Shown piece by piece: positions 1-64,000 of a stretch of DNA of 64,000 nucleotides (positions within the stretch are counted from its first letter, which is position 1; every line of letters starts with the position of its first letter). The DNA lies in the NCBI GenBank assembly GCA_016186395.1, contig JACPLU010000003.1, positions 11,883-75,882 on the forward strand. Direction: 5' to 3'. The notes under the pieces were generated by a model. It did no database searches and was not told the DNA's origin. It saw only the letters and a program-made list of their open reading frames with translations. A program made the position numbers and the translations under genes. The stretch is from Parcubacteria group bacterium. GTDB lineage: Bacteria; Patescibacteriota; Minisyncoccia; 2-02-FULL-40-12.

Positions 1-71
1 GAAAAGGGCGGAGGCGTAGGGAAACCGAGTGCGAATAGTGCGTTTACCCGCCTACATTTTTAGATTTTAAC

Positions 72-114
72 AAAAAAAACAGCTGACTGAATTTATGTTT
101 CAATACAGCTGTTA
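72..114 (-). terminator. Rho-independent terminator for the insertion-encoded minus-strand ORF
   Basis: aacagctg(79-86)...cagctgtt(107-114) hairpin followed on the minus strand by an 8-T run (A-run 71-78 on plus). Confidence 0.6.
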
Positions 115-148
115 CCACTACCACCGAAATTAAATTCTGACGGATTTC

Positions 149-376
149 TTAGTCAACCAGTAGTTTAAGGACCTCCTCGTCTTCGTTGTAAAAACCGAGG
201 AGTTCACCGAGATGATTAATCACAGTGGACTTTTGAATCCAGTTTGGAACATCCGTTGCTCCAGCGAGCCTCACTTTCGTGTAGACAACGACTTCGCTTT
301 GTGTGCCTTCCAAAAGAGCCTCAACAGAACATTTCCGAATGAATTTATCACCTTTTTTTAAGTCTTTAAATTTCAT
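149..376 (-). CDS. 75-aa protein of unknown function encoded antisense inside the 23S insertion
   Basis: RBS aaggagga sits 5 nt upstream of ATG (374-376, minus strand). The 113-aa ORF in the track would start inside rRNA sequence beyond the inverted repeat, so the internal start is preferred. A hairpin plus T-run lies downstream at 72-114 on the minus strand. Confidence 0.5.
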   Translation of the reverse strand: MKFKDLKKGDKFIRKCSVEALLEGTQSEVVVYTKVRLAGATDVPNWIQKSTVINHLGELLGFYNEDEEVLKLLVD

Positions 377-1000
377 TGTCTCCTCCTTGAAGTAAAGAAC
401 GCGTTTGTTGAAATAGCAGTATATACTATGGTAGCATATACTTTTGTTTTTGTCAATTGAATCTAAAAATGTAGGCGGGATTTGTCTCATACTTAAGACC
501 CGAAGCCGGGTGAGCTACCCATGGCCAGGATGAAGTTCCGCGAAAGCGGAATGGAGGTCCGAACCCACGCATGGCGCAATATGCGGGGATGAGCTGTGGG
601 TCGGAGTGAAAAGCTTATCGAACCCGGTAATAGCTGGTTCTCTCCGAAATGCCTTTAGGGGCAGCGTCGGATTATGTTAAGTTGGGGGTAGAGCACTGAT
701 TGGATTTCCGTGCCCTTATGGGTAGGTTTTCCAGCCAAACTCCGAATACCAATTTAATTACTCCGGCAGTGAGACTACGGGGGCGAAGCTCCGTGGTCGC
801 GACGGGAACAGCCGTGATCTCAAGTTAAGGTCCCTAAATTAAGGTTAAGTGTGAAAGGTAGTGAAGACGCTCAAACAACCAGGAGGTTTGCTTAGAAGCA
901 GCCATCCTTTAAAGAGTGCGTAACAGCTCACTGGTCGAGCTTTTTTGCGCCTAAGATGTAACGGGGCTAAAACCTTATACCGAAACTGAGGGTTATCTGT

Positions 1001-1108
1001 GGCTCATCGATGCGTCTAAGGTCAAATGACTAAGGACTAAAGCTGAAAGGTTTAATTTTTGGCTTTAGACTTTAGACTCTAGACTTTAGTCGTGACGATG
1101 AGTCACGG
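1001..1108. repeat. 108-bp hairpin element, copy 1, inserted at the 23S helix-45 IVS hotspot
   Basis: Differs from 2087-2194 by a single nucleotide. Imperfect hairpin: gactaaggactaaagc ... gctttagactttagactctagactttagtc. Flanked by ggctcatcgatg / cgatgagtcacgg. Confidence 0.8.
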
Positions 1109-1666
1109 GTAGCGGTAGGAGAGCGCTTCATGTGCAGTGAAGCCTACGACGTGAGTCGGGGTGGAGCGCATGGAGGTGAGAATGTTGGCATGAGTAACCA
1201 CAATCCGCCTGAAAACGGCGGACGCCGAAAGCCTAAGGATTCCTCCGCGATGGCAATCATCGGAGGGTTAGGCGGCCCTAAGCATAAGTCAGGTTTTGGC
1301 CTGGCGAATGCGATGGACAGCCGGTTAATATTCCGGCCCTTCCTTATATTTTTAAGGAGCCCGGAGCTTAGTAGACTTGGCATATTATTGGATTTATGTT
1401 TGTGATATAAGAATGCGTCTTTGGAAAATCCGGGATGCTGTCTTTAATGACGAATTTAAATATTATGAAAACCCTGGTAACAGGGAATCAAGTTGAGCAA
1501 GCTTCCTAGAAAAACTTCTAAAATTATGTATAAGGAGTCCGTACCGCAATCCGACACAGGTAGGCAGCCAGGGAAACTGGTAAGGCGAACGGGTGAATGG
1601 TGGCTAAGGAACTCGGCAAAACAGCGGGCGTAAGTTCGCAATATGCCCTGCCAGCCGTAGATTTTA

Positions 1667-1953
1667 GTTTTTAATTTAGTTATAAAGTATCCATGTACTG
1701 TATTTATCTAATTCAGCATTCTGTAACAAAACAAATTTATATTGGTCTAACCAATGATTTGAAACGTCGGTTGTATGAACATAATGCTTCACAACAGAAA
1801 GCGACCAAAAGAAAAATTGGAGAATGGGTTTTAGTTTATGCAGAGGCATACAGAAATAAGACGGACGCTCAAATTAGAGAAAGAAAGTTGAAGCAACACG
1901 GAAGTAATAAACGTTGGTTAAAGGACAGAATTAAGTACAGTTTATTTGAAGAT
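1667..1953. other. Second helix-tip insertion in 23S (E. coli helix-63 region), bounded by a 16-bp perfect inverted repeat
   Basis: ccagccgtagatttta (1651-1666) pairs with taaaatctacggctgg (1954-1969). Conserved 23S sequence resumes at ggggactgtttatcaaaaacacag. Confidence 0.7.
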
Positions 1954-1956
1954 TAA
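1693..1956 (+). CDS. GIY-YIG domain protein (87 aa) encoded inside the 23S insertion
   Basis: The YIGLTNDLKRRLYEHN motif is a GIY-YIG core. The ORF is in the same sense as the rRNA. Confidence 0.7.
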   Translation: MYCIYLIQHSVTKQIYIGLTNDLKRRLYEHNASQQKATKRKIGEWVLVYAEAYRNKTDAQIRERKLKQHGSNKRWLKDRIKYSLFED

Positions 1957-2086
1957 AATCTACGGCTGGCCGCAGCGAATGACCTCTGGGGACTGTTTAT
2001 CAAAAACACAGCTCTCTGCTAACTCGAAAGAGGATGTATAGGGGGCGACGCTTGTCCAATGCTGGAACGTTAACGGTGATGGTCGT

Positions 2087-2194
2087 GGCTCATCGATGCG
2101 TCTAAGGTAAAATGACTAAGGACTAAAGCTGAAAGGTTTAATTTTTGGCTTTAGACTTTAGACTCTAGACTTTAGTCGTGACGATGAGTCACGG
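2087..2194. repeat. 108-bp hairpin element, copy 2, inserted in the 23S domain IV helix-68 region
   Basis: Nearly identical to 1001-1108. It interrupts the 23S between ggtgatggtcgtg and ctggagcccgaagcgccagtcaatgacggc. Confidence 0.8.
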
Positions 2195-2241
2195 CTGGAG
2201 CCCGAAGCGCCAGTCAATGACGGCAATAACCATAATTGTCC

Positions 2242-2466
2242 AAAGGTGAATCGCATTGCCTTTGTAAAATCCGACTATATCGGTGAACATCTCACTAAGA
2301 CGTGAGACAATACCGAGGCAATCCGTGAAAACGGAGAGTCCGTAGAGACTAAACGTCGGATCCTGAGCAAGCCGAAAGGCTAGTTGAAGGAAAGATATAG
2401 TCCGAACTGCATGGCGACATGCAGAAATGAGCAGAAATGTCTCGTTCCGCCGAGTCTGATTCGGCG
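2242..2466 (+). mobile_element. Small ORF-less group I intron in 23S, near E. coli position 1917
   Basis: Inserted after ccataattgtcc (E. coli ACGGUCC). Carries P7-like core strands gagactaaacgtcgg and aagatatagtccgaac, like the Tetrahymena CAGACTAAATGTCGG / AAGATATAGTCGGAC. Ends in G. Confidence 0.6.
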
Positions 2467-2529
2467 AAGTAACAATGTTGAGCGCAATTCCTTTCCGGGT
2501 AAGTTACGGAACTTGCCCCATGAAGAAGT

Positions 2530-3200
2530 GATTCTTTATGCAAAGTCGGCTTATAACGGTGGAGCCTGTTTCATGATAAAATGGAATAGAGAATACCGTG
2601 GGAAGTTGTCTTGACCTAACTCAAGATTAACCCCGTAACGACTGAGGCGAAAGCCACAATGGCGTTTTTTGAAACGTCATTATACGCCGACCCCTTAGGA
2701 TATTATGAGGAATATCGAAGAATATATTTCTGGATATGTTGATGGCGAAGGATGTTTTACTGTAACTTTTAACAAAAGGGATAAAGCAAAAATTGGTTGG
2801 GAATTAAGACCAAGTTTTTCAGTCAGTCAGAATGAAGAAAGACGACAGGTGCTAGATATTATACAGAAATATTTTGGATGTGGTTTTATTCGAAGAGATT
2901 ATTCAGACAGAACAGTAAAATTTGAAATTCGAGACCACATACAACTTAGAGATAGGGTTATTCCTCATTTTGAGAGATTTCCATTGCTCTCAAATAAACA
3001 AAAAGATTTTGAATTGTTTAGAGAAGTATGCAAAATTATTGATCATGGAGGTCATCTTACAAAAAGTGGATTTATTAAGATTGTAAATTTTGCTTATCGA
3101 ATGAATGGATCTGGTAAGCGTAAAAGAACTTCCCAAGAAATAATTCGAAATCTTAAATGATACTTAAGGTGATGATATAGTCTATAGTCTTAATTTAAAG
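2530..3200 (+). mobile_element. Group I intron in 23S domain IV, around E. coli 1931-1951, carrying a LAGLIDADG ORF; boundaries approximate
   Basis: Non-rRNA block between ccccatgaag and ggaaccactggaggactgtctcagcc. Shares taaccccgtaacgactga and ataccgtgggaagt with the intron at 4694-5437, and has P7-like ggtgatgatatagtc. Confidence 0.6.
2705..3160 (+). CDS. LAGLIDADG homing endonuclease (151 aa)
   Basis: YISGYVDGEGCF is a LAGLIDADG motif. Size is typical of a single-motif enzyme, and it sits inside a group I intron of the 23S. Confidence 0.8.
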   Translation: MRNIEEYISGYVDGEGCFTVTFNKRDKAKIGWELRPSFSVSQNEERRQVLDIIQKYFGCGFIRRDYSDRTVKFEIRDHIQLRDRVIPHFERFPLLSNKQKDFELFREVCKIIDHGGHLTKSGFIKIVNFAYRMNGSGKRKRTSQEIIRNLK

Positions 3201-3473
3201 ATTAAGAAGTTCCGGAGCGCATGAAAAGCGGAACCACTGGAGGACTGTCTCAGCCACTGGCCCGGTGAAAATGCAATGTCAGTAAAGATGCTGACTACCC
3301 GCACCAAGACGGAAAGACCCCGGAAGCTTTACTGTCTCTTGGTATTGGTCTATGAGTTTGGATGCGTAGTGTAGTGGGTAGGATTTGAAGTCCACCTTTT
3401 GGGGTGGATGGATCCAACAATGAAACACCCATCTTTCAGATTTATAGCTCTAACTGGTGACACCCTAGAAGGA

Positions 3474-3780
3474 AAATTTATAAGGAGGAGATTCTATAAT
3501 GCTATTTGAAGGTTCTCCTAGCCCAACATTTGAAGAAGAAGAAAAGTTTGGATTTAATCTATCAACAAAAATTTATGTTCATATTAATTCACCTCTTTTA
3601 GGTGAAAATGGTAATAAGATAGAAAAGAAATTTGGTGTATTAATCCATCTTTTAACTGGAAAACACGCGAGATTCAAATTAGCTGATCAATTTCGAGTAT
3701 ATGGAAGTGCGGCTAATGTGATAAAATTTTTGAGTAGTTATTTTCAATAAATTTCCTTTTGACAAGCTAGTCTTGTCTCT
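3474..3780. other. Third helix-tip insertion in 23S (domain V helix-78/79 region) carrying a sense-strand gene cassette
   Basis: Bounded by ccctagaa (3464-3471) and ttctaggg (3781-3788). Conserved sequence resumes at caggacagtgcctggtggacagtttgaatggggcg. Confidence 0.6.
3499..3750 (+). CDS. 83-aa protein of unknown function inside the 23S insertion
   Basis: RBS aaggaggag 9 nt upstream of ATG. Hairpin gacaagctagtcttgtc immediately after the stop. Confidence 0.45.
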   Translation: MLFEGSPSPTFEEEEKFGFNLSTKIYVHINSPLLGENGNKIEKKFGVLIHLLTGKHARFKLADQFRVYGSAANVIKFLSSYFQ

Positions 3781-4148
3781 TTCTAGGGTTTCATCAGGAC
3801 AGTGCCTGGTGGACAGTTTGAATGGGGCGTTTCCCTCCTAAAGAGTAACGGAGGGGTCCATAAGGTACCCTAGTCCCGGATGGAAATCGGGACGATAGTG
3901 TAAAAGCATAAGGGTGCTTGACTGCAAGGCAAACGTGCCGCGCAGGTGCGAAAGCAGGGTTTAGTGAACCGACCGTGGCTGGTAGGAGCGCGGAAGATTA
4001 TCGGATAAAAGCTACTCCGGGGATAACAGGCTAGTACCGCCCGAGCGTCCATAGCGACGGCGGTGTTCGGCACCTCGATGTCGGCTCGGCTTATCCTGGC
4101 GGTGAAGAAGCTGCCAAGGGTTGGGCTGTTCGCCCATTAAAAAGCTAC

Positions 4149-4621
4149 GCGAGCTGGGTTCAGACCGTTAAGAATCTGAATCATAAATCATGAAACTTGA
4201 AACATCTTGTTTCGGTTTGATTTGGTTTTTTAACAGTCTGAATCCGAGGATATTCAAAAGACATCATTTAACGGCGGCACTATATAGGAATATATAGTGT
4301 GAAGTTGACCATATCGGTGAAATCCCATTGGGATAACACCTAGGGAAGTTTGTAAACTTTATTGAAGTTCTTTTTTGGGAGGTGTAGCTCAAGAGTATTG
4401 TATGATGAAAGGCGAAAGTCGGGGACTCATACAGTAGCGAGAGCACTGGACTCTGGATCCAGAGGTTGCAGGTAAAAATCCTATCACCACCCACCAATTT
4501 TTGAGTAATCAATATTTGGCACTTCAATAAAGTTTACAAATCCCGTAGAGACTATACGTCAGCCACCCTAATTGAGCTTAGCTCAGCGGGTGAAGATATA
4601 GTCCAGTGCATACAGCAATGT
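4149..4621 (+). mobile_element. ORF-less group I intron in 23S at the I-CreI/I-CeuI-type site (around E. coli 2593)
   Basis: Exon gggttcagaccgt | intron | cgtgagacaggttggtcc matches E. coli GGGUUUAGAACGU|CGUGAGACAGUUCGGUCC. Core strands agactatacgtc and gaagatatagtcc are present and the intron ends in G. The only ORF in it (4264-4527, minus strand) looks spurious. Confidence 0.7.
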
Positions 4622-4693
4622 ATGAAACATGCGTGAGACAGGTTGGTCCTTATCTGGTGTGGGCGTTAAGACTTGAGGGGAGCTGCTCCTAGT

Positions 4694-5437
4694 AGAATTT
4701 GCTACTTTAAGGAGTAATCCTTAATGACAATCCGACTTATAACGGTGGAACCTTATTGCAACTTGATTTGTTGATAACCAGAATTATCCTAATCCAATAA
4801 TTCTGGTACAATTTACTTGAGGACAAGATAGTAATAAGACAATACCGTGGGAAGTCATTCTAAAAACGATTTAGCATATATTTCCGGTTTTCTTGATGGA
4901 GACGGAAGTTTAATGTTGCAGATCAAAAAGTATAAGTACAATAAGTCAGGAAAAAGATTCATGGTAACTATTTGTTTCTATCAGGATTCAAGACACGACA
5001 AACCTCTTTATTGGATCCGTAAGATATTCGGGATAGGGTATATATCTAAAAGAAATGACGGTATTACTGAATTAAGAATAAATGGATATTCTAGAGTAAG
5101 AATAATTTTAGAAAAACTATTGCCGTTTATTAAGTTTAAGAAGAAGCAAGCAAGAATTCTTTATAAAGCGAGTAAATTACTCGAAAAAGAAAAAAAACTT
5201 AAAAAGACTTCCATGATTCGACTCGTAGATTACATAGTAAGAATCCAAGAGGAAAATTATGTGACAAGAAAAAAGAGATCGAAAGATGATTTATTAAAAT
5301 TTTTAGGATTGACCCCGTAACGACTCATCTTTAAAATAGATGGATGGCTGTTTTTAAACAGTCATAATATGTCGGCTCCCATCTTTGTCGATGGGATGAA
5401 GATATAGTCTACTCTTCTGGTGACAGAAGAAAATGTG
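4694..5437 (+). mobile_element. Group I intron in 23S inserted within the sarcin-ricin loop, carrying a LAGLIDADG ORF
   Basis: Joining exons cctagt + acgagaggattgg recreates CUAGUACGAGAGGA. The 5' exon ends in U and the intron ends in G. Core strands taatatgtcgg and gaagatatagtct are present. Confidence 0.65.
4847..5320 (+). CDS. LAGLIDADG homing endonuclease (157 aa)
   Basis: LAYISGFLDGDGSL is a LAGLIDADG motif; the ORF is intron-encoded. Confidence 0.8.
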   Translation: MGSHSKNDLAYISGFLDGDGSLMLQIKKYKYNKSGKRFMVTICFYQDSRHDKPLYWIRKIFGIGYISKRNDGITELRINGYSRVRIILEKLLPFIKFKKKQARILYKASKLLEKEKKLKKTSMIRLVDYIVRIQEENYVTRKKRSKDDLLKFLGLTP

Positions 5438-5517
5438 ACGAGAGGATTGGAGTGGGGAAACCTCTGGCGTACCAGTAGTCCTGCCAAGGGCGTCGCTGGG
5501 TATCTATGTTTCCAAGT

Positions 5518-5548
<31 letters not shown>

Positions 5549-5703
5549 ATGCCCCAAGATTAGGTCTTTCTCTCCTGGAAGACTACCAGGTTGATAGGAT
5601 TCAGGTGTAAGCGCGGCAACGCGTTCAGCCGAGAATTACTAATAGAGAAACAATTTATTTTACCTTTTTTATAAATTCACCGAATACATAGTTTAAGAAT
5701 TGA

Positions 5704-5834
5704 AAAGACTAATTTGGCGATAATGCCGAGTGTGTCCCACCTCTGGTTTGTTTACAAGCCTTAATCCATTCCGAACAGAGAAGTGAAATCACTCAGGGCC
5801 GATGGTAGTTCGAGCTTAGCTCGAGCCAGAGTAG
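5704..5834 (+). rRNA. rrf: 5S rRNA, with a roughly 17-nt expansion in the helix III / loop B region
   Basis: Carries the 5S blocks gtcccacct, ccattccgaacagagaagtgaaa and ggccgatggtag, and ends in agagtaggtcgtcgccag. It lies about 55 bp after the 23S end. Confidence 0.7.
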
Positions 5835-6014
5835 GTCGTCGCCAGATTAGTCTTTTTAATTTGCTCTGTCACCAGGTCCAGCATAGCCACGCACCTTTTG
5901 TAAAACAAAAGGTGCGAGAGTACAAAAAATTAGTGCTGGGCTCCCTGTCCTGTCCGGCAGGCGGGGATGCGGGGCTTCTTGCAATAAAACAGATATTCGC
6001 GGTACGATTGAAGC

Positions 6015-6782
6015 ATGTCGCAGTTACGTTTAGTTAAGCAAATAGTTTATGCATTTATTTTAATATTGTTGATTCTTTTGATTGGTTTTGGTTTGTTCTC
6101 TCTTTTTAAACCAACAGAGCCAATTCAAACTTCCACTGCTTCACCTGTAAAACCACTTATTGTTGAAAATTCCTATCTAATTTCGCAAGGTATATTAGAT
6201 TACGACGTTTTAGTAACTGTCAGAAATCCAAATGTTGATTATGGTGCTTCAGAATTTGAATACGAGCTTAAATTTTCTGATATTCAAGGGAATCCAATAA
6301 AAACTGTTAAAGAAAAATCTTATATTTTACCGGGGCAGAGGAAGTATTTAATTTTTTCAGCGTTTAGACCACAAAGTGAAGTGTCTAACGTGCAGGTTGA
6401 AATTAATCAAGTTGTGTGGTCAAAATTGAAATCTTTTGTGGAGCCGTCGGCTTTATTTTTTGTGAAACAACAGAACTTAAGGAAAGAAGGGAGCTTGTTT
6501 ATTTTAGATGCTGTTATTTCCAATATTTCTAATTTTGATTTTGATACTGTTAATATTGTTGTTAGACTTGAGGGTTCCGGAGTAGACCCAGTAGCTGTGG
6601 GCGTAAGAAGAGAGGATACATTTATTTCTAAAACAGACAGGAGTGCTCGTCTTGTTTGGACTAAAGATTTTGGTCAGCCAATAACCGGGATAACAATAGA
6701 AACCTATACAAATGTGTTTAAAAATGATAATTTTTTACGTGATAAAGGAGGAGAGATTGAAAAATTTCAACAATTCTTTTGA
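6015..6782 (+). CDS. Hypothetical membrane-anchored protein (N-terminal TM helix, then an extracytoplasmic domain)
   Basis: 255-aa ORF with a hydrophobic N-terminal segment, ILILLILLIGFGLFSLF. Ends at a TGA stop. Confidence 0.55.
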   Translation: MSQLRLVKQIVYAFILILLILLIGFGLFSLFKPTEPIQTSTASPVKPLIVENSYLISQGILDYDVLVTVRNPNVDYGASEFEYELKFSDIQGNPIKTVKEKSYILPGQRKYLIFSAFRPQSEVSNVQVEINQVVWSKLKSFVEPSALFFVKQQNLRKEGSLFILDAVISNISNFDFDTVNIVVRLEGSGVDPVAVGVRREDTFISKTDRSARLVWTKDFGQPITGITIETYTNVFKNDNFLRDKGGEIEKFQQFF

Positions 6783-6791
6783 CCCTGAAGC

Positions 6792-7919
6792 ATGAAACAT
6801 GAGTCGTGCATCAAAAGGTTTAAAGATGTTTCATGTTTCATGTTTCATGATTTGAGAAAATTAGATTGGTGGCTTTTGACCCCTGTACTCGCTTTATTTT
6901 TAGCGAGTCTTTTAAACTTATACGGCATCGGAGGTTTTGATTCTTTCTTTATAAAACAACTTATTTTTGTATTAGTCGGTCTTGTTCTGTTATTATTTTT
7001 TGTTAGTATTGATTTTAGAATCTTTAGGGAATCAAGTATATTACCATCATTACTTTATGTTGCGTCTCTAATATTTTTATTCGGCACTCTATACTCTTCA
7101 GAAGTTCGCGGTATTAAAGCCTGGTTTTTTATAGGATCTTTTGGGTTTGAACCATCTGAAATTACAAAGTTAGCTTTAATATTATTTCTAGCTAAGTTTT
7201 TTTCGAGTAACGGCGGGCAAAGAACTAACCAACCCTTCTCATTGGGGATATCTTTGATATATACCCTAATTCCTATTGGCTTCATACTTTTACAACCAGA
7301 TTTTGGTTCGGCAGCAGTTTTAGGCGCTATATGGCTAAGTGCGTTAATGAATTTTAAAATCAAAAAGACACATATGCTATTTTCGACAGGTGTTTTGGTG
7401 TTGCTTGGTATTGTGATTTGGATTTTTATGCTCGCGCCGTATCAAAAAGCTAGATTTACTGCTTTTTTAGATCCGTTGGAAGATCCGCGCGGTTCCGGTT
7501 TTCAGAATCTTCAAGCTCAAATTTCAGTTGGTTCCGGAAACTGGTTGGGTTACGGTGTACAAAATGCTACTCAAGTTAAACTTGGTTATTTGTCAGAGCC
7601 AAGAAATGATTTTGCATTTGCGGCCTTTGCCCAACAGTTTGGTTTTTTAGGTACTTCTTTGGTCGTAATTTTGTATGGTTTATTTTTATATAGACTGTCC
7701 TCCATAGGGATATTTACAAAAGACCGATTTGTTCATATATTTGTTTTTGGATTTTTAATTTTTATTTCTACTCATTTAATTATTAATATTGGAATGAATA
7801 TCGGCGTTTTGCCTGTCACAGGAATTCCACTATCCTTTTTTAGTTATGGTGGGAGTCATCTATTAACTTTGATGTCTGGGCTTGGCATTGTTCAAAGTAT
7901 AAAGGTTCATACTTCTTAA
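6792..7919 (+). CDS. SEDS-family peptidoglycan glycosyltransferase (FtsW/RodA)
   Basis: Ten-TM SEDS architecture, with ...DFAFAAFAQQFGFLGTSLV... matching the FtsW/RodA conserved block. An alternative in-frame start at 6840 (MFHDLRKLDWW) lies inside a heptamer repeat array. Confidence 0.85.
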   Translation: MKHESCIKRFKDVSCFMFHDLRKLDWWLLTPVLALFLASLLNLYGIGGFDSFFIKQLIFVLVGLVLLLFFVSIDFRIFRESSILPSLLYVASLIFLFGTLYSSEVRGIKAWFFIGSFGFEPSEITKLALILFLAKFFSSNGGQRTNQPFSLGISLIYTLIPIGFILLQPDFGSAAVLGAIWLSALMNFKIKKTHMLFSTGVLVLLGIVIWIFMLAPYQKARFTAFLDPLEDPRGSGFQNLQAQISVGSGNWLGYGVQNATQVKLGYLSEPRNDFAFAAFAQQFGFLGTSLVVILYGLFLYRLSSIGIFTKDRFVHIFVFGFLIFISTHLIINIGMNIGVLPVTGIPLSFFSYGGSHLLTLMSGLGIVQSIKVHTS

Positions 7920-7929
7920 CTGGGGTTAT

Positions 7930-7976
7930 GTTCGGGCGATCATACGTCCAGGGCGTATGATCGCCCGAACATTTTG
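7930..7976 (+). terminator. Hairpin terminator after ftsW/rodA
   Basis: gttcgggcgatcatacg tccaggg cgtatgatcgcccgaac is a 17-bp perfect stem, followed by attttg. Confidence 0.6.
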
Positions 7977-8368
7977 TAAGACAAAATGTTTTAGGGGGTT
8001 GACCTCCACCTAACTTTTATGGAAACTTGATTAGTTTAACTATATAATTGTTTTAATTAATATCTAGTAATTCCATCTATTAAAATAAAAGTTAGATAGG
8101 GGTGGACAACGAGGGGCTTGACACCTTTTTTTCATAAGAGTAAGATAATAACGCTTTACTTGAACCCTTAATTTTTCCATATTTTACTGTATTTTTTGTT
8201 GGCTGCTAATTTTTAAAACATTTAAATCCCCAATAACCCTAACCCAGATGTCGGGCTAGTTTTTTCTTGTGCACCTGTAACTATGGGTGTCAATTCATCA
8301 ACTCAACGGCAAAAGATTTATTACGAAATATGAAATAGACGGTTTTCATATACTCGTTAATCTTTATT

Positions 8369-11300
8369 TTGAGTCGTTGCAACTTTTTGCAAAAGAAAAA
8401 TCTCTCAAAATTTTTACCGGAAGTTGCCGAAATACCAAATCTTATAGAGATTCAGTTAGAATCTTTTAATTGGTTGACAAAGGTTGGGCTTCGCGAGCTT
8501 TTTACCGAGGTTTCTCCTATTGAAGATTGGACAGGGGAAGAATATGAATTACATTTTGTTGATTATAGAATTGAAGAACCGAAGTTAGATCAACAAACTT
8601 CTAAAGAAAAAAATATGACTTTTGAGTCTCCGTTGAGGGTAAAGCTTAAATTAATAGACAAGAAAATAGGAGCATCAAAAGAACAGGAAATTTATCTGAG
8701 TGATTTTCCTTTAATGACTGAAAGGGGAACCTTTATTATTAACGGAATTGAACGTGTTGTAATTTCTCAATTAGTTAGGAGTCCAGGCGCATTCTTTGTT
8801 CTTACTAAGGAAAACCGTTTTAGAAAACTCTTTGGCGCAAAAATTATACCTTCACGTGGAGCTTGGTTGGAATTTGAAACCGATGACTCCGGTGTGATTA
8901 GCGTAAGAATTGACAGAAAGAGAAAGGTTGCCGCAACAGCATTGTTGCGGGCTTTTGGTTATGGCACCGACGCAAAGATTAAAGAATTATTTGGATCAGA
9001 TGAGAAAATAATGCAATATGTTGCGCCTACCTTAGTGCAGGATCCATCTTCTTCGGAAGAAGAAGGTTTGGTGGAGATTTACAAACGCATTAGACCGGGT
9101 GACAGAGCTACGGTCGATAACGCCAGACAGATGGTTCATAATATGTTCTTTAATTTCAGTCGATATGATTTATCAAACGTTGGAAGACATAGGATGAATC
9201 AAAGATTTAATGGAAGTTTTCCTCTTGATGAAAAAAATAGAGTTTTAAAGCCGGAAGATATAGTAGAGGTTATGAAAGAGATTATAAGATTGAACAATGA
9301 TCCTCAAGCCGAACAAGATAATATTGATCATTTATCAAACAGAAGAGTAAAAACTATTGGTGAACAACTTCAAGGTAAATTAAGGATCGCTCTTGCAAGA
9401 ATTGAACGTATTGTGAAAGACAGAATGAGTACATTTGAGGTTGAAACAATCGTGCCAGCCCAGCTGATTAATTCTCGTCCTTTTAATGCCGCACTGAAAG
9501 AATTTTATGCTTCTGGTCAGCTCTCACAATTTATGGATCAGACTAATCCCTTATCTGAACTTGAGCATAAACGCAGGCTGTCAGCCTTGGGTCCCGGGGG
9601 ATTGTCTAGAGAAAGAGCGGGATTTGATGTTCGTGATGTCCACCCGAGTCACTACGGACGTATTTGTCCGATTGAGACTCCGGAAGGGCCAAACATCGGG
9701 TTAGTCGGTCACTTAGCAAGCTTTGCAAAGATTTCTCCCCTCGGATTTATCACTACTCCTTATAGAAAAGTTGAAAAAGGAAAGGTTTTGGATGACATAA
9801 TTTATATGGATGCGGCTGAAGAAGAGAAATTTGTAATTGCACAGGCCGGTATTAATATTGATTCTAATGATAAAATTTTAGATAAAATGGTTGCCGCGAG
9901 GGTTAATGGGGAACCAAGTTTTGTTCATGTAAGCGAGGTGGAGTTTATTGACGTGTCTCCCAAGCAGCCATTTTCTGTTGCTACTTCTCTAATTCCATTT
10001 TTAGAGCATGATGACGCAAATCGCGCTTTGATGGGATCTAATATGCAACGTCAGGCGGTTCCACTTGTCCGAACTCAAGCGCCATTAGTTGGAACCGGAA
10101 TGGAAAACAGGGTAGCTAAAGATTCCGGCATGGTTGTTGTCGCAGAAGACAATGGAGTTGTTAATTCAGTTGACGGTTCAAAGGTGGTCATCAAAACTGA
10201 TGCCGGTAAAACTAAGACTTATAATTTGTTAAAGTTTGCAAAATCAAACGCTTATACATCTATTAACCAAAAGCCTTTAATTGAGCCTGGTGAAAGAGTT
10301 AAGAAGGGTCAAGTTATTGCAGATGGTCCATCTACGGATAATGGCGAGTTGGCTTTAGGCCAAAATCTTTTGGTGGCCTTTCTTTCTTTTGAGGGTGCCA
10401 ACTTTGAAGATGCCATAGTTATATCCGAACGTTTAGTAAAAGAAGATACATTTTCGTCTATTCATATAGAGGACTATACAATAGATGTAAGAGAGACAAA
10501 ATTAGGTCCGGAAGTAATAACTTGTGATATCCCAAATGTAAGCGAAGAGAGGTTAAAGGATTTGGACAGCCAAGGAATTGTTAGAGTTGGGGCGGAAGTG
10601 AGATCACAAGATATTTTAGTCGGAAAGATTTCTCCAAAAGGTGAAGGTGATTTAACCCCAGAAGAAAGATTACTTCGGGCTATTTTTGGTGAGAAATCAA
10701 GAGATGTGAAAGATACCTCTTTGCGTCTTCCTCATGGTAAACAAGGAAGGGTTGTGGGTGTTAAGATTTTTTCGCGCGATGAGGGGTATAAATTGCCAGC
10801 AGGTGTTATGCAGACAATACAAGTTTCAATAGCTCAACGTAGAAAAGTTCAAGTTGGTGATAAACTTGCTGGAAGACACGGTAATAAAGGGGTAATATCG
10901 ACCATTTTGCCAGAAGAGGATATGCCGTTTTTACCAGATGGGCGTCCTGTTGATATTGTTTTAAGTCCTTTGGGTATTATCTCTCGTATGAATATAGGTC
11001 AGATTCTTGAAACTCATTTGGGATGGGCAGCAGACAAATTAAATTATCGAGCGGTAGTTCCTTCAATGGGCGGACCGACAGAGGCCGCTATCAAAGAGGA
11101 ACTTAAGAAAGCGGGTTTACCAGAAAATGGAAAGATTCAGCTTTATAATGGGAAAACAGGTACGCCGTTTGATCAGGAGACTACTGTTGGCATAATTTAT
11201 TTTATGAAATTGGGACATTTAGTTGAAGATAAGATTCATATGCGAGCCATAGGGCCATACTCATTGATTACACAGCAGCCATTAGGAGGAAAGGCCCAAT

Positions 11301-11533
11301 TTGGCGGCCAAAGATTTGGAGAGATGGAAGTATGGGCTCTTGAAGGATATGGAGCGGCTTATACATTGCAAGAGATGTTAACCATAAAGTCAGATGATGT
11401 AGTCGGAAGAGCCAAAACATATGAAGCAATCGTGAACAACGAAGAAATAAAGGCTCCGCATATACCCGAATCTTTTAAGGTGTTATTGTCAGAAATTAAA
11501 GGTTTGGGATTAGATGTGGAATTACAAGAATAA
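8369..11533 (+). CDS. rpoB: DNA-directed RNA polymerase beta subunit
   Basis: Full-length RpoB homology ([23 protein letters not shown], the NMQRQ region). Uses a TTG start, at 8369 or 8387; there is no ATG after the in-frame TAG at 8336. Confidence 0.95.
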
Positions 11534-11605
11534 GTCGCTAGCCACTAGAAACTAGCCACTAGGAGTTTTTAATCTAGTCGTTAGTCATTAGTCGTTAGTC
11601 ATTAG
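11534..11605. repeat. CTAG/TAG-rich tandem repeats immediately 3' of rpoB
   Basis: gctagccactagaaactagccactagg, followed by tagtcgttagtcat x2. TAG occurs in all three forward frames. Related to the repeat at 23338-23415. Confidence 0.7.
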
Positions 11606-14600
11606 TTGGACTTTAGCTCAATTCGTGTAAAACTTGCTTCGCCAGAAGATATCTTAAACTGGTCACATGGAGAGGTAACAAAGCCGGAAACCATAAACTA
11701 TAGGACTCAAAGACCAGAGCCCGAGGGTTTGTTTTCGGAAAAGATTTTCGGTCCACAAAAAGACTGGGAATGTTATTGCGGTAAATATAGGAGAATAAGG
11801 TATAAGGGAATTATTTGTGATCGTTGCGGGGTAGAGGTTACTCGTTCTATAGTTCGACGTGAAAGAATGGGACATATTAGTTTGGCGGCTCCAGTCGCTC
11901 ATATTTGGTTTTTGCGCGGAGTACCAAGCAGAATGGCGATGTTGCTTGATTCATCTTTACCGGAATTGGAAAAAGTAATTTATTTTGCGGCCTATATAGT
12001 TACCAGAGTTAATGAAGAAGCTAAAACAGAAGCAATGAAAAAACTTGAGAGTGAGTTTCGTTCGGCAATGGCTATCTTAAAGAAGAAAGGGAATGACGAA
12101 AAGGAATTAGAAAAATTGAGAGCAATTAAAGAGCGTGAACGGCTTCTGCTTAGAAATATTCAAAAATATCAGATTCTTTCAGAAGTTGACTATCGAGAGC
12201 TTTCGTTGAAATATGCGGAAGTTTTTGAGGCCGGGATTGGTGCTGAAGCGGTGAAAAAATTGCTTTCAGAAATTGACTTGAATAGTTTGGCAATAGATGT
12301 CGAAAATAAACTTACTTCGGTTGATAACCCATTCTTGCAAAAGAAGATAGTAAGGAGATTAAAGTTGCTTAAAGGATTGGCGAAAGCCGGTATTAGGCCA
12401 GAATGGATGTTTCTTGATGTCATTCCGGTTATTCCACCTGATCTTAGACCAATGGTTCAGTTAGATGGTGGTCGTTTTGCCACATCGGACCTGAACGATC
12501 TTTATCGAAGAGTAATAAATCGGAATAACCGGTTAAAACACCTTATTGAATTAAGAGCGCCAGAAGTCATAACCAGAAACGAGAAAAGAATGTTGCAAGA
12601 AGCAGTAGACTCTTTAATAGATAATGCAATGAGAAGGGGACAGACAATTACCACTTCACAAGCTGGCCAGCGAAGAGCATTAAGGTCTTTGGCCGATATG
12701 TTAAAGGGAAAACAAGGAAGATTTAGACAGAACCTTTTAGGTAAAAGGGTTGATTATTCTGGACGTAGTGTAATCGTTATCGGACCAGAGTTGAATTTTG
12801 ACCAATGTGGTTTGCCAAAACACATGGCATTGGAACTTTTTAAACCTTTTGTAATTCAGAAATTAAAGGAAAGGGGAATAATTCATAACATTCCTGGAGC
12901 AAGACGACTTATTGAACAGGAAAGCCCCGAAGTTTGGGAAGCGTTAGAGGAGGCTATAAAAGATAAATTAGTTCTTCTTAATCGAGCTCCAACTTTACAT
13001 AGATTGGGAATTCAGGCTTTTCGTCCTATTCTTCACGAAGGTAAGGCGATCAGAATTCCGGCCATGCCAACTCATGCTTTTAACGCTGACTTTGACGGTG
13101 ACCAAATGGCTGTTCATTTGCCCTTAACCAAAGAGGCACAGGAGGAAGCCAAAAATTTGATGCTTTCTTCTAAGGGAATTCTAAAACCGGCCACTGGTCG
13201 TCCCATTGCTACGCCGACTAAAGATATTGCTTTTGGGATTTATTATTTAACTCTTGGAATTGACGGATTAATTGGTGAGGGGAAGGTTTTCGGTTCTCCG
13301 GGGGAAGCATTGATGGCATATGATAACAAATGTATTGAACTCCATTCTAAAATAAAAGTACGTTTTAATTCAAATTTAGAGACGGCAACTGACGAGAATA
13401 TAAAAAGTGAATTGGTTTTAACTACTGTTGGGAGGATTTTATTTAGTAAGATTTTACCAAGCGGAATGGCATATGTAAATCAAGCTTTAAACAAGTCTGA
13501 TCTTGAAAAAATAGAAGCAACAATTTTAGAGAAGTATGGAGAAACAATGGCAGCGGATTTTTTGAACAACGTTAAAGATCTTGGTTTCTTTTTCGCAACC
13601 GTTTCCGGTATATCGTGGTCTATGGATGATCTTCGTATTCCGGAGGAAAAACATCAAATTGTTGCTAAAGCTGATGAGTTGATTGAAAAAAATCACGAAC
13701 TTTATGAGCAAGGTCTTTTAACGGATCTTGAGCGAAAAATTAAAGCTATCGAAATATGGAATGACGTTAAGTCTGAAATTGGGAAATCAGTTAAAAAGGC
13801 TTTAAGATCTGATGATCCGGTTAAGATTATAGTAGATTCAAAGGCTCGAGGAAGTTGGGATACGGTTAACCAGCTTATGGGTATTAGAGGTTTATTTGCT
13901 AATCCAGCCGGAGAAATTATTGAACTGCCCGTGAAAAATTCTTTCAAAGAGGGCTTAAACGTTTTGGAATATTTTATTTCTACTCATGGTGCCCGAAAAG
14001 GATTAGCCGATACAGCCTTGCGTACGGCTACAGCAGGCTATCTTACTCGTAGATTAGTTGACGTAGCTCAAGATATCGTTGTTAGGGAGGAAGATTGTAA
14101 AGACAGCGAGGGCTATGATATTTATCGTGAAGATGGTAACTATACTGGAGAAACTTTGGGTGGCAGGGTTAGAGGAAGATTTGCCGCAGAAACAATAAAA
14201 TCAGATACAGGCGAAATTATAGCTAAGAAAGGAGAGTTAATAGATAAGGCTAAGGGTGACAAGATGGATTTAGCAAAGCTTAACCAAGTTCGGGTTCGTT
14301 CGGTTATAACTTGTAAGTCAAGAATTGGTTTGTGTCAGACTTGCTATGGTTATGATTTGGGTAGAAATAAAATTGTAGAACTCGGAGAATCGGTAGGAAT
14401 AGTAACGGCTCAAGCTATTGGAGAACCAGGCACCCAGCTTACTATGAGAACATTCCATACCGGTGGAGTTGCCGCATCTGGAGATATTACGTTGGGTTTG
14501 CCCCGTGTTGAGGAAATTTTTGAAGCCCGTATTCCCAGGTCACCAGGTGTAATTTCTGACGTTGACGGCAGGGTGGTCTCTATAGAAGAAAAGGGAAAGC

Positions 14601-15247
14601 AGAAGATTGTAAAAATTGAAATTACCAAAACTTCTAAAGAAGGTGGAGAAGTTGTTGCAAAACCTAGCGGTGAAATTAGAGAAATGATATTTCATCATCA
14701 CATTGCTTTAACTATGAAAGAGGGCGATGTTGTAATAAAAGGACAACCTCTTTCGGAAGGCCATCTTGATTTAAAAGAATTATTTATGATTACGGGCCGT
14801 AATAAAGCAGCCGTTGCTAGATACATAACCAGGGAAATTGAAAGCATTTACTTTACTTCTGGTGAGGGAATTCACGACAAACACGTTGAATTAATTATTC
14901 GTCAGATGTTTTCTCGCGTTAGAATTATAGATTCTGGAGATACGGACTTATTGGCTGGGGAAATAATGGAGGTCGGTCTAGTTTTAAATGAAAATGACAG
15001 AGTAATTGAAAAAGGGAAGAAGCCTGCTCAATTTGAACAATTATTGCTTGGTATTACCAAAGTATCTTTAACCACAGAAAGCTTTTTGTCAGCAGCTTCG
15101 TTCCAAGAGACGGCCAGAGTTTTAATTGATGCGTCAATTATGGGTAAAGAAGATCGGTTAAGGGGACTAAAGGAAAATGTAATTATCGGTCGTTTGATTC
15201 CTGCGGGGACGGGGTATCGGGTAAGAGAAGAAGGTGGTTTAGTGTAG
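11606..15247 (+). CDS. rpoC: DNA-directed RNA polymerase beta' subunit
   Basis: LASPEDILNWSHGEVTKPETINYRT and NADFDGDQMAVH are beta' hallmarks. Uses a TTG start. Confidence 0.95.
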   Translation: MDFSSIRVKLASPEDILNWSHGEVTKPETINYRTQRPEPEGLFSEKIFGPQKDWECYCGKYRRIRYKGIICDRCGVEVTRSIVRRERMGHISLAAPVAHIWFLRGVPSRMAMLLDSSLPELEKVIYFAAYIVTRVNEEAKTEAMKKLESEFRSAMAILKKKGNDEKELEKLRAIKERERLLLRNIQKYQILSEVDYRELSLKYAEVFEAGIGAEAVKKLLSEIDLNSLAIDVENKLTSVDNPFLQKKIVRRLKLLKGLAKAGIRPEWMFLDVIPVIPPDLRPMVQLDGGRFATSDLNDLYRRVINRNNRLKHLIELRAPEVITRNEKRMLQEAVDSLIDNAMRRGQTITTSQAGQRRALRSLADMLKGKQGRFRQNLLGKRVDYSGRSVIVIGPELNFDQCGLPKHMALELFKPFVIQKLKERGIIHNIPGARRLIEQESPEVWEALEEAIKDKLVLLNRAPTLHRLGIQAFRPILHEGKAIRIPAMPTHAFNADFDGDQMAVHLPLTKEAQEEAKNLMLSSKGILKPATGRPIATPTKDIAFGIYYLTLGIDGLIGEGKVFGSPGEALMAYDNKCIELHSKIKVRFNSNLETATDENIKSELVLTTVGRILFSKILPSGMAYVNQALNKSDLEKIEATILEKYGETMAADFLNNVKDLGFFFATVSGISWSMDDLRIPEEKHQIVAKADELIEKNHELYEQGLLTDLERKIKAIEIWNDVKSEIGKSVKKALRSDDPVKIIVDSKARGSWDTVNQLMGIRGLFANPAGEIIELPVKNSFKEGLNVLEYFISTHGARKGLADTALRTATAGYLTRRLVDVAQDIVVREEDCKDSEGYDIYREDGNYTGETLGGRVRGRFAAETIKSDTGEIIAKKGELIDKAKGDKMDLAKLNQVRVRSVITCKSRIGLCQTCYGYDLGRNKIVELGESVGIVTAQAIGEPGTQLTMRTFHTGGVAASGDITLGLPRVEEIFEARIPRSPGVISDVDGRVVSIEEKGKQKIVKIEITKTSKEGGEVVAKPSGEIREMIFHHHIALTMKEGDVVIKGQPLSEGHLDLKELFMITGRNKAAVARYITREIESIYFTSGEGIHDKHVELIIRQMFSRVRIIDSGDTDLLAGEIMEVGLVLNENDRVIEKGKKPAQFEQLLLGITKVSLTTESFLSAASFQETARVLIDASIMGKEDRLRGLKENVIIGRLIPAGTGYRVREEGGLV

Positions 15248-15480
15248 AAAACTCAATTATGAATTTCTTTTCGTATTCAACATCAACAAATAGTATTCGG
15301 TAAATCTTAATTTTCTGACAAAATTTTAGTATCCGTTTGCCATTACCAAAAACCAGGCATAAATGCCTGGTTTTTGGTAACATGTTTTCCGACTAAAATT
15401 TTGTTCTCATAAAATTAATGATTTGTCTCATCTATTTGTATTGATGTTTCATAAAGCAGAAATTTATAATTGAGTTTTCT
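15248..15480. repeat. Imperfect long inverted repeat of about 230 bp, centred on the rpoC terminator
   Basis: agaaaactcaattatgaatttct... (15243-15300) and its reverse complement agaaatttataattgagttttct (15455-15480). Inner arms aaattttgtcagaaaattaag and aaattttgttctcataaaattaat also pair. Confidence 0.6.
15343..15380. terminator. Bidirectional-type hairpin terminator after rpoC, at the centre of a large palindrome
   Basis: ttaccaaaaaccaggca..tgcctggtttttggtaa. The A/T runs form part of the stem. Confidence 0.65.
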
Positions 15481-15887
15481 ACCGAGAAATAAAAATAAAG
15501 TATGGTTATTTATATGTGACTCAAGTAAATTCAAAAATAATAACAAAACTTCTACGCTAAGCAAGCTTCTTGGGCACGCAAAATTCACCAGCGATGAAAA
15601 GGGGTTAGTATAGATGTAATTTATTCTGTTTCTTCAATTATTTTCGCCAATAAATAATTCTCATTATTTTTAAATTGGCGACACGCACCTCCTCGCTCCT
15701 GTTGTAGACGAGGAGGTGTCATTGTGTTAACGCCAATTTATCAAACAATTTCGGTTATTTATTTTTGGCTCAAATAGATTCAGAAACACAATAAATTATA
15801 TCTGCTACGAGCATAAAACTAACTATTAAATTCAGAAATAATAATAAAACTTCTACATGGATAAATTGATAAATTATTGGAAATAAA

Positions 15888-15932
15888 AAAAGAGGCCGCG
15901 GTTCCTTGTGCAGTGGAACCGCGGCCGGGGAA
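15888..15932 (-). terminator. GC-rich hairpin terminator on the minus strand, downstream of the small peptide gene
   Basis: ggccgcggttcc...ggaaccgcggcc, followed on the minus strand by 7 T (aaaaaaag on plus, 15880-15887). Confidence 0.6.
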
Positions 15933-15946
15933 AGGTGGGGGGATGG

Positions 15947-16021
15947 TTAGGAGCACTTCGCCAAGAAAAGAAATAAGGCGAAGGCCAGAAGAAACAAAAA
16001 TGGTGTAAAAACGTGCTTCAT
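15947..16021 (-). CDS. Unannotated 24-aa hydrophobic peptide, MKHVFTPFLFLLAFALFLFLAKCS
   Basis: RBS aaggagg 7 nt upstream of ATG (16019-16021, minus strand). Stop TAA at 15947-15949, with a terminator immediately downstream. Too short for the six-frame ORF track. Confidence 0.45.
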   Translation of the reverse strand: MKHVFTPFLFLLAFALFLFLAKCS

Positions 16022-16196
16022 TTTCTTTCCTCCTTTGGGTCTTTCTTGAAAGTAGGGCTGAATTGTCATACTTTCATTATCTTTATTATACTACTTTTTA
16101 TAGTAAAAAGTCAAGGCAAAAACTTAGTCAGTAAACCACAAGCCTTTTGTCTTTAAATACCATTGAAATCTAAATCTGGAATAGTATAATAGTTAG

Positions 16197-18404
16197 GTGG
16201 CTAAATCTAAAAAGGTTGTTAAATTGGTGCCGGAAAAAACGCAGTGGTTTGATCTGTCTCAAGAAACTAAAAATGGAATTTGGGTGGTATTAAGTTTTAC
16301 GGCCGCAGTTTTATCTGTTTTGGCCTTTTTGCATAAGGCCGGTACAGCAGGAGACATATTTTCAAGTTTTTCCAAAACTTTATTTGGCTGGGGTTTTTTT
16401 GTTATTCCGATTGCTTTTGCACTTTTGGGCTCGGCTTTTTTAAGGTCGTTTTCAAAAAAAGCATCTGTTGGGGCACTTTTTGGAACTGCTCTGATGGTTT
16501 TGGGTTTTTTAGGTGTTTTATTTGTTATTCGTGACGTTGATACTCAAGTTCGGTTAGTTCAGGGAGGGTATCTTGGAACAATTTTTGGGTTTCCACTCCT
16601 TAAACTCACAGGCTTTACCGCTTCATTGGTTGTTTTGTTAGCCGTAATTTTTGTATCATTTTTAGTTGCTTTAGATATTCCGTTTCATTCGTTAATTTTT
16701 AGAAAAAAGGAAGAAGGGGGAACAGATGAAGAGTCAAAGCTTAGCGGGGAATTAAATGAAAAATTAATTATTAAGCAGGGTTCTCAAGTGGTTGGTTCAA
16801 AGCCGATGTTTGAGGCCAAATCAATTCAACAAGATAAGAAGGTCGTTTCTGCATCGGTCCGGACGAAAGACGACGAAGAAAATGAATTTTCTATTCGAAC
16901 GGCGCTTAATAGAGAGTGGAAATTGCCTCCGCTAGAATTTTTGCACGCTGACAGCGACTCTCCAAAGGCGGGTGATATTGCCGCAAATGCCAGTATTATT
17001 AAAAGAACTTTGGCTAATTTCAGTATTGACGTTGAGATGGGTGAAGTTAACGTAGGACCAACCGTTACTCAATATACTTTGCGTCCGGCGGTAGGTGTAA
17101 AAATTGCAAAGATTACAACTTTGCAAAACGACCTTTCGTTAGCCTTAGCCGCTCATCCTTTACGTATTGAAGCTCCAATTCCTGGAAAGTCTCTAGTCGG
17201 TGTCGAGGTACCCAATAAAAAGTCAGCCCTGGTTGGTCTAAGAAATATTATTGAGTCCGAAGAATTTCAAAAAAGTCCCCACTTTTTGGCTTTGGGAGTT
17301 GGCCGTGATGTGGCTGGCTATCCTTTAGTTGCCGGATTAGAACGAATGCCCCATCTTTTAATAGCCGGAGCTACTGGGACAGGAAAATCAGTTTCTATTA
17401 ATACAGTACTTTTATCGCTTTTATACCGGCACTCTCCTGATATTTTAAAACTGATTATGATTGACCCGAAAAGAGTTGAACTTAGTTTGTATAACGGCAT
17501 ACCTCATTTAATAACTCCGGTAATTGTTGATTCTAAAAAGGCAATCAACGCTTTAAGGTGGGCAGTAAAAGAAATGGAGCGGCGTTATGAGCTTTTATCA
17601 GGTATCGGTTCACGCGATATATTTTCATATAATACAAAACAAGCCGCGGCTAAGAAGTCTTTGATCCCTTTTGTGGTCATCGTTATAGATGAATTGGCTG
17701 ATATTATGGCGGCTTATGGTCGTGATGTTGAAGGGGCAATTGTTCGTCTTGCTCAAATGGCGCGAGCAGTCGGGATTCATTTAATTGTTTCAACCCAACG
17801 GCCGTCGGTAGAGGTCATCACAGGTCTTATTAAAGCAAATATTACTTCGCGTATTGCTTTTCAGGTTGCTTCACAAGTTGACTCTCGAACAATTTTAGAT
17901 AATGCCGGCGCTGAAAAATTATTAGGCAACGGGGATATGCTTTATCAAGCAGGGGATGTAAGTAAACCAAAGCGTGTTCAGGGGGGTTATGTTTCAGAGA
18001 AAGAAGTAAAAGATGTGGTTAGATTTTTGAAAGACCAGGATTATGAAGCGACTCTGACAGCTGCGCCGGTTGGTGAAGATATAACTCAACCTCACTCTAA
18101 TATTAGTGACTTTACTGACTCTCACGACGACGATTATCAAGGCGGGGACGATCCATTATTTGAAGATGCCAAAGAAGTTGTTCTGCAAGCCAAGAAAGCA
18201 TCTTCTTCTTTGCTTCAGCGTAGACTACGCGTAGGTTATGCCCGCGCCGCACGTCTGATTGATATGCTTGAAGAAGCGGGTATAGTTGGCCCGGGCGAGG
18301 GCGCAAAACCAAGAGAAATTTTGGTTGGTACTCCAATTAGTATGGTCTCAACCGGCGAACCAATAGCCGTAGAGGAAGAAGAATCTCAAGATAATTTGAT
18401 ATAG
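16197..18404 (+). CDS. ftsK: DNA translocase FtsK/SpoIIIE
   Basis: N-terminal TM segments, a linker, then the ATPase domain with IAGATGTGKS (Walker A) and VVIVIDELAD (Walker B), and a C-terminal gamma-like domain. Confidence 0.9.
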   Translation: MAKSKKVVKLVPEKTQWFDLSQETKNGIWVVLSFTAAVLSVLAFLHKAGTAGDIFSSFSKTLFGWGFFVIPIAFALLGSAFLRSFSKKASVGALFGTALMVLGFLGVLFVIRDVDTQVRLVQGGYLGTIFGFPLLKLTGFTASLVVLLAVIFVSFLVALDIPFHSLIFRKKEEGGTDEESKLSGELNEKLIIKQGSQVVGSKPMFEAKSIQQDKKVVSASVRTKDDEENEFSIRTALNREWKLPPLEFLHADSDSPKAGDIAANASIIKRTLANFSIDVEMGEVNVGPTVTQYTLRPAVGVKIAKITTLQNDLSLALAAHPLRIEAPIPGKSLVGVEVPNKKSALVGLRNIIESEEFQKSPHFLALGVGRDVAGYPLVAGLERMPHLLIAGATGTGKSVSINTVLLSLLYRHSPDILKLIMIDPKRVELSLYNGIPHLITPVIVDSKKAINALRWAVKEMERRYELLSGIGSRDIFSYNTKQAAAKKSLIPFVVIVIDELADIMAAYGRDVEGAIVRLAQMARAVGIHLIVSTQRPSVEVITGLIKANITSRIAFQVASQVDSRTILDNAGAEKLLGNGDMLYQAGDVSKPKRVQGGYVSEKEVKDVVRFLKDQDYEATLTAAPVGEDITQPHSNISDFTDSHDDDYQGGDDPLFEDAKEVVLQAKKASSSLLQRRLRVGYARAARLIDMLEEAGIVGPGEGAKPREILVGTPISMVSTGEPIAVEEEESQDNLI

Positions 18405-18478
18405 TTCAATTTAAATATGACTTTGCATAGTTTTATTTTTTATAGAATATTGTAATATGATTATAATGAAGACCAGAA

Positions 18479-18502
18479 TCCATCCATCCATCCATCCATC
18501 CT
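18479..18502. repeat. (CCAT)n microsatellite
   Basis: ccatccatccatccatccatcc, between ftsK and the DGR RT. Confidence 0.9.
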
Positions 18503-18535
18503 AAGTTTTAGAAGAACTTTTATTTAGTTTATTTA

Positions 18536-18557
18536 GACCGCAATTAGCGGTTTTTTG
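18536..18557 (+). terminator. Weak hairpin plus T6 terminator after ftsK
   Basis: accgc aatta gcggt tttttt. Confidence 0.45.
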
Positions 18558-18568
18558 TTTCGTTTGTT

Positions 18569-19651
18569 TTATTCGTTAAGCCAGAACCAAAATTGATTTT
18601 TAAGTTTCTGAGACAATTTATATGAATCAGCGTGGCTCAAAACACCGAGATATGATTGCAAGGATTGTTCGAGGGTTTCATTTGTTATAACTCCCGATTT
18701 ATACTCCGCAATTTTTTTATTTAATTTTTTAAATATCCGTTGTCTTGTTTTAGCTCTAAGAATTCGATAATGAGGGAAAACTATATACCCGAGAAAATCT
18801 ATTCCCCGTTGAAATTTATTGATAGAAATCTTTTTTGGATGAATTTCCAGTTGTAGTCTTTGCCTTAGGAAAGAACTTATTTTTGGGATTAATCCTGATA
18901 GGTAATCACGACTGTCAGAAACTATGGTAAAGTCATCGGTATAACGGCAATAATATTTCACTTTTAAATCATGTTTAATAAACTGATCAGATTCGTTCAT
19001 ATAGATGTTTGCGAAAAGCTGTGAGGTTAAATTGCCTATTGGTAGACCCTTTCTGGCGAATAAATTTGAGCAAGAAGACAGAAAACTTCTGATAACCTTT
19101 TCAAGTAGCCAGATGGTATCTGTGTCTCGAATCCGTTTCTTCAGTATAGAAATCAAAATTTTATGATCTACCGCATCAAAAAACTTTTTAACATCACATT
19201 TAAGAATGAAGCAAGGTTTCGTTCCATTGCCGGATACTTTTCTGGTCATCTGTTCAAGGACGCGGATTCCTTTGTGGCTTCCGAATCCAACCCGACAAGA
19301 AAAAGAATTTTGAATGAATGTTTGTTCAAAAATCGGATTGGCTACCGAAAAGATGGCATGATGCAAAATTCTATCCCGAACCGTGGCTTTGTGGATATGC
19401 CTTTGTTTTGGGTCTCGGATGTAGAAACCAGTATATTGTCCGTGTTCATAAGTCTTATTCTGAAGTTCTCGACGAAGTTTAAAAATATTTTCTTCAAGAC
19501 AAAATTCAAATCTTTGAACATCAACTTTATTCCTCTTGTCGCTTTTGAAAGTATCCCACGCTGAAAATAGGTTTTCCAGCGAGATTATTTTATTAAACAA
19601 GTTTTTATAGGTTTTCATAATAAAATTAAATGAACGAATTCGATACCCCAA
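18569..19651 (-). CDS. Diversity-generating retroelement reverse transcriptase
   Basis: RT motifs are present: KCDVKKFFDAVDH (motif A), LPIGNLTSQLFANIYMN, where the [I/L]GxxxSQ form is typical of DGR RTs rather than the group II intron QGxxxSP, and YCRYTDDF (YxDD). The length of about 350 aa fits. The true start is probably MKTYKN at 19618. Confidence 0.85.
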   Translation of the reverse strand: MGYRIRSFNFIMKTYKNLFNKIISLENLFSAWDTFKSDKRNKVDVQRFEFCLEENIFKLRRELQNKTYEHGQYTGFYIRDPKQRHIHKATVRDRILHHAIFSVANPIFEQTFIQNSFSCRVGFGSHKGIRVLEQMTRKVSGNGTKPCFILKCDVKKFFDAVDHKILISILKKRIRDTDTIWLLEKVIRSFLSSCSNLFARKGLPIGNLTSQLFANIYMNESDQFIKHDLKVKYYCRYTDDFTIVSDSRDYLSGLIPKISSFLRQRLQLEIHPKKISINKFQRGIDFLGYIVFPHYRILRAKTRQRIFKKLNKKIAEYKSGVITNETLEQSLQSYLGVLSHADSYKLSQKLKNQFWFWLNE

Positions 19652-19977
19652 TATTTATAAAATCCTACGATTTATACAAGCTATTTTATAGTTTCCGTAC
19701 CCTGGTTCCCAAAAATGACCGCTACACAATCTGGCAAAGGTGCGAAAATTTAATGCTGGATATAATCGATGGAATTCTATATGCCAGCCAAATTTCAAAA
19801 ATTGAGAAACTCCCGATTCTTGAAAAAACAAGCATGAAGTTAAGTCTCCTGCGTGTTTTTGTTCGGCTTATGAAAGATACCAAAGCGATAGATAATAAGA
19901 AATACGTATCACTCGAAACCATTATCGACGAAATTGGCCGTCAGCTTGGAGGCTGGATAAAATCAACTAAAGGATAA
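19630..19977 (+). CDS. avd: DGR accessory variability determinant (Avd-like four-helix-bundle protein)
   Basis: 115 aa. The C-terminus IDEIGRQLGGWIKSTKG resembles Bordetella phage Avd IAEVGRILGSWIARVNRKG, and the N-terminal region VPKNDRYTIWQRCEN resembles IPRKHGVAREMFLKC. Transcribed divergently from the RT. Confidence 0.65.
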   Translation: MNEFDTPIFIKSYDLYKLFYSFRTLVPKNDRYTIWQRCENLMLDIIDGILYASQISKIEKLPILEKTSMKLSLLRVFVRLMKDTKAIDNKKYVSLETIIDEIGRQLGGWIKSTKG

Positions 19978-20023
19978 CAGAATACCCGCCAACTGGCGGG
20001 TATTCTTAATGAGGAGCGACTTC

Positions 20024-20148
20024 GAAAGGAACCCAGACGCGGAGCCATAGTTGTCGTTCGGGTTGCTTACGTCGTTCGTGTTGAACTTGACCTTGTCGTC
20101 GTTGAAGTTGAAGTACGGCGCGCTGCTGAACCTGCCATCAGCGTCTGG
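20024..20148 (-). repeat. DGR template repeat (TR)
   Basis: 125 bp homologous to 20620-20744. All 15 mismatches are T on plus (A on the coding/minus strand) in this copy. The translated frame is Asn-rich (NFNDDKVKFNTNDVSNPNDNY), typical of AAC-rich TRs. The 70-aa ORF 19963-20175 is therefore not a gene. Confidence 0.85.
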
Positions 20149-20613
20149 AAATTGCTTTTGCCCATCTATAGTCACCGGATATCGAGGCTTGCCACCTTAA
20201 CGGTCTATATCCTCTCAATCCTGAATTTTATTCGGGAGCATCTCGCAAAAGAATCTCCGCTGGGCGGAAGCAAGCAGTAGTCTCCTCAATTTGGCACTCT
20301 CGGAGAATCCGTGAACGCTCCGACTCTGGCCGTTTGATCTCTTTTTTGAAGAGAGAGTTCGGTGACGGCAATCCGAGAGCGATTCTAGTCGGGCTAAAGC
20401 GCCGACTAAGAAACTTCGCCCAGATAAACTGCCGTTCATTAACCTAAGCTCACAGGAAGTATACAAATAATCCAATTAAAAGTGAATATATAAAAAGAAA
20501 AAGAGGGCCACCCACGATGGAACTGTGGATAACCCTCTCAAAAATTTCGCCGAACTCAAGGATCAAGAAACAACGAATCAAAAGATCCAAGTGTTCGAGC
20601 GATCAAGGCCCTA

Positions 20614-21471
20614 CTACTGCGAAAGGAACCCAGACGCGGAGCCAAAGCTGTCGTCCGGGTCGCTCACGCCGTACGCGTTGAACTTGACCCTGACGTCGTC
20701 GAAGAGGAAGTACGGCGCGCTGCCGAACCTGCCATCAGCGCCTGGACTGTACTCATCGCCTGGGCAGTCGATGTGCAACTGTTCCCATTGAATGAGCCGT
20801 TCCGGATGAGACAGAAGCATGCAGTCGACGATGAACGAGCCGAGCCCGAACTCGTGAGGAGCATAGACCACGCGCATCCTTCGCACGGACCGACCCCGAT
20901 GGGTCAGGCCGAACTGGGCTGGGATCAGTAGAAAGTCGCCCTTCTGCTTTTCGCCGATCATCTGGAGCGCGACGGCTGTCCGTTCGGAGAGCCGCAGGTA
21001 TTTCGGGCCGAGCGCGCCTTTGCGGTAGTTGTGGAAGGTGCGGGTCTTTCCGATCAGGTCGAGAACCTTCTCGACAGCCTCGTTGTACGAGGACGCAACC
21101 TTCTCCCACCGCGGAACGGCGAACCAGCCTTCCGCGCCAGCGGGCAGAGCCGGAAGCTCCTTGGAGCAGGCCAGCACCGAACTGGTGTTGAGACCGTTGA
21201 AGTGCTTGGAGAGCTCCACGAGCTGTTCGCAGACCGGCTTCACGGCGTACCCTTGCGGATAGCCGTAGTTGGACTTCACCTCTTCGTTGGCGAAGAACGG
21301 ACTCGCCGTGACGAGAGGTGCCGAGGTCACTTCCTTCTCCTCGACGATGGACTGCAGGTTCCTGGCGACGAAACTCGGCTCGAGCGTCCCTTCCATGAGG
21401 CGGCGCTGGACTTCCCACATGCGGCGGGAAATCGTTCCGAGAGTGTCGTCTGCGACGATGTGAGTCGTCAT
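20614..21471 (-). CDS. DGR target (variable) protein, 285 aa, with a C-terminal VR-encoded ligand-binding region
   Basis: Good RBS aaggagg upstream of the start. The C-terminal 40 aa (...PGADGRFGSAPYFLFDDVRVKFNAYGVSDPDDSFGSASGFLSQ) is paralogous to the TR translation. About 58% GC, unlike the surrounding sequence. No signal peptide was detected. Confidence 0.8.
   Translation of the reverse strand: MTTHIVADDTLGTISRRMWEVQRRLMEGTLEPSFVARNLQSIVEEKEVTSAPLVTASPFFANEEVKSNYGYPQGYAVKPVCEQLVELSKHFNGLNTSSVLACSKELPALPAGAEGWFAVPRWEKVASSYNEAVEKVLDLIGKTRTFHNYRKGALGPKYLRLSERTAVALQMIGEKQKGDFLLIPAQFGLTHRGRSVRRMRVVYAPHEFGLGSFIVDCMLLSHPERLIQWEQLHIDCPGDEYSPGADGRFGSAPYFLFDDVRVKFNAYGVSDPDDSFGSASGFLSQ
20620..20744 (-). 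repeat. DGR variable repeat (VR) at the 3' end of the target gene
   Basis: Matches the TR except at template-adenine positions. It ends 4 nt from the target stop codon. The GC-rich 3' end ctccgcgtctgggttcctttc is conserved between TR and VR (IMH-like). Confidence 0.85.
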
Positions 21472-21707
21472 GATGACAACCTCCTTTTGATTTAACTTGC
21501 GAATTGTCTTGGCTCTCTTTGTCCCGCTGGGAGACTTTAGTGAGCCATATCCTGTTCCTCAGGATGCGGTCCCATCTCGGTTGAGACGAGCATGCTGGAA
21601 GTCTATGTTTTAGATGTCCAAAATGCTCATCTCAAGCCAAAACCTTATTGTAAGAACTGTATAATAATTATATACTATAAAAATATTAAAGTCAATGGTT
21701 AAATATT

Positions 21708-22778
21708 TTGGCTATTGTTATAGTAATTTCCATGGCAAAAAAACAGGATACTTCCCCAAAAACTTTAACGGAAAAGCAAAAAGATAAAGACGGAAAGAAT
21801 AAAAATATTGATCTTGCGGTAAAAGAAATAAAAGAAAAATATGGTGACGGGTCTATTATGCGTTTAGGAGAAGCGCGTAAAGTTAATGTAGATGTAATTC
21901 CGACCGGCTCTATTTCGCTTGATGCGGCTTTGGGTGTTTGGGGAATGCCAAGAGGAAGAATTATAGAAATTTATGGACCGGAATCAAGCGGGAAAACAAC
22001 TCTTTCTTTGCATGTTATTGCTGAAGCTCAAAAAATGGGCGGTTCAGCTGCATTTGTTGATGCAGAGCATGCTTTGGACCCTGAATATGCAAAAAAGGTG
22101 GGTGTAAAGATAGATGATCTTTTAATATCTCAACCGGATACAGGTGAGCAGGCTCTAGAAATAGTTGAAACTCTTGTACGTTCTGGCGCAGTGGACGTAA
22201 TAGTAATTGATTCTGTTGCCGCTTTGACTCCGAAGGCAGAAATTGAGGGAGAAATGGGGCAGCAGCATATGGGGCTTCAAGCAAGACTTATGTCTCAAGC
22301 GCTTCGTAAGCTTACAGCAATCGTAGGGAAGACAAATGTTGTGCTTATATTTTTAAACCAGATTCGGCAAAATATCGGAGTCTTTTACGGAAATCCAGAA
22401 ACAACAACCGGAGGAAAGGCTTTGAAGTTTTATTCGTCAGTTAGAATAGAAGTAAGGCGTGCCGCTCAAGTACAATCTGGTGAAAAAATTATCGGAAATC
22501 GTACAAAAGTGAAAATTGTTAAAAACAAAGTGGCTCCGCCGTTTAGAACTGCCGAGTTTGATATACTGTATGGTGAGGGAATTTCTAAATTGGCGGACTT
22601 AATTAACACAGGAGTAAAATATGATGTTCTTACTCGTTCGGGATCGTGGTATACTTATGGTGATATTAAACTTGGTCAGGGGCTGGAGGGCGCCCGATCG
22701 TTTTTAAAAGAAGATAAAAAACTGGAAAACGAGATCGCTAAGCAAGTAAAAATTAAAATGCAGACAGAAGAAATTTAA
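21708..22778 (+). CDS. recA: Recombinase RecA
   Basis: GPESSGKTT Walker A and a conserved RecA core. The likely true start is MAKKQ at 21732. Confidence 0.95.
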
Positions 22779-22845
22779 TTTTTGTCTAAGAACTAAGTTT
22801 ACGATAGTAAAGACTACCGTATCCGTACTCATAGACAAGTTTCGT

Positions 22846-23028
22846 ATGTCTAGAAAAGTTGCAGATTGTAGGTTAATGCCGAGTGAGAAAAACTGTTCAC
22901 TCACAATTGCTGGTACAGAGGAGGAAGTTACAAAAGTTGCCGTGCGTCATGCTATTGAGGACCATGGTCATCAAGATTCCCCAGAACTTCAGGAGCAGGT
23001 TAGATCCATGCTTAAAGACGAGGCATAG
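22846..23028 (+). CDS. DUF1059-family small protein
   Basis: 60 aa; C..PSEKNC...GTEEEVTKVAVRHAIEDHGH...ELQEQVRSM matches the DUF1059 pattern. Confidence 0.55.
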   Translation: MSRKVADCRLMPSEKNCSLTIAGTEEEVTKVAVRHAIEDHGHQDSPELQEQVRSMLKDEA

Positions 23029-23051
23029 ATTTTAATTTTTTGTTCAAAAAA

Positions 23052-23086
23052 CAAACCCGCTTTTAACGGGTTTGTTTTTTAATAGT
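23052..23086 (+). terminator. Rho-independent terminator
   Basis: caaacccg cttttaa cgggtttg followed by tttttt. Confidence 0.7.
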
Positions 23087-23337
23087 AAAAAGACTGAAAC
23101 TAGAACTCTGAAGGAAATCTTCCAAACTTTCTTTGGTGGGCTGACGTTGCTGGAAGTAATGCCATTTGTCTAGCTGTCTTAATTGCTCTAGCTAGTCTTT
23201 TTTGATGAGGAATACAAAGCCCAGTGTATTTGCGGGGCTTTATTTTTAAGTCAGGCATTAAAAATCTGCGCAGTAGGGGTGCGTTTTTATAGTCAAATTT
23301 TTTTCGATTGTCTTGGCAGAGTTGACAGACGATGTTA

Positions 23338-23415
23338 GCGACTAGTGCCTAGCGCGACTAGTGCCTAGTAATTAAAAATGTTCTTTACTAGTTTCTAGTG
23401 GCTAGTGGCCAGTTT
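23338..23415. repeat. CTAG-rich tandem repeats immediately 3' of ssb, in the gene's orientation
   Basis: gcgactagtgcctag x2, then ctagtttctagtggctagtggccagtttctag. The reverse complement contains ctagaaactggccactagccactagaaactag, which is related to the rpoB-distal repeat. Confidence 0.7.
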
Positions 23416-23913
23416 CTAGAATGGTATATCTTTTAAGTCCACACTTGTTTCTTCTACGTCTTCATCTGAATTTGTTGGCGGTTCGTCCTCATTAACTACT
23501 GGTATTTCTTCTGGTGCAACCGGTCTGGTTTGATTTCTTGCTGTTGGGTTTGAGTTTGCCGTTGTTATTGTTTTTGGTTCACCTTGAAATCTCGGACCTA
23601 ATTGTAGATTTTCAGCTACTATTTCTGTTTGGTATCTTTTAAGACCATCTTTTCCTTCATAAGATCTAGTTTGAATTCTTCCTTCTATCATGACTAGCCT
23701 TCCTTTGGTTAAATATTGATTAGCAAGTTGGGCGAGTCTACCCCATAAAACTACTCGATGGAATTCAACTGCTTCTTGTTTTTCGCCTGCCTGGTTGTTC
23801 CAAACTCTATTTGTGGCAATTCTAATCGTGGCTACTTCTTGGCCATTCATTGTTGTTCTAAATTCCGGGTCAGCAGCTAGATTTCCTAGAACGAAAGCTT
23901 TGTTGAGATTCAT
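23416..23913 (-). CDS. ssb: Single-stranded DNA-binding protein
   Basis: OB fold with N-terminal MNLNKAFVLGNLAADPEFR and an acidic C-terminal tail ending DIPF. Confidence 0.9.
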   Translation of the reverse strand: MNLNKAFVLGNLAADPEFRTTMNGQEVATIRIATNRVWNNQAGEKQEAVEFHRVVLWGRLAQLANQYLTKGRLVMIEGRIQTRSYEGKDGLKRYQTEIVAENLQLGPRFQGEPKTITTANSNPTARNQTRPVAPEEIPVVNEDEPPTNSDEDVEETSVDLKDIPF

Positions 23914-23920
23914 GGTTTCG

Positions 23921-23980
23921 ACTAAAGTCAAAAGACTAGGGACTAAAGTTTTGGTCTTTAGACGCTAGACATTAGACTTA
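23921..23980. repeat. Stop-rich hairpin element (gactaaag family) between ssb and rpsF
   Basis: gactaaagtcaaaagactagggactaaagttttggtctttagacgctagacattagac. Confidence 0.6.
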
Positions 23981-24421
23981 TTAAATATTTCCCAATATTT
24001 CTTCTAATCTTTTGTCTAATTCTTCTTGTTTTACTTCTACTTTTTCTTCTTGCAGTCGTGGTATTGGTTTAGGTTTGACAACAAATGTTTTCCTTGGCGC
24101 AGGCAGTTGTCCCTCCTTAATCTTTGTGGTTATTAGACTTCTTGTGATTACGCCTATCATTTTTAAGTCATTTGTAATTTCATTAATACTCGAGCTTGGA
24201 GCGGAAAAGTCGATCCAAAAAAAATCACTTATCCCTTGTTTTCTGATAGGATAAGATAATTTTGTTTTATTGTTTTCGGACACTCTAACCACAGTTCCCC
24301 CGTGGTTACTAATTTTTGCCTCAATTTCTCCTATATTCTTTTTAAACTCTTCTTCATTTAAGCCAGTTCTAAGATGCACAGCCAGTTCATAGTTTTTTGT
24401 ATTAATTAATGTTTCTTCCAT
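23981..24421 (-). CDS. rpsF: 30S ribosomal protein S6
   Basis: NYELAVHL...LSYPIRKQ...GISDFFWIDFSAP follows the S6 pattern (YEI..I....L.YPI.K...G.Y). C-terminal extension present. Confidence 0.8.
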   Translation of the reverse strand: MEETLINTKNYELAVHLRTGLNEEEFKKNIGEIEAKISNHGGTVVRVSENNKTKLSYPIRKQGISDFFWIDFSAPSSSINEITNDLKMIGVITRSLITTKIKEGQLPAPRKTFVVKPKPIPRLQEEKVEVKQEELDKRLEEILGNI

Positions 24422-24915
24422 AGTCCAGTATTAGAACCCAGTAGTAGAGTAAAACTCACTACCGGACTTTGCTTCGACAGTATAAGAAGCGAACGAAGTG
24501 AGCGTAGTCCAGCACTAAACAAAGTTTTAGTGCTGGATTTCAGCTGGGCATGTCGTCTCCAGATAATAGCAAATTAGATGTGGATTCGTCAACTTACTGT
24601 GTGCCTTTCCACATCTGCCTTTCCACATCGGGTGTGGAAAGGCGTTGGGATAGGGAGTAATCGTTAATGAGGTACTTGCGTCGAGATTTGATGTGATTTT
24701 CGACATCGCAAGTCGAAGAGGTTTTGTTTGCGGTGTCTTACGACATTCAATGTCGTAAGAGTAAGAAATTTATGAGTTTTGACGATTCAAGACTGTGAAT
24801 TGGATCTCTAGCGGGGGTTGATCCCTAACGGGATCAACCCCCGCCCTTAAGTTTAAGAGTGGGGTTGATAATAGATTTTGGAATTCTTGAGTTTTGGTAT
24901 ATTATCACAAATACT

Positions 24916-26766
24916 ATGTGTGGCATTTTTGGTTTTGTTAGTAAAAAGCCTGTTACTGGTATAGGTAATATGCTCCAAGCTTTAAAAAAGCTTGAATATA
25001 GGGGTTATGACTCTACTGGTATCGCTGTTGTAACCCAGAAGGGAATTTATAGTCAAAAAAAAGCCGGCCGAATAAGCAAGTTGGAACCATTTTTAGATAA
25101 AAAAGTTTTAGGCTCCGTTTTTATTGGCCACACTCGTTGGGCAACTCATGGAAAGCCTTCCGATAAAAATGCTCATCCACATTTTGGATGCGATAATAAA
25201 ATTCAAATAGTACACAATGGAATAATAGAAAACTATAAATCTTTGAAGCATGAATTAGAAGGTCGTGGTCATCGTTTTAAATCCGATACCGATAGTGAAG
25301 TTTTTGCTCATTTAGTAGAAGAGTTTCTGGGACGTAAAAACGGATCTGAAATAAGATATTTCGAAGAAGCAGTAAGATTATCTTTAAAAAGAATTAAGGG
25401 GGCCTATGCCTTTGCCGTTATTCATCAAAATTATCCTAAAGTTATAATTGTAGCAAAAAATTCAAGTCCATTATTAATTGGATTAAGCGATCAGGCTAAA
25501 TACATTGCTTCAGACCCCATAGCCTTACTTCGTCATACTCGTAAGGTCATTTATCTTAATGATCAAGAGTTGGCTATTGTTACCCCAGATCAATTAAAGA
25601 TTTCAACTCTCCAGAATAAAGAGATATTAAGAAAATATCAAGAAGTTAGTTGGTCTGAGGATGCAGTCAGGAAAACTGGATTTACTCATTTCATGGAAAA
25701 AGAAATTTTTGAGGAGCCGGAGGCTGTAGAAAATGCTATTAGAGGCCGGTTGATCGTTTCTCAGGGTTTGGCAAAGTTGGGAGGATTAGAATCTGTACGC
25801 CAAAAATTAGAAAGTGTTAAAAGGTTGATTATAACTGCTTGCGGTACAGCTTTTTTTTCTGGTTTAGTTGGAGAGTACATGTTGGAAGAGTTTGCGGGTC
25901 TGCCAGTAGAGGTTGAGAGCGGTTCGGAGTTGCGCTATAAAAGATCTCCGTTTGATGATAAAAGTGCTTTGTTGGCTGTAAGCCAATCAGGAGAGACTGC
26001 CGATACTCTCGGCTCTATTAAGGAAATAAAAAAAACAGGTCTTTTAACGCTGGGGTTGGTAAATACAGTGGGTTCTTCTATTGCTAGGGAGACAAATGCC
26101 GGAGTTTATAATCATGCAGGACCAGAAATTAGCGTTGCCTCTACCAAAGTTTTTATTTCTCAATTAGCAGTTTTTGCTTTACTGACTTTATTTTTAGGCC
26201 GTCAAAGATCTATGAGTAAAAATATGGGCAAACTTATAGCCTCTGAGCTGACTTTGATACCAAGAAAGTTGAGAACTATATTAGAAAGTTCTGTCTATAT
26301 TAAACGTGTGGCTCGAAAATACTTTAAATATAATAACTTTTTATTTTTAGGTAGAAAATTTAATTATCCTATTGCACTTGAGGGAGCCTTGAAATTAAAA
26401 GAGGTATCCTACATTCATGCTGAAGGATATGGAGCGGGGGATATGAAACATGGACCGTTGGCTTTGATAGATGAGAATTTTCCATCTATAGTAATTGCTC
26501 CAAAAGACAGTGTATACGATAAAGTAGTTAGTAACATGGAGGAACTAAAAGCTCGGAAGGGTAAAATAATCATCATAACTACTAGCGGAAATAAAGGACT
26601 TGATAAATTAGCGGATGAGGTTTTGTATATTCCTAAAACGATTGAAATGCTTACTCCGCTTTTGACAGTGATGCCGTTACATCTCTTGGCATATTACATG
26701 GGAGTTTTTAGAGGTCACGATGTAGATAAGCCACGTAATCTTGCTAAATCAGTAACGGTGGAATAA
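24916..26766 (+). CDS. glmS: Glutamine--fructose-6-phosphate aminotransferase
   Basis: MCGIFGF N-terminal nucleophile followed by two SIS domains. The start is set at the Cys-2 ATG (24916), not the upstream ORF start. Confidence 0.95.
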   Translation: MCGIFGFVSKKPVTGIGNMLQALKKLEYRGYDSTGIAVVTQKGIYSQKKAGRISKLEPFLDKKVLGSVFIGHTRWATHGKPSDKNAHPHFGCDNKIQIVHNGIIENYKSLKHELEGRGHRFKSDTDSEVFAHLVEEFLGRKNGSEIRYFEEAVRLSLKRIKGAYAFAVIHQNYPKVIIVAKNSSPLLIGLSDQAKYIASDPIALLRHTRKVIYLNDQELAIVTPDQLKISTLQNKEILRKYQEVSWSEDAVRKTGFTHFMEKEIFEEPEAVENAIRGRLIVSQGLAKLGGLESVRQKLESVKRLIITACGTAFFSGLVGEYMLEEFAGLPVEVESGSELRYKRSPFDDKSALLAVSQSGETADTLGSIKEIKKTGLLTLGLVNTVGSSIARETNAGVYNHAGPEISVASTKVFISQLAVFALLTLFLGRQRSMSKNMGKLIASELTLIPRKLRTILESSVYIKRVARKYFKYNNFLFLGRKFNYPIALEGALKLKEVSYIHAEGYGAGDMKHGPLALIDENFPSIVIAPKDSVYDKVVSNMEELKARKGKIIIITTSGNKGLDKLADEVLYIPKTIEMLTPLLTVMPLHLLAYYMGVFRGHDVDKPRNLAKSVTVE

Positions 26767-26802
26767 CTTTCGACATCGCAAGTCGAAAGATATGGGTAGT
26801 GA

Positions 26803-27918
26803 CTATATTTTTATTTCAACCACGTCGCCTTCTTGTACGACGTAATCTCGGCCTACGGTTTTGATTACGCCCTTGATTCGTGCTTGTGACCAAGCATCTG
26901 CTTCCCGCCCATTCGGGCGAGGCTCGCCTCCTTCGGAGGCGGCAATTAGTGTTTTCCAATTTATGATTTCAGCCCTAATAAAAAGTTTTTCAAAATCGGT
27001 ATGAATGGCTCTGGCGGCGATTGGTATGGGGTCGCCTTTTTTAGCGGTCCAGGCACGGGTCTCATCTTCACCAGTTGTTAAAAAGGTTATAAGTTCAAGA
27101 GTTTCATAGCCGATTTTTATTAGTCGATCCAGACCACTTTCTTTTAAGTTAAGTTCTGTTAAATACTCTTTTTTTAAATCTTCGGTTGATTCAGATAGTA
27201 ATAATTCAAGTTTATTCGACATCACTGCATAAGAGGCGTGATTCATCAAAAAAAGTAATTTTTGATCCGGCTGCCAATTTTCTGCAATCTGTTTTTCAGA
27301 GGCGTTAAACGAATATATAAACTTTTTAGAGGAAAGCAGATTTAGTTCTTTGGCTAACTGCTTCTCGCTTTCTGAAAGTTCAAGATTTGAAATAATATTA
27401 TCGCTTTCAAGCTGTTTTTTAAATTTTTCAAGAATAATAAGTTCTGTGGAAGCTTTTTTGTCTAGTTTCGCTTGTTTTCTGGTTTTTTCTATTCTGTTTT
27501 CAATGGTTTCAAGATCGGCTAGGATTAATTCAGTATTTATAACCTCAATATCATTTTTTGGATCAACCTTATTATTAATATGAGTAATATTTTCGTCGTT
27601 AAATACCCTTACTACTTGGCAAATTGCATCTACCTCTCTTATGTGTGCAAGAAATTTATTTCCAAGTCCCTCGCCTTGGGCGGCCCCCTTAACAAGCCCG
27701 GCAATATCAATAAAAGTTATAGTGGTCGGGATTGTTTTTTTTGAATTTGAAAGCAGGGTTAATGCTTCTAATCTTTTATCGGGTACGCTAACAACGCCCA
27801 CATTTGGCTCTATTGTGGTAAACGGATAGTTCTGAATATCTATTGGATTGTTAGTCAGGGCTTTAAAAAGGGTTGACTTGCCCACATTAGGTAGCCCCAC
27901 GATTCCTATGGAGAGCAT
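26803..27918 (-). CDS. ychF: Ribosome-binding ATPase YchF
   Basis: IGIVGLPNVGKSTLF plus a TGS-type C-terminus. The extra 69 aa at the 5' end of the ORF overlap the neighbouring gene and are treated as spurious. Confidence 0.85.
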   Translation of the reverse strand: MLSIGIVGLPNVGKSTLFKALTNNPIDIQNYPFTTIEPNVGVVSVPDKRLEALTLLSNSKKTIPTTITFIDIAGLVKGAAQGEGLGNKFLAHIREVDAICQVVRVFNDENITHINNKVDPKNDIEVINTELILADLETIENRIEKTRKQAKLDKKASTELIILEKFKKQLESDNIISNLELSESEKQLAKELNLLSSKKFIYSFNASEKQIAENWQPDQKLLFLMNHASYAVMSNKLELLLSESTEDLKKEYLTELNLKESGLDRLIKIGYETLELITFLTTGEDETRAWTAKKGDPIPIAARAIHTDFEKLFIRAEIINWKTLIAASEGGEPRPNGREADAWSQARIKGVIKTVGRDYVVQEGDVVEIKI

Positions 27919-28011
27919 ATTTAAAAGCAAAAGTTCAAACAAGACAAGTTTTATGTTTTGTTTTGGCTTGCTATACTTAAGACTTCTTACACAACAAGTC
28001 TTAAAACTACA

Positions 28012-29493
28012 ATGACAGAAAACAATATTTTGGACAAGATTTTTAAGGCCTATGATATAAGGGGAATTTATCCTGGAGAAATAAACGAAGGTATTGTTGC
28101 TAAAATTGCATATGCAATGGTTCAATTTTTAAAACCCAAAAAGATAGTTTTAGCTCAAGATGCCAGGGTTTCTTCTAAACCATTAGTTGAAAGTATTCAA
28201 AACTCTCTTGTTGGCCTTGGTGTAGATGTTATATTAATTGGTCAAACCACTACCCCTCTTTTTTATTTTGCCGTAAATGAGTTAAACGTTGACGGGGGAA
28301 TTATGGTTACAGCTTCCCATAACCCAAGGAAATTTAATGGTTTAAAGATGGTTAAAATGGGTGCGGTGGCTATTGGTGGAAATAACGGGTTAATGGAAAT
28401 AAAGCAGATTATAAAAGATGGGTTACCTGATATGTCTTATGAGCCGCCGGGGAAATTAGAAAAAAAAGATTTATCAGAAGAGTATATTGATTTTTTGATA
28501 ACTAATTCTTGGTTTAAATCTCTTAAAATTAACCAATATGGTGAGATAAGTTGGGAACCAAATCCATATACTTTTAAAGCCGTAGTTGATTCAGGTAATG
28601 GGATGGCTGGTTTTTTGTTGCCGCGACTTTTTGAAAAAATTAAATTTGAAATTACTCCACTTTTTTGGGAAATTGACGGTTCTTTTCCTAATCGTGATCC
28701 AGACCCGACTAAATTAGAAAATCTAAGTGCATTACAGAGTAAAGTTTTAAAAGAGGGGGCTGATTTAGGGGTAGCTTTTGACGGCGACGCTGATAGGATA
28801 ATGTTTTTGGATAGGTTTGGAAACTTTATAAGAACCGACTGTATTGGTTTACTCTTAGCCCAACAATTTAATTTACCGTTGGTTAAAGAAAGTAAATCAG
28901 CTAAAAGAATTGTTTATGATTTAACGATGTCTCATTCGATACCGGAGTTTTTAGATCAATGGGGGATTGCCTCTGTAAAATCAAGAGTCGGTCATCCGTT
29001 TTTAAAGCAAAAGATGCGTGAAACAGATGCAGATATGGCTGTAGAATTATCCGGACACTACTTTTGGAAGGAAATGAATTATGCTGAATCAACTCTTTTA
29101 ACTATGTTAAGAATTTTTTCAATCCTTGCTAAGACCCAAAAGCCGTTGGATCAATTAGTAAAACCGTTCCAGAAATATTACCATAGTGGAGAAATAAACT
29201 TTGAAATTGATAAATTAAATCAAGTCGAGATTTTTAATGAGTTAAAAATAAGATATAAAGACGCAAAGATAGATGATTTAGATGGTTTAACTTTTGATTA
29301 TTGGGACCTCTTGACCTCCTTCGATTTGACTCAGGACAGGCCGCTCGGGTCAAGTTGGTGGTTTAATGTTCGACCATCTAACACAGAACCAATACTGCGT
29401 TTAGTAGTAGAAGCAGGTACCGAAAGTTTAATGAAAGAAAAAATAGTTGAGATTCAAGAAATTATCAAAAAAACCCGTTTAAATGCGGGTTAA
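28012..29493 (+). CDS. alpha-D-phosphohexomutase (phosphoglucomutase/phosphomannomutase family)
   Basis: TASHNP active-site serine loop, FDGDADR metal-binding loop and GNGMAG. The start is set at MTENN. Confidence 0.85.
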   Translation: MTENNILDKIFKAYDIRGIYPGEINEGIVAKIAYAMVQFLKPKKIVLAQDARVSSKPLVESIQNSLVGLGVDVILIGQTTTPLFYFAVNELNVDGGIMVTASHNPRKFNGLKMVKMGAVAIGGNNGLMEIKQIIKDGLPDMSYEPPGKLEKKDLSEEYIDFLITNSWFKSLKINQYGEISWEPNPYTFKAVVDSGNGMAGFLLPRLFEKIKFEITPLFWEIDGSFPNRDPDPTKLENLSALQSKVLKEGADLGVAFDGDADRIMFLDRFGNFIRTDCIGLLLAQQFNLPLVKESKSAKRIVYDLTMSHSIPEFLDQWGIASVKSRVGHPFLKQKMRETDADMAVELSGHYFWKEMNYAESTLLTMLRIFSILAKTQKPLDQLVKPFQKYYHSGEINFEIDKLNQVEIFNELKIRYKDAKIDDLDGLTFDYWDLLTSFDLTQDRPLGSSWWFNVRPSNTEPILRLVVEAGTESLMKEKIVEIQEIIKKTRLNAG

Positions 29494-29496
29494 TTT

Positions 29497-29607
29497 CTAT
29501 TTTTTAATTTTCGGATAATTTTTGCTGATTCGCGAGAGCCAAACTCCGATTAATGGACCAACTATAGTTAAGATCAAAAACCAATAGCCGAGTATTTTAA
29601 AGATCAT
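29497..29607 (-). CDS. Unannotated 36-aa hydrophobic peptide, MIFKILGYWFLILTIVGPLIGVWLSRISKNYPKIKK
   Basis: RBS aaggagg 5 nt upstream of ATG (29605-29607, minus strand). One predicted TM helix with a basic C-terminus. Immediately downstream of trpS. Confidence 0.45.
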   Translation of the reverse strand: MIFKILGYWFLILTIVGPLIGVWLSRISKNYPKIKK

Positions 29608-29624
29608 TGGTTCCTCCTTTTGTG

Positions 29625-30602
29625 TTAAATTAGTCCCATTTTTTGTTTCACCTCTTTAAGAGTTTTGTTTGCAATAGCAGATGCTTTTTCTTCATGGTCG
29701 CGAAGTAGATCTTCAATTTTGTCCATATCTTTGGAAAGTTCATTGCGTTTTTGTTGAAATGGTTTGAGAAAATCTATTATAACTTCAGCTAAAATGTTTT
29801 TGAATTCTGCATAAGATTTACCATTGTATATATCCTTATCTTCGCCGTGTGATTTACCGTAGAGTAAGTGATAAATCATAATTAAATTTGAAATTGCCGG
29901 TTTATTTTCTGGGTGGTAGTATATCTCTTTTCCTGAGTCGGTAACGGCCTTTTTTATTTTAGCACGAACAGTATCTGGGTCATCAGAAAGAGCAATTCCT
30001 TCATCTCCAGTTTTGGACATTTTTTTAGCCGGGTCTTGAAGAGACATTATTCTAAGTCCTTCTTCAAGGTGGGGTTTTATCGCTGGAAATGTTTCGCCAA
30101 ACAAATGATTAAATTTTTTGGCAATTTCATTTGTTACATCTATGTGAGGAAGTTGATCTTCTCCAACTGGAACTAAATTGGATTTGTAAAGTAAAATATC
30201 GGATGCCATTAAAACAGGATAGTCAAGAAGACCAACATGATTATATTTTGGATTTTTTTCAAGTTGTTCTCTATAAGTTGGTAGTCTGTCAAGCCAGCTG
30301 ACTGATGTAATGGTATTAAAAATCCAAGCAAGTTCAGTATGGGCTGATACATGAGATTGCCGCATGAGGATTACTTTTTTTGGATCAAGTCCTGCGGCAA
30401 GATAATCCAAAACAGTATCCATTACTTGCTGATGATAGATTTTTGGATCAAATGGGGTAGTGATGCCATGATAATCCACCACGGCATAAACCGCTTGTTC
30501 TAAATCAGGGTGGTTTTGAAGTTCAATCCAATTTTTGATCGCCCCCAGATAGTTACCTAAATGTAATTTACCTGATGGGCGGATACCGCTAAAAATACGC
30601 AT
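29625..30602 (-). CDS. trpS: Tryptophan--tRNA ligase
   Basis: Class I aaRS with GKLHLGNYLGAI (HIGH-type) and KMSKT (KMSKS). Confidence 0.9.
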   Translation of the reverse strand: MRIFSGIRPSGKLHLGNYLGAIKNWIELQNHPDLEQAVYAVVDYHGITTPFDPKIYHQQVMDTVLDYLAAGLDPKKVILMRQSHVSAHTELAWIFNTITSVSWLDRLPTYREQLEKNPKYNHVGLLDYPVLMASDILLYKSNLVPVGEDQLPHIDVTNEIAKKFNHLFGETFPAIKPHLEEGLRIMSLQDPAKKMSKTGDEGIALSDDPDTVRAKIKKAVTDSGKEIYYHPENKPAISNLIMIYHLLYGKSHGEDKDIYNGKSYAEFKNILAEVIIDFLKPFQQKRNELSKDMDKIEDLLRDHEEKASAIANKTLKEVKQKMGLI

Positions 30603-30851
30603 AATTAAAAAGTTAAAAATTAAAACTCAAAATTACAAATGAAAAATCAAAAGTTATTTTTCTTATATTTATTATAGTATTTTCTGGGATAATTTACATT
30701 TGACAGAATTGTTTATTCTTTTTCGACAATGTGGAAGCGTGGCGGCTTGGTGTCGGGCTAAAAGCCTGACCGCCGCGCTGGAACGTTAGCGAGCATATCG
30801 CTGGAATATGCGAGCGTGTCGGAAAAGTATAAACGATTCTGGAAGTTAAAG

Positions 30852-32792
30852 TTATACCTCAATTATAACAGGAAGTACCATTGGTCTTCGTTGGGTTTTT
30901 TGGAAAAGGTGCTGACCAATTTTTTCTCTGATTTCTTCTTTGAGGTATGCCCAGTTAATCGGACCGCCGCGCATAGTTTTTTGTTCGATTATGGCACGAA
31001 CTTTTTTTCTAACCTCGTTTAACATGTCTACATTGTCTCTAAGATACACAAATCCACGAGAGATAATATCGGGGCTGGTTCTAATTTTTCCAGATCGGCC
31101 ATCAACCAAAGTTACAATAACAAACATGCCATCTTCAGAAAGCATTTGTCGATCGCGTAAGACGACTGACCCAACGTCACCAATTCCGAGGCCGTCCACC
31201 ATGATGTAGTTGGAGGGAGCAGTTTTTTTATCAATCCACCATTGATCAGGGGACAGATGAATAATTTGACCGTTGTCGGCAATGATAATGTTTTCTTCAG
31301 GAATACCTTGAGCTGTACCTAGTTGCCCTAAAGTGACCATCATTGAATATTGGCCATGGTGGGGCATGAGGAATTTTGGCCTTATTAATTTGATGATTTC
31401 AATTAAGTCATCTTGGTGTGCATGGCCACCAGCATGGATGTCCATCATTTGGTAGTGATAGACTCGAACACCACCTCGGTAGAGCATATCTTTCAGGTAT
31501 TGAACCGAGCGTTCGTTACCCGGAATGACTGAAGAGGAGAAGATAACTGTGTCGCCTTTTTGAACTTGAATACGGCGATGTTCACGGTTGACTATACGCA
31601 TCAGAGAAGCTTCTTCTTGGCCCATGGCGCCGGTTGCGATGACGGTTAAGCGATTGCGTGGGTAGTTGTTGATTTGGTCTTTGGATATCTCGGTGCCTTT
31701 GCCGATTTTAATATAGCCCATTTCTTTGGCAATTTCGATATTGGTTTTAACCGAGTAACCGTCAAACAGGACTTTGCGTTCGTATTTTTCGGAAAGCTGA
31801 ACTAACTGTTGCATACGATTAATCATTGAAGAGAATGTGCCAACAATGATAAGACCGGTGGCTTCTTTGAAAATAATTTCCATGTTTTCGTAGATGGTTT
31901 GTTCTGAAATGGAATGACCAGTTTTTTCCGCACTGGTTGAGTCACACATCAACATGTGGATGCCGCGGTCGCCAAAAGCACGGAGTTTGTCAAAGTCAAC
32001 CGGAACATCATTGAGTGGTGTCGGATCAAATTTGAAATCGGCCGTGTGTACAATGTTGCCTACGGGAGTTTCGATGAATACACCCAGGTCATCCGGGATA
32101 TTATGATTCATGTGGAAGAATTCCACTTTGAAATAGTCTCTCATTTGAACAATATCCCCATCTTTCACGACGTGGATTGGAAGTTTTGGGAGATGCGGAA
32201 ATTCGCTATGGCGTTTTAGAACGAAATTTTTAGTCAAAAGAGCAGTATAAATATCGGGATTGCCGAGTTTTTCTTGAAGATAGGGTATAGCTCCAATGTG
32301 GTCTAAGTGTCCGTGAGTTAGGATAAGACCACGGATATTTTTAATTCGGTCTTGCAAATAGCCGGTATTAGGAATAACAAAATCAATACCTGGCATATCT
32401 TCACCTGGGAACATGACCCCGGCATCAATAAGTATAATGTCGTCTTTATATTCGAGCATATACATGTTCTTGCCGATTTCCCCCAAGCCGCCAAGAGCAA
32501 TTACTTTGAGTGTGTTATCACTGTTGATCAGAGCTTGTCCGGAACTGGTCGAGGGGCCAAACTTGCCGGCTTGTATGCTAGTAGGAGGTAGGCGACGCTG
32601 GCTAGCAGGTTGTGATCGGTGTTGGTGGAATCGATTGCGCATTGTGCGCACGGTTTTCTTAGCCTGTGGAGCGGTGGTGGTTTCGGGTGTGCGAGAGCTT
32701 GGGTTGATAGGGGTGCGAGTGTCGCGACGTATGGGTCGCTGGCTGCGGGAACGGTTAAAGTTCGCCCGCGGAACTTTTGTAAATGGTGACAC
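30852..32792 (-). CDS. rnj: Ribonuclease J (beta-CASP metallo-beta-lactamase), with an Arg/Pro/Ser/Thr-rich N-terminal extension of about 100 aa
   Basis: HGHLDHIGA and beta-CASP motifs. The N-terminal extension is encoded by GC-rich DNA (about 32500-32792). Confidence 0.9.
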   Translation of the reverse strand: MSPFTKVPRANFNRSRSQRPIRRDTRTPINPSSRTPETTTAPQAKKTVRTMRNRFHQHRSQPASQRRLPPTSIQAGKFGPSTSSGQALINSDNTLKVIALGGLGEIGKNMYMLEYKDDIILIDAGVMFPGEDMPGIDFVIPNTGYLQDRIKNIRGLILTHGHLDHIGAIPYLQEKLGNPDIYTALLTKNFVLKRHSEFPHLPKLPIHVVKDGDIVQMRDYFKVEFFHMNHNIPDDLGVFIETPVGNIVHTADFKFDPTPLNDVPVDFDKLRAFGDRGIHMLMCDSTSAEKTGHSISEQTIYENMEIIFKEATGLIIVGTFSSMINRMQQLVQLSEKYERKVLFDGYSVKTNIEIAKEMGYIKIGKGTEISKDQINNYPRNRLTVIATGAMGQEEASLMRIVNREHRRIQVQKGDTVIFSSSVIPGNERSVQYLKDMLYRGGVRVYHYQMMDIHAGGHAHQDDLIEIIKLIRPKFLMPHHGQYSMMVTLGQLGTAQGIPEENIIIADNGQIIHLSPDQWWIDKKTAPSNYIMVDGLGIGDVGSVVLRDRQMLSEDGMFVIVTLVDGRSGKIRTSPDIISRGFVYLRDNVDMLNEVRKKVRAIIEQKTMRGGPINWAYLKEEIREKIGQHLFQKTQRRPMVLPVIIEV

Positions 32793-32880
32793 TTAATAAA
32801 AATCAAAAATCAAAAGGCAAAAGTCAAAAGTATGAATAAAGATCTTTTGATTTTTTGAAGTTTTTAGAGAAATTACTTAA

Positions 32881-32962
32881 TGCCGATGGTGGGATTTGAA
32901 CCCACAAGCCTTACGGCACATACTTCTGAAGTATGCATGTTTGCCAGTTTCATCACATCGGC
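32881..32962 (-). tRNA. tRNA-Leu (anticodon CAG)
   Basis: Cloverleaf: acceptor GCCGATG/CATCGGC, anticodon stem CATAC/GTATG with loop TTCAGAA, long variable arm GCCGTAAGGC, T-arm GTGGG TTCAAAT CCCAC. No encoded CCA. Confidence 0.8.
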
Positions 32963-32970
32963 CTCGGGCA

Positions 32971-33131
32971 CTGGCGGGCAGGTCTGTCAGCCTGCCCCGT
33001 ACCGAGCTTTGCTCTGGTGCGGGGTTCCGCCATCTGCCCGCCAGCGGAATGAGGATTAATCTGCCAACCTGCCCCGCACCGAACTTTGCTCTGGTGTGGG
33101 GTTCCGCCATGGGGGCAGGAGCTTTTTGGGT
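32971..33131. repeat. Tandem duplicated GC-rich structured element (2 units of about 45-75 bp) next to tRNA-Leu
   Basis: cctgccccgtaccgagctttgctctggtgcggggttccgccat and cctgccccgcaccgaactttgctctggtgtggggttccgccat. Unit 1 is closed by an 11-bp perfect stem, ctggcgggcag/ctgcccgccag. Unit 2 ends in a hairpin followed by agcttttt. Confidence 0.6.
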
Positions 33132-33179
33132 TAAAGCTCTTCCGAGAAAATGTTAAATGTGAGCCAAGTTTTTAGTAGG

Positions 33180-34184
33180 CTAAGCTGTTAATTTTTCTAA
33201 ATCTTTAAATCTATCCAAAAGTTCGTTATTACTCGGATCTTGTTTAGAGTTGATTGCCATAAAGTAACTGGTCCATATCGCAAGAGTATAATTAGTAAAA
33301 ATTTTCTGAATCACATTATCTCCTTCTAGGGTAATAACTTGATGGTTTATACTAAGATCGCTAAGTATTTTAACGGCGACATCTAATTTTTTTATTTGTT
33401 TTGGGTTCTCTTGGGGATCAGATAATAATATCGAATAAAAGTTTTTACTAGATTCAAATCCAACAATTTCGTTATGAGCAATACTTGGAAAGTGGTTCCA
33501 AAAAGAATGAGCCTTCGCGTTTTCATTGAAATTTATCTTCCATAATAGAGGCAGTGCCCGCCATTTATAAGAAGAATAAATGATTGGGGTAAGATTATTA
33601 ATTTGATTGGCTATATTTTTACCGGTTATCTCTAACTCTTCGGGTTTCAGTGTATTTTTAAGATCCAAGAGTTGCTTTAAAATGTTATTTTCTGGAAATT
33701 TAAGTATAGCAGAATCATTCAAGAAGGTCAATAGGGCAGAAAACATATAAGCGGTTCCAATCCGTGGCGGTATATTTTCCTGGGGTAGCAGTATAAAACC
33801 GAGAGAATTTTGAGCCAATTCTCTTAACTTTCCTCCTTTTGTTATAACAACTGTTTGAATGCCTTTTTCTATGGCAGATTTGTATGAGGAAATAGTTTCA
33901 TCGGTATTGCCGGACCAAGAAACACATATTACAAGATCATTTTTTGAGACCCAACTTGGCAGTTCGTAGTCGCGATGAATATAAAAATTATAATTCGGGG
34001 TTTGAGTAACTTCACAAAGAGTCATTAGGATTTCTGCGGGCATCATTGATCCACCCATTCCGCAAAGAACGATTTTATCAAATTTTTTTTGATCGAACTT
34101 AACACTTTTGGCAGATTCACTTCCTGTTTGAAATTGTTCCGGGATATTTAAAATTGTTTGGCGGAAGTCCGAATCGTGAATCAT
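33180..34184 (-). CDS. Bifunctional phosphoglucose/phosphomannose isomerase (SIS domain, archaeal-type PGI/PMI)
   Basis: CGMGGSMMPAEI SIS motif and about 330 aa size. Confidence 0.7.
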   Translation of the reverse strand: MIHDSDFRQTILNIPEQFQTGSESAKSVKFDQKKFDKIVLCGMGGSMMPAEILMTLCEVTQTPNYNFYIHRDYELPSWVSKNDLVICVSWSGNTDETISSYKSAIEKGIQTVVITKGGKLRELAQNSLGFILLPQENIPPRIGTAYMFSALLTFLNDSAILKFPENNILKQLLDLKNTLKPEELEITGKNIANQINNLTPIIYSSYKWRALPLLWKINFNENAKAHSFWNHFPSIAHNEIVGFESSKNFYSILLSDPQENPKQIKKLDVAVKILSDLSINHQVITLEGDNVIQKIFTNYTLAIWTSYFMAINSKQDPSNNELLDRFKDLEKLTA

Positions 34185-34262
34185 GAATCATGAAACATGA
34201 AACCTAAATCATGAAACATGAAACATCGTAATGTTCCATATTTCATGTTCAATGTTCCATGG
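34185..34262. repeat. (C)ATGAAAC heptamer tandem array abutting the PGI start codon
   Basis: gaatcatgaatcatgaaacatgaaacctaaatcatgaaacatgaaacatcg, plus inverted copies ttccatatttcatgttcaatgttccatgg. Confidence 0.7.
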
Positions 34263-34263
34263 C

Positions 34264-36060
34264 TTACCTTCTTACTCTTTTAGTTTCAATATACCATTTG
34301 TTTATGTTAGAAAATCTATCTGAAGGAATCCCAATAAGTTGGATGTCTAGACCCTGGACCTTTTTTGTTACTGGATACAGATAGGTTGGGCTGTATAGAA
34401 AGATTGCCGGTATATCTTCAGCGACTATTTTTTGGAAATTATCGTATTTTTGTTTACGAGCGTCTGGATCAAGAGTTTGTCGGGCTTCCTCTAAAAGTTT
34501 ATCAGCATCTTTGTTGTCATACAATGCCAGATTTAAACCAGGATCTTTTTTTTGAGAAGAATGCCAAAAACTGAATGGGTCAGGATCTATTGTTAAAACC
34601 TCCCCAAATAACATTATTTGATAGTCCCTATTTTTGATGTAGGTTTGTTGAAGTTCGTTTACCATCGCGCTTTGAATGTTCAATTTAACGCCGATGTTGG
34701 CCCATTGATTTTTTACTAGGTTAGCAACTTCTAACAGCTCGGACCAATTTGAAGTAATAAGATTTAATTCTAATTTTTCAGTTTTGGTTACATTACCTTT
34801 TTTGTCTTTTTCCTGTTTTTCACGTACTCCATCGTTGCCGATTTGCCATCCTGCATTGTCTAGAATCTGTTTTGCAAATTCTGGATTAAAGTCGTATTTT
34901 TTTATATCGCTATTGATTTTTAAAATTTCTGGAAGCATTGGAGAGTCAGCTGTTATAGCTTCACCGTCAAGAATATCATTTATAATTGCTTTTTTTTCTG
35001 TGCCGTAGCTTAAAGCAATACGGATGTTTTTGTCTGATAAGAGTTTGCTTTGGTTCGGGTTTAAAAATAATGCAAAATATCTCGGTAAATTAATTTGGTG
35101 CAATGTAAATCGTGACTGAAATTGCAGTTTTTTTAATCCTCGGTTTGAGACAAAACTTATTCCGTCAATTTCACCGTGTTTGTAAGCATCCAGTATTTCT
35201 TCCTCGGAAGCGTATGATTTGGTGACGAACTTTTGAATGTATGCTTTGCCACCGTGGTATTCTTTGTAAGCTTCCAGGTCGTATTCTATAATTTTGCCTG
35301 ATGAATCTTTTTTTAATTTAACAAATTTATATGGCCCGGTCCCTATGGGTCTTAAGTTGCTTTCAGTTCTGGCAAAGTTCATCGGTTTAATATCTGCCCA
35401 AACATGTTGAGGCAAAATGCCAATTTGAGTGTTAACAATAAATTGAGCGTATTTATTTTTTAAACTGAATCTGACAATATAATCATCAACTTTTTCTGCT
35501 TCTACTCCTTGCCAATTAATTCTTTGAGCGCTGTTAAAATCGGCATTCTGTATGGTGAAGATTGTAAATATTACATCGTCGGCGGTGAATGGTTTGCCAT
35601 CATGCCATTTAACATTTTTTTTCAAAAAGAATGTGTAGCTTAGGCCGTCGTTGGATAATTCATAGTGGCTGGCTAGATCGGGTATCAAGTTGCCCTTGCC
35701 GTCGTTTTTCATCAAGCCTGAATATAAAAGGGCGGTAAGATCTCTATCTGCATCCGAAGCCTCCAATACAGGATTAATGAATCTCGGTTCACCTAAAATT
35801 CCTTCTTTGTATGTACCTCCAAAATCGGGCGCCGCTTTTGTATAATGATAATAACTTGAAATAGGGATAGCTATTATTCCAGCAGCTGTTAAAAGAATAA
35901 ATAAAAATATTAAATAGCGTTCTTTTTTTGTTAGAACGTGAGGAAGGTTCTTTGTAAAAATATCAATACCAAAACGATTTTTCAGTCGTTTTAGAAGAGA
36001 ATCTTTATTAGTCTTTTCTTTTTTTGGGTTTGAGTTGTAAAAAAAATCTAGTTCGTCCAC
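34264..36060 (-). CDS. ABC transporter substrate-binding protein (family 5, peptide/nickel type), membrane-anchored
   Basis: 598 aa with an N-terminal TM anchor and an SBP_bac_5-like body. Confidence 0.75.
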   Translation of the reverse strand: MDELDFFYNSNPKKEKTNKDSLLKRLKNRFGIDIFTKNLPHVLTKKERYLIFLFILLTAAGIIAIPISSYYHYTKAAPDFGGTYKEGILGEPRFINPVLEASDADRDLTALLYSGLMKNDGKGNLIPDLASHYELSNDGLSYTFFLKKNVKWHDGKPFTADDVIFTIFTIQNADFNSAQRINWQGVEAEKVDDYIVRFSLKNKYAQFIVNTQIGILPQHVWADIKPMNFARTESNLRPIGTGPYKFVKLKKDSSGKIIEYDLEAYKEYHGGKAYIQKFVTKSYASEEEILDAYKHGEIDGISFVSNRGLKKLQFQSRFTLHQINLPRYFALFLNPNQSKLLSDKNIRIALSYGTEKKAIINDILDGEAITADSPMLPEILKINSDIKKYDFNPEFAKQILDNAGWQIGNDGVREKQEKDKKGNVTKTEKLELNLITSNWSELLEVANLVKNQWANIGVKLNIQSAMVNELQQTYIKNRDYQIMLFGEVLTIDPDPFSFWHSSQKKDPGLNLALYDNKDADKLLEEARQTLDPDARKQKYDNFQKIVAEDIPAIFLYSPTYLYPVTKKVQGLDIQLIGIPSDRFSNINKWYIETKRVRR

Positions 36061-36150
36061 TAATTTTAAACATGATCCGTCAGAGACTCGTTTCGCTCTC
36101 GTTAAAGAGAAAGGAAACGAGAATCGTATACGGTTATAACACGTATAAAT

Positions 36151-36366
36151 TTATAATAAGAGTCTGGCTATCGATACCCCAATAAAAAGTACCGTCAATA
36201 CGATACTTGAGATGAATATTGTTTTTTCAATTCCTCGGCGTGTACTGTAAAGACTACTTTCTCCGCCGAAAACCCCTGAAAGACCCCCGCCTCTTTGTTG
36301 AAGAAGAATAGCGGCTATTAAAAGAATTGAAATTATAATTTGGGCGATATTTAATGTTGTTGTCAT
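36151..36366 (-). CDS. secG: Preprotein translocase subunit SecG
   Basis: 71 aa, two TM helices, LLQQRGGGLSGVFGG glycine-rich motif. Confidence 0.75.
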   Translation of the reverse strand: MTTTLNIAQIIISILLIAAILLQQRGGGLSGVFGGESSLYSTRRGIEKTIFISSIVLTVLFIGVSIARLLL

Positions 36367-36371
36367 GTTTT

Positions 36372-36728
36372 CTATGCGACTATTTTATTTGTAATTCCTC
36401 CTAACACATTTGAGATTCCAATAATGATAGTGCTCCAAAATAATGCTTCAATTGTCTCAATAGTAAAGAAGTTAAATATATAGTCTGTGGTTAAAAGCAG
36501 GACAGCGTTTATGACAATTGAGAACAAACCAAGGGTTATGATTATCAGTGGGGCAGTAATTAATTTAATAATGGGTTTTACGACCAGATTTAAGATAGCC
36601 AAAACAACTCCAATAATCAAGTATTCTTTGATTCCTCCGTTTACTAAAAAACCGCTTACAAAGTAACTAGCAAGCCATAAGCCTGCTAAATTAGCTAGAA
36701 TTGAAACTATAAACCTAGTCATTTTCAA
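36372..36728 (-). CDS. Phage_holin_4_2-family 4-TM membrane protein
   Basis: 118 aa; LVKPIIKLITAPLIIITLGLFSIVINAVLLL matches the family core. Confidence 0.55.
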   Translation of the reverse strand: MKMTRFIVSILANLAGLWLASYFVSGFLVNGGIKEYLIIGVVLAILNLVVKPIIKLITAPLIIITLGLFSIVINAVLLLTTDYIFNFFTIETIEALFWSTIIIGISNVLGGITNKIVA

Positions 36729-36776
36729 GCCTATCTATATTAGCATGTCCTAACGGATGTGGGCTCTTGACAATAT

Positions 36777-38066
36777 CTAGTTTATCAGTCTTATTCTGTG
36801 TAATTTTCTGTAATAAGAAATCGCAAATCGGTGAGCTTCGGAGTCAATATTTAGTATGAGATTTTTAGTTTCTTTTGGCAGGTCGCCTAATTTGATAGGC
36901 GATTTTTTTGTAGAAGTGAAAATATGATCGCCACGATGTTTGGCATCTTTAGTTAAAGCGATTATTGGGATTTTAAATTTGAATAATTTTAGTATTTTTA
37001 TTGCTAAATTCAGTTGCCCCTTTCCGCCGTCTAGTATTATTAAGTCTGGCATTGGCCATTCTTGATGATTAAATCTTCTTTCTAAAACTTCCTTTAACAT
37101 AGCGATATCATCTGGAGTCGTTTTGCTTCTAATTTTAAATTTTTTGTATTCTTTTTTTTCTGGTTGACCGTTTGTAAAAACAACCATTGAGCCAGTTGCA
37201 AATTTACCTTGAATGTTAGCTATATCGTATCCTTCGATTCTTTTGGGAATGTGAGATAGTCTTAGATAACTTTTTAGTTCTTTTAGGGCATTACTATTTG
37301 TTGTATTCGTATGAGTTTGTCTTTCGATAAACTCAGGATTGGCATCGCGCAGAATTTTTGCATTTTCAAACACCCTTTCCATCTTTTGAATTTTTTGCCG
37401 TAGCTCAATTGCTTCCTCAAATTTTTCATTTTGGGCTAAATTATCCATTTCTTTTGTTAGTTTTTTGACTAAGGCCGTCTTTTTACCACTTAATATGTTT
37501 TTAATGGCATTTATATTTTTTCTATATGTCTTTTTTTCTAAATCTGATACTTTTTTCTTTAAACAGCAAAATCCAAGACAGTTGCCAATATGATAATTGA
37601 GACATAATACATTATGAGTTTGTTTGCAGGTGCAATAGGGGAATATTTTGCGTAAAAGCCTTAGCGTCGTTTTTAAAGCAGTTCCATCTGTGAATGGACC
37701 AATAAATTTTTTGCCAAGTTCAACGACTTGATGGGTAATATATATTTTAGGGAAGTTCTCTTTAGTAATTGCAGCATAAAAATATCGTTTTTCGTCACGA
37801 AGTTTAATATTAAATAAGGGTTTGAGTTTTTTAATAAGCTGGGATTCTAAAATTAAAGCTTCGATTTCAGAGTTAACCATCTGATAATCTAAGCGAGTCG
37901 CTTCATGTACAAGAAGTTTTATACGCGAATCCTGGGTGCTAGTAAAATATGACTTTACTCGGTTACGCAAATTTAGCGCCTTGCCAACATAAAGAAGTTT
38001 TCTGTTTTTGAAAAATTTGTATACCCCCGGTGATTGAGGAATTTGTTTAAAGTCTGGTCTTTGCAC
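36777..38066 (-). CDS. uvrC: Excinuclease ABC subunit C, short form lacking the C-terminal (HhH)2
   Basis: N-terminal GIY-YIG (GVYKFF...LLYVGKA...R), UvrBC-interacting region and RNase H-like endonuclease domain. Only 429 aa. Confidence 0.8.
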   Translation of the reverse strand: MQRPDFKQIPQSPGVYKFFKNRKLLYVGKALNLRNRVKSYFTSTQDSRIKLLVHEATRLDYQMVNSEIEALILESQLIKKLKPLFNIKLRDEKRYFYAAITKENFPKIYITHQVVELGKKFIGPFTDGTALKTTLRLLRKIFPYCTCKQTHNVLCLNYHIGNCLGFCCLKKKVSDLEKKTYRKNINAIKNILSGKKTALVKKLTKEMDNLAQNEKFEEAIELRQKIQKMERVFENAKILRDANPEFIERQTHTNTTNSNALKELKSYLRLSHIPKRIEGYDIANIQGKFATGSMVVFTNGQPEKKEYKKFKIRSKTTPDDIAMLKEVLERRFNHQEWPMPDLIILDGGKGQLNLAIKILKLFKFKIPIIALTKDAKHRGDHIFTSTKKSPIKLGDLPKETKNLILNIDSEAHRFAISYYRKLHRIRLIN

Positions 38067-38151
38067 AGCAGTATTATTAGAACATTAATGATATATCTAG
38101 TCAATGAATGAGAGTTAGTTCAGAAAATATTATTTGTGATATAGTGCAATC

Positions 38152-39102
38152 GTGTTAAGCGAAAGAGCAAAATTATTGCTTTCTAATATTGTGTATCGGA
38201 GTTTGTTTGGCGTTTTTTTTACATACGAACAAATAGAGTCAGTGGGACTTAAGGATGCGCTGACGGAACTTTTTGAAAAAAAAATAATCAGAGAATGCAT
38301 GTTTCATGAAAAAAGATTTATAGTACTTGTTGAACATGAGAAAGAATTGGAAAATTTCTTGGCCATGCGGAAAGTTGCGGAACAGAAAAAGGGGACCCTG
38401 ATAAAATATTTAAAATTTTTTCGTATTTCTCCCTTTATCAGAGCGGTCTTTATAAGTGGGTCATTAACTTTAGGCAGAGTAGAGGACGATAGTGACCTTG
38501 ATGTTTTTGTTTTGACTGCACCCGACCGAATTTGGACAGCCAGATTTTTACTTTCAGCTATTCTCTCATTATTTGGAATTCGTAGAACGAAATTTGAATC
38601 TATTGCTCCCAATAAAATTTGTTTGAGTCATTATATGACTACAAATGCATTGTTTGATTATGAAAGTATTTTTACCGCTCAAGTTCTGGGAAATTTAGAG
38701 CTTTTGTGGGAAGCAAAACCAGAAATTGGCAAGACTTTTGTCAGAAAACATAAATGGCTTCGAAAGTATCTATTAATAAGCCCTAATGAGTTATTGGAAA
38801 AACAAGTTAATAAAATAGGTCAAAGTTTGGTTCAAAAAATAGGGGAATGGTTTTTAAACGGGTGGTTTGGGTCAATCATTGAATGGTTTTTAAGAATTAT
38901 TCAGTTAAGGAGGATAAAAAATGATCCCAAAACTCTACGTCCCAATGGCAGAATAGTAGCAACAGATCAAATGCTCGAATTTCATCCTGATTCAAAAGAG
39001 GGGGAAGTAATCAGGGACTACAATTTGGCTATGAAAAAACTCGGATTTCCCGAGTTTGCGAATGAGAGGAGTTCTAAGATGGAAGTAGTGATTAGTAACT
39101 AA
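38152..39102 (+). CDS. Hypothetical nucleotidyltransferase-fold protein
   Basis: ISGSLTLGRVEDDSDLDVFV resembles the pol-beta-superfamily NTase GS...D.D motif. Confidence 0.45.
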   Translation: MLSERAKLLLSNIVYRSLFGVFFTYEQIESVGLKDALTELFEKKIIRECMFHEKRFIVLVEHEKELENFLAMRKVAEQKKGTLIKYLKFFRISPFIRAVFISGSLTLGRVEDDSDLDVFVLTAPDRIWTARFLLSAILSLFGIRRTKFESIAPNKICLSHYMTTNALFDYESIFTAQVLGNLELLWEAKPEIGKTFVRKHKWLRKYLLISPNELLEKQVNKIGQSLVQKIGEWFLNGWFGSIIEWFLRIIQLRRIKNDPKTLRPNGRIVATDQMLEFHPDSKEGEVIRDYNLAMKKLGFPEFANERSSKMEVVISN

Positions 39103-41287
39103 GAATCAATAGGCCCGTTTTTGTACCTACAAAAAGGCGTTCATTTTCTGTGGTCATACTTAATGGCGCACTGGTAAGATTGAAAAGGTAAAAAAATCTG
39201 AATATAATTGAATTTGTTGAGTCGAAGAATATCAATCCGTTTTCTCCTCTAACTATGGAACTTAGCTCACTAACTCGATGGCTAAATATGCCAACTCGGT
39301 TATCGACTATTGTATTTGTGCCGCAAGATCCGGAGATACCCTTAATCAGTGAGGGATTTCTCGGGTCACTAACATTAAATACTTCTAAACCGGTTTCATC
39401 CAGAGAAGTAAAACAGGTACTGCTGTAAAGAAGGTCTCTGTTTACGGAAAGGTTATTAATATAACCATTTCCAAAGAACGTTTTTATCGTTTTAATGCTT
39501 CTTGGGTTGGATATATCAGCTATTCCAATTCCTGTTTGGCCTGATACAAAGAAAAGCAGGTTTCCAGAAATATGCGGATGATCCACTCCATATGACCCCG
39601 GTCCATAATAGGTATAAACTCTTTTAAGGTTGTAGGGGTCTGAGATATCAATTACTTCAATAGATGCTGATACAGCCACGAAAATCAGATTATCTTTTCT
39701 GGCGAATGCTTTAGCTCCTCCCCAATAAGATGAACGGATACTTCCTGTCAATCTTGGATTATATGGATCCCTGACATCGTAGGCGCTAAACCCTTCTTCC
39801 GGTCCTATTGCATACAGATATCCATTATGAAATAACAGCCCGTTAATTCTACTGTAATCTTTGGCTCCAATTCTACTGATTATAAATGTTTGATTTGGGT
39901 CGGAAGTATCTAGGGTCAATATTCCATAGGCCTTATAGGGATAATTAGTATATCCGACAAAAGCATAGTTTCCATTAACGGCAATGGCAGATACGGATAA
40001 ACCCGTCCATTCCCCAAGAAACTTTGGAGTATTTGGTGAGGTCTCACCAATCAGATCTTTTTTGATAGAATCAAAAATGCTTAATCCGTTTTCACAAATT
40101 TTACTCATGTTTTCATGAAGATCTATGTGGTCACAGTTGGGGCAAGCTACTGTTTTTGAGACTAGGTGTCCGGCGAATGATGCGCTTGCGACAGGTACCA
40201 TGCCGTCATTTCGTTCATAGTGGTTTCTGTTTTTGTATAGGCCATAATTTAAAGCTATACTGCCACAAACTAACTTTTTGTGGTCGTCTTCGGCTTTTAA
40301 AATTTGTCCGATAAGAACCTTAGGTCCGGCCAGCGGGCTTAACGAATAGATTTTATCAACTATGGTTCTATATTCATCACTACGGGTATCTATAACTCCG
40401 TAATAAGCGGTTATTTTGGAATCATAAAGAGTGCCCGAATTTAATTCTTTAAGCCACAAGTTCATGTCAGGGTTATTTTCATCCATGACATGGTCAAAGT
40501 TGTCCCACAGAAGGTCTTTTCTATTTGGTTCGGTGTATTCGATTCTTTCCCAGTCATGAGTCCAGAAAAATAACGATCCTGCTTTAATTACACTAACCCA
40601 ATTATTAAATAAATTTTCTGCTGTCCAGTAACGTTGGTAATCAGAATCTCGTGTATCGGCATTTTTAGCTAAGTCGTTTCTCGAATCACGATTTGTACCC
40701 GGTGAACCATGGTGTGGTGTGCCAAGAGTAATAAGTTTTGTTCTTTCTCCACCGCGCTGATTTTTATAATTTCCATATAGATGAGAATGCTGTTGCATGT
40801 AAGATCGCGCAACAAGTCCTCCCATACTGTGAGCAATGATTACAAATTCGTTGTCGTTTATAAATCTTTTAGCTATTGCGTTGTCAAGTTTATTTCTTAA
40901 ACTTCGGGCGATTTCCCAAACATTTTGTTGATCGCTTAGATAAACAAAGCGATAAGGTTTATATTTTTCTTTGAGATCCTGATCGTTTTCAAAGTTATAA
41001 ATAAAATTATCCCATCCGGATAACTGTTCGCCTGCTTCTTGTTCATCCAGTAAGCCATCTTTATTAAACTCTTTAGTCGCATGGATACCATGAATTAAAA
41101 TAAGAGGGATTTTTTGATCATTTACAACTTCGTTTTTATTGTACGGATAGTTTACTAATTGGGTTATGCCGTCAGCCGGACTCGGATCAAAGCTGCTAAA
41201 ACTATCGGTAAAACCATGGGTTTGGAGTCCAGATCCAAGAAAAGATCCTATCAAAATAATTGATAGAACAAATTTAGGTATTCCCAT
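39092..41287 (-). CDS. Secreted two-domain protein: N-terminal alpha/beta-hydrolase (PGAP1/DUF676-like lipase-esterase) and C-terminal LVIVD-repeat beta-propeller
   Basis: Signal peptide MGIPKFVLSIILIGSFLGSG. IIAHSMGGLV (GxSxG) and GTPHHGSPG. Repeated ...D(I/V)SDP.NP... propeller blades. Confidence 0.55.
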   Translation of the reverse strand: MGIPKFVLSIILIGSFLGSGLQTHGFTDSFSSFDPSPADGITQLVNYPYNKNEVVNDQKIPLILIHGIHATKEFNKDGLLDEQEAGEQLSGWDNFIYNFENDQDLKEKYKPYRFVYLSDQQNVWEIARSLRNKLDNAIAKRFINDNEFVIIAHSMGGLVARSYMQQHSHLYGNYKNQRGGERTKLITLGTPHHGSPGTNRDSRNDLAKNADTRDSDYQRYWTAENLFNNWVSVIKAGSLFFWTHDWERIEYTEPNRKDLLWDNFDHVMDENNPDMNLWLKELNSGTLYDSKITAYYGVIDTRSDEYRTIVDKIYSLSPLAGPKVLIGQILKAEDDHKKLVCGSIALNYGLYKNRNHYERNDGMVPVASASFAGHLVSKTVACPNCDHIDLHENMSKICENGLSIFDSIKKDLIGETSPNTPKFLGEWTGLSVSAIAVNGNYAFVGYTNYPYKAYGILTLDTSDPNQTFIISRIGAKDYSRINGLLFHNGYLYAIGPEEGFSAYDVRDPYNPRLTGSIRSSYWGGAKAFARKDNLIFVAVSASIEVIDISDPYNLKRVYTYYGPGSYGVDHPHISGNLLFFVSGQTGIGIADISNPRSIKTIKTFFGNGYINNLSVNRDLLYSSTCFTSLDETGLEVFNVSDPRNPSLIKGISGSCGTNTIVDNRVGIFSHRVSELSSIVRGENGLIFFDSTNSIIFRFFYLFNLTSAPLSMTTENERLFVGTKTGLLILSY

Positions 41288-41368
41288 CTTAAGCTCCTAT
41301 TTTAAAGATCAAAAAACTACCCTATGGTAGCAAAAAGCAATTAATTATACAAGTTTTTGTGGATTTAG

Positions 41369-41517
41369 TGTATAAATACTCTTTCTCTTTCTTCGCAAAC
41401 CCCAGCGTGGTTTGCTCAGGGGTTGAGCCCTTCGCTCTTACCCCCATCTGATTTAATATCAGGTGGGGATAAACCATGCCCGCTATGGGCTCAAAACCCG
41501 TTCAAGAGTATTTATAC
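41369..41517. mobile_element. MITE-like element, copy 1 (149 bp), with 15-bp terminal inverted repeats
   Basis: TIRs tgtataaatactctt / aagagtatttataca. Internal conserved blocks are shared with 54558-54741: ctttcttcgc, ctcaggggttgagccctt, catgcccgctatgggctcaaaacccgttcaagagtat. Confidence 0.65.
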
Positions 41518-41536
41518 ATGACACTAGAACAAGGAT

Positions 41537-41794
41537 TTATTTCTTATTAATCAGTTTCATCAACCGCGATTTTTTTCTTGCGGCAGCTTTTTTGTGTAGA
41601 TATGTTTTAGAGCTTTTGTCTATTGCTTTATAGGCTTTGGGAACTAAAGCTTTAGCTTCTTCTTTTTTGCCCGCTAAAACTAGTTTTTTGATTTCTTTTA
41701 CAACGTCTTTAACCGCCTCTTTTCTTTTGAGGTTTATTCTATTTTTTCTTTTTGATTGTCTAAGCGCTTTTATAGCTGATCGAGTGTTTGGCAT
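41537..41794 (-). CDS. rpsT: 30S ribosomal protein S20
   Basis: MPNTRSAIKALRQSKRKNRINLKRK is a typical S20 N-terminus. Confidence 0.85.
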   Translation of the reverse strand: MPNTRSAIKALRQSKRKNRINLKRKEAVKDVVKEIKKLVLAGKKEEAKALVPKAYKAIDKSSKTYLHKKAAARKKSRLMKLINKK

Positions 41795-41896
41795 TTGAAA
41801 ATTATTCTAGCATACTAACTTATGTTTGGCAAAATTGTAAAATTTAATCGTTGTATCAATATAGATATTAAGAACTTAGTTGTAAGGAGACTAACT

Positions 41897-42265
41897 ATGC
41901 CAAAAGTACCCGCGGCACTTTTAAAAGAAGCAAAAGAGTATTTTGATCAATTAGAGCAATGCGCGCGTCAGCTATTTCCAGTAAATGAAAATTATGATCA
42001 TCAGGTAGTGTTAAAGATGAACGATAATGGTTCAGTTGAGAACGTTAAAACCGTAATTATTCTTGGAGGAATAGCAAAAAAGACAACTGGAGATGTGGTA
42101 TTTGAACCAGGAATCTATATATTTTTTGATCAAGCCGGGAAGATGAAATGCCGTAGGTTAGACCACTCTATATTTGAATATGAGCCTTGGAAAGACAACC
42201 CAAAGCTTTTGCAAGAATTTATAGAAAAGGCTAAAGACGTTTTAAGCTCGCAAAAGAAATCATGA
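41897..42265 (+). CDS. Hypothetical protein (122 aa)
   Basis: RBS aaggaga 7 nt upstream of ATG at 41897. The earlier ORF start at 41822 lacks an RBS. Confidence 0.45.
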   Translation: MPKVPAALLKEAKEYFDQLEQCARQLFPVNENYDHQVVLKMNDNGSVENVKTVIILGGIAKKTTGDVVFEPGIYIFFDQAGKMKCRRLDHSIFEYEPWKDNPKLLQEFIEKAKDVLSSQKKS

Positions 42266-42281
42266 ACCCCGTTAGGGGTTT

Positions 42282-44288
42282 TTAACTGGCAAAGTTTTCT
42301 TTTTTCAATCTTTGGATCTGCTCACGGATAATCAATGCTGTTTCAAAATCAAGTTGTTTTATTGATTTTTCCATTGCCCGTTTTAGTCGATCAATCATTT
42401 GTTCAAAATTTCCATTTTCTGATTCCGTTAATATGACTCGGTAGTCTTCTGACAACTGTTTGACCTTTCTTTTGATCGGTAAGTCAAAATCAACGATTGC
42501 TTTTTTAATTGTTTGTGGCGTTATGCCGTGTTTTTTGTTGAAGATTTCTTGAATTTTTCTTCTTCTGTTTGTCTCGTCAATCGCGGCTTGCATAGATTTG
42601 GTTATTTTATCTGCATACATTAAAACATGACCTTTATCGTGTCTGGCTGCTCGTCCCATTGTTTGGATTAAAGTAGTTGCATTTCTTAAGAATCCTTCTT
42701 TATCAGCATCTAAAATTGCAACTAGCGAGACTTCCGGTAAGTCAAGCCCTTCTCTTAAAAGATTAACCCCGACTATTACGTCGTATGTTCCAAGTCTTAA
42801 GTCTCTTATAATTTCAAGGCGGTCAAGGGTTTTAATTTCTGAATGAATGTAGTTGACTTTAATTTCGGCATCTGCAAGGTACTCGGTTAAATCTTCGGCC
42901 ATTCGTTTGGTGAGTGTAGTTATTAGAACCCTATGATTCTGGCTAATCCTCTTTTTGATTTCTTGAATTAAGTGTACAACTTGATTTTTGCTTTCCACTA
43001 TTTCTATTTTTGGATCTAAAAGTCCGGTTGGCCTTACCAACTGTTCCACCAGTCCTTTTTTAGTGGATTTTTTGAGTTCGTATTTTGCCGGAGTGGCTGA
43101 AACATACATTGTTTGTTGTATTCTTTTTTCAAATTCCTCAAATACTAACGGTCGGTTATCTAATGCGGAAGGTAACCGAAAGCCGTATTCTACAAGTGTT
43201 TCTTTTCTTCGTCTGTCGCCTCGATACATACCTCTTAATTGCGGAACTGTGATGTGGGACTCATCAATAATAGTTAAAAATTCTTTTTTAGTTTTAAAAA
43301 AGTCTAGTAATGAAAATGGTGGATCGCCGGCATTTCTAAAATCTAAATGACGGGAATAATTTTCAATTCCATGGCAGTAGCCGGTTTGTTTAATCATTTG
43401 AATGTCACGTAATGTCCGTTCAGTTAATCGGCCAGCCTCAATTCCTTTGCCCTGCCGTTTTAACTTTTCAGTATGCTGCTGCATCTCTGTTTGTATGTTT
43501 TGTAATGCAATATCAACTTTATTTTCCGGCGTTATCCAATATTTTGCAGGGAAGACTTTTACTTGAAGTAAACTTTGAAAACTCGGTCGTTTATATTCAA
43601 GTTCATCCTGGTTTATATTTTCAGCTACACCGATTCTTACAATTTTTCCTTTTACAATCTTAAATTTATAAATAACATTTCCTGTGGCAGAGAAAATTTC
43701 AACTTCGTCTTTTGTGTTTCTAAATGTTCCGCGCTTTAATTCGTAATCCCTAATGTACTGAAGTTTTTGAACATTCTTGATAAAATCAACAAGTGAAATT
43801 CTTTGTCCTTCAAAAGCTTCCATACACATTTTTTCATAATCTTCCGGAGAACCAAGGTTATAAATGCAGGAAACTGATGCAATAATAATTACATCGTCTC
43901 TGCTTAAAATGGCTTGAGTGGCGGCGTGTCTTAAGCGATCAATTTCTTCGTTAATGCGAGAATCTTTTTCAATATAAGTATCAGAGTGGGGGAGGTAGGC
44001 TTCTGGTTGATAGTAATCATAATAACTGACAAAATAATGTACTGAATTTTCTGGGAAATATTGTTTAAATTCTTGATAAAGCTGAGCGGCTAAAGTTTTA
44101 TTGTGAGAAATCACTAGGGTAGGCTTTTTAAGATTTGATATTACATGAGCCATGGTAAATGTTTTACCACTACCGGTTACTCCTAATAGGGTTTGATTTT
44201 TTTTGCCATTACTAAAACCTGCTGTAAGTTTACCTATAGCTTGTGGTTGGTCGCCGGTAGGAAGATAGGGTTCGTGTAATTGGAACAT
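42282..44288 (-). CDS. uvrB: Excinuclease ABC subunit B
   Basis: GVTGSGKTFTMA Walker A, helicase motifs, and a C-terminal UVR domain. Confidence 0.95.
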   Translation of the reverse strand: MFQLHEPYLPTGDQPQAIGKLTAGFSNGKKNQTLLGVTGSGKTFTMAHVISNLKKPTLVISHNKTLAAQLYQEFKQYFPENSVHYFVSYYDYYQPEAYLPHSDTYIEKDSRINEEIDRLRHAATQAILSRDDVIIIASVSCIYNLGSPEDYEKMCMEAFEGQRISLVDFIKNVQKLQYIRDYELKRGTFRNTKDEVEIFSATGNVIYKFKIVKGKIVRIGVAENINQDELEYKRPSFQSLLQVKVFPAKYWITPENKVDIALQNIQTEMQQHTEKLKRQGKGIEAGRLTERTLRDIQMIKQTGYCHGIENYSRHLDFRNAGDPPFSLLDFFKTKKEFLTIIDESHITVPQLRGMYRGDRRRKETLVEYGFRLPSALDNRPLVFEEFEKRIQQTMYVSATPAKYELKKSTKKGLVEQLVRPTGLLDPKIEIVESKNQVVHLIQEIKKRISQNHRVLITTLTKRMAEDLTEYLADAEIKVNYIHSEIKTLDRLEIIRDLRLGTYDVIVGVNLLREGLDLPEVSLVAILDADKEGFLRNATTLIQTMGRAARHDKGHVLMYADKITKSMQAAIDETNRRRKIQEIFNKKHGITPQTIKKAIVDFDLPIKRKVKQLSEDYRVILTESENGNFEQMIDRLKRAMEKSIKQLDFETALIIREQIQRLKKENFAS

Positions 44289-44335
44289 AAACTATGAAAC
44301 TTGAAACATGAAACTTGAAACATTTTGCGCTTCAC
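44289..44335. repeat. ATGAAAC-type heptamer repeats abutting the uvrB start codon
   Basis: aaactatgaaacttgaaacatgaaacttgaaacatt, directly 5' of the uvrB ATG on the minus strand. Confidence 0.7.
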
Positions 44336-44365
44336 GTTTTAGGTTTCGCATGTTAGTCTTAAATC

Positions 44366-44953
44366 ATGATTGCTTATCTAAAAGGAAAAATTTTAGCAAC
44401 TTATGATAAATACGTAATTTTAGATGTAAACGGTGTGGGTTATCGCGTCACTTTATCTGATAAAATGATAAACAGTATACCAGGAATTGGTTCAGATTGC
44501 AAATTTTATATCCATACGGATTTTAATATGCATGAGGGGAGATTTGAGCTTTATGGGTTTTACACTCAAGATGAGTTATCGTTTTTTGAATTATTGCTTT
44601 CTGTTTCTGGAATCGGGCCCAAAAACGCACAGGCTATTATTAGTTCGGGCGAGATTGATAAAATAAAAACGGCCATTGCCCAAAATAATGAGAAATACCT
44701 TTGTCAGTTTGGCGGAATAGGTCCAAAAACTGCGAAACGAATGGTGCTTGAGTTAAAAGATAAAATTGAGAAAACCCTTACCAGAACCCAAAAAGGTACT
44801 GATCTTTCAAGTGAAATGGACGCAGTGGAGGCTCTTATTTCTTTGGGTTATAGTCGAAATGAAGCACAACAGGCTTTAAAGGACATTGGAATTAAAACCA
44901 GAACTCTTGAAGAAAAGGTGAAAGAGGCGTTGAAGAGTTTAGGGAAAAAGTAA
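44366..44953 (+). CDS. ruvA: Holliday junction branch migration complex subunit RuvA
   Basis: MIAYLKGKI...VILDVNGVGYRV N-terminus, HhH motifs (GIGPK x2), and C-terminal domain III. Confidence 0.9.
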   Translation: MIAYLKGKILATYDKYVILDVNGVGYRVTLSDKMINSIPGIGSDCKFYIHTDFNMHEGRFELYGFYTQDELSFFELLLSVSGIGPKNAQAIISSGEIDKIKTAIAQNNEKYLCQFGGIGPKTAKRMVLELKDKIEKTLTRTQKGTDLSSEMDAVEALISLGYSRNEAQQALKDIGIKTRTLEEKVKEALKSLGKK

Positions 44954-45004
44954 TCGGTTTTTAAAAGTTTCTTCACACTATTCATCCCGAACAAATACTA
45001 CTCT

Positions 45005-45130
45005 TTGATAATAAGATTTTATGATAAAGATTTAGTAACGGTTTGCCTCTATAAATACTTCGCATTACATGCTTTTATTATAACGAGTTTTCCAACTAAA
45101 TCTTTATTTCTCATAAAATCTTATTACCAA
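45005..45130. repeat. Inverted repeat of about 30 bp with a 60-bp spacer, downstream of ruvA
   Basis: taataagattttatgataaagatttag versus ctaaatctttatttctcataaaatcttatta. Confidence 0.55.
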
Positions 45131-45280
45131 CTCATGTATTTGTAGTCAGGATTCATAAATTCAGAAAATTTTAAAAACTTTCTTATCAACAAAAACGCAT
45201 TAAAAAGTTAGAAAATATTTGTCATAAGTCCCAAGGGGGCTCTTTTGTTTTTTAAAGGAATATACTAGGTTAAAGATACA

Positions 45281-45706
45281 ATGAGAGTAGTTGGAATAAT
45301 TATAAAAGACAGTAAGGTTTTATTAATGCATCGGAAAAGACATGGTGACGATTTTTATGTTTTTCCCGGTGGCCGTCTAGAGGACGATGAAACCGTTGAA
45401 CAGGCTTTAGTAAGAGAAATGAAAGAAGAGGTGAGCTTGGATATAATAAATTTTAAAAAACTATTCCAACTAAAAAATCAGTTAAAAGATGAATACGGAG
45501 GTTATTATCCCGGGTATTCTGAAGAAGAGTATTTTTTAATCGAAAGTTTTTTGGGTGATCCAGTATTAGGCGGTCCAGAAAAAGAAAAGATGAATGATCA
45601 AAATCAATATTATTTGGAGTGGACTGATTTATCAAAAATTAATCAAATCGAAAGTTTATATCCTAAAGAAGCGATTAACAAATTGTTGGAATATTTACAA
45701 CGGTAA
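45281..45706 (+). CDS. NUDIX hydrolase
   Basis: GGRLEDDETVEQALVREMKEEVSL matches the Nudix box (GX5EX7REUXEEXGU). Confidence 0.8.
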   Translation: MRVVGIIIKDSKVLLMHRKRHGDDFYVFPGGRLEDDETVEQALVREMKEEVSLDIINFKKLFQLKNQLKDEYGGYYPGYSEEEYFLIESFLGDPVLGGPEKEKMNDQNQYYLEWTDLSKINQIESLYPKEAINKLLEYLQR

Positions 45707-45742
45707 ACAAAAACCGCCTATGATATTTTAGGCGGTTATAAG

Positions 45743-45964
45743 TTATATAAGTTTTGTTTTCTTTGCGATTAGCCAACAAAGAAAGATCATTGGTGCCGAG
45801 ACCGCTAAAAATAAGGAAATAACTATTGCTGGAAGTTCCTCGGGTTGTAATTTAATCGAGTTGAAATATTGGTCAATAATTGGTCCAATCCAATGAATTA
45901 AGAAAAGATAGTGCAGAATACAAATAATTGTAATTCCTAAGTAACCAAGTAATTGTAGTTTCAT
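45743..45964 (-). CDS. Small hypothetical membrane protein (2 TM helices)
   Basis: 73-aa hydrophobic ORF; no recognisable motif. Confidence 0.35.
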   Translation of the reverse strand: MKLQLLGYLGITIICILHYLFLIHWIGPIIDQYFNSIKLQPEELPAIVISLFLAVSAPMIFLCWLIAKKTKLI

Positions 45965-46012
45965 TAAATTTCTCCTATCAAATCAAAGAACTTTTGGGGT
46001 TATACTAACAAA

Positions 46013-46927
46013 ATGAAATCATTTTTGCAATCACAAGATTGGGTGGAGTTTCAAAAACAAGTTGGACGGAAAGTCTGGCAGTTTAATGATGAAAAAATTC
46101 AAGCAAATATAATTCGGCATAATTTATCTTTTGGTAAGAATTATCTTTATGTTCCTCATGGACCGGAAATTTTATTTGATCAAATAACCGGAGGTATTAA
46201 AAATGAGGTTCGGACGTTTGTACAATATTTAAAACAGCTCGCCAAAGAAAATAAGTCTATTTTTATTAAAGTCGAACCATTAACTGATACAGTAGCTGAA
46301 GTTTTATGTCAGGAAGGTCTTAAAAAGTCAAAAAAAACTATCCAGCCACAAAAAACAGTTGTTATTGATTTAACTAAAACCGAAGACGAACTTTTTAAAG
46401 CTTTAAGCCATGGAGCTCAATATAGTTTATCTGTTGCCCAAAAAAGTAACTTAGAAATTATTCAATTTGAACCAGAAGATTTCAATAAGATTTGGAAATT
46501 ATTTAAAGATACCGAAAAGAGAGACAAGTTCTTTTTACATGAAAAGTCTTACTATGAGAAACTTCTTAATTTTAAAAGTGAAGAATTTTCTACTAAACTT
46601 TTTGTTGTTAAGCGTGAAAACAAAAATATCGCTGCAGCGATATTCGGATATTATAAAGATACAGTTTATTATTTTCATGCCGCGGCTGACATCAAGTATC
46701 GTGAATTTCAGGGACCGCGGACGCTTTTGTGGCATATAATAAAAAATGCCAAACAAGATGGCTACAAATATTTTGATTTATGGGGAATTGATGCTTATCG
46801 TATGCCTGGGGTCACAAAATTTAAATTAAGTTTTGGCGGCCGTGTGGTTGAGTATCCGGGCAGTTTTGATTTGCCAATATCGCGTTTTTGGTATTTAATG
46901 TATAGAATTGCACAAAAGATTCTTTAA
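46013..46927 (+). CDS. FemAB-family peptidoglycan bridge-forming aminoacyltransferase-like protein
   Basis: N-terminus MKSFLQSQDWVEFQ resembles the FemAB-family 'LQS.EWA.FK' start. The size and alpha/beta pattern fit a GNAT-like fold. Confidence 0.6.
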   Translation: MKSFLQSQDWVEFQKQVGRKVWQFNDEKIQANIIRHNLSFGKNYLYVPHGPEILFDQITGGIKNEVRTFVQYLKQLAKENKSIFIKVEPLTDTVAEVLCQEGLKKSKKTIQPQKTVVIDLTKTEDELFKALSHGAQYSLSVAQKSNLEIIQFEPEDFNKIWKLFKDTEKRDKFFLHEKSYYEKLLNFKSEEFSTKLFVVKRENKNIAAAIFGYYKDTVYYFHAAADIKYREFQGPRTLLWHIIKNAKQDGYKYFDLWGIDAYRMPGVTKFKLSFGGRVVEYPGSFDLPISRFWYLMYRIAQKIL

Positions 46928-46936
46928 CAAAAGGAG

Positions 46937-47500
46937 GTGGTAGCTTTGGGAAAGATATTTTTAGTTAGGCACGGTCAGTGTACGGATAATGCCGCGGGTA
47001 TTTTAAATGGGCTTAGAGATTCGGAGCTTACCAGGCGGGGCAAGAAGCAGGCTTATTTGGTAGCCCAAAATCTAAAAGATAAAAATATTCGGTTTATTTT
47101 CAGCTCGTGGTTGAAAAGGCATACACAAACAGCTGGAATTATTGGCAAGGTGCTTGGCATAGATCGAATTGATATTTCTAATCTTTTAGTTGAAAGAGAC
47201 ATGGGAATACTTACCGGTCAGCTCTATAAAGTGATTCCTGTATTAGCAACAGAATTAGTATATTGGGACAGAATTAACTATTTTATTAAAGCACCAGACG
47301 CTGAAGAGTTCCCAGATGTTTTAGAAAGAGCAAGAAAAGTTCTTAGGGAAATTAAGATCCAATTTAGCTCGTTTAATTTAGTAATTGTCACTTCTGGAGA
47401 TATGATGAAAATGCTTAGAGCAGAACATTTTGGTTGGGACTGGGAAAGAGGACTAAAAACTCCATTTATTGATAATTGTGGTGTTATTGAGTTGTCGTAG
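46937..47500 (+). CDS. Histidine phosphatase family protein (phosphoglycerate mutase-like)
   Basis: FLVRHGQCTDN is the RHG catalytic motif. Confidence 0.75.
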   Translation: MVALGKIFLVRHGQCTDNAAGILNGLRDSELTRRGKKQAYLVAQNLKDKNIRFIFSSWLKRHTQTAGIIGKVLGIDRIDISNLLVERDMGILTGQLYKVIPVLATELVYWDRINYFIKAPDAEEFPDVLERARKVLREIKIQFSSFNLVIVTSGDMMKMLRAEHFGWDWERGLKTPFIDNCGVIELS

Positions 47501-47502
47501 GA

Positions 47503-47880
47503 ATGAAGTTTCTTACTTCAACTTTTCCTTTTATCTTTCTGGCGGTCATGTACTTATTTGGGTTTTTTTCAATTCTGGGTGTCGTTTTTAATAAGTATCC
47601 TTTGCGGAATAGGCCTAAAGAAAAAGTCGAGTTGGTACTAACCAGAGAAGAAAAAGGGTTCATACTAAAATATTTTTCGATTTCTTTTATCGCCTTTCTA
47701 ATTTATACTTCCATTGGTTGGATCAAGGACTATGATAGTAACAAAATGCAAGATTGGTTGAGATTTTTGGTTGTTCTTTCTATGGTTGTAGGAGCGGGTT
47801 GTTTTTTGAAGGTTATATTCTATCTTAGGACAATAATTTATCTATTTCTACGAAATAGATACCCACCGGACGAATTTTAA
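47503..47880 (+). CDS. Hypothetical membrane protein
   Basis: 125-aa ORF with about 4 hydrophobic segments. Confidence 0.35.
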   Translation: MKFLTSTFPFIFLAVMYLFGFFSILGVVFNKYPLRNRPKEKVELVLTREEKGFILKYFSISFIAFLIYTSIGWIKDYDSNKMQDWLRFLVVLSMVVGAGCFLKVIFYLRTIIYLFLRNRYPPDEF

Positions 47881-47941
47881 CTTTTAACATGCCAGATTAT
47901 TATCTGGTTTTTCTTTTTAATTTTTGTGTTAAAATCAACTC

Positions 47942-49243
47942 ATGTTTAAAGAGATTAGAATAGTTGAGAATATGTTAAGGTTTATTAGAGGTTTAATTCC
48001 GCGACGGGTATTTAGGTTTTTTCAACCTTGGTATCACGGCACTCTTTCTTTACTAGGATCATACTTTTATGGCCAGCCATCAAAAAAAATAAAGGTTATT
48101 GGGGTTACTGGCACTAAAGGAAAATCAACCACTGTTTTTTTAATATCTAAACTTTTAGGTGAAGCTGGTAAATCCGTAGCAGCCATCGGTTCCTTGGGTT
48201 ATAGAATTAAAGATAGGCAATGGCCTAATGAATTAAAAATGACTATGCCAGGGAGATGGAAACTACAAAAGTTTTTATATGAGGCGGTAAAAGAAAAGTG
48301 TGAATATGTGGTACTTGAAGTTACTTCTGAAGGATTGGCTCAAAATAGACATTGGGGCGTTAAATTTGACTGTGCGGTATTTACGAATTTATCCAAGGAA
48401 CATCTTGAAAGCCATGGCTCATTTAGCAAATATTATCAAGCTAAACAAAGATTATTTGAAAAAACGAAAAATATACACGTTCTAAATGCAGACGATTCAC
48501 ATATTGAGCTTTTCTCAAAATTTGAATCCAGTAAAAAGATCTTTTATGGCATAAATCATGGGGATATGAAAGCTGTAGATACCAATGTTTTATCAGATAG
48601 AGTTGAATTTGAAATATATGGTACGAAGTTCAATATCAATTTGGGGGGTGAATTTAATATTTATAATTGTTTAGCCGCTCTATCCTGTGTAGCAATGTAT
48701 GGGATGGATTTACCACAGAGTAAAGCAATTCTCGAAAAAGTAACAAACATTTCAGGCCGCATGGAATTTGTGCACAAAAATCCAGACGTGATTGTTGATT
48801 ATGCCCATACTCCGGATTCGTTGGAGAAAGTTTATAAAACCTTTCGGGAGGATACAAGATTCAAGATTCAAGGTTCAAGACTAATTTGTGTACTCGGTGC
48901 GGCTGGCGGGGGACGCGATAAATGGAAAAGGCCGGAATTCGGGAAAATTGCTGAAAAATATTGTGACGAAATTATCCTTACTAACGAAGACCCTTTTGAT
49001 GAAGATCCTTATCAGATTTTATCTGAAATAAAATCCGGAATTTTAACTCCCAGAATTCAAAGTTCAAATTTTTACGAAATCCTTGACCGTAAAGAGGCAA
49101 TTAAACAGGCCTTGACCTTAGCTGGAGAAAATGATACTGTTATTATTACAGGTAAAGGATCAGAGACTTCTATTGCTGTTTCAAATGGCAAGAAAGTCCC
49201 CTGGTCTGACAAGAAGATTATTTTAGAACTTTTAAAAAAATAG
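47942..49243 (+). CDS. murE: Mur ligase family protein, MurE-like
   Basis: VIGVTGTKGKSTT P-loop and the DYAHTPDSLEKV motif, which is characteristic of MurE. Confidence 0.7.
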   Translation: MFKEIRIVENMLRFIRGLIPRRVFRFFQPWYHGTLSLLGSYFYGQPSKKIKVIGVTGTKGKSTTVFLISKLLGEAGKSVAAIGSLGYRIKDRQWPNELKMTMPGRWKLQKFLYEAVKEKCEYVVLEVTSEGLAQNRHWGVKFDCAVFTNLSKEHLESHGSFSKYYQAKQRLFEKTKNIHVLNADDSHIELFSKFESSKKIFYGINHGDMKAVDTNVLSDRVEFEIYGTKFNINLGGEFNIYNCLAALSCVAMYGMDLPQSKAILEKVTNISGRMEFVHKNPDVIVDYAHTPDSLEKVYKTFREDTRFKIQGSRLICVLGAAGGGRDKWKRPEFGKIAEKYCDEIILTNEDPFDEDPYQILSEIKSGILTPRIQSSNFYEILDRKEAIKQALTLAGENDTVIITGKGSETSIAVSNGKKVPWSDKKIILELLKK

Positions 49244-49253
49244 GGAGGTAAAA

Positions 49254-49955
49254 ATGCTAAAGAATGTAAGTACTTTTTTAGATTCTGATTCTAGGGCAAA
49301 AGTTGTGACTGACGAAACAGTGGATACTGACTTTGATCAGTATATCGACGAGTTAGCAACTAAAAATCAAGCCAGATTAACTAAACCAGAGTTGTTAGAA
49401 CAAAAATTAGCATTATTATGTTATTCGTCGTTATCTGAAAAAACAAAAAAGAGAATTGAAGAAATTAGATTTAGAGCTAAGAATATTTTTTTCCATTTTT
49501 GTAAAAAGCAAGAAAAACTGGATATAGAATATGTATTGAAATTAAGTGATCAAGAAAAAAATATGCTTGCTAATAACTTTTTTGTTAAGGCAGGATTAGT
49601 ATCTAAACAGCTAGCCAATATTCTGGTGGGTTCGTTAGTAGTTTTGTTACTCGTCTCTCCTTTTATTGGTCAGTGGTTTTTGTACATATGGTATCAAAAT
49701 CAATTAAACCATCTTACTTTTGGGAGTATCGATTACTTGTCCAGAAAGCCTGATTTCGTAATCTTTTTTGCACGAAGCTCATTTTTTTTATTTTTAGGCA
49801 TGGGGCTTTCTGTGTGGATCATCTTTATTCAAGTATTCGTCCGGTGCCGTATCTTTAGTCTCCTTTGGTATCGTAAATATATGAAAAAACTGCATAGTTA
49901 TGGGATTGAACTTTTTGGAGAAACAGGAGAAATTAAGTCAACCGGAATTCAGTGA
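49254..49955 (+). CDS. Hypothetical membrane protein
   Basis: 233-aa ORF with RBS gggaggtaaaa upstream; hydrophobic C-terminal half. Confidence 0.4.
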   Translation: MLKNVSTFLDSDSRAKVVTDETVDTDFDQYIDELATKNQARLTKPELLEQKLALLCYSSLSEKTKKRIEEIRFRAKNIFFHFCKKQEKLDIEYVLKLSDQEKNMLANNFFVKAGLVSKQLANILVGSLVVLLLVSPFIGQWFLYIWYQNQLNHLTFGSIDYLSRKPDFVIFFARSSFFLFLGMGLSVWIIFIQVFVRCRIFSLLWYRKYMKKLHSYGIELFGETGEIKSTGIQ

Positions 49956-50014
49956 TTCTTTTTTGAATCACCAGAGGTCTTGAAGGCCTCTTTTTAAATT
50001 GCTAAAGTAAAAAT

Positions 50015-50497
50015 ATGTCTCTTAATCCTGTAAAACTTATTAAGAAGGAGCCGGTAAAGAAATTTGAGATAATTGAAGAATCTCCTAATTTAAAGATTAA
50101 GGTTTTTGGCAGATCGCCAAGAGAAATTTTTCACAACGCTCTTTACACTATGGCTTACATCCAAAGTCCTTCTCTTATTGAACCATCTACAGTCGATAAA
50201 CTCATAAGCGCGTTTAGAGGCAAGAAATTAGCTGAAGAAATAGTCATTGACGGTATGGATTATCAGACTCTACTTATTGATTTTCTTGAGCAAGCCTTGG
50301 AGCTTTCCGACGAAAAAAACTTTTTATTTTTTGAGCCGAAATTTAATGAGTTCTCTGAACAAAAATTAGTAGGCAGACTAATTGGGGTAAAATTTGAGAA
50401 TCTTGAAAGGCCAATTAAAGATATCAATTATGAAAATATAGACGTAAAAGAAGTAGAGCCAGGGAAATGGGAAGCGATAATTGTTTTTGAACTTTAA
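50015..50497 (+). CDS. Hypothetical protein, possibly archease-like
   Basis: FEIIEESPNLKIKVFGRSPREIFHNALYTMAY loosely resembles the archease N-terminus (YE.LDHTADVGI...G.SLEE.F.NAA.AM). Confidence 0.3.
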   Translation: MSLNPVKLIKKEPVKKFEIIEESPNLKIKVFGRSPREIFHNALYTMAYIQSPSLIEPSTVDKLISAFRGKKLAEEIVIDGMDYQTLLIDFLEQALELSDEKNFLFFEPKFNEFSEQKLVGRLIGVKFENLERPIKDINYENIDVKEVEPGKWEAIIVFEL

Positions 50498-50499
50498 TT

Positions 50500-50922
50500 A
50501 TGGTCGAAATTCATCGGGGTCATCAGCATTATTTGTGGTTTTTAATTGCAATTCTTCTTCTGGTTTTTGCAGGAGCAATCTTTTTGTTCCAAAACGGAGA
50601 ATCTATTGGAGTAAGTGACCCATTTCCGACGTCAACTATTAAATTAGGAAGAACGTATACTGTATATTATAATAATGGAGTCTTTAGCCCGACTATTTTA
50701 CAAGTTAAGGTAAATGACACTATCCGATTTAAAAACGAGAGCGATAAATTAATTTATATAATTTCGGATTCTCATCCGGATCATAATCTTTTCGCAGAGT
50801 TAGACAGTAAAGGATCAATTAAAAAAGGTGATAGTTGGGTGTTTGTTTTCAATAAAAAGGGTATCTGGGGTTATCATAATGAAAAAAGTCCTGAAGAGGG
50901 TGGAACAATAATAGTAAAATAA
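50500..50922 (+). CDS. Hypothetical membrane-anchored protein
   Basis: 140-aa ORF with one N-terminal TM helix. Confidence 0.4.
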   Translation: MVEIHRGHQHYLWFLIAILLLVFAGAIFLFQNGESIGVSDPFPTSTIKLGRTYTVYYNNGVFSPTILQVKVNDTIRFKNESDKLIYIISDSHPDHNLFAELDSKGSIKKGDSWVFVFNKKGIWGYHNEKSPEEGGTIIVK

Positions 50923-50959
50923 GTTTTTGTCTACTATTCGTCCAGGGCGGAGAGTAGAT

Positions 50960-51095
50960 CACAAAATCTTACCTAGCTCTTTCACGCGTGAGCTTCTCAT
51001 TGTAAATGGGAGCTAAAAACGAAGTGGCCACTAGCATTAGAGGTACTTCAATCTAAGTGAAGTTCACGGGAGAAAGAGCTGGGTGCTGAATTCTG
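50960..51095 (+). ncRNA. Candidate structured ncRNA (long imperfect hairpin) in a 380-bp gene-free gap
   Basis: agctctttcacgcgtgagcttc ... gaagttcacgggagaaagagct forms a closing helix of about 110 nt with internal helices. Local GC is higher than the surroundings. No match to RNase P, tmRNA or SRP cores could be confirmed. Confidence 0.2.
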
Positions 51096-51305
51096 TAGCT
51101 ACGCGCTACGCTTGTAGACATAATTCGCATGCGTAATCCGCTAACGATAAAAATTGAGTCTTGGTTTGGGGTTTTTTTATTAATTTCCGCGATGATTTTT
51201 GTTTTGATTACTACATTTTCAGCAGTGGCTAATTTTGAAGATGAAATAAGTGGTTTATCTGCTCAGCAGTTAGAAAGGAGTCAATAATCTCTTTATCTAT
51301 AAACT

Positions 51306-52127
51306 ATGCATTGGAAAAACTTTTTTAAAGAGTTAATTCTTTTTTTGGCAGTTCAACTGCTTGGGATTTGGGTGTCGTATAGTTTCGTATCTTATCTTCC
51401 TTCTGAAAATCTTTCTAAGGTTGAATTTAATTTTGGTTTTGGTGACCTAATTGTATTTGTTATTATTATCGGAGCTTTTGTTTTGATAGGTCGCCATTCT
51501 CCTTTAAGAAGAGCTATTTTATATAAAACCTTTTTTGCGATTATTTTATTTGTAGGTGTTCAGACGGTTTTAGCTCTGTGGTTGAATGTTTCTTTATCAA
51601 CTATCCTGTCAATTTTATTAATCTACGCACTTTTTAAAACCAAGAAAGTCTGGATACATAATCTGGCTGTTGTTTTAGCGCTTGCCGGAATCGGTGGAAC
51701 ATTTGGAGCATCTTTAACGCCTCTAAATGCCGTGTTTATTTTAGTAATTTTATCCTTTTATGACATAGTCGCAGTTTATAAAACTAAGCACATGGTACAG
51801 ATGGCTGAAGATATGATTAGGTCCAGAGCTATTTTTGGCGTTGTTTTGCCATCTGGGCGTGGGTGGTTTGAATCCTTGGAAAATGTTAAACCTGGTGGTC
51901 AATTCATGATTTTGGGTTCTGGAGACATTGCTCTGCCTTTAATTTTAATAGCTTCAATCGTAAGAACTAATATTTTTCATTCATTTTTAGTTCTAGCTTT
52001 TTCAATGGCCGGGCTTTTAATTACACACATACTTTTTGTTAGACAAAAAGAAAGAAAACCTATGGCTGCATTACCTCCAATCGCAACCATGTCGATTGTC
52101 GGCTATCTTGTTTCAACTTTAATTTAG
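51306..52127 (+). CDS. Presenilin/signal-peptide-peptidase-like intramembrane aspartyl protease (A22 family homolog)
   Basis: Multi-TM protein with LSFYDIVAV (YD motif) and LGSGDIALP (GxGD motif) in adjacent TM helices. Confidence 0.6.
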   Translation: MHWKNFFKELILFLAVQLLGIWVSYSFVSYLPSENLSKVEFNFGFGDLIVFVIIIGAFVLIGRHSPLRRAILYKTFFAIILFVGVQTVLALWLNVSLSTILSILLIYALFKTKKVWIHNLAVVLALAGIGGTFGASLTPLNAVFILVILSFYDIVAVYKTKHMVQMAEDMIRSRAIFGVVLPSGRGWFESLENVKPGGQFMILGSGDIALPLILIASIVRTNIFHSFLVLAFSMAGLLITHILFVRQKERKPMAALPPIATMSIVGYLVSTLI

Positions 52128-52139
52128 AAATAATATTTA

Positions 52140-52206
52140 ACGTCTAATGTCTTAAGACTAAGGTCTATAATCATAAAGAAGCTTTAGACATTAGCCTTTG
52201 GTCTTT
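52140..52206. repeat. Stop-rich hairpin element (variant of the gactaaag family)
   Basis: cgtctaatgtcttaagactaaggtct...ctttagacattagcctttggtctttagtc. Confidence 0.55.
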
Positions 52207-53574
52207 AGTCAAAGAATGCGAATTACCTTTTACGGTGGAGCAAAGCTTGTTACAGGAGCAAATTATTTGTTGGAAGACAAAGATTTTCTTGCTCTTGTTG
52301 ACTGTGGTTTATTCCAAGGTTCTCGTTTTTGTGAGGACTTAAATTACGAACCATTTCCTTATGAGCCCAAAAATATTAAATATGTTTTTATAACTCATAG
52401 TCATATTGATCATACCGGAAGGTTGCCAAAACTTTATAAAGAAGGTTTTAGGGGTAAAGTTTTTTCTACTAGACCCATCCGGGATATTTTAGAACACGCT
52501 TTGCCTGACAGCCTTAATCATCTTAAAAGAGAAGCAGAGGAACAAAATCGGGAACCTATTTATAGTTTTGAAGATGTTGGTTCTGTTATAAAATTGTTTG
52601 AAACTTTTGATTATGATCAAAAAACTGATTTGGGCAATGGAAAATATTTTATACTGCATGACGCCGGACATATATTGGGTTCTAGTATTATTGAATTTGG
52701 CTGGTCTGGCGGACGGATTTTATTTTCTGGTGATTTAGGTAATCCACCGACACCATTACTTAGGCCGACTGAATACATTGAGGGGGTGGATTACGTTGTA
52801 GTTGAATCTGCCTATGGCAATAGAATTCATGAAAATAGAGACGAGAGAAAGGAGATACTAAAAACAACTATCGAAGAAACTATAAAAAGAGGTGGTGTAT
52901 TAATGATTCCTTCTTTTGCAATGGAACGTACTCAAGAGCTTTTGTTTGAACTAAATGAGATGGTGGAGAATAAAAGAATTCCTTTTATCCCAATTTTTAT
53001 AGACAGTCCATTAGCTATCAAATTAACTGAAGTTTATAAAAAACACGAAGCATATTTTAACAAAGAAGCATCCTATTTGATAGATAGTGGTGATGATATA
53101 TTCAAATTTCCGGGACTCTATTTTACATCTTCGGTTGAAGAATCAAAGTCAATAAATGAGGTAAATTCTCCAAAGATTATTATTGCCGGTTCTGGTATGA
53201 GTCAGGGTGGAAGAATTTTACATCATGAAAGGCGATATTTGTCGGATCCTAACAGTACAATTTTATTTGTTGGCTATCAGGCTAAAGGAAGCTTGGGAAG
53301 AAAAATCTTGGATGGGGAAAAAGAAGTTAAAATATTTGGAGAGAGCATACTAATTAAGTGTAAAATAAAGGCTATTGGCGGCTATTCTGCTCATGCCGAT
53401 CAACCGGGTCTTGTACGTTGGGTTAAAAAGGCTTCTATTGGTGAAAAGCTAAAAAAAGTTTTTATTGTACAAGGAGAAGAAATAGCTATGGAAGCGTTGA
53501 GCGAAAAATTGAAGGATGAAATTAGCGGTCTAGAAACTGTTATACCTAGCATTGGGGACGATTTTGATTTATAG
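52198..53574 (+). CDS. beta-CASP family metallo-beta-lactamase ribonuclease (CPSF/RNase J-like), second copy in window
   Basis: HSHIDHTGRLP MBL motif and beta-CASP region, about 450 aa. Confidence 0.8.
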   Translation: MVFSQRMRITFYGGAKLVTGANYLLEDKDFLALVDCGLFQGSRFCEDLNYEPFPYEPKNIKYVFITHSHIDHTGRLPKLYKEGFRGKVFSTRPIRDILEHALPDSLNHLKREAEEQNREPIYSFEDVGSVIKLFETFDYDQKTDLGNGKYFILHDAGHILGSSIIEFGWSGGRILFSGDLGNPPTPLLRPTEYIEGVDYVVVESAYGNRIHENRDERKEILKTTIEETIKRGGVLMIPSFAMERTQELLFELNEMVENKRIPFIPIFIDSPLAIKLTEVYKKHEAYFNKEASYLIDSGDDIFKFPGLYFTSSVEESKSINEVNSPKIIIAGSGMSQGGRILHHERRYLSDPNSTILFVGYQAKGSLGRKILDGEKEVKIFGESILIKCKIKAIGGYSAHADQPGLVRWVKKASIGEKLKKVFIVQGEEIAMEALSEKLKDEISGLETVIPSIGDDFDL

Positions 53575-53613
53575 TATATAGAAATGGGCATGAACTTCGT
53601 TAAAAGACTCGGG

Positions 53614-53700
53614 TCTAGCGTCTAAGGACTAAAGTCTAAAGACTAACGGCTAACGCCAATACCTTTCAGCTTTAGTCCTTAGACATTAAGCTACACATGA
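53614..53700. repeat. Stop-rich hairpin element (CGTCTAAGGACTAAAG family)
   Basis: gcgtctaaggactaaagtctaaagactaacggctaacg...ctttagtccttagacattaagctacacatga. TAA occurs in all three frames. Confidence 0.75.
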
Positions 53701-53836
53701 CCCCGTAGTGAAAATTCGAATGGATTTATCCATGCTATATTTACTAGGGGTTAGAGAGAATTTTAATATAGACTTTCGAATAATTCTTTAAAGAGACGCG
53801 AAAATCATAAAGCATTATTCGAATTTCTACTACGGG

Positions 53837-54541
53837 GTGAAAAAACTTCAAAACGTAAACCTGCCAGCAGCAAAACTTCCAGTTTATAAGGAGACAGAAG
53901 ATTTTAGGTCTTCAATGCACTGGAGGGTTTTTAGAATATTGGCAGAATTCATTGAAGGTTTCGGGTTTATTGCTGACTTTAAAAAGTCGGTCACAATTTT
54001 TGGATCAACTAGAACTTCGGAAGATAATCATTGGTACAAAGAAGCGGAGAAGTTGGGGAAGTCTTTGGCTGAAGAAGGTTTTGCTGTAGTAACCGGAGGA
54101 GGGCCGGGAATTATGGAAGCCGTTAATAAGGGAGCAGCTGAAGGAGATGGAAATTCAGTAGGACTAAATATTCAACTACCCCACGAACAACGTACAAATC
54201 CCTATGTAAATAAACCTAAGGGGTTCCACTATTTTTTTACCCGTAAATTAATGCTTACATATTCTGCTCAAGCTTATGTTTATTTTCCTGGTGGATTTGG
54301 CACTCTTGATGAGTTTTTTGAAATTACAACTCTGATTCAAGAGAAAAAGATTTTTAGTCATATCCCGGTGATTCTGGTGGGTAAAGAGTATTGGTCCCGG
54401 TTAACCGAGTGGATAGACCAGGAACTTTACCAAAAACACAGGACTATAGATAAAGAAGATATGGGAATTTATACTATAGTTGATACGGCTGAAGAAGCTC
54501 TGGCAATAATTAAACAGTCGAAACCCAGGGATGAATTTTAA
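53837..54541 (+). CDS. LOG family protein (cytokinin riboside 5'-monophosphate phosphoribohydrolase-like)
   Basis: VTGGGPGIMEA and PGGFGTLDE motifs. Confidence 0.85.
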   Translation: MKKLQNVNLPAAKLPVYKETEDFRSSMHWRVFRILAEFIEGFGFIADFKKSVTIFGSTRTSEDNHWYKEAEKLGKSLAEEGFAVVTGGGPGIMEAVNKGAAEGDGNSVGLNIQLPHEQRTNPYVNKPKGFHYFFTRKLMLTYSAQAYVYFPGGFGTLDEFFEITTLIQEKKIFSHIPVILVGKEYWSRLTEWIDQELYQKHRTIDKEDMGIYTIVDTAEEALAIIKQSKPRDEF

Positions 54542-54557
54542 TTTTTTAGAATTTTTG

Positions 54558-54741
54558 GTGAATAATACTCTTTTTCTTTCTTCGCCCCCACCTATACAGA
54601 TGGGGGCTCAGGGGTTGAGCCCTTGCGCCACCGCTAAAGCTAAGGCGGCACGCGGTCGCTCTTTCCCAGCTCTTTCTAAAGAAAGAGCTGGGAAAACCAT
54701 GCCCACTACGGGCTCAAAACCCGTTCAAGAGTATTATTCAC
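54558..54741. mobile_element. MITE-like element, copy 2 (184 bp), with perfect 15-bp TIRs
   Basis: gtgaataatactctt / aagagtattattcac. Shares internal blocks with 41369-41517. Contains the extra hairpin cccagctctttctaaagaaagagctggg. ORF 54531-54818 lies within it and is spurious. Confidence 0.65.
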
Positions 54742-54831
54742 CCAGTTTATTTACAGAACCTCCTTTCCATCTTGACTCAGATATTTATCAATTATATAAT
54801 ATATACAAAATTTTGTAATTAAATTTTAAAT

Positions 54832-57246
54832 ATGTCTAATAAACCTCAAAATACTCAAAATCAAATTCCTTCGGAGTTGCCTATAATTGCTTTGAAAAAC
54901 GTAGTTTTGTTTCCGCGTATTATAATTCCACTTGTTGTTCAAAGACCAAAATCAACAGCGGCACTAATCGAAGCTCAAAGCAGAAATGACAATCTGGCAG
55001 TTTTCGTTACTCAAAAGGAAATCGGAAACGAAGATGAAGTAAGTGTTGATCAGTTATATAAAGTTGCAACAGTGGGCAAGATTCTTAGTGTTATAAATAT
55101 GCGGGATGGCTCTAAAAGAATAGACGTAGAGGGCGTAAGCAGAGTAAGGATTAAAGAGCTTTTTGAATCCGAACCATATTTAAAAGCTCAAATAGAACCT
55201 ATTTCGGTAAAGATTCCGGAGTTCACGGTTGAACTAGAGGGTTTAATGAGAAGTATAATTGACCTTTTTAAACATGTTATGGCAGAAATGGGCCGACTGT
55301 TACCGGCTGATTTATATATGTTATTGCGTCAAGTTAAGGATCCAGATCAACTAATTGATCTTATTATAGTTAATCTCGGAATTGATATTCCAGAACAGCA
55401 GGAGTTGCTTGAGACAACTGACATACAAGAGGTTTTAAAAAGGGTTCATAATATTTTGTTGAGAGAACGCGAAATTATAGATGCGGAAAAGAAAGTTGCT
55501 TCAGAAACAAGAAAGCGCCTTGGCAAGATGCAGAGGGAGGCATTTTTAAGAGAGCAGATGAAAACTATTGAACAGGAACTTGGTATTGAGGGGGAAAAAG
55601 GAGAAATGGAGCTTTACCGTAAAAAGATAGAACAGGCAAAGATGCCAGAGGAGATTAGGACTAAGGCTTTAAAAGAATTAAGTCGTTTAGAAAAGATGCC
55701 AAGTTTTGCGCCGGAGGTTTCCTATATTCGTACTTATCTGGATTGGTTAGTGGAGTTGCCTTGGTCAAAAAAAACAGAAAGTTCAATTGATATAAAGAAA
55801 GCCGAGAAAATTTTAGAAGAAGACCATTATGGTTTAGAAAAAGTGAAAGAAAGGATTTTAGAGTATCTTGCCGTGCAAAAACAAGTTGGTAAAATGAAAG
55901 GACCAATTTTATGTTTCGTTGGTCCTCCGGGAGTTGGTAAAACTTCTATTGGTAAATCTATTGCAAGGGCTTTGGGTAGGAAGTTCCACCGTATTTCATT
56001 GGGAGGGATAAGAGACGAGGCCGAAATTAGGGGGCATCGCAGAACCTATGTTGGAGCATTACCAGGGAGAATTATTCAAGGTATACATGTAGCCGGGACC
56101 AAGAATCCAGTTTTCATGTTAGATGAAATTGATAAAATAGGAGTTGACTTTAGAGGTGATCCGTCCGCCGCTTTGCTTGAGGCTTTAGATCCGGAACAAA
56201 ATTTTGCTTTTTCTGATCATTACCTTGAAGTTCCGTTTGATTTGTCAGACGTAATATTTATTACAACAGCTAATGTTTTAGATACGATTCCATATGCTTT
56301 GAGGGATAGGTTAGAAATTATAGAATTTCGTGGATACACCGAAGAAGAAAAAGTTCAGATTGTAAATAAGTTTTTAGTGCCGAAACTTAAACAAGAACAT
56401 GGAATCAAACAATCTTTATTGTTTGAAGACAAGGCTCTAAGAGATATTGTAAGGAAATATACAACAGAGGCAGGTGTACGTGATGTTGAGCGTCAGTTGG
56501 CAAAAATATTAAGAAAAATTGTAAGAGAATTAATTGAAAGTGGAAAAAGTAATAGAAAGATTAAAGTGGCACTTAAGGATTTAAAAAAATATTTAGGTCC
56601 GGAAAAGTATTTACAACAATTAAATGAGAAACAGGATCAAATAGGGGTTGCAACCGGTCTTGCTTGGACACCAGTAGGCGGACAATTAATGTCTATTGAA
56701 GCAATGAAAATGCCAGGTAGGGGAAGACTAACTTTGACCGGCCGTTTGGGTAAAACGATGCAAGAATCGGCAATGGCTGCTTTAAGTTACGCACGCGCTA
56801 AAGCAACAAGGTTTGGACTAAAAGAGGACTTTTATAAACAAGATATACATTTGCATGTACCTTCTGGTGGAATTCCTAAGGATGGTCCTTCGGCGGGTAT
56901 TGCTATGGCTACCGCCTTGATTTCTTTACTTTTGGGAGTCAAAATACATAAGGAGGTTGGAATGACTGGGGAGGTAACCTTAAGAGGTAAGGTTTTGGAG
57001 ATAGGTGGATTAAAAGAAAAGATTCTTGCTGCTCACCGAGCGGGATTGAAGAAGGTTATTATCCCGAGAGATAACGAACGAGATTTAGAAGAGCTACCAA
57101 AAGAAGTTAGAGATAATCTTGAATTTAAAATGGTAGAAAGTATGGACGAAGTTTTAGAAGTCGCATTAAAATGGCCAACTTCAAAGTCTTCAGTGATCAG
57201 TCCAAGTAGGTTGGCTGGTGTTGGGGGACAGGCGCCTACGGCGTAG
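54832..57246 (+). CDS. lon: ATP-dependent protease Lon
   Basis: N-terminal LON domain, GPPGVGKTS AAA+ P-loop, and catalytic PKDGPSAGIAMATAL (Ser-Lys dyad). Confidence 0.95.
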   Translation: MSNKPQNTQNQIPSELPIIALKNVVLFPRIIIPLVVQRPKSTAALIEAQSRNDNLAVFVTQKEIGNEDEVSVDQLYKVATVGKILSVINMRDGSKRIDVEGVSRVRIKELFESEPYLKAQIEPISVKIPEFTVELEGLMRSIIDLFKHVMAEMGRLLPADLYMLLRQVKDPDQLIDLIIVNLGIDIPEQQELLETTDIQEVLKRVHNILLREREIIDAEKKVASETRKRLGKMQREAFLREQMKTIEQELGIEGEKGEMELYRKKIEQAKMPEEIRTKALKELSRLEKMPSFAPEVSYIRTYLDWLVELPWSKKTESSIDIKKAEKILEEDHYGLEKVKERILEYLAVQKQVGKMKGPILCFVGPPGVGKTSIGKSIARALGRKFHRISLGGIRDEAEIRGHRRTYVGALPGRIIQGIHVAGTKNPVFMLDEIDKIGVDFRGDPSAALLEALDPEQNFAFSDHYLEVPFDLSDVIFITTANVLDTIPYALRDRLEIIEFRGYTEEEKVQIVNKFLVPKLKQEHGIKQSLLFEDKALRDIVRKYTTEAGVRDVERQLAKILRKIVRELIESGKSNRKIKVALKDLKKYLGPEKYLQQLNEKQDQIGVATGLAWTPVGGQLMSIEAMKMPGRGRLTLTGRLGKTMQESAMAALSYARAKATRFGLKEDFYKQDIHLHVPSGGIPKDGPSAGIAMATALISLLLGVKIHKEVGMTGEVTLRGKVLEIGGLKEKILAAHRAGLKKVIIPRDNERDLEELPKEVRDNLEFKMVESMDEVLEVALKWPTSKSSVISPSRLAGVGGQAPTA

Positions 57247-57316
57247 GATATAAAAATAACTATAATTTTAAGGTCGTTTCTTTATTGAAAAGTTATTCGG
57301 GGTTCTAAGTTAAAAA

Positions 57317-57781
57317 ATGCCCGAGTTGTCTTTAATCTTTCGTTTGATTCTTGCTACGGGGCTTGGTGCTTTAGTTGGTTTTGAGCGCGAGCGTTCGCAT
57401 AAAGTAGCGGGACTTCGAACTCATGCTTTAGTTGCTTTAGGATCTGCTCTTTTTGCAATTATTTCAATTTCAGGAGGGCTTTTTCAGATAAGCTCGAATA
57501 TCGATCCGTTAAGAGTTGTGTCAAATATTGTGGTTGGTATTGGTTTTATTGGTGCAGGCTCAATTTTAAGAAGGGGAAATAGGGTTGAAGGAACGACTAC
57601 TGCTGCGAGTCTGTGGACAGTTGCTGCTATTGGAGCAGCTGCTGGCTTGGGTCTTTATTTTGCATCCGTGTTTACAGCTATTGTTGTTTATATTGTTTTG
57701 ACTTTTCTTTGGCGTCTTGAGAAAAGCATGGTAGATAAGGTAAGATACGAAGATGATGGCGATAACGAGGAGGATCAATAA
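57317..57781 (+). CDS. mgtC: MgtC/SapB family membrane protein
   Basis: LGALVGFERE...GLRTHALVALGSALF is the MgtC signature. Confidence 0.8.
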   Translation: MPELSLIFRLILATGLGALVGFERERSHKVAGLRTHALVALGSALFAIISISGGLFQISSNIDPLRVVSNIVVGIGFIGAGSILRRGNRVEGTTTAASLWTVAAIGAAAGLGLYFASVFTAIVVYIVLTFLWRLEKSMVDKVRYEDDGDNEEDQ

Positions 57782-59006
57782 AAGGTTAATCTATGCCGTT
57801 AGTATTTTAGTGGGTACTATAATCGGGGTTGGGGTTTTTGGTATTCCGTTTGTTTTTGCTAAAGCCGGTTTTTTAACCGGATTATTTTTTTTAATTGGGG
57901 TATGGTTATTAGTTACAGTTCTCTATCTTGCTTATGGTGAAGTAGTTTTAAGAACTAGCACCCATCATCAGTTAGTAGGTTACGCTAACAAGTATATTGG
58001 AAATCGTGGGAAGAATTTTGCTCTTTTGGCAACTTTTTTTGGAATGTATGGTGCAATGCTGGCTTATTTAATCATAATAGGAAGTTTTTTGGTAAATGTT
58101 TTGGGCTCTTGGGTATTTTTTACTCCTTTTACGTTTTCCATTTTATTTTTTATCTTTTGCTCCATAGCAATTCTGTTGGGGTTAAGGGCAGTTGCTTGGT
58201 TTGAACTTTCTTTAACCGCGTTTTTTTTGGCTATTCTATGCTTGATATTTTATTTTGGTTTTCCAAAAGTTTCGTTTCAGAACTTTTTCCCACTTTTTCA
58301 AAAGGATTTTTGGTTCCTTCCTTATGGAGTAATTCTGTTTGCTTTTGGTGGTTTGTCAGCGATTCCTATTCAGCATGAAATTTTAGATCCTAAAATTAGG
58401 GAACGCATTCAAACGTTTAAAGATGGACAACGGATTAAGCAAACTATTTCAGATTCGGAAAAAAGTGATGGTTTAGTTGAAGAAGAAATTTCTCCGGTCA
58501 ATAAATTTAGATCTGCTGTTAGACTCGGCACATTTATACCATTCATTTTCTATTTGTTATTTGCTATTTTAATTGTTGGCGTGTCGGGTGATGCGACAAC
58601 TCCGGAAACCGTATCTGGTATTTTTGAAGTTTTAGGATCAAAAGCTGTTTTTTTGCTTTCGCTTTTCGGTATTTTGGCAATTACCACCACATTTCTTTTG
58701 ATAGGTGCTTCTATGTATGAAGTTTTTAAATTTGATTTTGGTTTAAATCGTTTTTATTCTTGGTCGCTAACCATATGGATTCCTTTTTTACTTTTTCTTC
58801 TCGGTTTAAATAACTTTATTAATGTTATTAGTGTTGTTGGTGCGGTGGGGGGTGGGATAGAAGGAATAATCGTTATGATGGTTTGGAAAAGAGTGAGGTC
58901 TAAAAGTGAACGTAAACCTGAATATTCAATAAATTTACCAAAGTGGGGTTATTATTTAATTATTACTCTTCTTTCTGTGGGTATTGGTTATGCACTCTTT
59001 AGTTAG
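57753..59006 (+). CDS. Putative amino-acid permease (APC-superfamily-like, 11-12 TM helices)
   Basis: 417-aa polytopic membrane protein with a GxG-containing TM1 and overall transporter topology. Confidence 0.5.
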   Translation: MMAITRRINKRLIYAVSILVGTIIGVGVFGIPFVFAKAGFLTGLFFLIGVWLLVTVLYLAYGEVVLRTSTHHQLVGYANKYIGNRGKNFALLATFFGMYGAMLAYLIIIGSFLVNVLGSWVFFTPFTFSILFFIFCSIAILLGLRAVAWFELSLTAFFLAILCLIFYFGFPKVSFQNFFPLFQKDFWFLPYGVILFAFGGLSAIPIQHEILDPKIRERIQTFKDGQRIKQTISDSEKSDGLVEEEISPVNKFRSAVRLGTFIPFIFYLLFAILIVGVSGDATTPETVSGIFEVLGSKAVFLLSLFGILAITTTFLLIGASMYEVFKFDFGLNRFYSWSLTIWIPFLLFLLGLNNFINVISVVGAVGGGIEGIIVMMVWKRVRSKSERKPEYSINLPKWGYYLIITLLSVGIGYALFS

Positions 59007-59018
59007 CGATTAATATTC

Positions 59019-60398
59019 ATGTATTCTCTATTAAAAAACTTTCTGGTTAGAAACTTAGTTTTCTTTTTAAATTTAGAGAAATTTCTGTTTTATTTACTTG
59101 TTTTTGCTATTCCATTTCAAACTCGTACCATAATTCGTTCATGGGGAGTCGGATTCAATGAATGGAATTCCTCATTTCTTTATGCTACCGATCTTATTTT
59201 TCTAGCCGTAATATTAATTTGGCTTTTAAGGCTGGTTTTTAAGTTGAACGCTTTGCGTGTAGGTTTTTCCTTTGCCGATTTTAGTTTTTTAGGTCTTATA
59301 GTTATTTCAGCGTTTTCGATTCTTAACGCCTCTAATTACCAGTTAAGTTTTTATAAATTAGTTAAACTTTTTGAGATGTTTTTACTTTATTATTACGTTA
59401 AGAATAACTACGGTCATCTTTTGAGCTTGAAGACTTCTATGTTTGTATTTGTTAGTTCGGGAATAATGCAATCTGTAATTGGTATAATTCAGTTGATTTC
59501 TAAAAAAAGCTTAGGTCTAAAAATTTTTGGGGAAAGTCCGTTGAATTTAGGAATTCCGGGGGTCGCAAAATTTTATTTGGCAAACGGCGAAGATGTTTTG
59601 AGAGCTTACGGAACAATGCCTCATCCAAACGTTTTGGCTGCCTTTTTGTTTTTAGCTCTTTTCTGTTGTTATTTTTTATATTTTGATTCAACTGGAAATT
59701 TAAAATTTTTATTTCTTTTTGCTCAAGTCCCAATTCTTACGGGACTTGTAATGACTTTCGGTCGTTTAATTATCATTTTGTGGGTGGCTGGCCTTTTGGT
59801 CAGACTTTTCATTCGTCTTTTCAAGGAAAAGGTTAAATATCACTTTCGCCGTTCATACACAATCCGTATTTGGTATATGACTACAATTACGATTACCGTA
59901 GTCTCGTTCTTGCTTATTTTTCTTTGGCCGACTTTTGTGGGGAGATTTCATATAGGAGTAGGTGATGAAGCTATAATATTGCGGTCTTTTTATCTTAATA
60001 TTGCCTTCGCATTAGATAAACCGTTTTTGGGTGTAGGTATTGGAAACTTTGTTCCATGGTTGATGCAAACCGTACCAGATTTGGCATATAATCTTTATCA
60101 ACCGGTTCATAATATATTTGGCCTTTTATGGGCTGAGACTGGGTTTTTAGGTTTGTTTTTCTTTTCTTTATTTTTAGTGTTTCTGTCTAAAGATTATATT
60201 AAGTCACAAAATTTTGATGAAATATTTCATTACTCATTTTTTATAGTTTTTGTGTCATTTTTGATAATTGGATTTTTTGATCATTTTCTTTTAACTCTAC
60301 AGCCGGGTTATTTGATGTTTGCCTTAGTTTTGGGTTTGATCGGTGGGATGTCAAAATTGGGATCAGTGGGTGCCATATCCAAACACTATGATGTTTAA
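59019..60398 (+). CDS. O-antigen ligase / Wzy-like polymerase family membrane protein
   Basis: 459 aa, more than 10 TM helices with a large periplasmic loop. Wzy_C-like region (FGRLIIILWVAGL...). Confidence 0.45.
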   Translation: MYSLLKNFLVRNLVFFLNLEKFLFYLLVFAIPFQTRTIIRSWGVGFNEWNSSFLYATDLIFLAVILIWLLRLVFKLNALRVGFSFADFSFLGLIVISAFSILNASNYQLSFYKLVKLFEMFLLYYYVKNNYGHLLSLKTSMFVFVSSGIMQSVIGIIQLISKKSLGLKIFGESPLNLGIPGVAKFYLANGEDVLRAYGTMPHPNVLAAFLFLALFCCYFLYFDSTGNLKFLFLFAQVPILTGLVMTFGRLIIILWVAGLLVRLFIRLFKEKVKYHFRRSYTIRIWYMTTITITVVSFLLIFLWPTFVGRFHIGVGDEAIILRSFYLNIAFALDKPFLGVGIGNFVPWLMQTVPDLAYNLYQPVHNIFGLLWAETGFLGLFFFSLFLVFLSKDYIKSQNFDEIFHYSFFIVFVSFLIIGFFDHFLLTLQPGYLMFALVLGLIGGMSKLGSVGAISKHYDV

Positions 60399-60401
60399 AC
60401 T

Positions 60402-60962
60402 ATGATTCCTCAAAAAATATTTTTTACTAAGGGAGTTGGTGTACACAAAGATCAGTTAGCTTCTTTTGAGCTTGCGCTTCGTGATGCCGGAGTTGCGCAT
60501 TGTAATCTAGTTTTGGTAAGTAGCATTTTTCCGCCTGGCTGTAAGCGGGTCACAAAAGAGGAAGGGGTAAAATTATTATCTCCTGGAGAAATTGTATTTG
60601 TCGTGTATGATCGTAATGCCACAAATGAGCCAAATCGTTTAATCGCCGCGTCTGTTGGAGTTGCTATTCCGGCAGATGCAACTCAACATGGTTATCTTTC
60701 CGAACATCATTCATTTGGTGAAAGTGATGAAAAAGCAGGGGATTATGCAGAAGATCTCGCCGCATCAATGCTTGCTACAACTTTGGGAATTGAGTTTGAC
60801 CCAAATCAAGCTTGGGATGAACGCGAACAGATATATAAAATGAGTGGGAAGATTGTTCGATCTAGCCATATTACTCAATCGGCAATTGGAAATAAGGACG
60901 GTCTTTGGACAACGGTTTTCGCCGCCGCAGTTTTTATCCCCACACCAGACAAAGATATATGA
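60402..60962 (+). CDS. pdaD: Pyruvoyl-dependent arginine decarboxylase
   Basis: [11 protein letters not shown]...[24 protein letters not shown] matches the PdaD family, including the SS self-cleavage site. Confidence 0.7.
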
Positions 60963-61078
60963 TTCATTATTTCTCATGCTCCCTGGAGTACCATGGGTGC
61001 TTGCCTTGCGTAGCCTCGGCGAAGCAAGGTAAATCCGTGGACTTCTACTTTTGATTCTATTTTGTTACGATACTCGGT

Positions 61079-62455
61079 ATGAGATCTATTTGGATTAAGG
61101 ATATAAGCAACAAGGTTGATGAGGAAATTGAACTTTTTGGTTGGGTGCACGGACGGCGCGATCATGGGAAGATTATTTTTATAGACCTTCGAGACCGAAC
61201 CGGCTTATTGCAGGTAGTTTTTACGCCTCAAATAAAAGATGCTCAAGAGTTGCGACTTGAATATGTTATTAAAGTTTCCGGACTTGTTAAAAAACGGCCA
61301 GACAATATGGTAAATGATAAGTTGGCGGGCGGGTATTTAGAAGTCGAAGCTAAGAGTTTGGAAATTTTGAGTCGTGCTGATGCTTTACCAATTCCGGTTG
61401 ACTCAAATGGTTACGAAGTAGATGAGGAAGTTAGGATGAAATATCGCTATTTGGATTTGAGAAGAGAGCGAATGAAAAATAATTTGCTCTTGCGCCATAA
61501 GGTTACAAATTTAGTCAGGCAATATCTGAACGAGCGTAATTTTGTGGAAATAGAGACACCAATGTTAACAAAAACATCGCCTGAAGGTGCGCGAGACTTT
61601 TTAGTGCCCTCGCGCTTACAGCCAGGAAAATTTTATGCTTTACCTCAAGCACCTCAACAATACAAACAGTTATTAATGATTGGTGGCTTAGAGCGTTACT
61701 ACCAATTAGCACGGGCTATGCGTGATGAAGATCTGCGAAAGGATAGGCAGTTTGAGCATACGCAAATAGATCTTGAAATGTCATTTGTTGAACAAAGAGA
61801 TGTTCTAGATTTGGTTGAGGGATTGATGATCCATGTTGCAGAAGCTTGCGGTAAAAAAATTCAAGATAAATCCTTTCCAGTTTTTACTCATGAAGAAGCA
61901 ATAAAAAGATTTGGAGCTGATAAATTTGATTTGCGAGAAGATAAAAACGACACAAATACTCTTGCGTTTGCTTGGGTAACCGATTTTCCCCTTTTTGAAT
62001 TTGATGAAAAGACCAAACACTACACCTTTGCGCATAACCCATTTTCGTCTCCTAAGCCAGAACATGTTGAGAAACTTTTAAAAGGGAAGGATTTGAGTAG
62101 CCTTCGGGCATTGCAGTATGATCTTGTTTGTAATGGTTACGAATTAGCATCTGGTGGGGTTCGAATATCAAGTCCAAAAGTGCAAAGAAAGATTTTTGAG
62201 ATCATTGGTCTTAGTGAAGATCAAATCGAATCTCGTTTTGGTCATCTGATTAAAGCATATGAATATGGGGCACCGCCGCATGCCGGCATAGCGCCGGGTC
62301 TGGACCGTTTGGTCATGCTTTTAGCCGGCGAGTCTGATATTAGAGAGGTAATTGCATTTCCTGTTTCTTCTTCAGGAAGGACTGCCGTAATGGATGCACC
62401 GAGTGAGGTCGAAAAAGAACAGCTTGACGAACTCGGTCTTAAGTTAAAAGATTAG
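61079..62455 (+). CDS. aspS: Aspartate--tRNA ligase, short form without the GAD insertion domain
   Basis: Anticodon-binding OB fold (LFGWVHGRRDHGKIIFIDLRDRTG). Class II motifs with bacterial-type MRDEDLRKDRQFEHTQIDLEMSF. 458 aa. Confidence 0.9.
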   Translation: MRSIWIKDISNKVDEEIELFGWVHGRRDHGKIIFIDLRDRTGLLQVVFTPQIKDAQELRLEYVIKVSGLVKKRPDNMVNDKLAGGYLEVEAKSLEILSRADALPIPVDSNGYEVDEEVRMKYRYLDLRRERMKNNLLLRHKVTNLVRQYLNERNFVEIETPMLTKTSPEGARDFLVPSRLQPGKFYALPQAPQQYKQLLMIGGLERYYQLARAMRDEDLRKDRQFEHTQIDLEMSFVEQRDVLDLVEGLMIHVAEACGKKIQDKSFPVFTHEEAIKRFGADKFDLREDKNDTNTLAFAWVTDFPLFEFDEKTKHYTFAHNPFSSPKPEHVEKLLKGKDLSSLRALQYDLVCNGYELASGGVRISSPKVQRKIFEIIGLSEDQIESRFGHLIKAYEYGAPPHAGIAPGLDRLVMLLAGESDIREVIAFPVSSSGRTAVMDAPSEVEKEQLDELGLKLKD

Positions 62456-62667
62456 GTGATCAATTTTATAATTCCTGTCAGAAAACCCCGAGCGTCAGCT
62501 CGGGGATGAATGACAGCCCCGAAGCGAGCGCAAGCGAGCGTAGGGAAATTATATAAGTCAGGATTGATTTTGAAAAGCATCAATATCTTTTCAAAATCAA
62601 TCCCGTACTCTCTGGAGTACCACGGGCGTAAGCCCGTAGACTTCTATAAACCCTCGCAAGAAGACTA

Positions 62668-62743
62668 TGGTCTAACGTCTAAGGACTAAAGCCGAAAAGT
62701 ACTGGCGCTAGTTGTTAGTCCTTAGACGTTAAGCTACACATGA
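62668..62743. repeat. Stop-rich hairpin element (CGTCTAAGGACTAAAG family)
   Basis: acgtctaaggactaaagccgaaaagtactggcgctagttgttagtccttagacgttaagctacacatga. Confidence 0.75.
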
Positions 62744-62865
62744 ATCCCGTTAGAGATACCCAAAATTCAGTCAATAAATCTAACGGGGGTTATAAAATAC
62801 TGTATGAATAAACACATAAAATTAACTTGGCTCGATCATCTAAAGATGATCTGTCTCTTAACGGG

Positions 62866-63843
62866 ATGAATACGCGGCCTAAAACTGTTTCAATTTTAGC
62901 TTTAATTATATTAGGTATGGGAGGCTTTTTTTTATTTGAGAAAAAGTTTAACTTTATAGAAACAAATAAGAAAAAGCCGGATATCGATCAGACCAATTTA
63001 ACTATCAAGGCTGAAAGTCTTACCCCAGTGCCACCGTACCTTTTGCCGGTGACCGAATCCAACTATCTACCATTGAGAGATTGGAATATTCCAGACCTTG
63101 ATCTTGAAGCTAAAGCTGCAGTTGCTTACGATATTAAGTCCGGGAAATATCTTTTTGTCAGAGGACTTGAAGAAAAATTGCCGATTGCTTCATTAACTAA
63201 GTTAATGACCGCCGTCGTTATTTGGGAAAATCTTAAATTAGATATGGTCGTTAAAGTAACGAAAGAAAGTTTAAACAAAACACATTCCTTGGAAGGAAAT
63301 AGTGATTTAAGCGTAGGGGAAAGTTTGTCTGTTTTAGATTTGCTTCGTTTAATGTTGATTAAATCAAGTAATGACGCGGCATATGTTTTAGAGCATGAGT
63401 CAAGGGGTGAGGAAATAGATGTTTTGGACAAAATGAATAAACTTGCTACCAGTTTAGGTATGAATAATACTAACTTTTTAGACGTAGCTGGTTTAAATGA
63501 TAACGGTTTTTCAAGTGTTGGGGATCTTGTGTTATTAATAAAATACTCTTTGAATTACGAAGGCATTTATGAAATTTTAAGAACTGAAAACGATATCATT
63601 CCTTCTTTAGACGGCAGGATTTCTCATCAAATATCCAATACTAATAAATTATTAAGTTTTCTAAAAAATGTTATTGGCGGAAAAACCGGCTATACAGATG
63701 TTGCTTTGGGTAATATGTTGCTTGTGGTTAAGGCTCCGGATGGCAACGACGATATTATTACTATTATTCTTGGTTCAAAAGATCGTTTTACAGAAATGAG
63801 GAAATTGGTAGAATGGTCTCAGAAGGCGTATAGGTGGGAATAA
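62866..63843 (+). CDS. D-alanyl-D-alanine carboxypeptidase (PBP5/6-type serine peptidase)
   Basis: ASLTKLMTA (SxxK), KSSNDAA (SxN) and GGKTGYT (KTG). The start is set at ATG 62866, after an N-terminal TM anchor. Confidence 0.8.
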   Translation: MNTRPKTVSILALIILGMGGFFLFEKKFNFIETNKKKPDIDQTNLTIKAESLTPVPPYLLPVTESNYLPLRDWNIPDLDLEAKAAVAYDIKSGKYLFVRGLEEKLPIASLTKLMTAVVIWENLKLDMVVKVTKESLNKTHSLEGNSDLSVGESLSVLDLLRLMLIKSSNDAAYVLEHESRGEEIDVLDKMNKLATSLGMNNTNFLDVAGLNDNGFSSVGDLVLLIKYSLNYEGIYEILRTENDIIPSLDGRISHQISNTNKLLSFLKNVIGGKTGYTDVALGNMLLVVKAPDGNDDIITIILGSKDRFTEMRKLVEWSQKAYRWE

Positions 63844-64000
63844 AATTCAAAAGTTAGAAATCAAAAATCAAAATTATAATTTAAAATTTAGAATTTTAAA
63901 TTAAACTTCTGACTTTTGCCTTTTGAGTTCTGATTTTATTGCATGTTGGATCAAACTTTTACTATTTTTAACGTTGTAAGAATTTTTACAGTTGCGACCC

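Follow-up and report, generated by a model that had tools for sequence, protein, structure and literature searches.

The DGR cassette described here lies between ftsK and recA in a Parcubacteria (CPR) genome, within a stretch of 64,000 nt that was analyzed as a whole and that we call the window. In locus L047, from another CPR genome, ftsK and recA are adjacent, so that, relative to L047, the cassette interrupts this adjacency. No integrase or tRNA was seen over 17–25 kb in ORF lists and tRNA scans, nor were bordering direct repeats noticed there. Its features, from the reverse transcriptase to the region upstream of the target gene, are as follows.

18569–19618, minus strand: DGR reverse transcriptase (RT) gene, 349 aa from the ATG at 19618, 34.5% GC
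19630–19977, plus strand: avd accessory gene, 115 aa, 36.5% GC
19979–20006, no strand assigned: perfect 12-bp G+C-rich hairpin between the end of the TR and the avd stop codon
20019–20149, minus strand: template repeat (TR), 54.2% GC
20150–20450, minus strand: conserved structured RNA leader 5′ of the TR, 48.8% GC
20451–20495: promoter zone of the TR-VR spacer, 22% GC
20458–20486, minus strand: promoter-like site TTCACT-17-TATACT found by consensus scan, putatively serving the leader-TR RNA
20496–20613: spacer part holding the 3′UTR and terminator of the target, 45.8% GC
20498–20520, minus strand: putative terminator, a hairpin with a T-run 3′ of the target ORF
20614–21471, minus strand: DGR target (variable-protein) gene, 285 aa, 61.3% GC, GC3 0.80, the core of the GC-rich island
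20616–20746, minus strand: variable repeat (VR), the last 43 target codons and the stop, 131-nt repeat, 63.4% GC
20753–21418, minus strand: alternate-frame Arg-rich ORF, 221 aa
21031–21495, plus strand: alternate-frame Arg-rich ORF, 154 aa
21667–21695, minus strand: putative promoter upstream of the target, TTGACT-17-TATAAT, 11/12 to consensus

The element at 18569–21471 is a genuine DGR. Its TR and VR are 88% identical over 131 nt, and all 16 of the 16 mismatches replace a TR adenine with a different base in the VR (minus strand), the VR being placed at the 3′ end of the protein-coding target ORF. The last 24 nt common to both repeats are free of variable adenines and are IMH-like. The RT matched RVT_1 (E = 4e-23), and the best solved-structure match to its residues 2–343 was PDB 8ub7_A, ‘Reverse transcriptase’ (E = 3.4e-44), which we take to be the RT of the Bordetella phage DGR; group II intron and retron RTs scored far lower. 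The avd product scored 56 bits against Pfam bAvd PF22296 (cut-off 40) and 72.3 bits against NCBIfam DivGenRetAVD, under the cut-off of 80. For the target protein, no Pfam or NCBIfam family was matched and a fold search returned weak FGE/CLec-like matches, while alignment of homologues revealed hypervariable C-terminal columns at the VR, an indirect sign that mutagenic retrohoming may be ongoing.

The RT and avd start codons lie head to head, 11 nt apart, with avd placed between the TR and RT and antisense to both. Leader RNA, TR, hairpin, antisense avd and RT form a fixed unit in every locus compared, and in related loci the TR adjoins the 3′ end of avd irrespective of how the target is oriented; both target orientations relative to the RT module occur. 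Judged from these arrangements, the TR belongs with leader, avd and RT rather than with the target. An earlier proposal of a target/TR module separable from RT/avd therefore holds for the target, which takes either orientation, has similarities discordant with those of the RT and in 52 of the 87 loci profiled occurs without an RT in the available sequence (in some cases a short contig), but not for the TR, which is fixed to its neighbors. Transcript boundaries can be proposed from sequence motifs. The putative promoter upstream of the target, a gene preceded by a strong Shine-Dalgarno sequence, implies a target mRNA with a 5′UTR of ~190 nt (21472–21660, 45% GC). The hairpin at 20498–20520 would part this mRNA from the leader-TR transcript, whose promoter-like site keeps its −10 element in relatives (TATACT or TATAAT, aligned), and the hairpin at 19979–20006 looks like a bidirectional terminator.

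The leader is supported by covariation. RNAalifold yielded 54 pairs, 43 of them with compensatory changes, and 96.2% of leader alignment cells were paired compared with 39–52% in slid controls; none of 500 shuffles attained the observed values. Using nhmmer, we found the leader in 41 of the 44 RT-bearing loci, that of the window carrying a specific 49-nt insertion at 20376–20424. Rfam held no family for the leader or the UTRs.

We next consider base composition. Positions 20020–21480 are 55.6% GC, compared with 37.2% in the rest of the window, and form the GC maximum among 1461-bp windows (mean 0.376, sd 0.038 over the 64 kb). The first-pass annotation had described a ~58% GC island in a ~37% GC genome, a contrast that stands at the somewhat lower figure measured here. 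It was also right that RT and avd are host-like and that the target ORF is strongly GC-rich; the TR-VR spacer, which it had included, is heterogeneous and only 45.5% GC overall. The TR is GC-rich because it is a template copy of the 3′ end of the gene (the VR), and the TR-proximal spacer is moderately GC-rich because it encodes the conserved structured RNA leader. Among the remaining ORFs that reach 150 aa (n = 36), GC3 is 0.287 ± 0.040 and peaks at 0.436 in RNase J, so that the target, at 0.80, is the sole gene of such GC-rich composition among window ORFs of this length. The long Arg-rich alternate-frame ORFs noted at first pass are likewise present, open alternate frames being expected at 80% GC3.

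The GC excess of the target lies mainly at synonymous sites and consists of generic G/C-rich codons rather than host-preferred ones. Leucine CTN:TTR usage is 26:1 in the target versus 665:912 in the host, and NNG codon use is 0.68 versus 0.26. RNase J, the GC3-richest native gene, favors C-ending and avoids G-ending codons (0.12), and GC3 of SSB, RecA and RpoB/C is 0.24–0.30. By codon position (GC1 0.61, GC2 0.43, GC3 0.80), the target resembles an ordinary gene of a 60% GC genome, and composition alone fits either a bias or a foreign reservoir.

A homologue search with the 285-aa target, as the first-pass annotation had suggested, found carriers in ~100 CPR bacteria, and these relatives are near 60% GC whatever the base composition of the host. 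Across 71 flanked genome loci, target GC was 0.592 ± 0.043 and flank GC 0.444 ± 0.066, the target being richer in 71/71. Target GC3 was 0.76 ± 0.09 against host GC3 of 0.25–0.78, with a weak positive slope of 0.19 over the 66 loci having at least three background ORFs, host GC being estimated from flanks of at most 10 kb in MAG contigs; target GC3 exceeded that of every neighboring ORF in 63 of these 66 loci. RT and avd GC3 follow the host, with slopes of 0.58 and 0.53, and both genes evolve toward host composition. Averaged over 87 loci, a GC excess of +0.10 to +0.22 sets in at the start codon of the target and ends at its stop codon, and this was seen with the RT downstream (n = 26), upstream (n = 9) or undetected in the available sequence (n = 52, some of these being short contigs). 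Dozens of independently assembled genomes have the same GC junctions, among them L073, a closed chromosome of 888 kb (OY970382.1). In the 18 of 86 hosts with at least 50% GC the target matches the genome, and in some clades from the lowest-GC hosts its GC3 falls to 0.50–0.65. Like the cassette anatomy, this ORF-bounded pattern across the family was directly observed, so that GC-richness is a persistent gene-specific trait rather than the mark of a recent foreign insert.

Whole-target GC-richness as a general property of DGRs was rejected. A GC-rich VR/TR pair is usual in DGRs and was also found in 63 control DGRs, where the VR had a GC3 excess of +0.22; outside the VR the target's excess was +0.02 to +0.06 and matched RT and background, so that only VR and TR are GC-rich in these controls. 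The idea that the DGR RT had specifically stripped adenines from the whole ORF was rejected as well, since at four-fold sites T declines (0.41 to 0.125) along with A (0.29 to 0.07).

We then examined substitution patterns within the family. Synonymous change in the target proceeds at a normal rate: between the window locus (WIN) and locus L007, dS was 0.91 for the target and 0.92 for the RT, with dN/dS of ~0.19; no synteny was found with the closest homologues, and host-matched dS comparisons were therefore restricted to cassette-internal genes. Polarized synonymous changes in the target amounted to 0.158 per site for W>S and 0.075 per site for S>W, and the W>S per-site rate was the higher even for sister pairs both in hosts of <43% GC. 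The implied equilibrium GC3 was 0.68 for the target (0.64 in hosts of <43% GC) and 0.41 for the RT. Tip S>W:W>S ratios were similar in low-GC and high-GC hosts (2.5 and 2.9). Recent target changes showed a net S>W excess (557 versus 228), and current target GC3, at 0.84, is above its implied equilibrium; some decay of target GC3 may be under way, or the counts may be biased by parsimony and tip polymorphism.

The cassettes of WIN, L007 and L083 provide a gauge of amelioration, as they have the whole cassette in common and their RT and target have diverged to similar degrees, roughly 0.6–0.9 synonymous substitutions per site. Target GC3 in these loci is 0.75–0.79 over the whole non-VR ORF and 0.77–0.79 at shared synonymous sites, beside RT GC3 of 0.30–0.36. 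Decay at the RT's rate from an ancestor of 100% GC3 would leave at most 0.58–0.67 versus the 0.77–0.79 observed. This comparison presumes co-divergence of RT and target; the target could have been renewed by mosaic recombination. Given this co-divergence, neutral amelioration at the RT's rate is rejected for the target. Elsewhere in the family the two genes part company: WIN and L080 differ by a target dN of 0.044, while their RT and avd have ~60% protein identity. Close target alleles are found in hosts of 0.33 and 0.49 GC, and also in hosts of 0.43 and 0.59 GC. Mosaic blocks of 100% nucleotide identity were seen among close alleles. These patterns point to a target gene that is laterally exchanged and recombined among CPR bacteria.

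We interpret the island as a composite within one DGR cassette, formed by a target ORF with G/C bias, its TR copy and the leader RNA, and give this reading a probability of roughly 55%. The target ORF, at ~61% GC, belongs to a family that keeps ~59% GC (GC3 ~0.76) in every host, from 33% to 59% GC, and a gene-specific fixation bias favoring G/C would maintain this composition in a gene that is laterally exchanged and recombined among CPR bacteria. As for the nature of the maintaining force, we infer that either selection could be acting on nucleotide composition or gene conversion could be biased in association with recombination. A GC3 increase of 0.4 to 0.5 through biased gene conversion would, to our knowledge, be beyond the effects reported for bacteria. 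Among the readings put forward at first pass, an unusual compositional constraint, given there as the alternative, fits best.

The same data can be read in other ways. We consider it unlikely, though well worth weighing, that the family has its home in a poorly sampled ~60% GC reservoir, be it a mobile element or CPR lineages rich in GC, and passes so frequently into low-GC CPR genomes that most observed copies are too young to have ameliorated, no special force being at work. The codon-position profile typical of a 60% GC genome is consistent with such a source, as are the clear lateral exchange (no synteny, close alleles across host GC, target/RT discordance), the net S>W excess at tips, the partly ameliorated clades among low-GC hosts, and the 18 of 86 hosts of at least 50% GC in which target and genome composition agree. 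However, these GC-rich hosts are scattered in the target tree rather than basal, and the window's clade (>25 sequences, synonymous differences to ~0.5) is found almost entirely in hosts of 38–47% GC. The substitution data also speak against a reservoir, as W>S changes outpace S>W changes per site in sister pairs of <43% GC hosts, tip substitution ratios are independent of host GC, and co-diverged cassettes hold GC3 near 0.78 beside an RT at 0.30–0.36. Moreover, the island stops exactly at ORF boundaries, and donor flank is never carried along.

The first-pass annotation had favored horizontal acquisition of the target/TR module, which as a single recent event in this genome from a GC-rich donor is very improbable and largely refuted by these comparisons. 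The atypical GC of the target, customary evidence of recent DGR transfer (PMC5758913), and the location of the cassette between genes that are neighbors in L047 would agree with it, but the trait is common to ~100 homologues in hosts of 33–59% GC and the contrast recurs in 71/71 flanked homologous loci; in addition, the TR sits physically within the AT-rich RT/avd/leader unit, and WIN, L007 and L083 all retain the contrast after similar RT/target divergence. Ordinary coding or RNA selection, be it translational codon optimization, an overlapping gene or an mRNA-structure constraint, is very improbable despite the strong promoter-like site and Shine-Dalgarno sequence before the gene, the long open alternate frames and the ORF-bounded excess. 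The target is rich in the G-ending codons that RNase J avoids, SSB, RecA and RpoB/C have low GC3, and target composition stays constant though hosts differ in codon preference; the nearly equal dS of target and RT excludes dual coding or a tight RNA-structure constraint. Finally, the abrupt composition change in a metagenome-assembled contig would suit an assembly chimera or binning artefact in which GC-rich DNA had been joined to AT-rich sequence, an idea we regard as hardly credible: the VR of the GC-rich gene has its adenine-bearing template, the TR, on the AT-rich side, the same junctions occur across dozens of independent assemblies, closed chromosome included, and a single gene is affected in the window, where many similar GC-rich genes had been named as the sign of a chimera.

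The G/C bias that we prefer as explanation may extend beyond this family. We suggest tentatively, and at somewhat less than even odds, that in small CPR DGR target genes an active gene-specific process favoring G/C holds the whole ORF at ~60% GC in any host, in the window family and apparently at least two others (L006/L113 and L125). Large multi-domain targets from the same RT clade (L122–L124) are host-like in composition. Such a process could stem from exchange and recombination, through biased gene conversion, or from a DGR need on target DNA or RNA beyond the VR.

If a G/C fixation bias is indeed at work, the family offers an unusually clean case in which to tell bacterial biased gene conversion apart from selection acting on base composition, because the same gene occurs in hosts of 33% to 59% GC with the adjacent RT as an internal neutral control. 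Compositional homeostasis, if true, would be of a form for which the literature searched gave no description in DGR targets. The comparison further defines what functions as a unit in this CPR DGR clade, namely a promoter, a structured leader of roughly 300 nt, the TR, a hairpin, antisense avd and the RT, and the covariation-supported leader structure could guide mechanistic work. Our full-text literature search, whose coverage did not extend to the main paper on CPR DGRs (Paul et al. 2017), returned no account of DGR targets with host-independent GC. Host-independent target GC, a 5′ leader RNA and a fixed antisense avd are not described in PMC8144416 or PMC5758913. Atypical GC is routinely taken as a sign of recent horizontal transfer, DGRs included (PMC5758913); here the same signal is stable and family-wide, and DGR surveys and island finders would misdate such genes.

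Among known systems, horizontally acquired islands with atypical G+C likewise show a sharp discontinuity, insertion between adjacent genes and lateral exchange. In contrast to such islands, the atypical part here is exactly one ORF, recurring for one gene family in every host, with no amelioration at the rate of the adjacent RT and no integrase or tRNA flank in ORF lists and tRNA scans. Roux et al. 2021 (PMC8144416) distinguish a clade of cellular DGRs (clade 2) that is confined to CPR/Patescibacteria sampled from aquatic environments and groundwater. The homologues found here belong to the same lineages as the CPR clade-2 DGRs; loci L080–L102, for example, were obtained from groundwater metagenomes such as the Hainich and NC_groundwater samples. 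For the target protein, the named comparison is with FGE/C-type-lectin-fold DGR variable proteins (Treponema denticola TvpA, PDB 2y3c), to which its fold matches are weak. The prototype, the DGR of Bordetella phage BPP-1 (mtd-avd-TR-brt), likewise comprises an RT, Avd, and a TR and VR differing at TR adenines, the target ending in its VR and an adenine-free G+C-rich 3′ end being common to TR and VR; in BPP-1 there is a functional spacer 3′ of the TR. Unlike in BPP-1, an antisense avd here separates the TR from the RT, its start codon 11 nt from that of the RT, and a conserved structured RNA precedes the TR on its 5′ side. The 285-aa target, without detectable sequence similarity to known families, also sets the cassette apart from BPP-1, as does the displacement of the whole target ORF, beyond the VR, from the composition of its host.

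The element is a genuine diversity-generating retroelement (DGR), with a template repeat (TR) and a variable repeat (VR) whose 16 mismatches all have A in the TR. Its reverse transcriptase (RT) aligns along its full length with PDB 8ub7_A (E 3e-44), which we take to be the RT of the Bordetella phage DGR, and the opposite strand carries a 115-aa ORF for Avd, the accessory protein. A protein identical to the target is deposited as a hypothetical protein from Parcubacteria group bacterium, and essentially all of the 650 target homologues come from CPR lineages. The cassette's neighbours are ftsK and recA; these genes are adjacent in the Wildermuthbacteria contig L047, relative to which the 3.2-kb cassette is therefore an insertion. 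Its features are as follows.

20019-20149: TR, 131 nt, 88% identical to the VR
20150-20450 (-): structured RNA leader, 48.8% GC, directly 5' of the TR
20486-20458: promoter-like site before the leader (consensus match, putative function)
20520-20508: terminator-like hairpin after the target ORF (consensus match, putative function)
20614-21471 (-): target ORF, 285 aa
20616-20746: VR, 131 nt, pairing with the TR
21472-21660: putative target 5'UTR, ~190 nt, 45% GC, downstream of the next site
21695-21667: promoter-like site before the target (near-consensus match, putative function)

The GC-rich island that the first-pass annotation had placed around the target is confirmed: in a window of 37.6% GC, 20020-21480 reaches 55.6% and is the top 1461-bp stretch in 64 kb (mean 0.376, sd 0.038). 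The signal centers on the target ORF, at 61.3% GC (0.61, 0.43, and 0.80 at the three codon positions, GC1 to GC3). GC3 is 0.287 ± 0.040 in the 36 other window ORFs of at least 150 aa, with a maximum of 0.436 in the RNase J gene. Because these include no second GC-rich gene, the suggestion that a chimeric assembly might show itself through many such genes does not hold in the window, and assembly error was ruled out as the source of the target ORF's composition. As also anticipated, the RT (34.5% GC) and avd (36.5%) genes are host-like and AT-rich, and long Arg-rich ORFs occur in alternate frames of the target, as 80% GC3 yields such ORFs. The TR-VR spacer had been described as strongly GC-rich, but it is heterogeneous and only 45.5% GC overall. 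Three elements together make up the island: the target ORF, the TR, and the structured leader.

Comparing loci gathered from species-representative genomes (79) and metagenomes (40), we found the composition of the target ORF to be a host-independent, ORF-bounded property of the gene family. Target GC was 0.592 ± 0.043 against flanks of 0.33-0.59, and the target was the richer in 71 of 71 loci with usable flanks, a family-wide contrast that a one-off horizontal acquisition, as proposed earlier, does not explain; the other option, an unusual compositional constraint, fits better. Target GC3 (0.76 ± 0.09) was above that of all neighboring ORFs 200 aa or longer in 63 of 66 loci, and it followed host GC3 only weakly across 0.25-0.78 (slope 0.19, r = 0.27), whereas GC3 does follow the host for RT (slope 0.58, r = 0.65) and avd (slope 0.53, r = 0.61). 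The mean GC excess, +0.10 to +0.22, begins at the start codon and ends at the stop codon, regardless of whether the RT unit lies downstream (n = 26), upstream (n = 9), or is absent from the available sequence (n = 52). The target favors G/C-rich codons in general (Leu CTN:TTR 26:1, Arg CGN:AGR 14:4, NNC 0.86, NNG 0.68), while the host's GC3-richest native gene avoids G-ending codons (NNG 0.12). At four-fold sites A and T are both depleted; the depletion is therefore not adenine-specific, which rules out adenine mutagenesis for the target ORF. Translational optimization and overlapping coding were also ruled out as causes.

As controls, we used the RT to retrieve 80 DGR loci from viral contigs, 63 of which yielded TR/VR pairs. 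Control VRs carried a GC3 excess of +0.22 and control TRs were GC-rich, so the VR/TR share of the window's island is ordinary. Whole-ORF richness as a general DGR feature was rejected, since the non-VR part of control targets lay near RT (+0.025, median +0.008) and background (+0.043), and no 40-codon bin ahead of the VR fell outside +0.02 to +0.06. The clearest control exceptions were L121, of the window's own family, and L125 (GC3 0.80 vs 0.27), with L134 (0.80 vs 0.54) and L129 milder. ORF-confined richness (GC3 0.73-0.80 vs 0.27-0.47) recurs in two further small target families: the 153-aa type of L125:6612-7073(+), and a second CPR family at L006:16944-17654(-) and L113:850-1575(+) (0.73-0.76 vs 0.47 and 0.31), of the type ..NWTLC[AS]GSR..GVPR..WR... 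Related RTs with large targets (L122-L124) have host-like targets.

Such a composition could be a relic or could be maintained. Between the window's allele and locus L007, dS is 0.91 for the target and 0.92 for RT (dN/dS ~0.19), so synonymous sites are not frozen. Using 47 sister pairs with outgroups, we polarized the synonymous changes at third positions. Per-site rates of A/T-to-G/C (W>S) and G/C-to-A/T (S>W) change were 0.158 and 0.075 for the target, implying an equilibrium GC3 of 0.68, and 0.21 and 0.30 for RT, implying 0.41. Pairs with both hosts below 43% GC gave the target 0.147 and 0.082 (equilibrium 0.64), and its S>W:W>S count ratio was similar in low- (2.5) and high-GC hosts (2.9). 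RT, avd, and target show similar divergence among the window, L007, and L083 cassettes. Under a two-state model calibrated on RT's own S/W turnover, a neutral target would now stand at no more than 0.58-0.67 even from a 100% GC3 ancestor; 0.77-0.79 is observed in these three cassettes. Neutral amelioration at the neighbor's rate is thus rejected where testable, by a rough calculation that assumes co-divergence. Against full stationarity, target tip changes are net S>W (557 vs 228), and GC3 is down to 0.50-0.65 in several clades from hosts of the lowest GC.

The target also moves and recombines. Its closest homologues (79-87% identity) lie in non-syntenic contexts; target dN between the window and L080 is 0.044, yet identity is only ~60% for RT and avd, and the RT unit has the opposite orientation. 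Close alleles occupy hosts of unlike GC (L011/L032, 0.49/0.33; L018/L033, 0.43/0.59). Compared with L080, L081, L083, and others, 20614-21471 is mosaic: stretches of 135-180 nt at 100% nucleotide identity adjoin others at 65-85%, a pattern indicating that close alleles often recombine within the gene. In a separate observation, nearly identical targets (4% synonymous third-position difference) occur in L101 and L102 from the same Hainich groundwater metagenome, on contigs otherwise of 44% and 63% GC. We infer a G/C-favoring fixation bias acting on a laterally exchanged, recombining gene; the bias could come from compositional selection or from biased gene conversion. The chief alternative is source-sink transfer, in which an unsampled reservoir of ~60% GC would supply the alleles. 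GC-rich hosts are scattered through the family tree, not basal, and nearly all of the window's clade resides in hosts with 38-47% GC.

Wherever RT is present, the order is without exception promoter, leader (roughly 230-300 nt), TR, G+C hairpin, antisense avd, and RT. This unit either follows the target on its strand, which is the window's arrangement, or precedes it in reverse orientation. This constant layout in either orientation assigns the TR to the RT/avd unit. Of the target/TR module thought separable from RT/avd, the target is indeed separable; the TR is not part of it. RT and avd start codons stand head to head, 2-15 nt apart in all these loci (19618 and 19630 here), so either the promoter of each gene must be located within the coding sequence of the other, or RT must be expressed by read-through of the TR transcript across the antisense avd.

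The leader is a conserved structured RNA with strong covariation. Its RNAalifold consensus has 54 pairs in 8 helices, 43 with compensatory changes; paired cells (96.2% vs 39-52% with partners slid) and double-sided changes (355 vs 43-77) were matched by 0 of 500 shuffles. Two motifs, TACTGCTTG and AATAAAATTCAGGA, are invariant in it, helix 5 directly adjoins the start of the TR with its 3' arm, and the leader has no match in Rfam. Nucleotide homology from RT reaches ~20380 in local alignments, and the leader consensus extends to ~20450. A 49-nt insertion at 20376-20424, in the helix 1 loop, forms its own small hairpin (GTCGG...CCGAC) and is private to the window genome, missing even from the closest cassette, L083. 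In the putative 5'UTR, 21582-21634 (53 nt) is 83% identical to L031:5566-5615, and Rfam gave nothing above threshold on 21472-21660. Leader remnants adjoin the target in L001:9559-9782, L077:10859-11043, L025:10847-10955, and L056:259-308, where neither TR nor avd nor RT could be detected; these look like decayed cassettes whose target outlived the RT unit. L077:7026-10729 is a wider GC-rich zone (upstream ORFs 7026-7538 and 8426-9364, GC3 0.59-0.72 vs 0.33) and resembles a genuine foreign island of several genes.

Elsewhere in the window, a 23S rRNA match at 393-4234 is 3842 nt long where the model has 2925 nt, hence ~900 nt of insertions, and contains ORF 2705-3160; insertions of this kind are reported for CPR rRNA genes. 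The 5S rRNA (5713-5847) lies 1.5 kb downstream, with ORF 4847-5320 in between. ARAGORN calls a tRNA-Phe (anticodon AAA) at 24951-25025 inside the long ORF 24859-26766, glmS-like by eye; Rfam did not confirm the call, which is probably a false positive.

In published surveys, atypical GC in DGRs has been taken to mean recent transfer (PMC5758913). The full-text literature searched, which did not cover Paul et al. 2017, held no description of a GC split within a cassette. The target family's compositional behavior thus appears unreported and is moderately surprising, while the cassette itself is a variant architecture within a known kind of element.

Follow-up and report, generated by a model that had tools for sequence, protein, structure and literature searches.

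Heptanucleotide repeat arrays and their predicted stem-loops in a Parcubacteria genome

The spacer between an SBP_bac_5 gene and the gene for PGI/PMI in a Parcubacteria genome carries a tandem array of the heptamer (C)ATGAAAC that runs into the start codon of the latter gene. An initial annotation had listed the same kind of array at ftsW/rodA, at uvrB and inside a group I intron. What are these repeats: binding sites for a regulator, elements of translational control, small mobile sequences, or something more general? We studied 64 kb of the source genome (the window) and about 25 kb of close relatives, which share 87-94% protein identity; any genome-wide statement is an extrapolation from this material.

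Heptamer arrays in the window

Tandem arrays of period seven are in clear excess: the window holds 11 of them, against 0.05 in shuffled sequences, and seven is the sole enriched period (the other periods between 4 and 12 give zero or one array each). All four (C)ATGAAAC arrays, here family F1, are present where the initial annotation had placed them, and they are nonrandom: (ATGAAAC)2, with at most two mismatches, has 14 matches against 1.1 expected, all except one (26443) at the four F1 sites. TRF reports F1 arrays of period seven at 6826-6849, 34177-34226, 34231-34261 and 44289-44323. Counting both strands, ATGAAAC itself occurs 27 times, against 14.1 +/- 3.6 in dinucleotide shuffles; 11 of these occurrences lie inside the four F1 arrays, and the remaining 16 are scattered at background level.

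The architecture is not, as had been thought, a property of ATGAAAC. At least three other unit families (GWCTAAR, CTAGYSR and AAAAGTC/AAAATCA) build it at 11 further sites or more, including stop-proximal ones and rRNA (Table 1), single ATGAAAC heptamers occur at chance frequency, and the unit is not conserved at orthologous spacers. The core of family F2 is found 14 times against 0.7 expected. In general the arrays are short, with two to five imperfect units, and within the 64-kb window they are noncoding or lie in rRNA or an intron, with a single exception at 48851-48880. Their density is 172 per Mb in the window, 150-318 per Mb in the closest Parcubacteria loci and 29.5 per Mb in other uvrB loci (2.3 Mb covered).

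Table 1. Heptamer arrays and hairpins in the 64-kb window, with the evidence for each.
Feature	Position	Strand	Evidence
F1 hairpin filling 79-nt SBP_bac_5 to PGI/PMI spacer	34171..34262	-	TRF period-7 rows, inverted arms, folding; identical in 3 Logan assemblies
F1 hairpin filling 57-nt spacer from conserved hypothetical gene to ftsW/rodA	6786..6852	+	TRF, inverted arms, folding
F1 hairpin, 77-nt divergent uvrB/ruvA spacer	44289..44345	.	TRF, (ATGAAAC)2 matches, folding
F1 hairpin, 5' end of second 23S group I intron	4167..4234	+	inverted arms, folding
F2 (GTCTAAG/CTTTAGA) hairpin, 110 nt, 23S rRNA terminal loop	999..1108	+	Rfam LSU alignment, folding
Second 110-nt F2 hairpin, other 23S rRNA loop	2085..2194	+	99% identical to first copy
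CTAGCCA / TAGTCRT pair filling 72-nt rpoB-rpoC spacer	11538..11606	+	TRF; sense -22.3 vs -17.5
CTAGTGC / CTAGTGG arrays, directly 3' of ssb stop (23416)	23338..23413	-	TRF
F2-type hairpin filling 64-nt rpsF-ssb spacer	23925..23980	-	
GATTTTT/GAGTTTT-type array adjoining trpS start codon (30602)	30603..30660	-	TRF
F4 (AAAAGTC/AAAATCA : GACTTTT/TGATTTT) hairpin, tRNA-Leu to RNase J ORF start	32795..32880	-	TRF
F2 hairpin filling 88-nt spacer before beta-CASP/RNase J-like gene (ATG 52216)	52139..52210	+	
F2 hairpin, 38 nt past beta-CASP gene stop, about 145 nt before next start	53612..53692	+	
F2 hairpin, 371-nt spacer after class II aaRS (tRNA-synt_2) gene	62668..62736	+	17-nt arms 100% complementary
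F4-type hairpin with 46-nt arms, overlapping D-Ala-D-Ala carboxypeptidase gene stop codon	63841..63937	+	
(GATTCAA)n array, 30 nt, in frame in Mur ligase C-domain (DTRFKIQGSR); sole coding case	48851..48880	+	

An assembly artefact could be ruled out: through five arrays the window agrees at 99.99-100% identity with three independent Logan assemblies, and the arrays at ftsW and uvrB are found in relatives as well. Logan contigs from this strain do break at F2 and F3 arrays, at 11538..11606 (rpoB-rpoC) and just upstream of 62668..62736.

The same comparison bears on phase variation, in which changes in repeat number would switch the downstream genes. Simple repeats beside start codons are the classical architecture of such contingency loci, and the heptamer repeat of hmw in H. 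influenzae offers a precedent (PMC12721329). We nevertheless reject this reading as extremely improbable: the repeat units are not perfect copies, the arrays stand before housekeeping genes (ftsW, pgi, uvrB, rpoC, trpS), and the variation in copy number that the initial annotation suggested looking for is absent, both among the three assemblies of the strain and at ftsW and uvrB, where relatives have the same unit count despite 15-22% synonymous divergence.

No other long simple repeats are as over-represented in prokaryotes as heptamers, an excess attributed to polymerase slippage (Mrazek et al. 2007; PMC4679880, PMC4692102). In this literature, the LSSR/STRR repeats are tandem 7-nt units of a strongly over-represented period, intergenic, present at many loci with several units per genome, and lineage-specific (Mazel 1990; Mrazek, Guo and Shah 2007; PMC4692102, PMC4679880). 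The 64 kb studied here likewise contain head-to-tail 7-nt units beyond chance, an excess of period seven and mostly intergenic positions. The present arrays differ from the repeats so described in their few imperfect units, in being almost always paired with an inverted array and in their CPR/Parcubacteria host; a limited literature search turned up no publication about heptamer or tandem repeats in Patescibacteria. The best reading of the ATGAAAC arrays is that they are a lineage-specific form of this known bacterial repeat and not a new regulatory system.

Predicted stem-loops at gene junctions and start codons

The arrays are normally paired with an inverted array, always with the A-rich arm at the 5' side and the T-rich arm at the 3' side, giving a stem-loop of 20-45 bp. 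The ftsW copy had been singled out as an inverted pair; it is one, but so are all four F1 copies, each consisting of an (ATGAAAC)-like arm and then a (GTTTCAT)-like one over the extent given in Table 1. An automated search over 160 loci flagged inverted partners for 10 of 73 arrays with a threshold that is too strict for imperfect arms. It showed the same A-rich-first polarity in L092, L116 and L159.

Predicted folding energies of the heptamer hairpins range from -17 to -53 kcal/mol (z -2 to -10), and folding is significant in all F1 copies (z -2 to -5). The strand matters. For the PGI/PMI hairpin the sense (minus-strand) RNA reaches -34.1 kcal/mol (z -5.0) and the antisense -23.9, for ftsW the values are -27.1 (z -5.0) and -21.1, and for the intron copy -19.5 (z -3.1) and -12.2 (z -0.9). 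The sense strand is thus better in every oriented F1 case, by 10.2, 6.0 and 7.3 kcal/mol, with more G-U pairs; the divergent uvrB/ruvA hairpin gives -17.2 in the uvrB sense and -16.4 in the ruvA sense. The hairpin at 999..1108 in the rRNA has -53.0 kcal/mol (z -10.2) against -33.6. Over 14 oriented cases, sense folds better in nine, antisense in three, and two are equal.

With A/U-rich stems and, in most cases, no U-tract behind them, the hairpins are not canonical intrinsic terminators. Only the PGI hairpin gave a match in a terminator scan of three F1 regions, and a weak one (4 G-C in 17 pairs; tail ATTTAGGTTT). Typical terminators do occur elsewhere in the window, for instance at 7929-7971. 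The heptamer hairpins match no family in Rfam 15, where only LSU rRNA, 5S rRNA and a tRNA reach the gathering score in the window; matches to group I introns adjoin the hairpins but do not lie on them.

The preference for gene junctions is real: seven of the 11 intergenic hairpins occupy the complete stop-to-start spacer of 57-88 nt (P ~0.003), and spacers above 200 nt hold 79% of the intergenic bases. It is because the hairpins fill the entire junction that arrays touch start codons, coming within a few nucleotides of the start of ftsW, pgi, uvrB, rpoC, trpS, rnj, the beta-CASP gene and ssb. The contact with start codons described in the initial annotation holds for the three genes it named (ruvA, on the other side, is about 20 nt away) but does not extend to the rRNA copies or to four intergenic hairpins that are stop-proximal or distant from any start (53612, 62668, 63841, 23338).

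That the arrays supply ATGs was also borne out. Seven is coprime to three, so successive CATG units give an ATG in all three frames, and at PGI/PMI no start other than the array-derived ATG is usable. This start (34184) lies within the degenerate end of the array, in a spacer of 79 nt counted from the SBP_bac_5 stop at 34264, and the degenerate last F1 units encode the ATG and the first four to five codons. A relative begins with ATG-GAT-TTC where the window has TCG-GAC-TTC. The uvrB start (44288, minus strand) is 3 nt past the array and that of ruvA (44366, plus strand) about 20 nt past the other arm, while the rpoC start (TTG, 11606) is the end of the CTAGCCA / TAGTCRT array. For ftsW/rodA the true start is most likely ATG 6840 and not ATG 6792, because the closest homologue has 359 aa and a relative has GTG at 6792. 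ATG 6840 lies in the 3' arm, (ATGTTTC)3ATG, and gives a protein that begins MFHDLRKLDWW.

The initial annotation had a hairpin at ftsW holding the start codon, and the predicted fold does put 6840 in the stem. One reading is a control in which the hairpin would sequester the start until it is opened by the ribosome terminating upstream (translational coupling) or by cleavage. The ftsW geometry suits it, with the upstream stop at 6780-6782, the stem from 6786 and the start codon paired with the base of the 5' arm, and so do the unchanged 3' arm with its start codon in a relative and the lack of a Shine-Dalgarno sequence in most genes of the window. As an account of the hairpins in general we find it quite unlikely: the start codon is outside the main stem at PGI/PMI and uvrB, several hairpins are stop-proximal or distant from any start (the four listed above) or lie in rRNA, and the conservation of the 3' arm (17 of 17 bases) is not significant (P = 0.06).

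Could the arrays instead be sites for a DNA- or RNA-binding protein, held in a 7-nt register? Heptad repeats are bound by ToxR and H-NS (TTTTGAT in the ctx promoter) and UAG-N4 repeats by HutP. The regular 7-nt spacing agrees with such a role, several arrays read UAG-N4 (TAGTCGT TAGTCAT..., TAGACTT TAGACTC...), one F1 array lies in the divergent promoter region of two DNA-repair genes, and partners have been postulated for the arrays of Nostoc and Beggiatoaceae (bioRxiv 10.1101/2022.06.06.494920; PMC4679880). The regulator-binding array of the initial annotation is nonetheless very improbable. The architecture is common to four or more unrelated unit sequences, it recurs inside rRNA and an intron, the units drift almost neutrally and differ between orthologous spacers, and the window ORFs scanned against Pfam include no candidate regulator or binding protein. 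A HutP- or TRAP-like reading of the UAG-N4 arrays was dropped, as no protein supports it and F1 has no UAG.

The closest parallels in position are the TAACTGA arrays near starts in Beggiatoaceae (MacGregor 2015, PMC4679880) and the GACYAAT/TTTTGAA arrays of Nostoc PCC 7120, which overlap start codons (bioRxiv 10.1101/2022.06.06.494920). Like the arrays studied here they sit on the start codons of unrelated, often housekeeping genes or a few nucleotides away, with canonical Shine-Dalgarno sequences rare in the vicinity. However, they are direct repeats of one dominant unit (BOGUAY has 169 direct sets and one indirect), whereas here start-proximity goes together with several units in at least four families, a rule of inverted pairing, and further copies at stop codons, in rRNA and in an intron.

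Conservation and dispersal

The ftsW and uvrB/ruvA hairpins have kept their position, length and unit count across some 15-22% of synonymous divergence. In L167 and L168 (94% amino acid identity) the ftsW hairpin is kept and folds at -24.9 vs -18.0. Its 5' arm is identical at 18 of 28 positions, a faster change than at synonymous sites (P ~0.006). The whole spacer, with 81% identity vs 85%, evolves at about the synonymous rate. Three of the four substitutions in the 18-bp stem relative to L167 are exchanges between A-U and G-U, with pairing kept only on the sense strand. The uvrB/ruvA hairpin has the same length in L161 (93% amino acid identity), where the spacer is 81% identical against 77-79% at third codon positions. 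Taking three pairwise comparisons together, five changed base pairs are still paired on the sense strand and seven are broken, so structural conservation is weak.

At the SBP-PGI junction, L165 and L166 have an unrelated 101-nt hairpin of -42.1 kcal/mol (z -6.0), against -33.5 on the antisense. The RNase J leader hairpin is about 96% identical to that of L165, compared with 72% at third codon positions (P ~2e-13). At an orthologous spacer the unit sequence is not conserved in L081, and L001 and L002 have no array there. Further, upstream of its SBP gene one relative has an F1 array where the window has none.

Much of this would be expected of a neutral or selfish by-product, in which slippage of period seven and template switching create functionless arrays and their inverted copies, which persist only where they are harmless (spacers, loops of rRNA and intron). 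The near-synonymous divergence of the uvrB/ruvA and ftsW spacers fits, as do the complete replacement of the PGI spacer in a relative and the changed or missing arrays in L081, L001 and L002; the excess of period seven is general across unrelated bacteria, and a mutational cause has been proposed for it (PMC4692102, PMC4679880). We regard such an origin without function as possible but doubtful. Against it stand the strong constraint on the RNase J leader hairpin, the sense-strand folding bias, the preference for tight operon junctions, where insertions should cost most, over long spacers, and the fact that the relative has a hairpin, although an unrelated one, at the same SBP-PGI junction.

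The hairpin at 999..1108 is an insertion after position 1218 of the Rfam LSU model, within a hairpin loop that we take to be in the helix-45 region, the classical site of intervening sequences. Such sequences are known from Salmonella, Campylobacter, Leptospira and Coxiella, where they sit in 23S rRNA helices 25 and 45. As in these, an extended stem-loop of about 110 nt replaces the tip of the helix-45 region; unlike them, it has a 99% identical second copy in the loop of a different helix, and its heptamer family is shared with mRNA spacers. The two 110-nt copies have imperfect terminal inverted repeats. Some 45 nt separate the second copy from the first (L1917-type) group I intron, which lies downstream. 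The F1 array at 4170-4215 is at the extreme 5' end of the second group I intron, which is near an L2593-type site; the core of this intron is at 4255-4625 (Rfam RF00028, E 6.8e-9, below the gathering score), and the 23S exon resumes at about 4630 (4633).

Such copies could belong to non-autonomous elements of REPIN or MITE type, copied by an enzyme supplied in trans (a RAYT/IS200-type Y1 transposase, for example) or via an RNA intermediate, and preferring gene junctions and hairpin loops as targets. In addition to the rRNA pair, the F2 copies at 53619 and 62676 have exact 16-nt arms in common, the F1 copies at 4170 and 34171 have the same order of variant units (GAATC-/GAATCAT/AAATCAT or GAATCAT/GAAAC), arrays are present or absent between relatives, and assemblies break at the repeats. 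REP/BIME sequences and REPINs are also dispersed intergenic palindromes in inverted pairs, with transcript hairpins between genes of one operon and some near-identical copies (Bertels and Rainey 2011, PMC3116915). Dispersed intergenic inverted hairpin pairs are found here too; as to near-identical copies, F2 has one 99% identical pair and the shared 16-nt arms, and the F1 copies vary in the length of their arms and in their units. In contrast to REP and REPIN sequences there is no fixed consensus of 20-35 nt, the arms are heptamer-periodic, and no RAYT (Y1) or other transposase is present among the window ORFs scanned against Pfam.

Mobility of this kind is unlikely in our view. F1 has no target-site duplications or fixed termini; a multiple alignment of its four copies has no common termini and only the repeat unit is shared, and neither the length of the arms nor the make-up of units is the same from copy to copy, which is what growth in place would give. 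Further, the two ancestral arrays, at ftsW and uvrB, have stayed where they were. An F1 24-mer has matches in four large-virus contigs, but these are plain direct arrays without hairpins and thus unrelated; the F2 16-mer has no match in viral contigs. A bolder version, which we find quite unlikely, would make the hairpins miniature mobile elements of CPR bacteria, copied, possibly via an RNA or ssDNA hairpin, into stop-start junctions and loops of structured RNAs, with the CATG family as a three-frame portable start codon. If true, a gene's native initiation site could be replaced without killing the gene.

An RNA-level reading and its meaning

A mechanistic precedent for processing and expression control by a heptamer hairpin is hmw of H. 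influenzae, where (ATCTTTC)n forms a 5'-UTR hairpin that is cut by RNase III (PMC12721329). In both systems one side of a long RNA hairpin, placed shortly before a coding region, is made of a heptamer repeat. The hmw hairpin has a G-rich non-repeat sequence as its right arm, its units are perfect and at least ten, and the gene is a phase-variable adhesin (PMC12721329), whereas here both arms are repeats of few units at housekeeping genes. The present hairpins are likewise predicted to be long and stable, but no variation in repeat number is seen among the three assemblies or in the ftsW and uvrB relatives. The 64-kb window encodes no RNase III (rnc) gene.

We think it fairly probable that the arrays are transcribed stem-loops of heptanucleotide repeats that act at the RNA level, a type with counterparts in cyanobacteria, Beggiatoaceae, Xanthomonas and Haemophilus hmw. 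F1 is one family within a class of imperfect heptanucleotide arrays that is unusually dense in this genome and its close relatives, and whose transcripts could fold into A/U-rich stem-loops of 20-45 bp. They occupy sites that tolerate an additional RNA stem-loop, namely stop-to-start junctions of operons, 5' leaders and 3' ends of genes, terminal loops of 23S rRNA and the periphery of a group I intron, and at PGI/PMI an array-borne ATG has become the start codon. Both arms may have arisen by replication slippage with a period-7 bias together with template switching or copy-paste, and families would disperse and turn over at a higher rate than the genes beside them. Placed between cistrons or in leaders, the stem-loops might set mRNA processing and stability, since long duplexes would be substrates for RNase III-type enzymes and hairpins at 5' or 3' ends could block exonucleases; they would also modulate access to adjacent start codons. 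Constraint appears to be graded, strong at the RNase J leader and almost absent at uvrB/ruvA.

A role at the RNA level is suggested by the folding bias, the G-U exchanges in ftsW, the replacement hairpin at the SBP-PGI junction and the conserved RNase J leader. Turnover and dispersal are what the rRNA pair, the replaced PGI spacer, the F1 difference upstream of the SBP gene, the fast 5' arm of ftsW and the contig breaks point to. On the other side, the uvrB/ruvA and ftsW spacers diverge near the synonymous rate, base pairs are weakly conserved and for some hairpins the antisense strand gives the better fold. This RNA-level reading has no account of why the A-rich arm strictly comes first.

In practice, the arrays mislead gene callers, and the gene models of uvrB, pgi and ftsW homologues extend through the repeats and are 16-28 codons too long; short-read assemblies of CPR genomes also break at the arrays. 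Bacteria have a long-standing, unexplained excess of 7-nt repeats, to which the finding adds a new phylum and a hairpin architecture. Orthologous junctions with a retained, a replaced and a constrained hairpin make a compact system for studying slippage versus selection. As for the organism itself, its CPR genome is streamlined and the spacers are very short, yet it keeps repeat-built stem-loops of 60-110 nt at operon junctions, in the leaders of both RNase J-type genes and in rRNA. Should these serve as signals for processing or stability, they would form a main post-transcriptional layer in organisms that largely lack Shine-Dalgarno sites.

Heptamer arrays and their hairpin design

The window derives from a metagenome-assembled genome of the Parcubacteria (candidate phyla radiation) and has a G+C of about 37%. 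It opens with a 23S rRNA gene into which three group I introns are inserted, two with LAGLIDADG ORFs, followed by a 5S rRNA gene. The genes around the arrays that are confirmed by Pfam are FtsW/RodA, RpoB, RpoC, SSB, TrpRS, RNase J, SIS/PGI, SBP_bac_5, UvrB and RuvA. A reverse transcriptase ORF adjoins a bAvd-like ORF, with an (ATCC)6 repeat and a G+C-rich ORF (0.51) with a strong Shine-Dalgarno site nearby; the region 18478-21471 looks like a diversity-generating retroelement cassette.

The window has 27 copies of ATGAAAC, compared with 14.1 +/- 3.6 in dinucleotide shuffles. Eleven of these copies lie within four arrays, while the other 16 are dispersed at background frequency. The dimer (ATGAAAC)2, with at most two mismatches, is found 14 times against 1.1 expected and is essentially confined to the four sites. 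Every array listed in the initial annotation was recovered where it had been placed. Tandem Repeats Finder also calls the arrays as period-7. By sliding autocorrelation the window contains 11 arrays of period 7 (0.05 in composition-preserving shuffles), and 0 or 1 for each other period from 4 to 12. This corresponds to 172 arrays per Mb; the closest Parcubacteria loci (L001, L002 and L081) have 150-318 per Mb and the uvrB loci of other bacteria 29.5 per Mb over 2.3 Mb, period 7 being the commonest there as well.

The inverted pair that had been pointed out at ftsW is indeed inverted, but it is not peculiar to that gene: a GTTTCAT-type array, the inverted copy, lies 3' of the ATGAAAC array at all four sites. 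Nor is the design specific to ATGAAAC, as other heptamers build the same combination of array and inverted copy (see table). Only one heptamer array of the window is coding. In all heptamer hairpins the 5' arm is A-rich and the 3' arm T-rich, and the same polarity is seen in unrelated loci (L092:2255-2373, L116:7318-7461, L159:2366-2398). The order of the arms is identical on both strands and is therefore not explained by gene orientation or replication strand.

Heptamer hairpins and other features of the window, with minimum free energies (kcal/mol) of the two strands folded as RNA
Feature	Position	Strand	Sense	Antisense
23S rRNA region with introns	393-5650
Group I introns	~2236-3210, ~4165-4630, ~4660-5436
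LAGLIDADG ORFs in introns	2705-3160, 4847-5320
ATGAAAC, group I intron copy	4170-4215		-19.5	-12.2
ATGAAAC, ftsW/rodA	6795-6862		-27.1	-21.1
ATGAAAC, PGI/PMI	34185-34262		-34.1	-23.9
ATGAAAC, uvrB/ruvA (divergent copy)	44289-44335		-17.2 (uvrB sense)	-16.4 (ruvA sense)
GTCTAAG/GACTAAA with CTTTAGA/CTTTAGT	999-1108, 2085-2194, 23925-23980, 52139-52210, 53612-53692, 62668-62736		-53.0 (rRNA insertion 999-1108)	-33.6 (rRNA insertion 999-1108)
CTAGCCA/TAGTCRT and CTAGTGC/CTAGTGG	11538-11606, 23338-23413
AAAAGTC/AAAATCA with GACTTTT/TGATTTT	30603-30660, 32795-32880, 63841-63937
(GATTCAA)n, 30 nt, in frame in Mur ligase C-terminal domain (DTRFKIQGSR)	48851-48880
RNase J leader, probably regulatory	32700-32880	minus
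Insertion that looks MITE-like	8000-8105
Inverted arms of this insertion, 19 nt	8002-8020, 8085-8103
(ATCC)6 repeat	18478-18501
Reverse transcriptase ORF (PF00078)	18569-19651	minus
bAvd-like ORF (PF22296)	19630-19977	plus
G+C-rich ORF	20614-21471
tRNA-Leu(CAG)	32881-32962
Direct copies of ~45-nt segment	32963-33130	minus

One 110-nt hairpin of the GTCTAAG family is present twice in the 23S rRNA gene, with 99% identity, in the loops of two different helices. One copy is inserted at position 1218 of the Rfam model, in a hairpin loop that we take to be the helix-45 region, the classical site of intervening sequences; the other occupies another loop, about 45 nt upstream of the first intron. It is unusual for one insertion to be present in two rRNA helices. 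Further, exact 16-nt arms are common to other copies of the family, and two Logan contigs of the strain stop exactly at hairpins of the GWCTAAR/CTAG type (L169 at ~62492, L171 at ~11600), which suggests that these families exist in multiple copies throughout the genome and disrupt short-read assembly. The rRNA pair, the shared arms and the contig ends fit a dispersed repeat family. Such a family could consist of REPIN-like mobile elements; no transposase or RAYT gene is found in the window, and we consider this origin unlikely.

Gene junctions and start codons

After correction of start codons, spacers of the window have a median length of 88 nt. At seven junctions (hypothetical-ftsW, rpoB-rpoC, rpsF-ssb, tRNA-rnj, SBP-pgi, uvrB-ruvA and SPP-betaCASP, where rnj is RNase J and SBP the SBP_bac_5 gene) a single hairpin occupies the whole spacer of 57-88 nt, and must therefore border on the stop codon or the start codon, if not on both. 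Spacers of more than 200 nt hold 79% of the intergenic bases but only 4 of the 11 intergenic hairpins (binomial P ~0.003, or ~0.0007 once the hairpins' own length is removed), so the preference for tight gene junctions is real and goes beyond trivial genome compaction. The proposed preference for start sites is thus upheld as a preference for tight junctions, but not strictly for start codons: the hairpins at 23338, 53612, 62668 and 63841 lie at or near stop codons, at least 96 nt from the next start.

The longest ftsW ORF begins at ATG 6792, within the 5' arm. However, the nearest FtsW homologue (94% identity) has 359 residues, begins MFHVLRKLDWW and carries GTG at the 6792 position, while other homologues have 347-371 residues; because of these lengths and the GTG, the start is most likely ATG 6840 within the 3' arm, (ATGTTTC)3ATG. 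This probable start is base-paired in the predicted fold, in line with the suggestion that a hairpin sequesters it. PGI/PMI has to start at ATGATTCACGATTCG, two degenerate array units, since its frame is closed by a stop codon upstream of 34184. Where the relative reads ATG-GAT-TTC the window has TCG-GAC-TTC, and together with the stop this means that the array provides both the start codon and the initial four to five codons.

Since 7 shares no factor with 3, a run of CATG units would offer an ATG in all three frames, which accounts for the extra in-frame and out-of-frame ATGs described initially. This may be the reason why a CATG-bearing array can lie at a start site and leave the gene intact. 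Such repeat-borne ATGs mislead gene callers: UvrB, PGI and FtsW homologues are overextended by 16-28 codons, and the relatives' UvrB and PGI are annotated at 687 and 362 residues instead of 668 and 334. As to other start signals, few genes have a recognisable Shine-Dalgarno sequence: AGGAG/GGAGG-like sites occur at only about five of the upstream regions of about 40 genes.

Comparison with relatives and RNA folding

Relatives with 87-94% protein identity (L161 and L165-L168) were reached through the protein database. The uvrB-ruvA hairpin is kept in the relative (75 vs 77 nt), with 81% identity in the spacer, compared with 77-79% at third codon positions, and a folding energy of -16.7 kcal/mol on the uvrB sense strand. 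The ftsW spacer has the same length (57 nt) and an unchanged 3' arm, while only 18 of 28 positions of the 5' arm are identical, a faster change than at synonymous sites (85%; P ~0.006); this looks like unit reshuffling, and the fold is retained (-24.9 kcal/mol). The SBP-PGI spacer is replaced by an unrelated 101-nt sequence without ATGAAAC that itself forms a strong sense-biased hairpin (-42.1 vs -33.5 kcal/mol, z -6.0), and GTTTCAT, of which the window keeps a single unit upstream of the SBP start, forms an array of three units there in the relative. In the ruvA-uvrB spacer, the more distant L081 (70% identity) has a hairpin of other heptamers (AATTTAC/AATTGAA), and L001 and L002 have no heptamer hairpin. 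Downstream of the ftsW terminator there is an insertion of ~105 nt that the 94%-identity relative (L167/L168) lacks; it is not heptamer-based and resembles a small MITE.

At the other extreme, the AAAAGTC hairpin of the RNase J leader and its flanks are ~96% identical, against 72% at third codon positions (P ~2e-13). The conserved stretch also covers the GTG annotated as start and extends ~60 nt into the ORF, where there is a second small hairpin (AAAGTTCCGCGGGCGAACTTT). A conserved regulatory leader is the probable reading, with the true start codon perhaps further downstream. A ~45-nt segment (ATGGCGGAACCCCRCACCAGAGCAAAGYTCGGTRCGGGGCAGG...) in two direct copies contains the 5' part of tRNA-Leu from the relative L165 and differs from the window's own tRNA-Leu; the copies may be what is left of a tRNA gene that was replaced or rearranged.

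Copy-number variation, which the initial annotation had proposed to look for, was not seen: five arrays show no length variation among three assemblies of the same strain, and the uvrB-ruvA hairpin has an equal number of units in the relative. Taken as a whole, the comparisons show that heptamer hairpins are gained, lost and remodelled at a higher pace than the genes, that they are not hypermutable, and that constraint on them ranges from strong to nearly none. A purely neutral reading of the repeats is rather unlikely.

Among 14 oriented hairpins, the sense strand folds better than the antisense strand in nine, equally in two and worse in three, and has more G-U pairs. The 18-bp ftsW stem differs from that of the relative by four substitutions, three of which exchange A-U and G-U and so leave the pair intact only in the sense RNA. 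Summed over three comparisons, five changed pairs are still paired and seven are broken; structural conservation of the predicted stems is thus suggestive but not proven.

Relation to known heptanucleotide repeats

The nearest descriptive precedents are TAACTGA arrays close to starts in Beggiatoaceae (PMC4679880), start codons overlapped by heptamer arrays in Nostoc (bioRxiv 10.1101/2022.06.06.494920), GGGAATC arrays, some of them inverted, in Xanthomonas (PMC4692102), and the overall excess of heptamers that Mrazek and colleagues reported, as described in papers citing it (PMC4692102, PMC4679880). Mechanistically, the nearest is the (ATCTTTC)n hairpin in the 5'-UTR of H. influenzae hmw, which is cut by RNase III with altered expression (PMC12721329). 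A limited literature search found no paper on heptamer or tandem repeats in Patescibacteria.

The initial annotation saw the arrays as a regulatory binding array, a translational control element or a micro-mobile repeat preferring start sites; the observation is confirmed and the interpretation partly supported. The best-supported reading is that the ATGAAAC arrays are a local sample of bacterial heptanucleotide repeats in a lineage-specific variant that forms hairpins; the variant is what is new, the repeats as such being already known. Slippage biased to period 7 together with template switching would generate the repeats, and the RNA stem-loops would then be tolerated or selected at operon junctions, in leaders and in RNA loops. 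From the predicted folds we infer that the heptamer hairpins may function at the RNA level.

Follow-up and report, generated by a model that had tools for sequence, protein, structure and literature searches.

Genomic Context of the Two Copies

The analyzed DNA is a contiguous stretch of 64 kb, referred to here as the window. Its GC content is 38%, and it includes a 23S rRNA gene with insertions and a 5S rRNA gene with an insertion. The Pfam scan of 42 ORFs in the window revealed housekeeping genes. The Lon protein encoded in the window reaches no more than 67% identity in the protein collection, where the named matches are from Patescibacteria/Parcubacteria; thus, the window is assigned to a poorly sampled CPR lineage. 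An archease gene is located at 50015–50497.

Two intergenic sequences in the window are copies of an uncatalogued multi-hairpin palindromic repeat family of about 140 bases from ultra-small Patescibacteria. Copy 1 is flanked by a PGAP1/esterase-like gene (39092–41287, −) and rpsT (41537–41794, −). It lies 19 nt past the stop codon of rpsT, on the opposite strand, and precedes a terminator-like hairpin. Copy 2 is flanked by a LOG-like gene (53837–54541, +) and lon (54832–57246, +), and starts 15 nt past the stop codon of the LOG-like gene on the strand of that gene. These contexts are as given in an earlier note on this DNA, which placed the copies upstream of lon and in the spacer between a lipase-like gene and rpsT. 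The components of both copies and one possible distant relative are shown below; P1 to P4 designate the helices, and type A is the form to which both copies belong.

41370–41517, +: copy 1, whole element, type A, 148 bp; covariance model score 131.7 bits
41370–41383, +: copy 1, 5′ arm of P1 (the left TIR of the earlier note); perfect 14-bp complement of 41504–41517
41384–41394, +: copy 1, pyrimidine-rich junction J1/2, TCTCTTTCTTC; mean identity 0.82 among 14 copies
41395–41415, +: copy 1, hairpin P2 with the conserved loop CCAGCGT
41419–41430, +: copy 1, 5′ strand of the long-range helix P3, GGGGTTGAGCCC; partner 41487–41499
41442–41468, +: copy 1, variable hairpin P4; unrelated in sequence to P4 of copy 2, still pairs
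41469–41486, +: copy 1, junction ATAAACCATGCCCGCTAT, conserved across copies
41487–41499, +: copy 1, 3′ strand of P3, GGGCTCAAAACCC, with an AA bulge
41504–41517, +: copy 1, 3′ arm of P1 (the right TIR of the earlier note)
54557–54742, +: copy 2, whole element, type A with an extra hairpin, 186 bp; covariance model score 108.6 bits
54557–54572, +: copy 2, 5′ arm of P1; perfect 16-bp complement of 54727–54742
54584–54607, +: copy 2, hairpin P2 with the stem GCCCCCA/TGGGGGC; stem and loop both unlike copy 1
54611–54622, +: copy 2, 5′ strand of P3
54625–54655, +: copy 2, extra hairpin, 31 nt; missing from every other copy
54664–54693, +: copy 2, variable hairpin P4 with a perfect 14-bp stem
54710–54722, +: copy 2, 3′ strand of P3
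54727–54742, +: copy 2, 3′ arm of P1
30723–30823, −: possible distant relative, GC-rich and multi-hairpin, in the spacer between an aminoacyl-tRNA synthetase gene and the RNase J gene

The arms of copy 1 are a perfect 14-bp inverted repeat (GTATAAATACTCTT / AAGAGTATTTATAC), and those of copy 2 a perfect 16-bp inverted repeat (GGTGAATAATACTCTT / AAGAGTATTATTCACC). The blocks CTCAGGGGTTGAGCCCTT and GGGCTCAAAACCCGTTCAAGAGTA occur twice each in the window with up to 3 mismatches tolerated, while 0.02 and 0.00 occurrences are expected by chance. In the pairwise alignment the core blocks are 100% identical between the copies. Two internal hairpins are wholly different in sequence, with pairing retained. 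The outer halves of the "TIRs" also differ between the copies and yet are complementary within each copy; only the inner 9 bp are common to both. The two copies, the shared blocks and the hairpins described in the earlier note are all present, at 41370–41517 and 54557–54742. The extra hairpin of copy 2 is real as well, at 31 nt instead of the 35 reported.

Both profile search and covariance-model search counted two type A copies in the window and found no third. The candidate relative at 30723–30823 includes a hairpin with the CCAGCG loop of the family at 30793–30811, and it gave no match to the covariance model (R1) described below. The similarity between copies 1 and 2 stops exactly at the arm ends and the flanking genes are unrelated; therefore, the copies are not a segmental duplication, the alternative that the earlier note had named. 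Chance similarity or a local segmental duplication would fit the presence of only two copies in the window. However, the chance expectation is about zero, the flanks are not duplicated, and 14 distinct copies, many in other contigs, were found in unrelated contexts, so that the probability left to this explanation is negligible.

Three other assignments were considered for these loci and rejected. The first is a conserved leader of lon. A strong promoter-like site for lon is located at 54772–54800, downstream of copy 2, which places copy 2 in the tail of the LOG transcript and not in the lon leader. The spacer between LOG and lon in relatives is either 39 nt or an unrelated 278 nt; the relative with the 39-nt spacer has the same gene order and lacks the element. 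The second is an intrinsic terminator: the element has a T-run at its start and an A-run at its end on either strand, and on neither is the stem followed by a U-run. The third concerns the diversity-generating retroelement that is also present in the window. Copies 1 and 2 show no differences at adenines, and thus they are not a template/variable repeat pair.

Distribution of the Family

Further members were sought in several ways. A metagenome pattern scan using the two halves of P3 as a two-block pattern yielded 13 loci, of which 12 were true members and 10 were distinct. The covariance model R1, built from 12 copies, recovered two divergent copies at 28–35 bits and 14 distinct type A copies at 108–150 bits, the latter including a second copy in contig L018 that the exact pattern had overlooked. 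Further copies of a sister form, designated type B, and a remnant with an internal deletion were found by way of the protein that hosts the in-gene copies. The recovered set consists of 14 distinct type A copies, 5 type B copies and 1 deletion remnant, every one on a Patescibacteria contig. The search for more copies that the earlier note had proposed was thus productive. A further variant is located at about 60–230 on the contig of a relative (L008). The density reaches three copies in the 12.4-kb contig L018, compared with two in the 64-kb window.

Types A and B have in common the P2 loop CCAGCGA, the block GCCC-TCGCTC, the hairpin P4 and the block ACCATGCCCGCT(T)CGGGC. The GC content of the element is 46–58% in genomes of 36–39% GC. 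The core is near-identical even between lineages in which Lon shares no more than 67% identity with that of the window. The family is non-autonomous, GC-rich and about 135–190 bp long, and is dispersed in AT-rich genomes of Paceibacteria-type Patescibacteria.

Searches in other collections returned no additional members. With Rfam release 15, the window gave only rRNA and tRNA at the gathering score, and both copies as well as typical type A and B members gave only noise at E-values up to 10; the suggestion that the internal region might resemble a known sRNA or riboswitch was therefore not borne out by this release. A scan of genome contigs with GCCCNCTANGGGCTCAAAACCC, a pattern that fixed the loop length of the window copies, gave two chance matches in high-GC coding sequence. 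Pattern scans and blastn against viral, phage and plasmid collections gave one chance match, in a phage terminase gene, and no copy of the element.

At the protein level, a concatenated query of all open frames of the element matched four proteins, all of them Wzy_C proteins, and an exhaustive search with the copy 1 peptide matched four unrelated repeat proteins only; the power of such searches is weak for short peptides, and the peptide of the element is not conserved. Exact look-up of the rpsT protein returned only contigs shorter than 2 kb that break inside the element, and exact look-up of the LOG protein returned no record. In the literature, no earlier description was found with the core sequences or with repeat-element terms combined with CPR names.

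The Conserved Fold and the Nature of the Ends

Each copy was shown to fold into one conserved four-helix architecture. P1 is the closing stem of 13–22 perfect, AT-rich pairs, with a 5′ T-run and a 3′ A-run. From 5′ to 3′, the consensus continues from the P1 arm with the junction UC(R)CUUUCYUCG, P2, the junction CUCA, the 5′ strand of P3, the junction UYCGCUC, P4, the junction ACCAUGCCCGCUUC, the 3′ strand of P3, the junction GYUC and the 3′ arm of P1. P2 has 6–7 co-varying pairs and a conserved 7-nt loop, CCAGCGN. P3 is a long-range helix in which GGGUUGAGCCC pairs with GGGCUCAA-AA-CCC. P4 is a hairpin variable in both sequence and length. The GCCC of the conserved junction of copy 1 could also pair with GGGC at 41487–41490, and this alternative 4-bp hairpin is invariant across copies.

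The helices are supported by covariation. In the model-fitted alignment, which leans towards the model, is small and was partly ascertained through P3, 95.9% of cells are paired and both sides change in 35 of 39 pairs. None of 500 shuffles matched the observed pairing, and slid registers pair at most 51%. RNAalifold independently predicted the same helices together with a 2-bp extension, which is A-U in 7 copies versus G-C in 6. All 16 pairs of P1 change on both sides, and such changes are seen within one genome too. In P3, one compensatory change from G-C to A-U is present in the second L018 copy.

Sequence conservation falls mainly in the loops and unpaired junctions. The identity between copies is 0.72–0.90 in unpaired regions versus 0.48–0.61 in the stems P1, P2 and P4 (0.53 in P1); the figure for P3 is too high, its sequence having been fixed by the search pattern. 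About 45 unpaired nucleotides are conserved in the element, and the outermost bases are its least conserved part. Co-varying arms around a conserved interior indicate that the "TIRs" are a closing helix rather than conserved termini.

This result bears on the MITE reading of the earlier note. Its descriptive part was confirmed: the element is small, non-coding and dispersed, with inverted ends and internal hairpins. The part that implies TIRs recognized by the transposase of a DDE-type insertion sequence was not. A classical MITE would be an internally deleted derivative of an insertion sequence with a DDE transposase, mobilized in trans via its TIRs. The small size, non-coding nature and multiple copies of the element, its perfectly inverted termini of 14–22 bp, and the breaking of short-read contigs inside it, as at repeats, are all compatible with such an origin. 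However, the termini differ even within one genome and co-vary. Copies in the same genome have identical cores and unrelated hairpins, unlike recently transposed MITEs. Target-site duplications were sought, as the earlier note had advised, and neither a direct repeat nor a conserved target motif was found at any of the 12 copies examined. No transposase or integrase was detected in the Pfam scan of the 42 window ORFs, in agreement with the earlier note, and neither an insertion sequence nor a transposase was found in the window or at any fetched locus. Because conserved TIRs and target-site duplications, two of the defining features of a MITE, were both looked for and both found lacking, the MITE reading is regarded as improbable.

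Insertion Sites

Intergenic copies begin between −7 and +40 nt from the upstream stop codon inside operons and nearly fill the spacer. Among the eight intergenic type A copies whose neighbors are readable, seven lie just past the stop codon of a gene in the same direction, and these seven are therefore expected to be co-transcribed with it.

The other copies lie inside genes of only two protein families, in permissive loops of membrane proteins. The reading frame is open through the element in genes for Wzy_C proteins (the O-antigen-ligase family) at L010, L018b, L013, L016, L023 and L025, and in a gene for a spermidine-synthase-like membrane protein at L015, where the element is opposite in orientation. 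Two of three frames are open on each strand of the element. The encoded peptide is not conserved, since a 1-bp change of stem length shifts the frame.

Alignment of 32 Wzy_C orthologs and comparison of their DNA showed that one loop carries varied insert states. Type A is present there in two different frames; type B is present as well, and in L028 it is inverted across its own arms. L027 has a remnant in which only the outer stem and 15 nt of 3′ core survive. Other orthologs have unclassified inserts or none. Hosts 77–86% identical in protein can differ in insert state. This is how a repeat behaves that can insert, invert, decay and be replaced, and not how a fixed regulatory site behaves. 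The cores are 96–100% identical among the orthologs versus about 75–80% for the surrounding coding DNA. The same Wzy_C genes also hold a second, smaller GC-rich hairpin insert.

The occurrence inside coding sequences raises the question of an intron-like intervening sequence that would be removed from transcripts, with P1 placing the two sites of splicing or cleavage side by side and an RNA ligase system rejoining the ends. The closing stem does juxtapose the two ends of the element, intervening sequences are present in the 23S and 5S rRNA genes of the same genome, and an archease gene is present in the window. However, the frame is continuous through the insert in every insert-bearing Wzy_C ortholog aligned, whatever its subtype, orientation or length, which a translated insert would predict and a spliced one would not; there is some ascertainment bias, as split genes would rank low in protein search. 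In addition, most copies are intergenic, and no signature of a group I or group II intron was found with Rfam. The intron-like reading is considered very improbable, because each aligned insert-bearing ortholog keeps a continuous frame.

Strand Preference and Orientation

A functional RNA acting from one strand normally tolerates G·U pairs and not A·C. Among 606 paired cells in the alignment, 570 are Watson–Crick, 11 are G·U on the + strand and 13 are A·C, which corresponds to G·U on the − strand. Type A by itself has 5 G·U and 11 A·C. Both mismatch types are rare, and the choice of strand from these counts is ambiguous. On neither strand do G·U pairs outnumber A·C, and this speaks against an RNA that acts from one strand only. 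Folding is about equally good for the two strands, whether they are taken as RNA or as DNA (z-scores from −6.5 to −10.8).

The orientation of the copies was compared with strand composition. GC skew is positive over the whole 64 kb except at 40–44 kb, where it is about zero, and it remains positive over most of the part with reversed genes. For 12 of the 14 type A copies, the strand that carries the + form is clearly G-rich, and the remaining two (L013 and L023) are at loci of near-zero skew. At both of these loci, the Wzy_C gene lies beside the dnaA region and is directed away from the putative origin. Gene direction and strand composition are at odds for copy 1 and the L015 copy, and both copies follow composition. 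Type B fits the orientation rule in only three of five copies. The orientation of type A is thus suggestive of tracking the G-rich strand, and it is only suggestive because the copies are few and gene orientation is a confounder for most of them: the majority of genes run in the direction of replication, and the two copies above are the only ones that separate the effects. The G-rich leading strand is the template of lagging-strand synthesis, and hence the strand that is transiently single-stranded. A replication-linked orientation bias involving the lagging-strand template has been reported for single-strand elements of the IS200/IS605 type (PMC5027513).

These observations have to be weighed against a primary function as structured RNA. 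In this explanation, the element would be an intercistronic or 3′-UTR cis element, such as an mRNA stabilizer, a processing site on P1 for a double-strand RNase or a protein-binding site, present in many copies because many operons use it; or it would be a new ribozyme- or riboswitch-like fold. The in-gene copies would be tolerated by-products. The conserved loops and junctions, the strong covariation of P1, P2 and P4 with one compensatory change in P3, a core more conserved than the host coding sequence and near-identical across lineages, the elevated GC content, and the expected co-transcription of seven of the eight intergenic type A copies with the upstream gene all agree with such a role. 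The mutually exclusive pairings of GGGC, in P3 or with GCCC, resemble a switch.

However, G·U is not in excess over A·C, and transcription of copy 1 and of the L015 copy would yield the strand opposite to that of the other copies. The element is inverted, deleted or absent at the orthologous site while the host gene is kept. No gene class is consistently associated with it, unlike a riboswitch, and it shows neither a stem followed by a U-run nor a match to an Rfam family. A primary RNA function is the less probable reading, but one to be taken seriously.

Comparison with Known Repeat Families

Rickettsia palindromic elements (RPEs) are similar to the family in being palindromes of about 100–150 bp without a transposase that occur both in intergenic regions and, very often, in frame within genes, where they add a peptide (PMC10969869). 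They also reside in small, AT-rich, reduced genomes and show vertically inherited orthologous insertions. The differences are that RPEs belong to Alphaproteobacteria and the present family to Patescibacteria, and that the family has a non-conserved encoded peptide and a conserved fold with fixed loops and junctions. RPEs and the REPINs described next are the nearest analogues of the family, which is counted as a member of neither; with RPEs the likeness is one of behavior.

REP and REPIN elements resemble the family in being non-autonomous, in having a functional hairpin maintained by paired changes, and in lying mostly just downstream of genes; they are mobilized in trans by RAYT, a single-copy nuclease of the HUH Y1 type (PMC3116915, PMC6006769). 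A REP is a simple imperfect palindrome of 20–40 nt whose 5′ GTAG is conserved, and a REPIN consists of two REPs in inverted orientation. In contrast, the family lacks the REP motif and has a four-helix junction in which neither half copies the other, and some of its copies lie inside genes. No RAYT or Y1_Tnp domain was found in the 42 window ORFs, and there was no tblastn match in about 380 kb of fetched DNA.

Derivatives of IS200/IS605 (PATEs), which belong with single-strand "peel and paste" transposition, share with the family the lack of target-site duplication, a dependence on folded single-stranded DNA that for the family is proposed, and the orientation bias tied to the lagging-strand template (PMC5027513). 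The ends of IS200/IS605 are two similar subterminal hairpins without a terminal inverted repeat, and insertion is 3′ of a fixed tetra- or pentanucleotide. In the family, by contrast, one end is the complement of the other, P2 has neither its stem nor its loop in common with P4, and the flanks have no common motif. A tblastn search of weak power over the same 380 kb of fetched DNA gave no match to an IS200-type TnpA.

The Correia, ERIC and RUP families of MITEs are likewise small intergenic repeats with inverted ends that are co-transcribed and whose ends can form double-stranded RNA. These families have conserved TIR sequences and target-site duplications (TA for Correia), whereas the family described here has neither. 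An integron attC site, a folded recombination site with conserved core boxes that flanks gene cassettes beside an integrase gene, was also considered and rejected on context: 13 kb separates the two copies, their neighbors are housekeeping genes, and the window ORFs scanned include no integrase.

No structured palindromic repeat is known to have been catalogued in the phylum Patescibacteria, and the fold described here is unusually complex and conserved.

Proposed Nature of the Element

The conserved loops and junctions, the high GC content, the conservation of the core and the regular position of the copies point towards a function at the level of nucleic acid. The reading judged just on the probable side is a non-autonomous, RPE/REPIN-like repeat that is handled as folded single-stranded DNA. 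The element would be recognized, propagated or maintained as a folded single strand on the lagging-strand template by an enzyme encoded elsewhere and acting in trans, with an HUH/Y1-type nuclease or something undescribed as candidates. The conserved unpaired nucleotides would form the recognition surface. The stems would need only to pair, and their Watson–Crick perfection on both strands may come from arm-to-arm templated repair or from selection. Co-transcribed copies probably double as stable structures between cistrons or at 3′ ends, in the manner of REP elements; the folded single-strand reading and a primary function of the RNA are not mutually exclusive.

Several observations stand against parts of this proposal. 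The combination of conserved unpaired nucleotides and co-varying stems is the classic mark of a functional RNA and speaks against handling as single-stranded DNA. The core evolves more slowly than the host gene, which is against a reading as purely selfish, decaying DNA. A further point is that no copy was seen in the phage, plasmid or viral collections, where a vehicle for spread between lineages might have been expected. Among the loci compared, there was no pair of filled and empty sites with exact boundaries that would record a transposition event.

A bolder proposal, offered tentatively and with considerable doubt, is that the family represents a new class of complex folded elements that occurs across Paceibacteria. 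It would be either a ribozyme or protein-binding RNA that has spread into operon spacers and loops within genes, or the recognition fold of an undescribed system that mobilizes single-stranded DNA at replication forks. If the latter were true, stems and hairpins would be rewritten by templated copying while the approximately 45 unpaired nucleotides stay fixed.

The genomes of Patescibacteria are among the smallest and most streamlined of bacteria, and the persistence of a 140-bp repeat in them is thus unexpected. The family adds a second, phylogenetically remote case of a "protein-coding palindrome" beside that of Rickettsia, and it accounts for some of the protein insertions and some of the assembly contig breaks in CPR bacteria. 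The defined fold, with its CCAGCGN loop, P3 and fixed junctions, is a handle for finding the recognizing enzyme or an RNA-binding partner. The element would also mark replichores in bacteria where origins are hard to call, provided that closed genomes bear out the replication-linked orientation.

Contig ends in the first copy of the palindromic element

Four short-read Logan contigs with an rpsT protein identical to that of the window (L003-L006, from runs SRR12113384 to SRR12113433) stop 17-98 nt past rpsT, and at least three of them terminate within copy 1 of the palindromic element. Contig ends inside copy 1 are as expected if the repeat breaks the assemblies of this organism.

Other hairpins and repeats

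A GC-rich multi-hairpin is located at 30723-30823 of the window, between RNase J and an aminoacyl-tRNA synthetase gene. Its hairpin at 30793-30811 (reverse strand) has the loop TCCAGCG, which matches the loop of P2, the family hairpin with the conserved loop CCAGCGN, and a second CCAGCG is also present. The region was not picked up by the covariance model of the family. It may be a distant relative of the element family. At 32983-33110, a 51-nt GC-rich hairpin unit occurs as two copies in tandem (90% identical, 77-nt spacing). The sequence of this unit is unrelated to the palindromic element. It adjoins the following gene:

32881-32962, reverse strand, tRNA-Leu

In L008, a contig from a relative (GCA_964364345.1), another palindromic element is observed at 60-230; its arms are long and paired, and one of its hairpins has the loop CCAGCGA. 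At 5712-5900 of the same contig, the LOG-lon spacer, which is 278 nt long here and harbors copy 2 in the window, holds a different direct repeat, taatctgccgatattgctc, twice.

A perfect 15-bp GC-rich hairpin (24811-24844) lies just upstream of 24951-25025, where ARAGORN calls a tRNA-Phe whose anticodon, AAA, is unusual. The tRNA call is probably false, because it falls within the start of a glmS-like ORF (24859-26766) and Rfam gives no confirmation.

Insertions in the rRNA genes

The rRNA region of the window (393-5847) contains insertions in the 23S and 5S genes. The 23S rRNA gene exceeds the model length by ~900 nt.

2705-3160, LAGLIDADG endonuclease ORF within the 23S rRNA gene
4847-5320, second LAGLIDADG ORF, between the 23S and 5S genes
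5713-5847, 5S rRNA gene with a 30-nt insertion

Diversity-generating retroelement

A complete diversity-generating retroelement is encoded at 18569-21471.

18569-19651, reverse strand, reverse transcriptase
19630-19977, forward strand, bAvd accessory gene
20019-20149, template repeat
20616-20746, variable repeat

The two repeats, 131 nt each, differ at 16 positions, and the template base is adenine at all 16. The variable repeat constitutes the 3' end of an ORF (20614-21471, reverse strand), for which the Pfam scan found no match. This ORF is a 61% GC island in a genome of 38% GC.

Small hairpin inserts in Wzy_C genes

The Wzy_C genes of L016, L023, and L028, which carry the element, include a second in-frame GC-rich hairpin insert, far smaller than the element (sequence CCAGCCCAAGGCTGG..., peptide PAQGWSASGG). 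It is found, for example, ~720-750 nt into the compared 1035-nt stretch, and at columns 333-366 of A4, the alignment of Wzy_C orthologs. Some orthologs have this insert and others lack it, which suggests that small hairpin inserts are more generally acquired in gene loops by these genomes.
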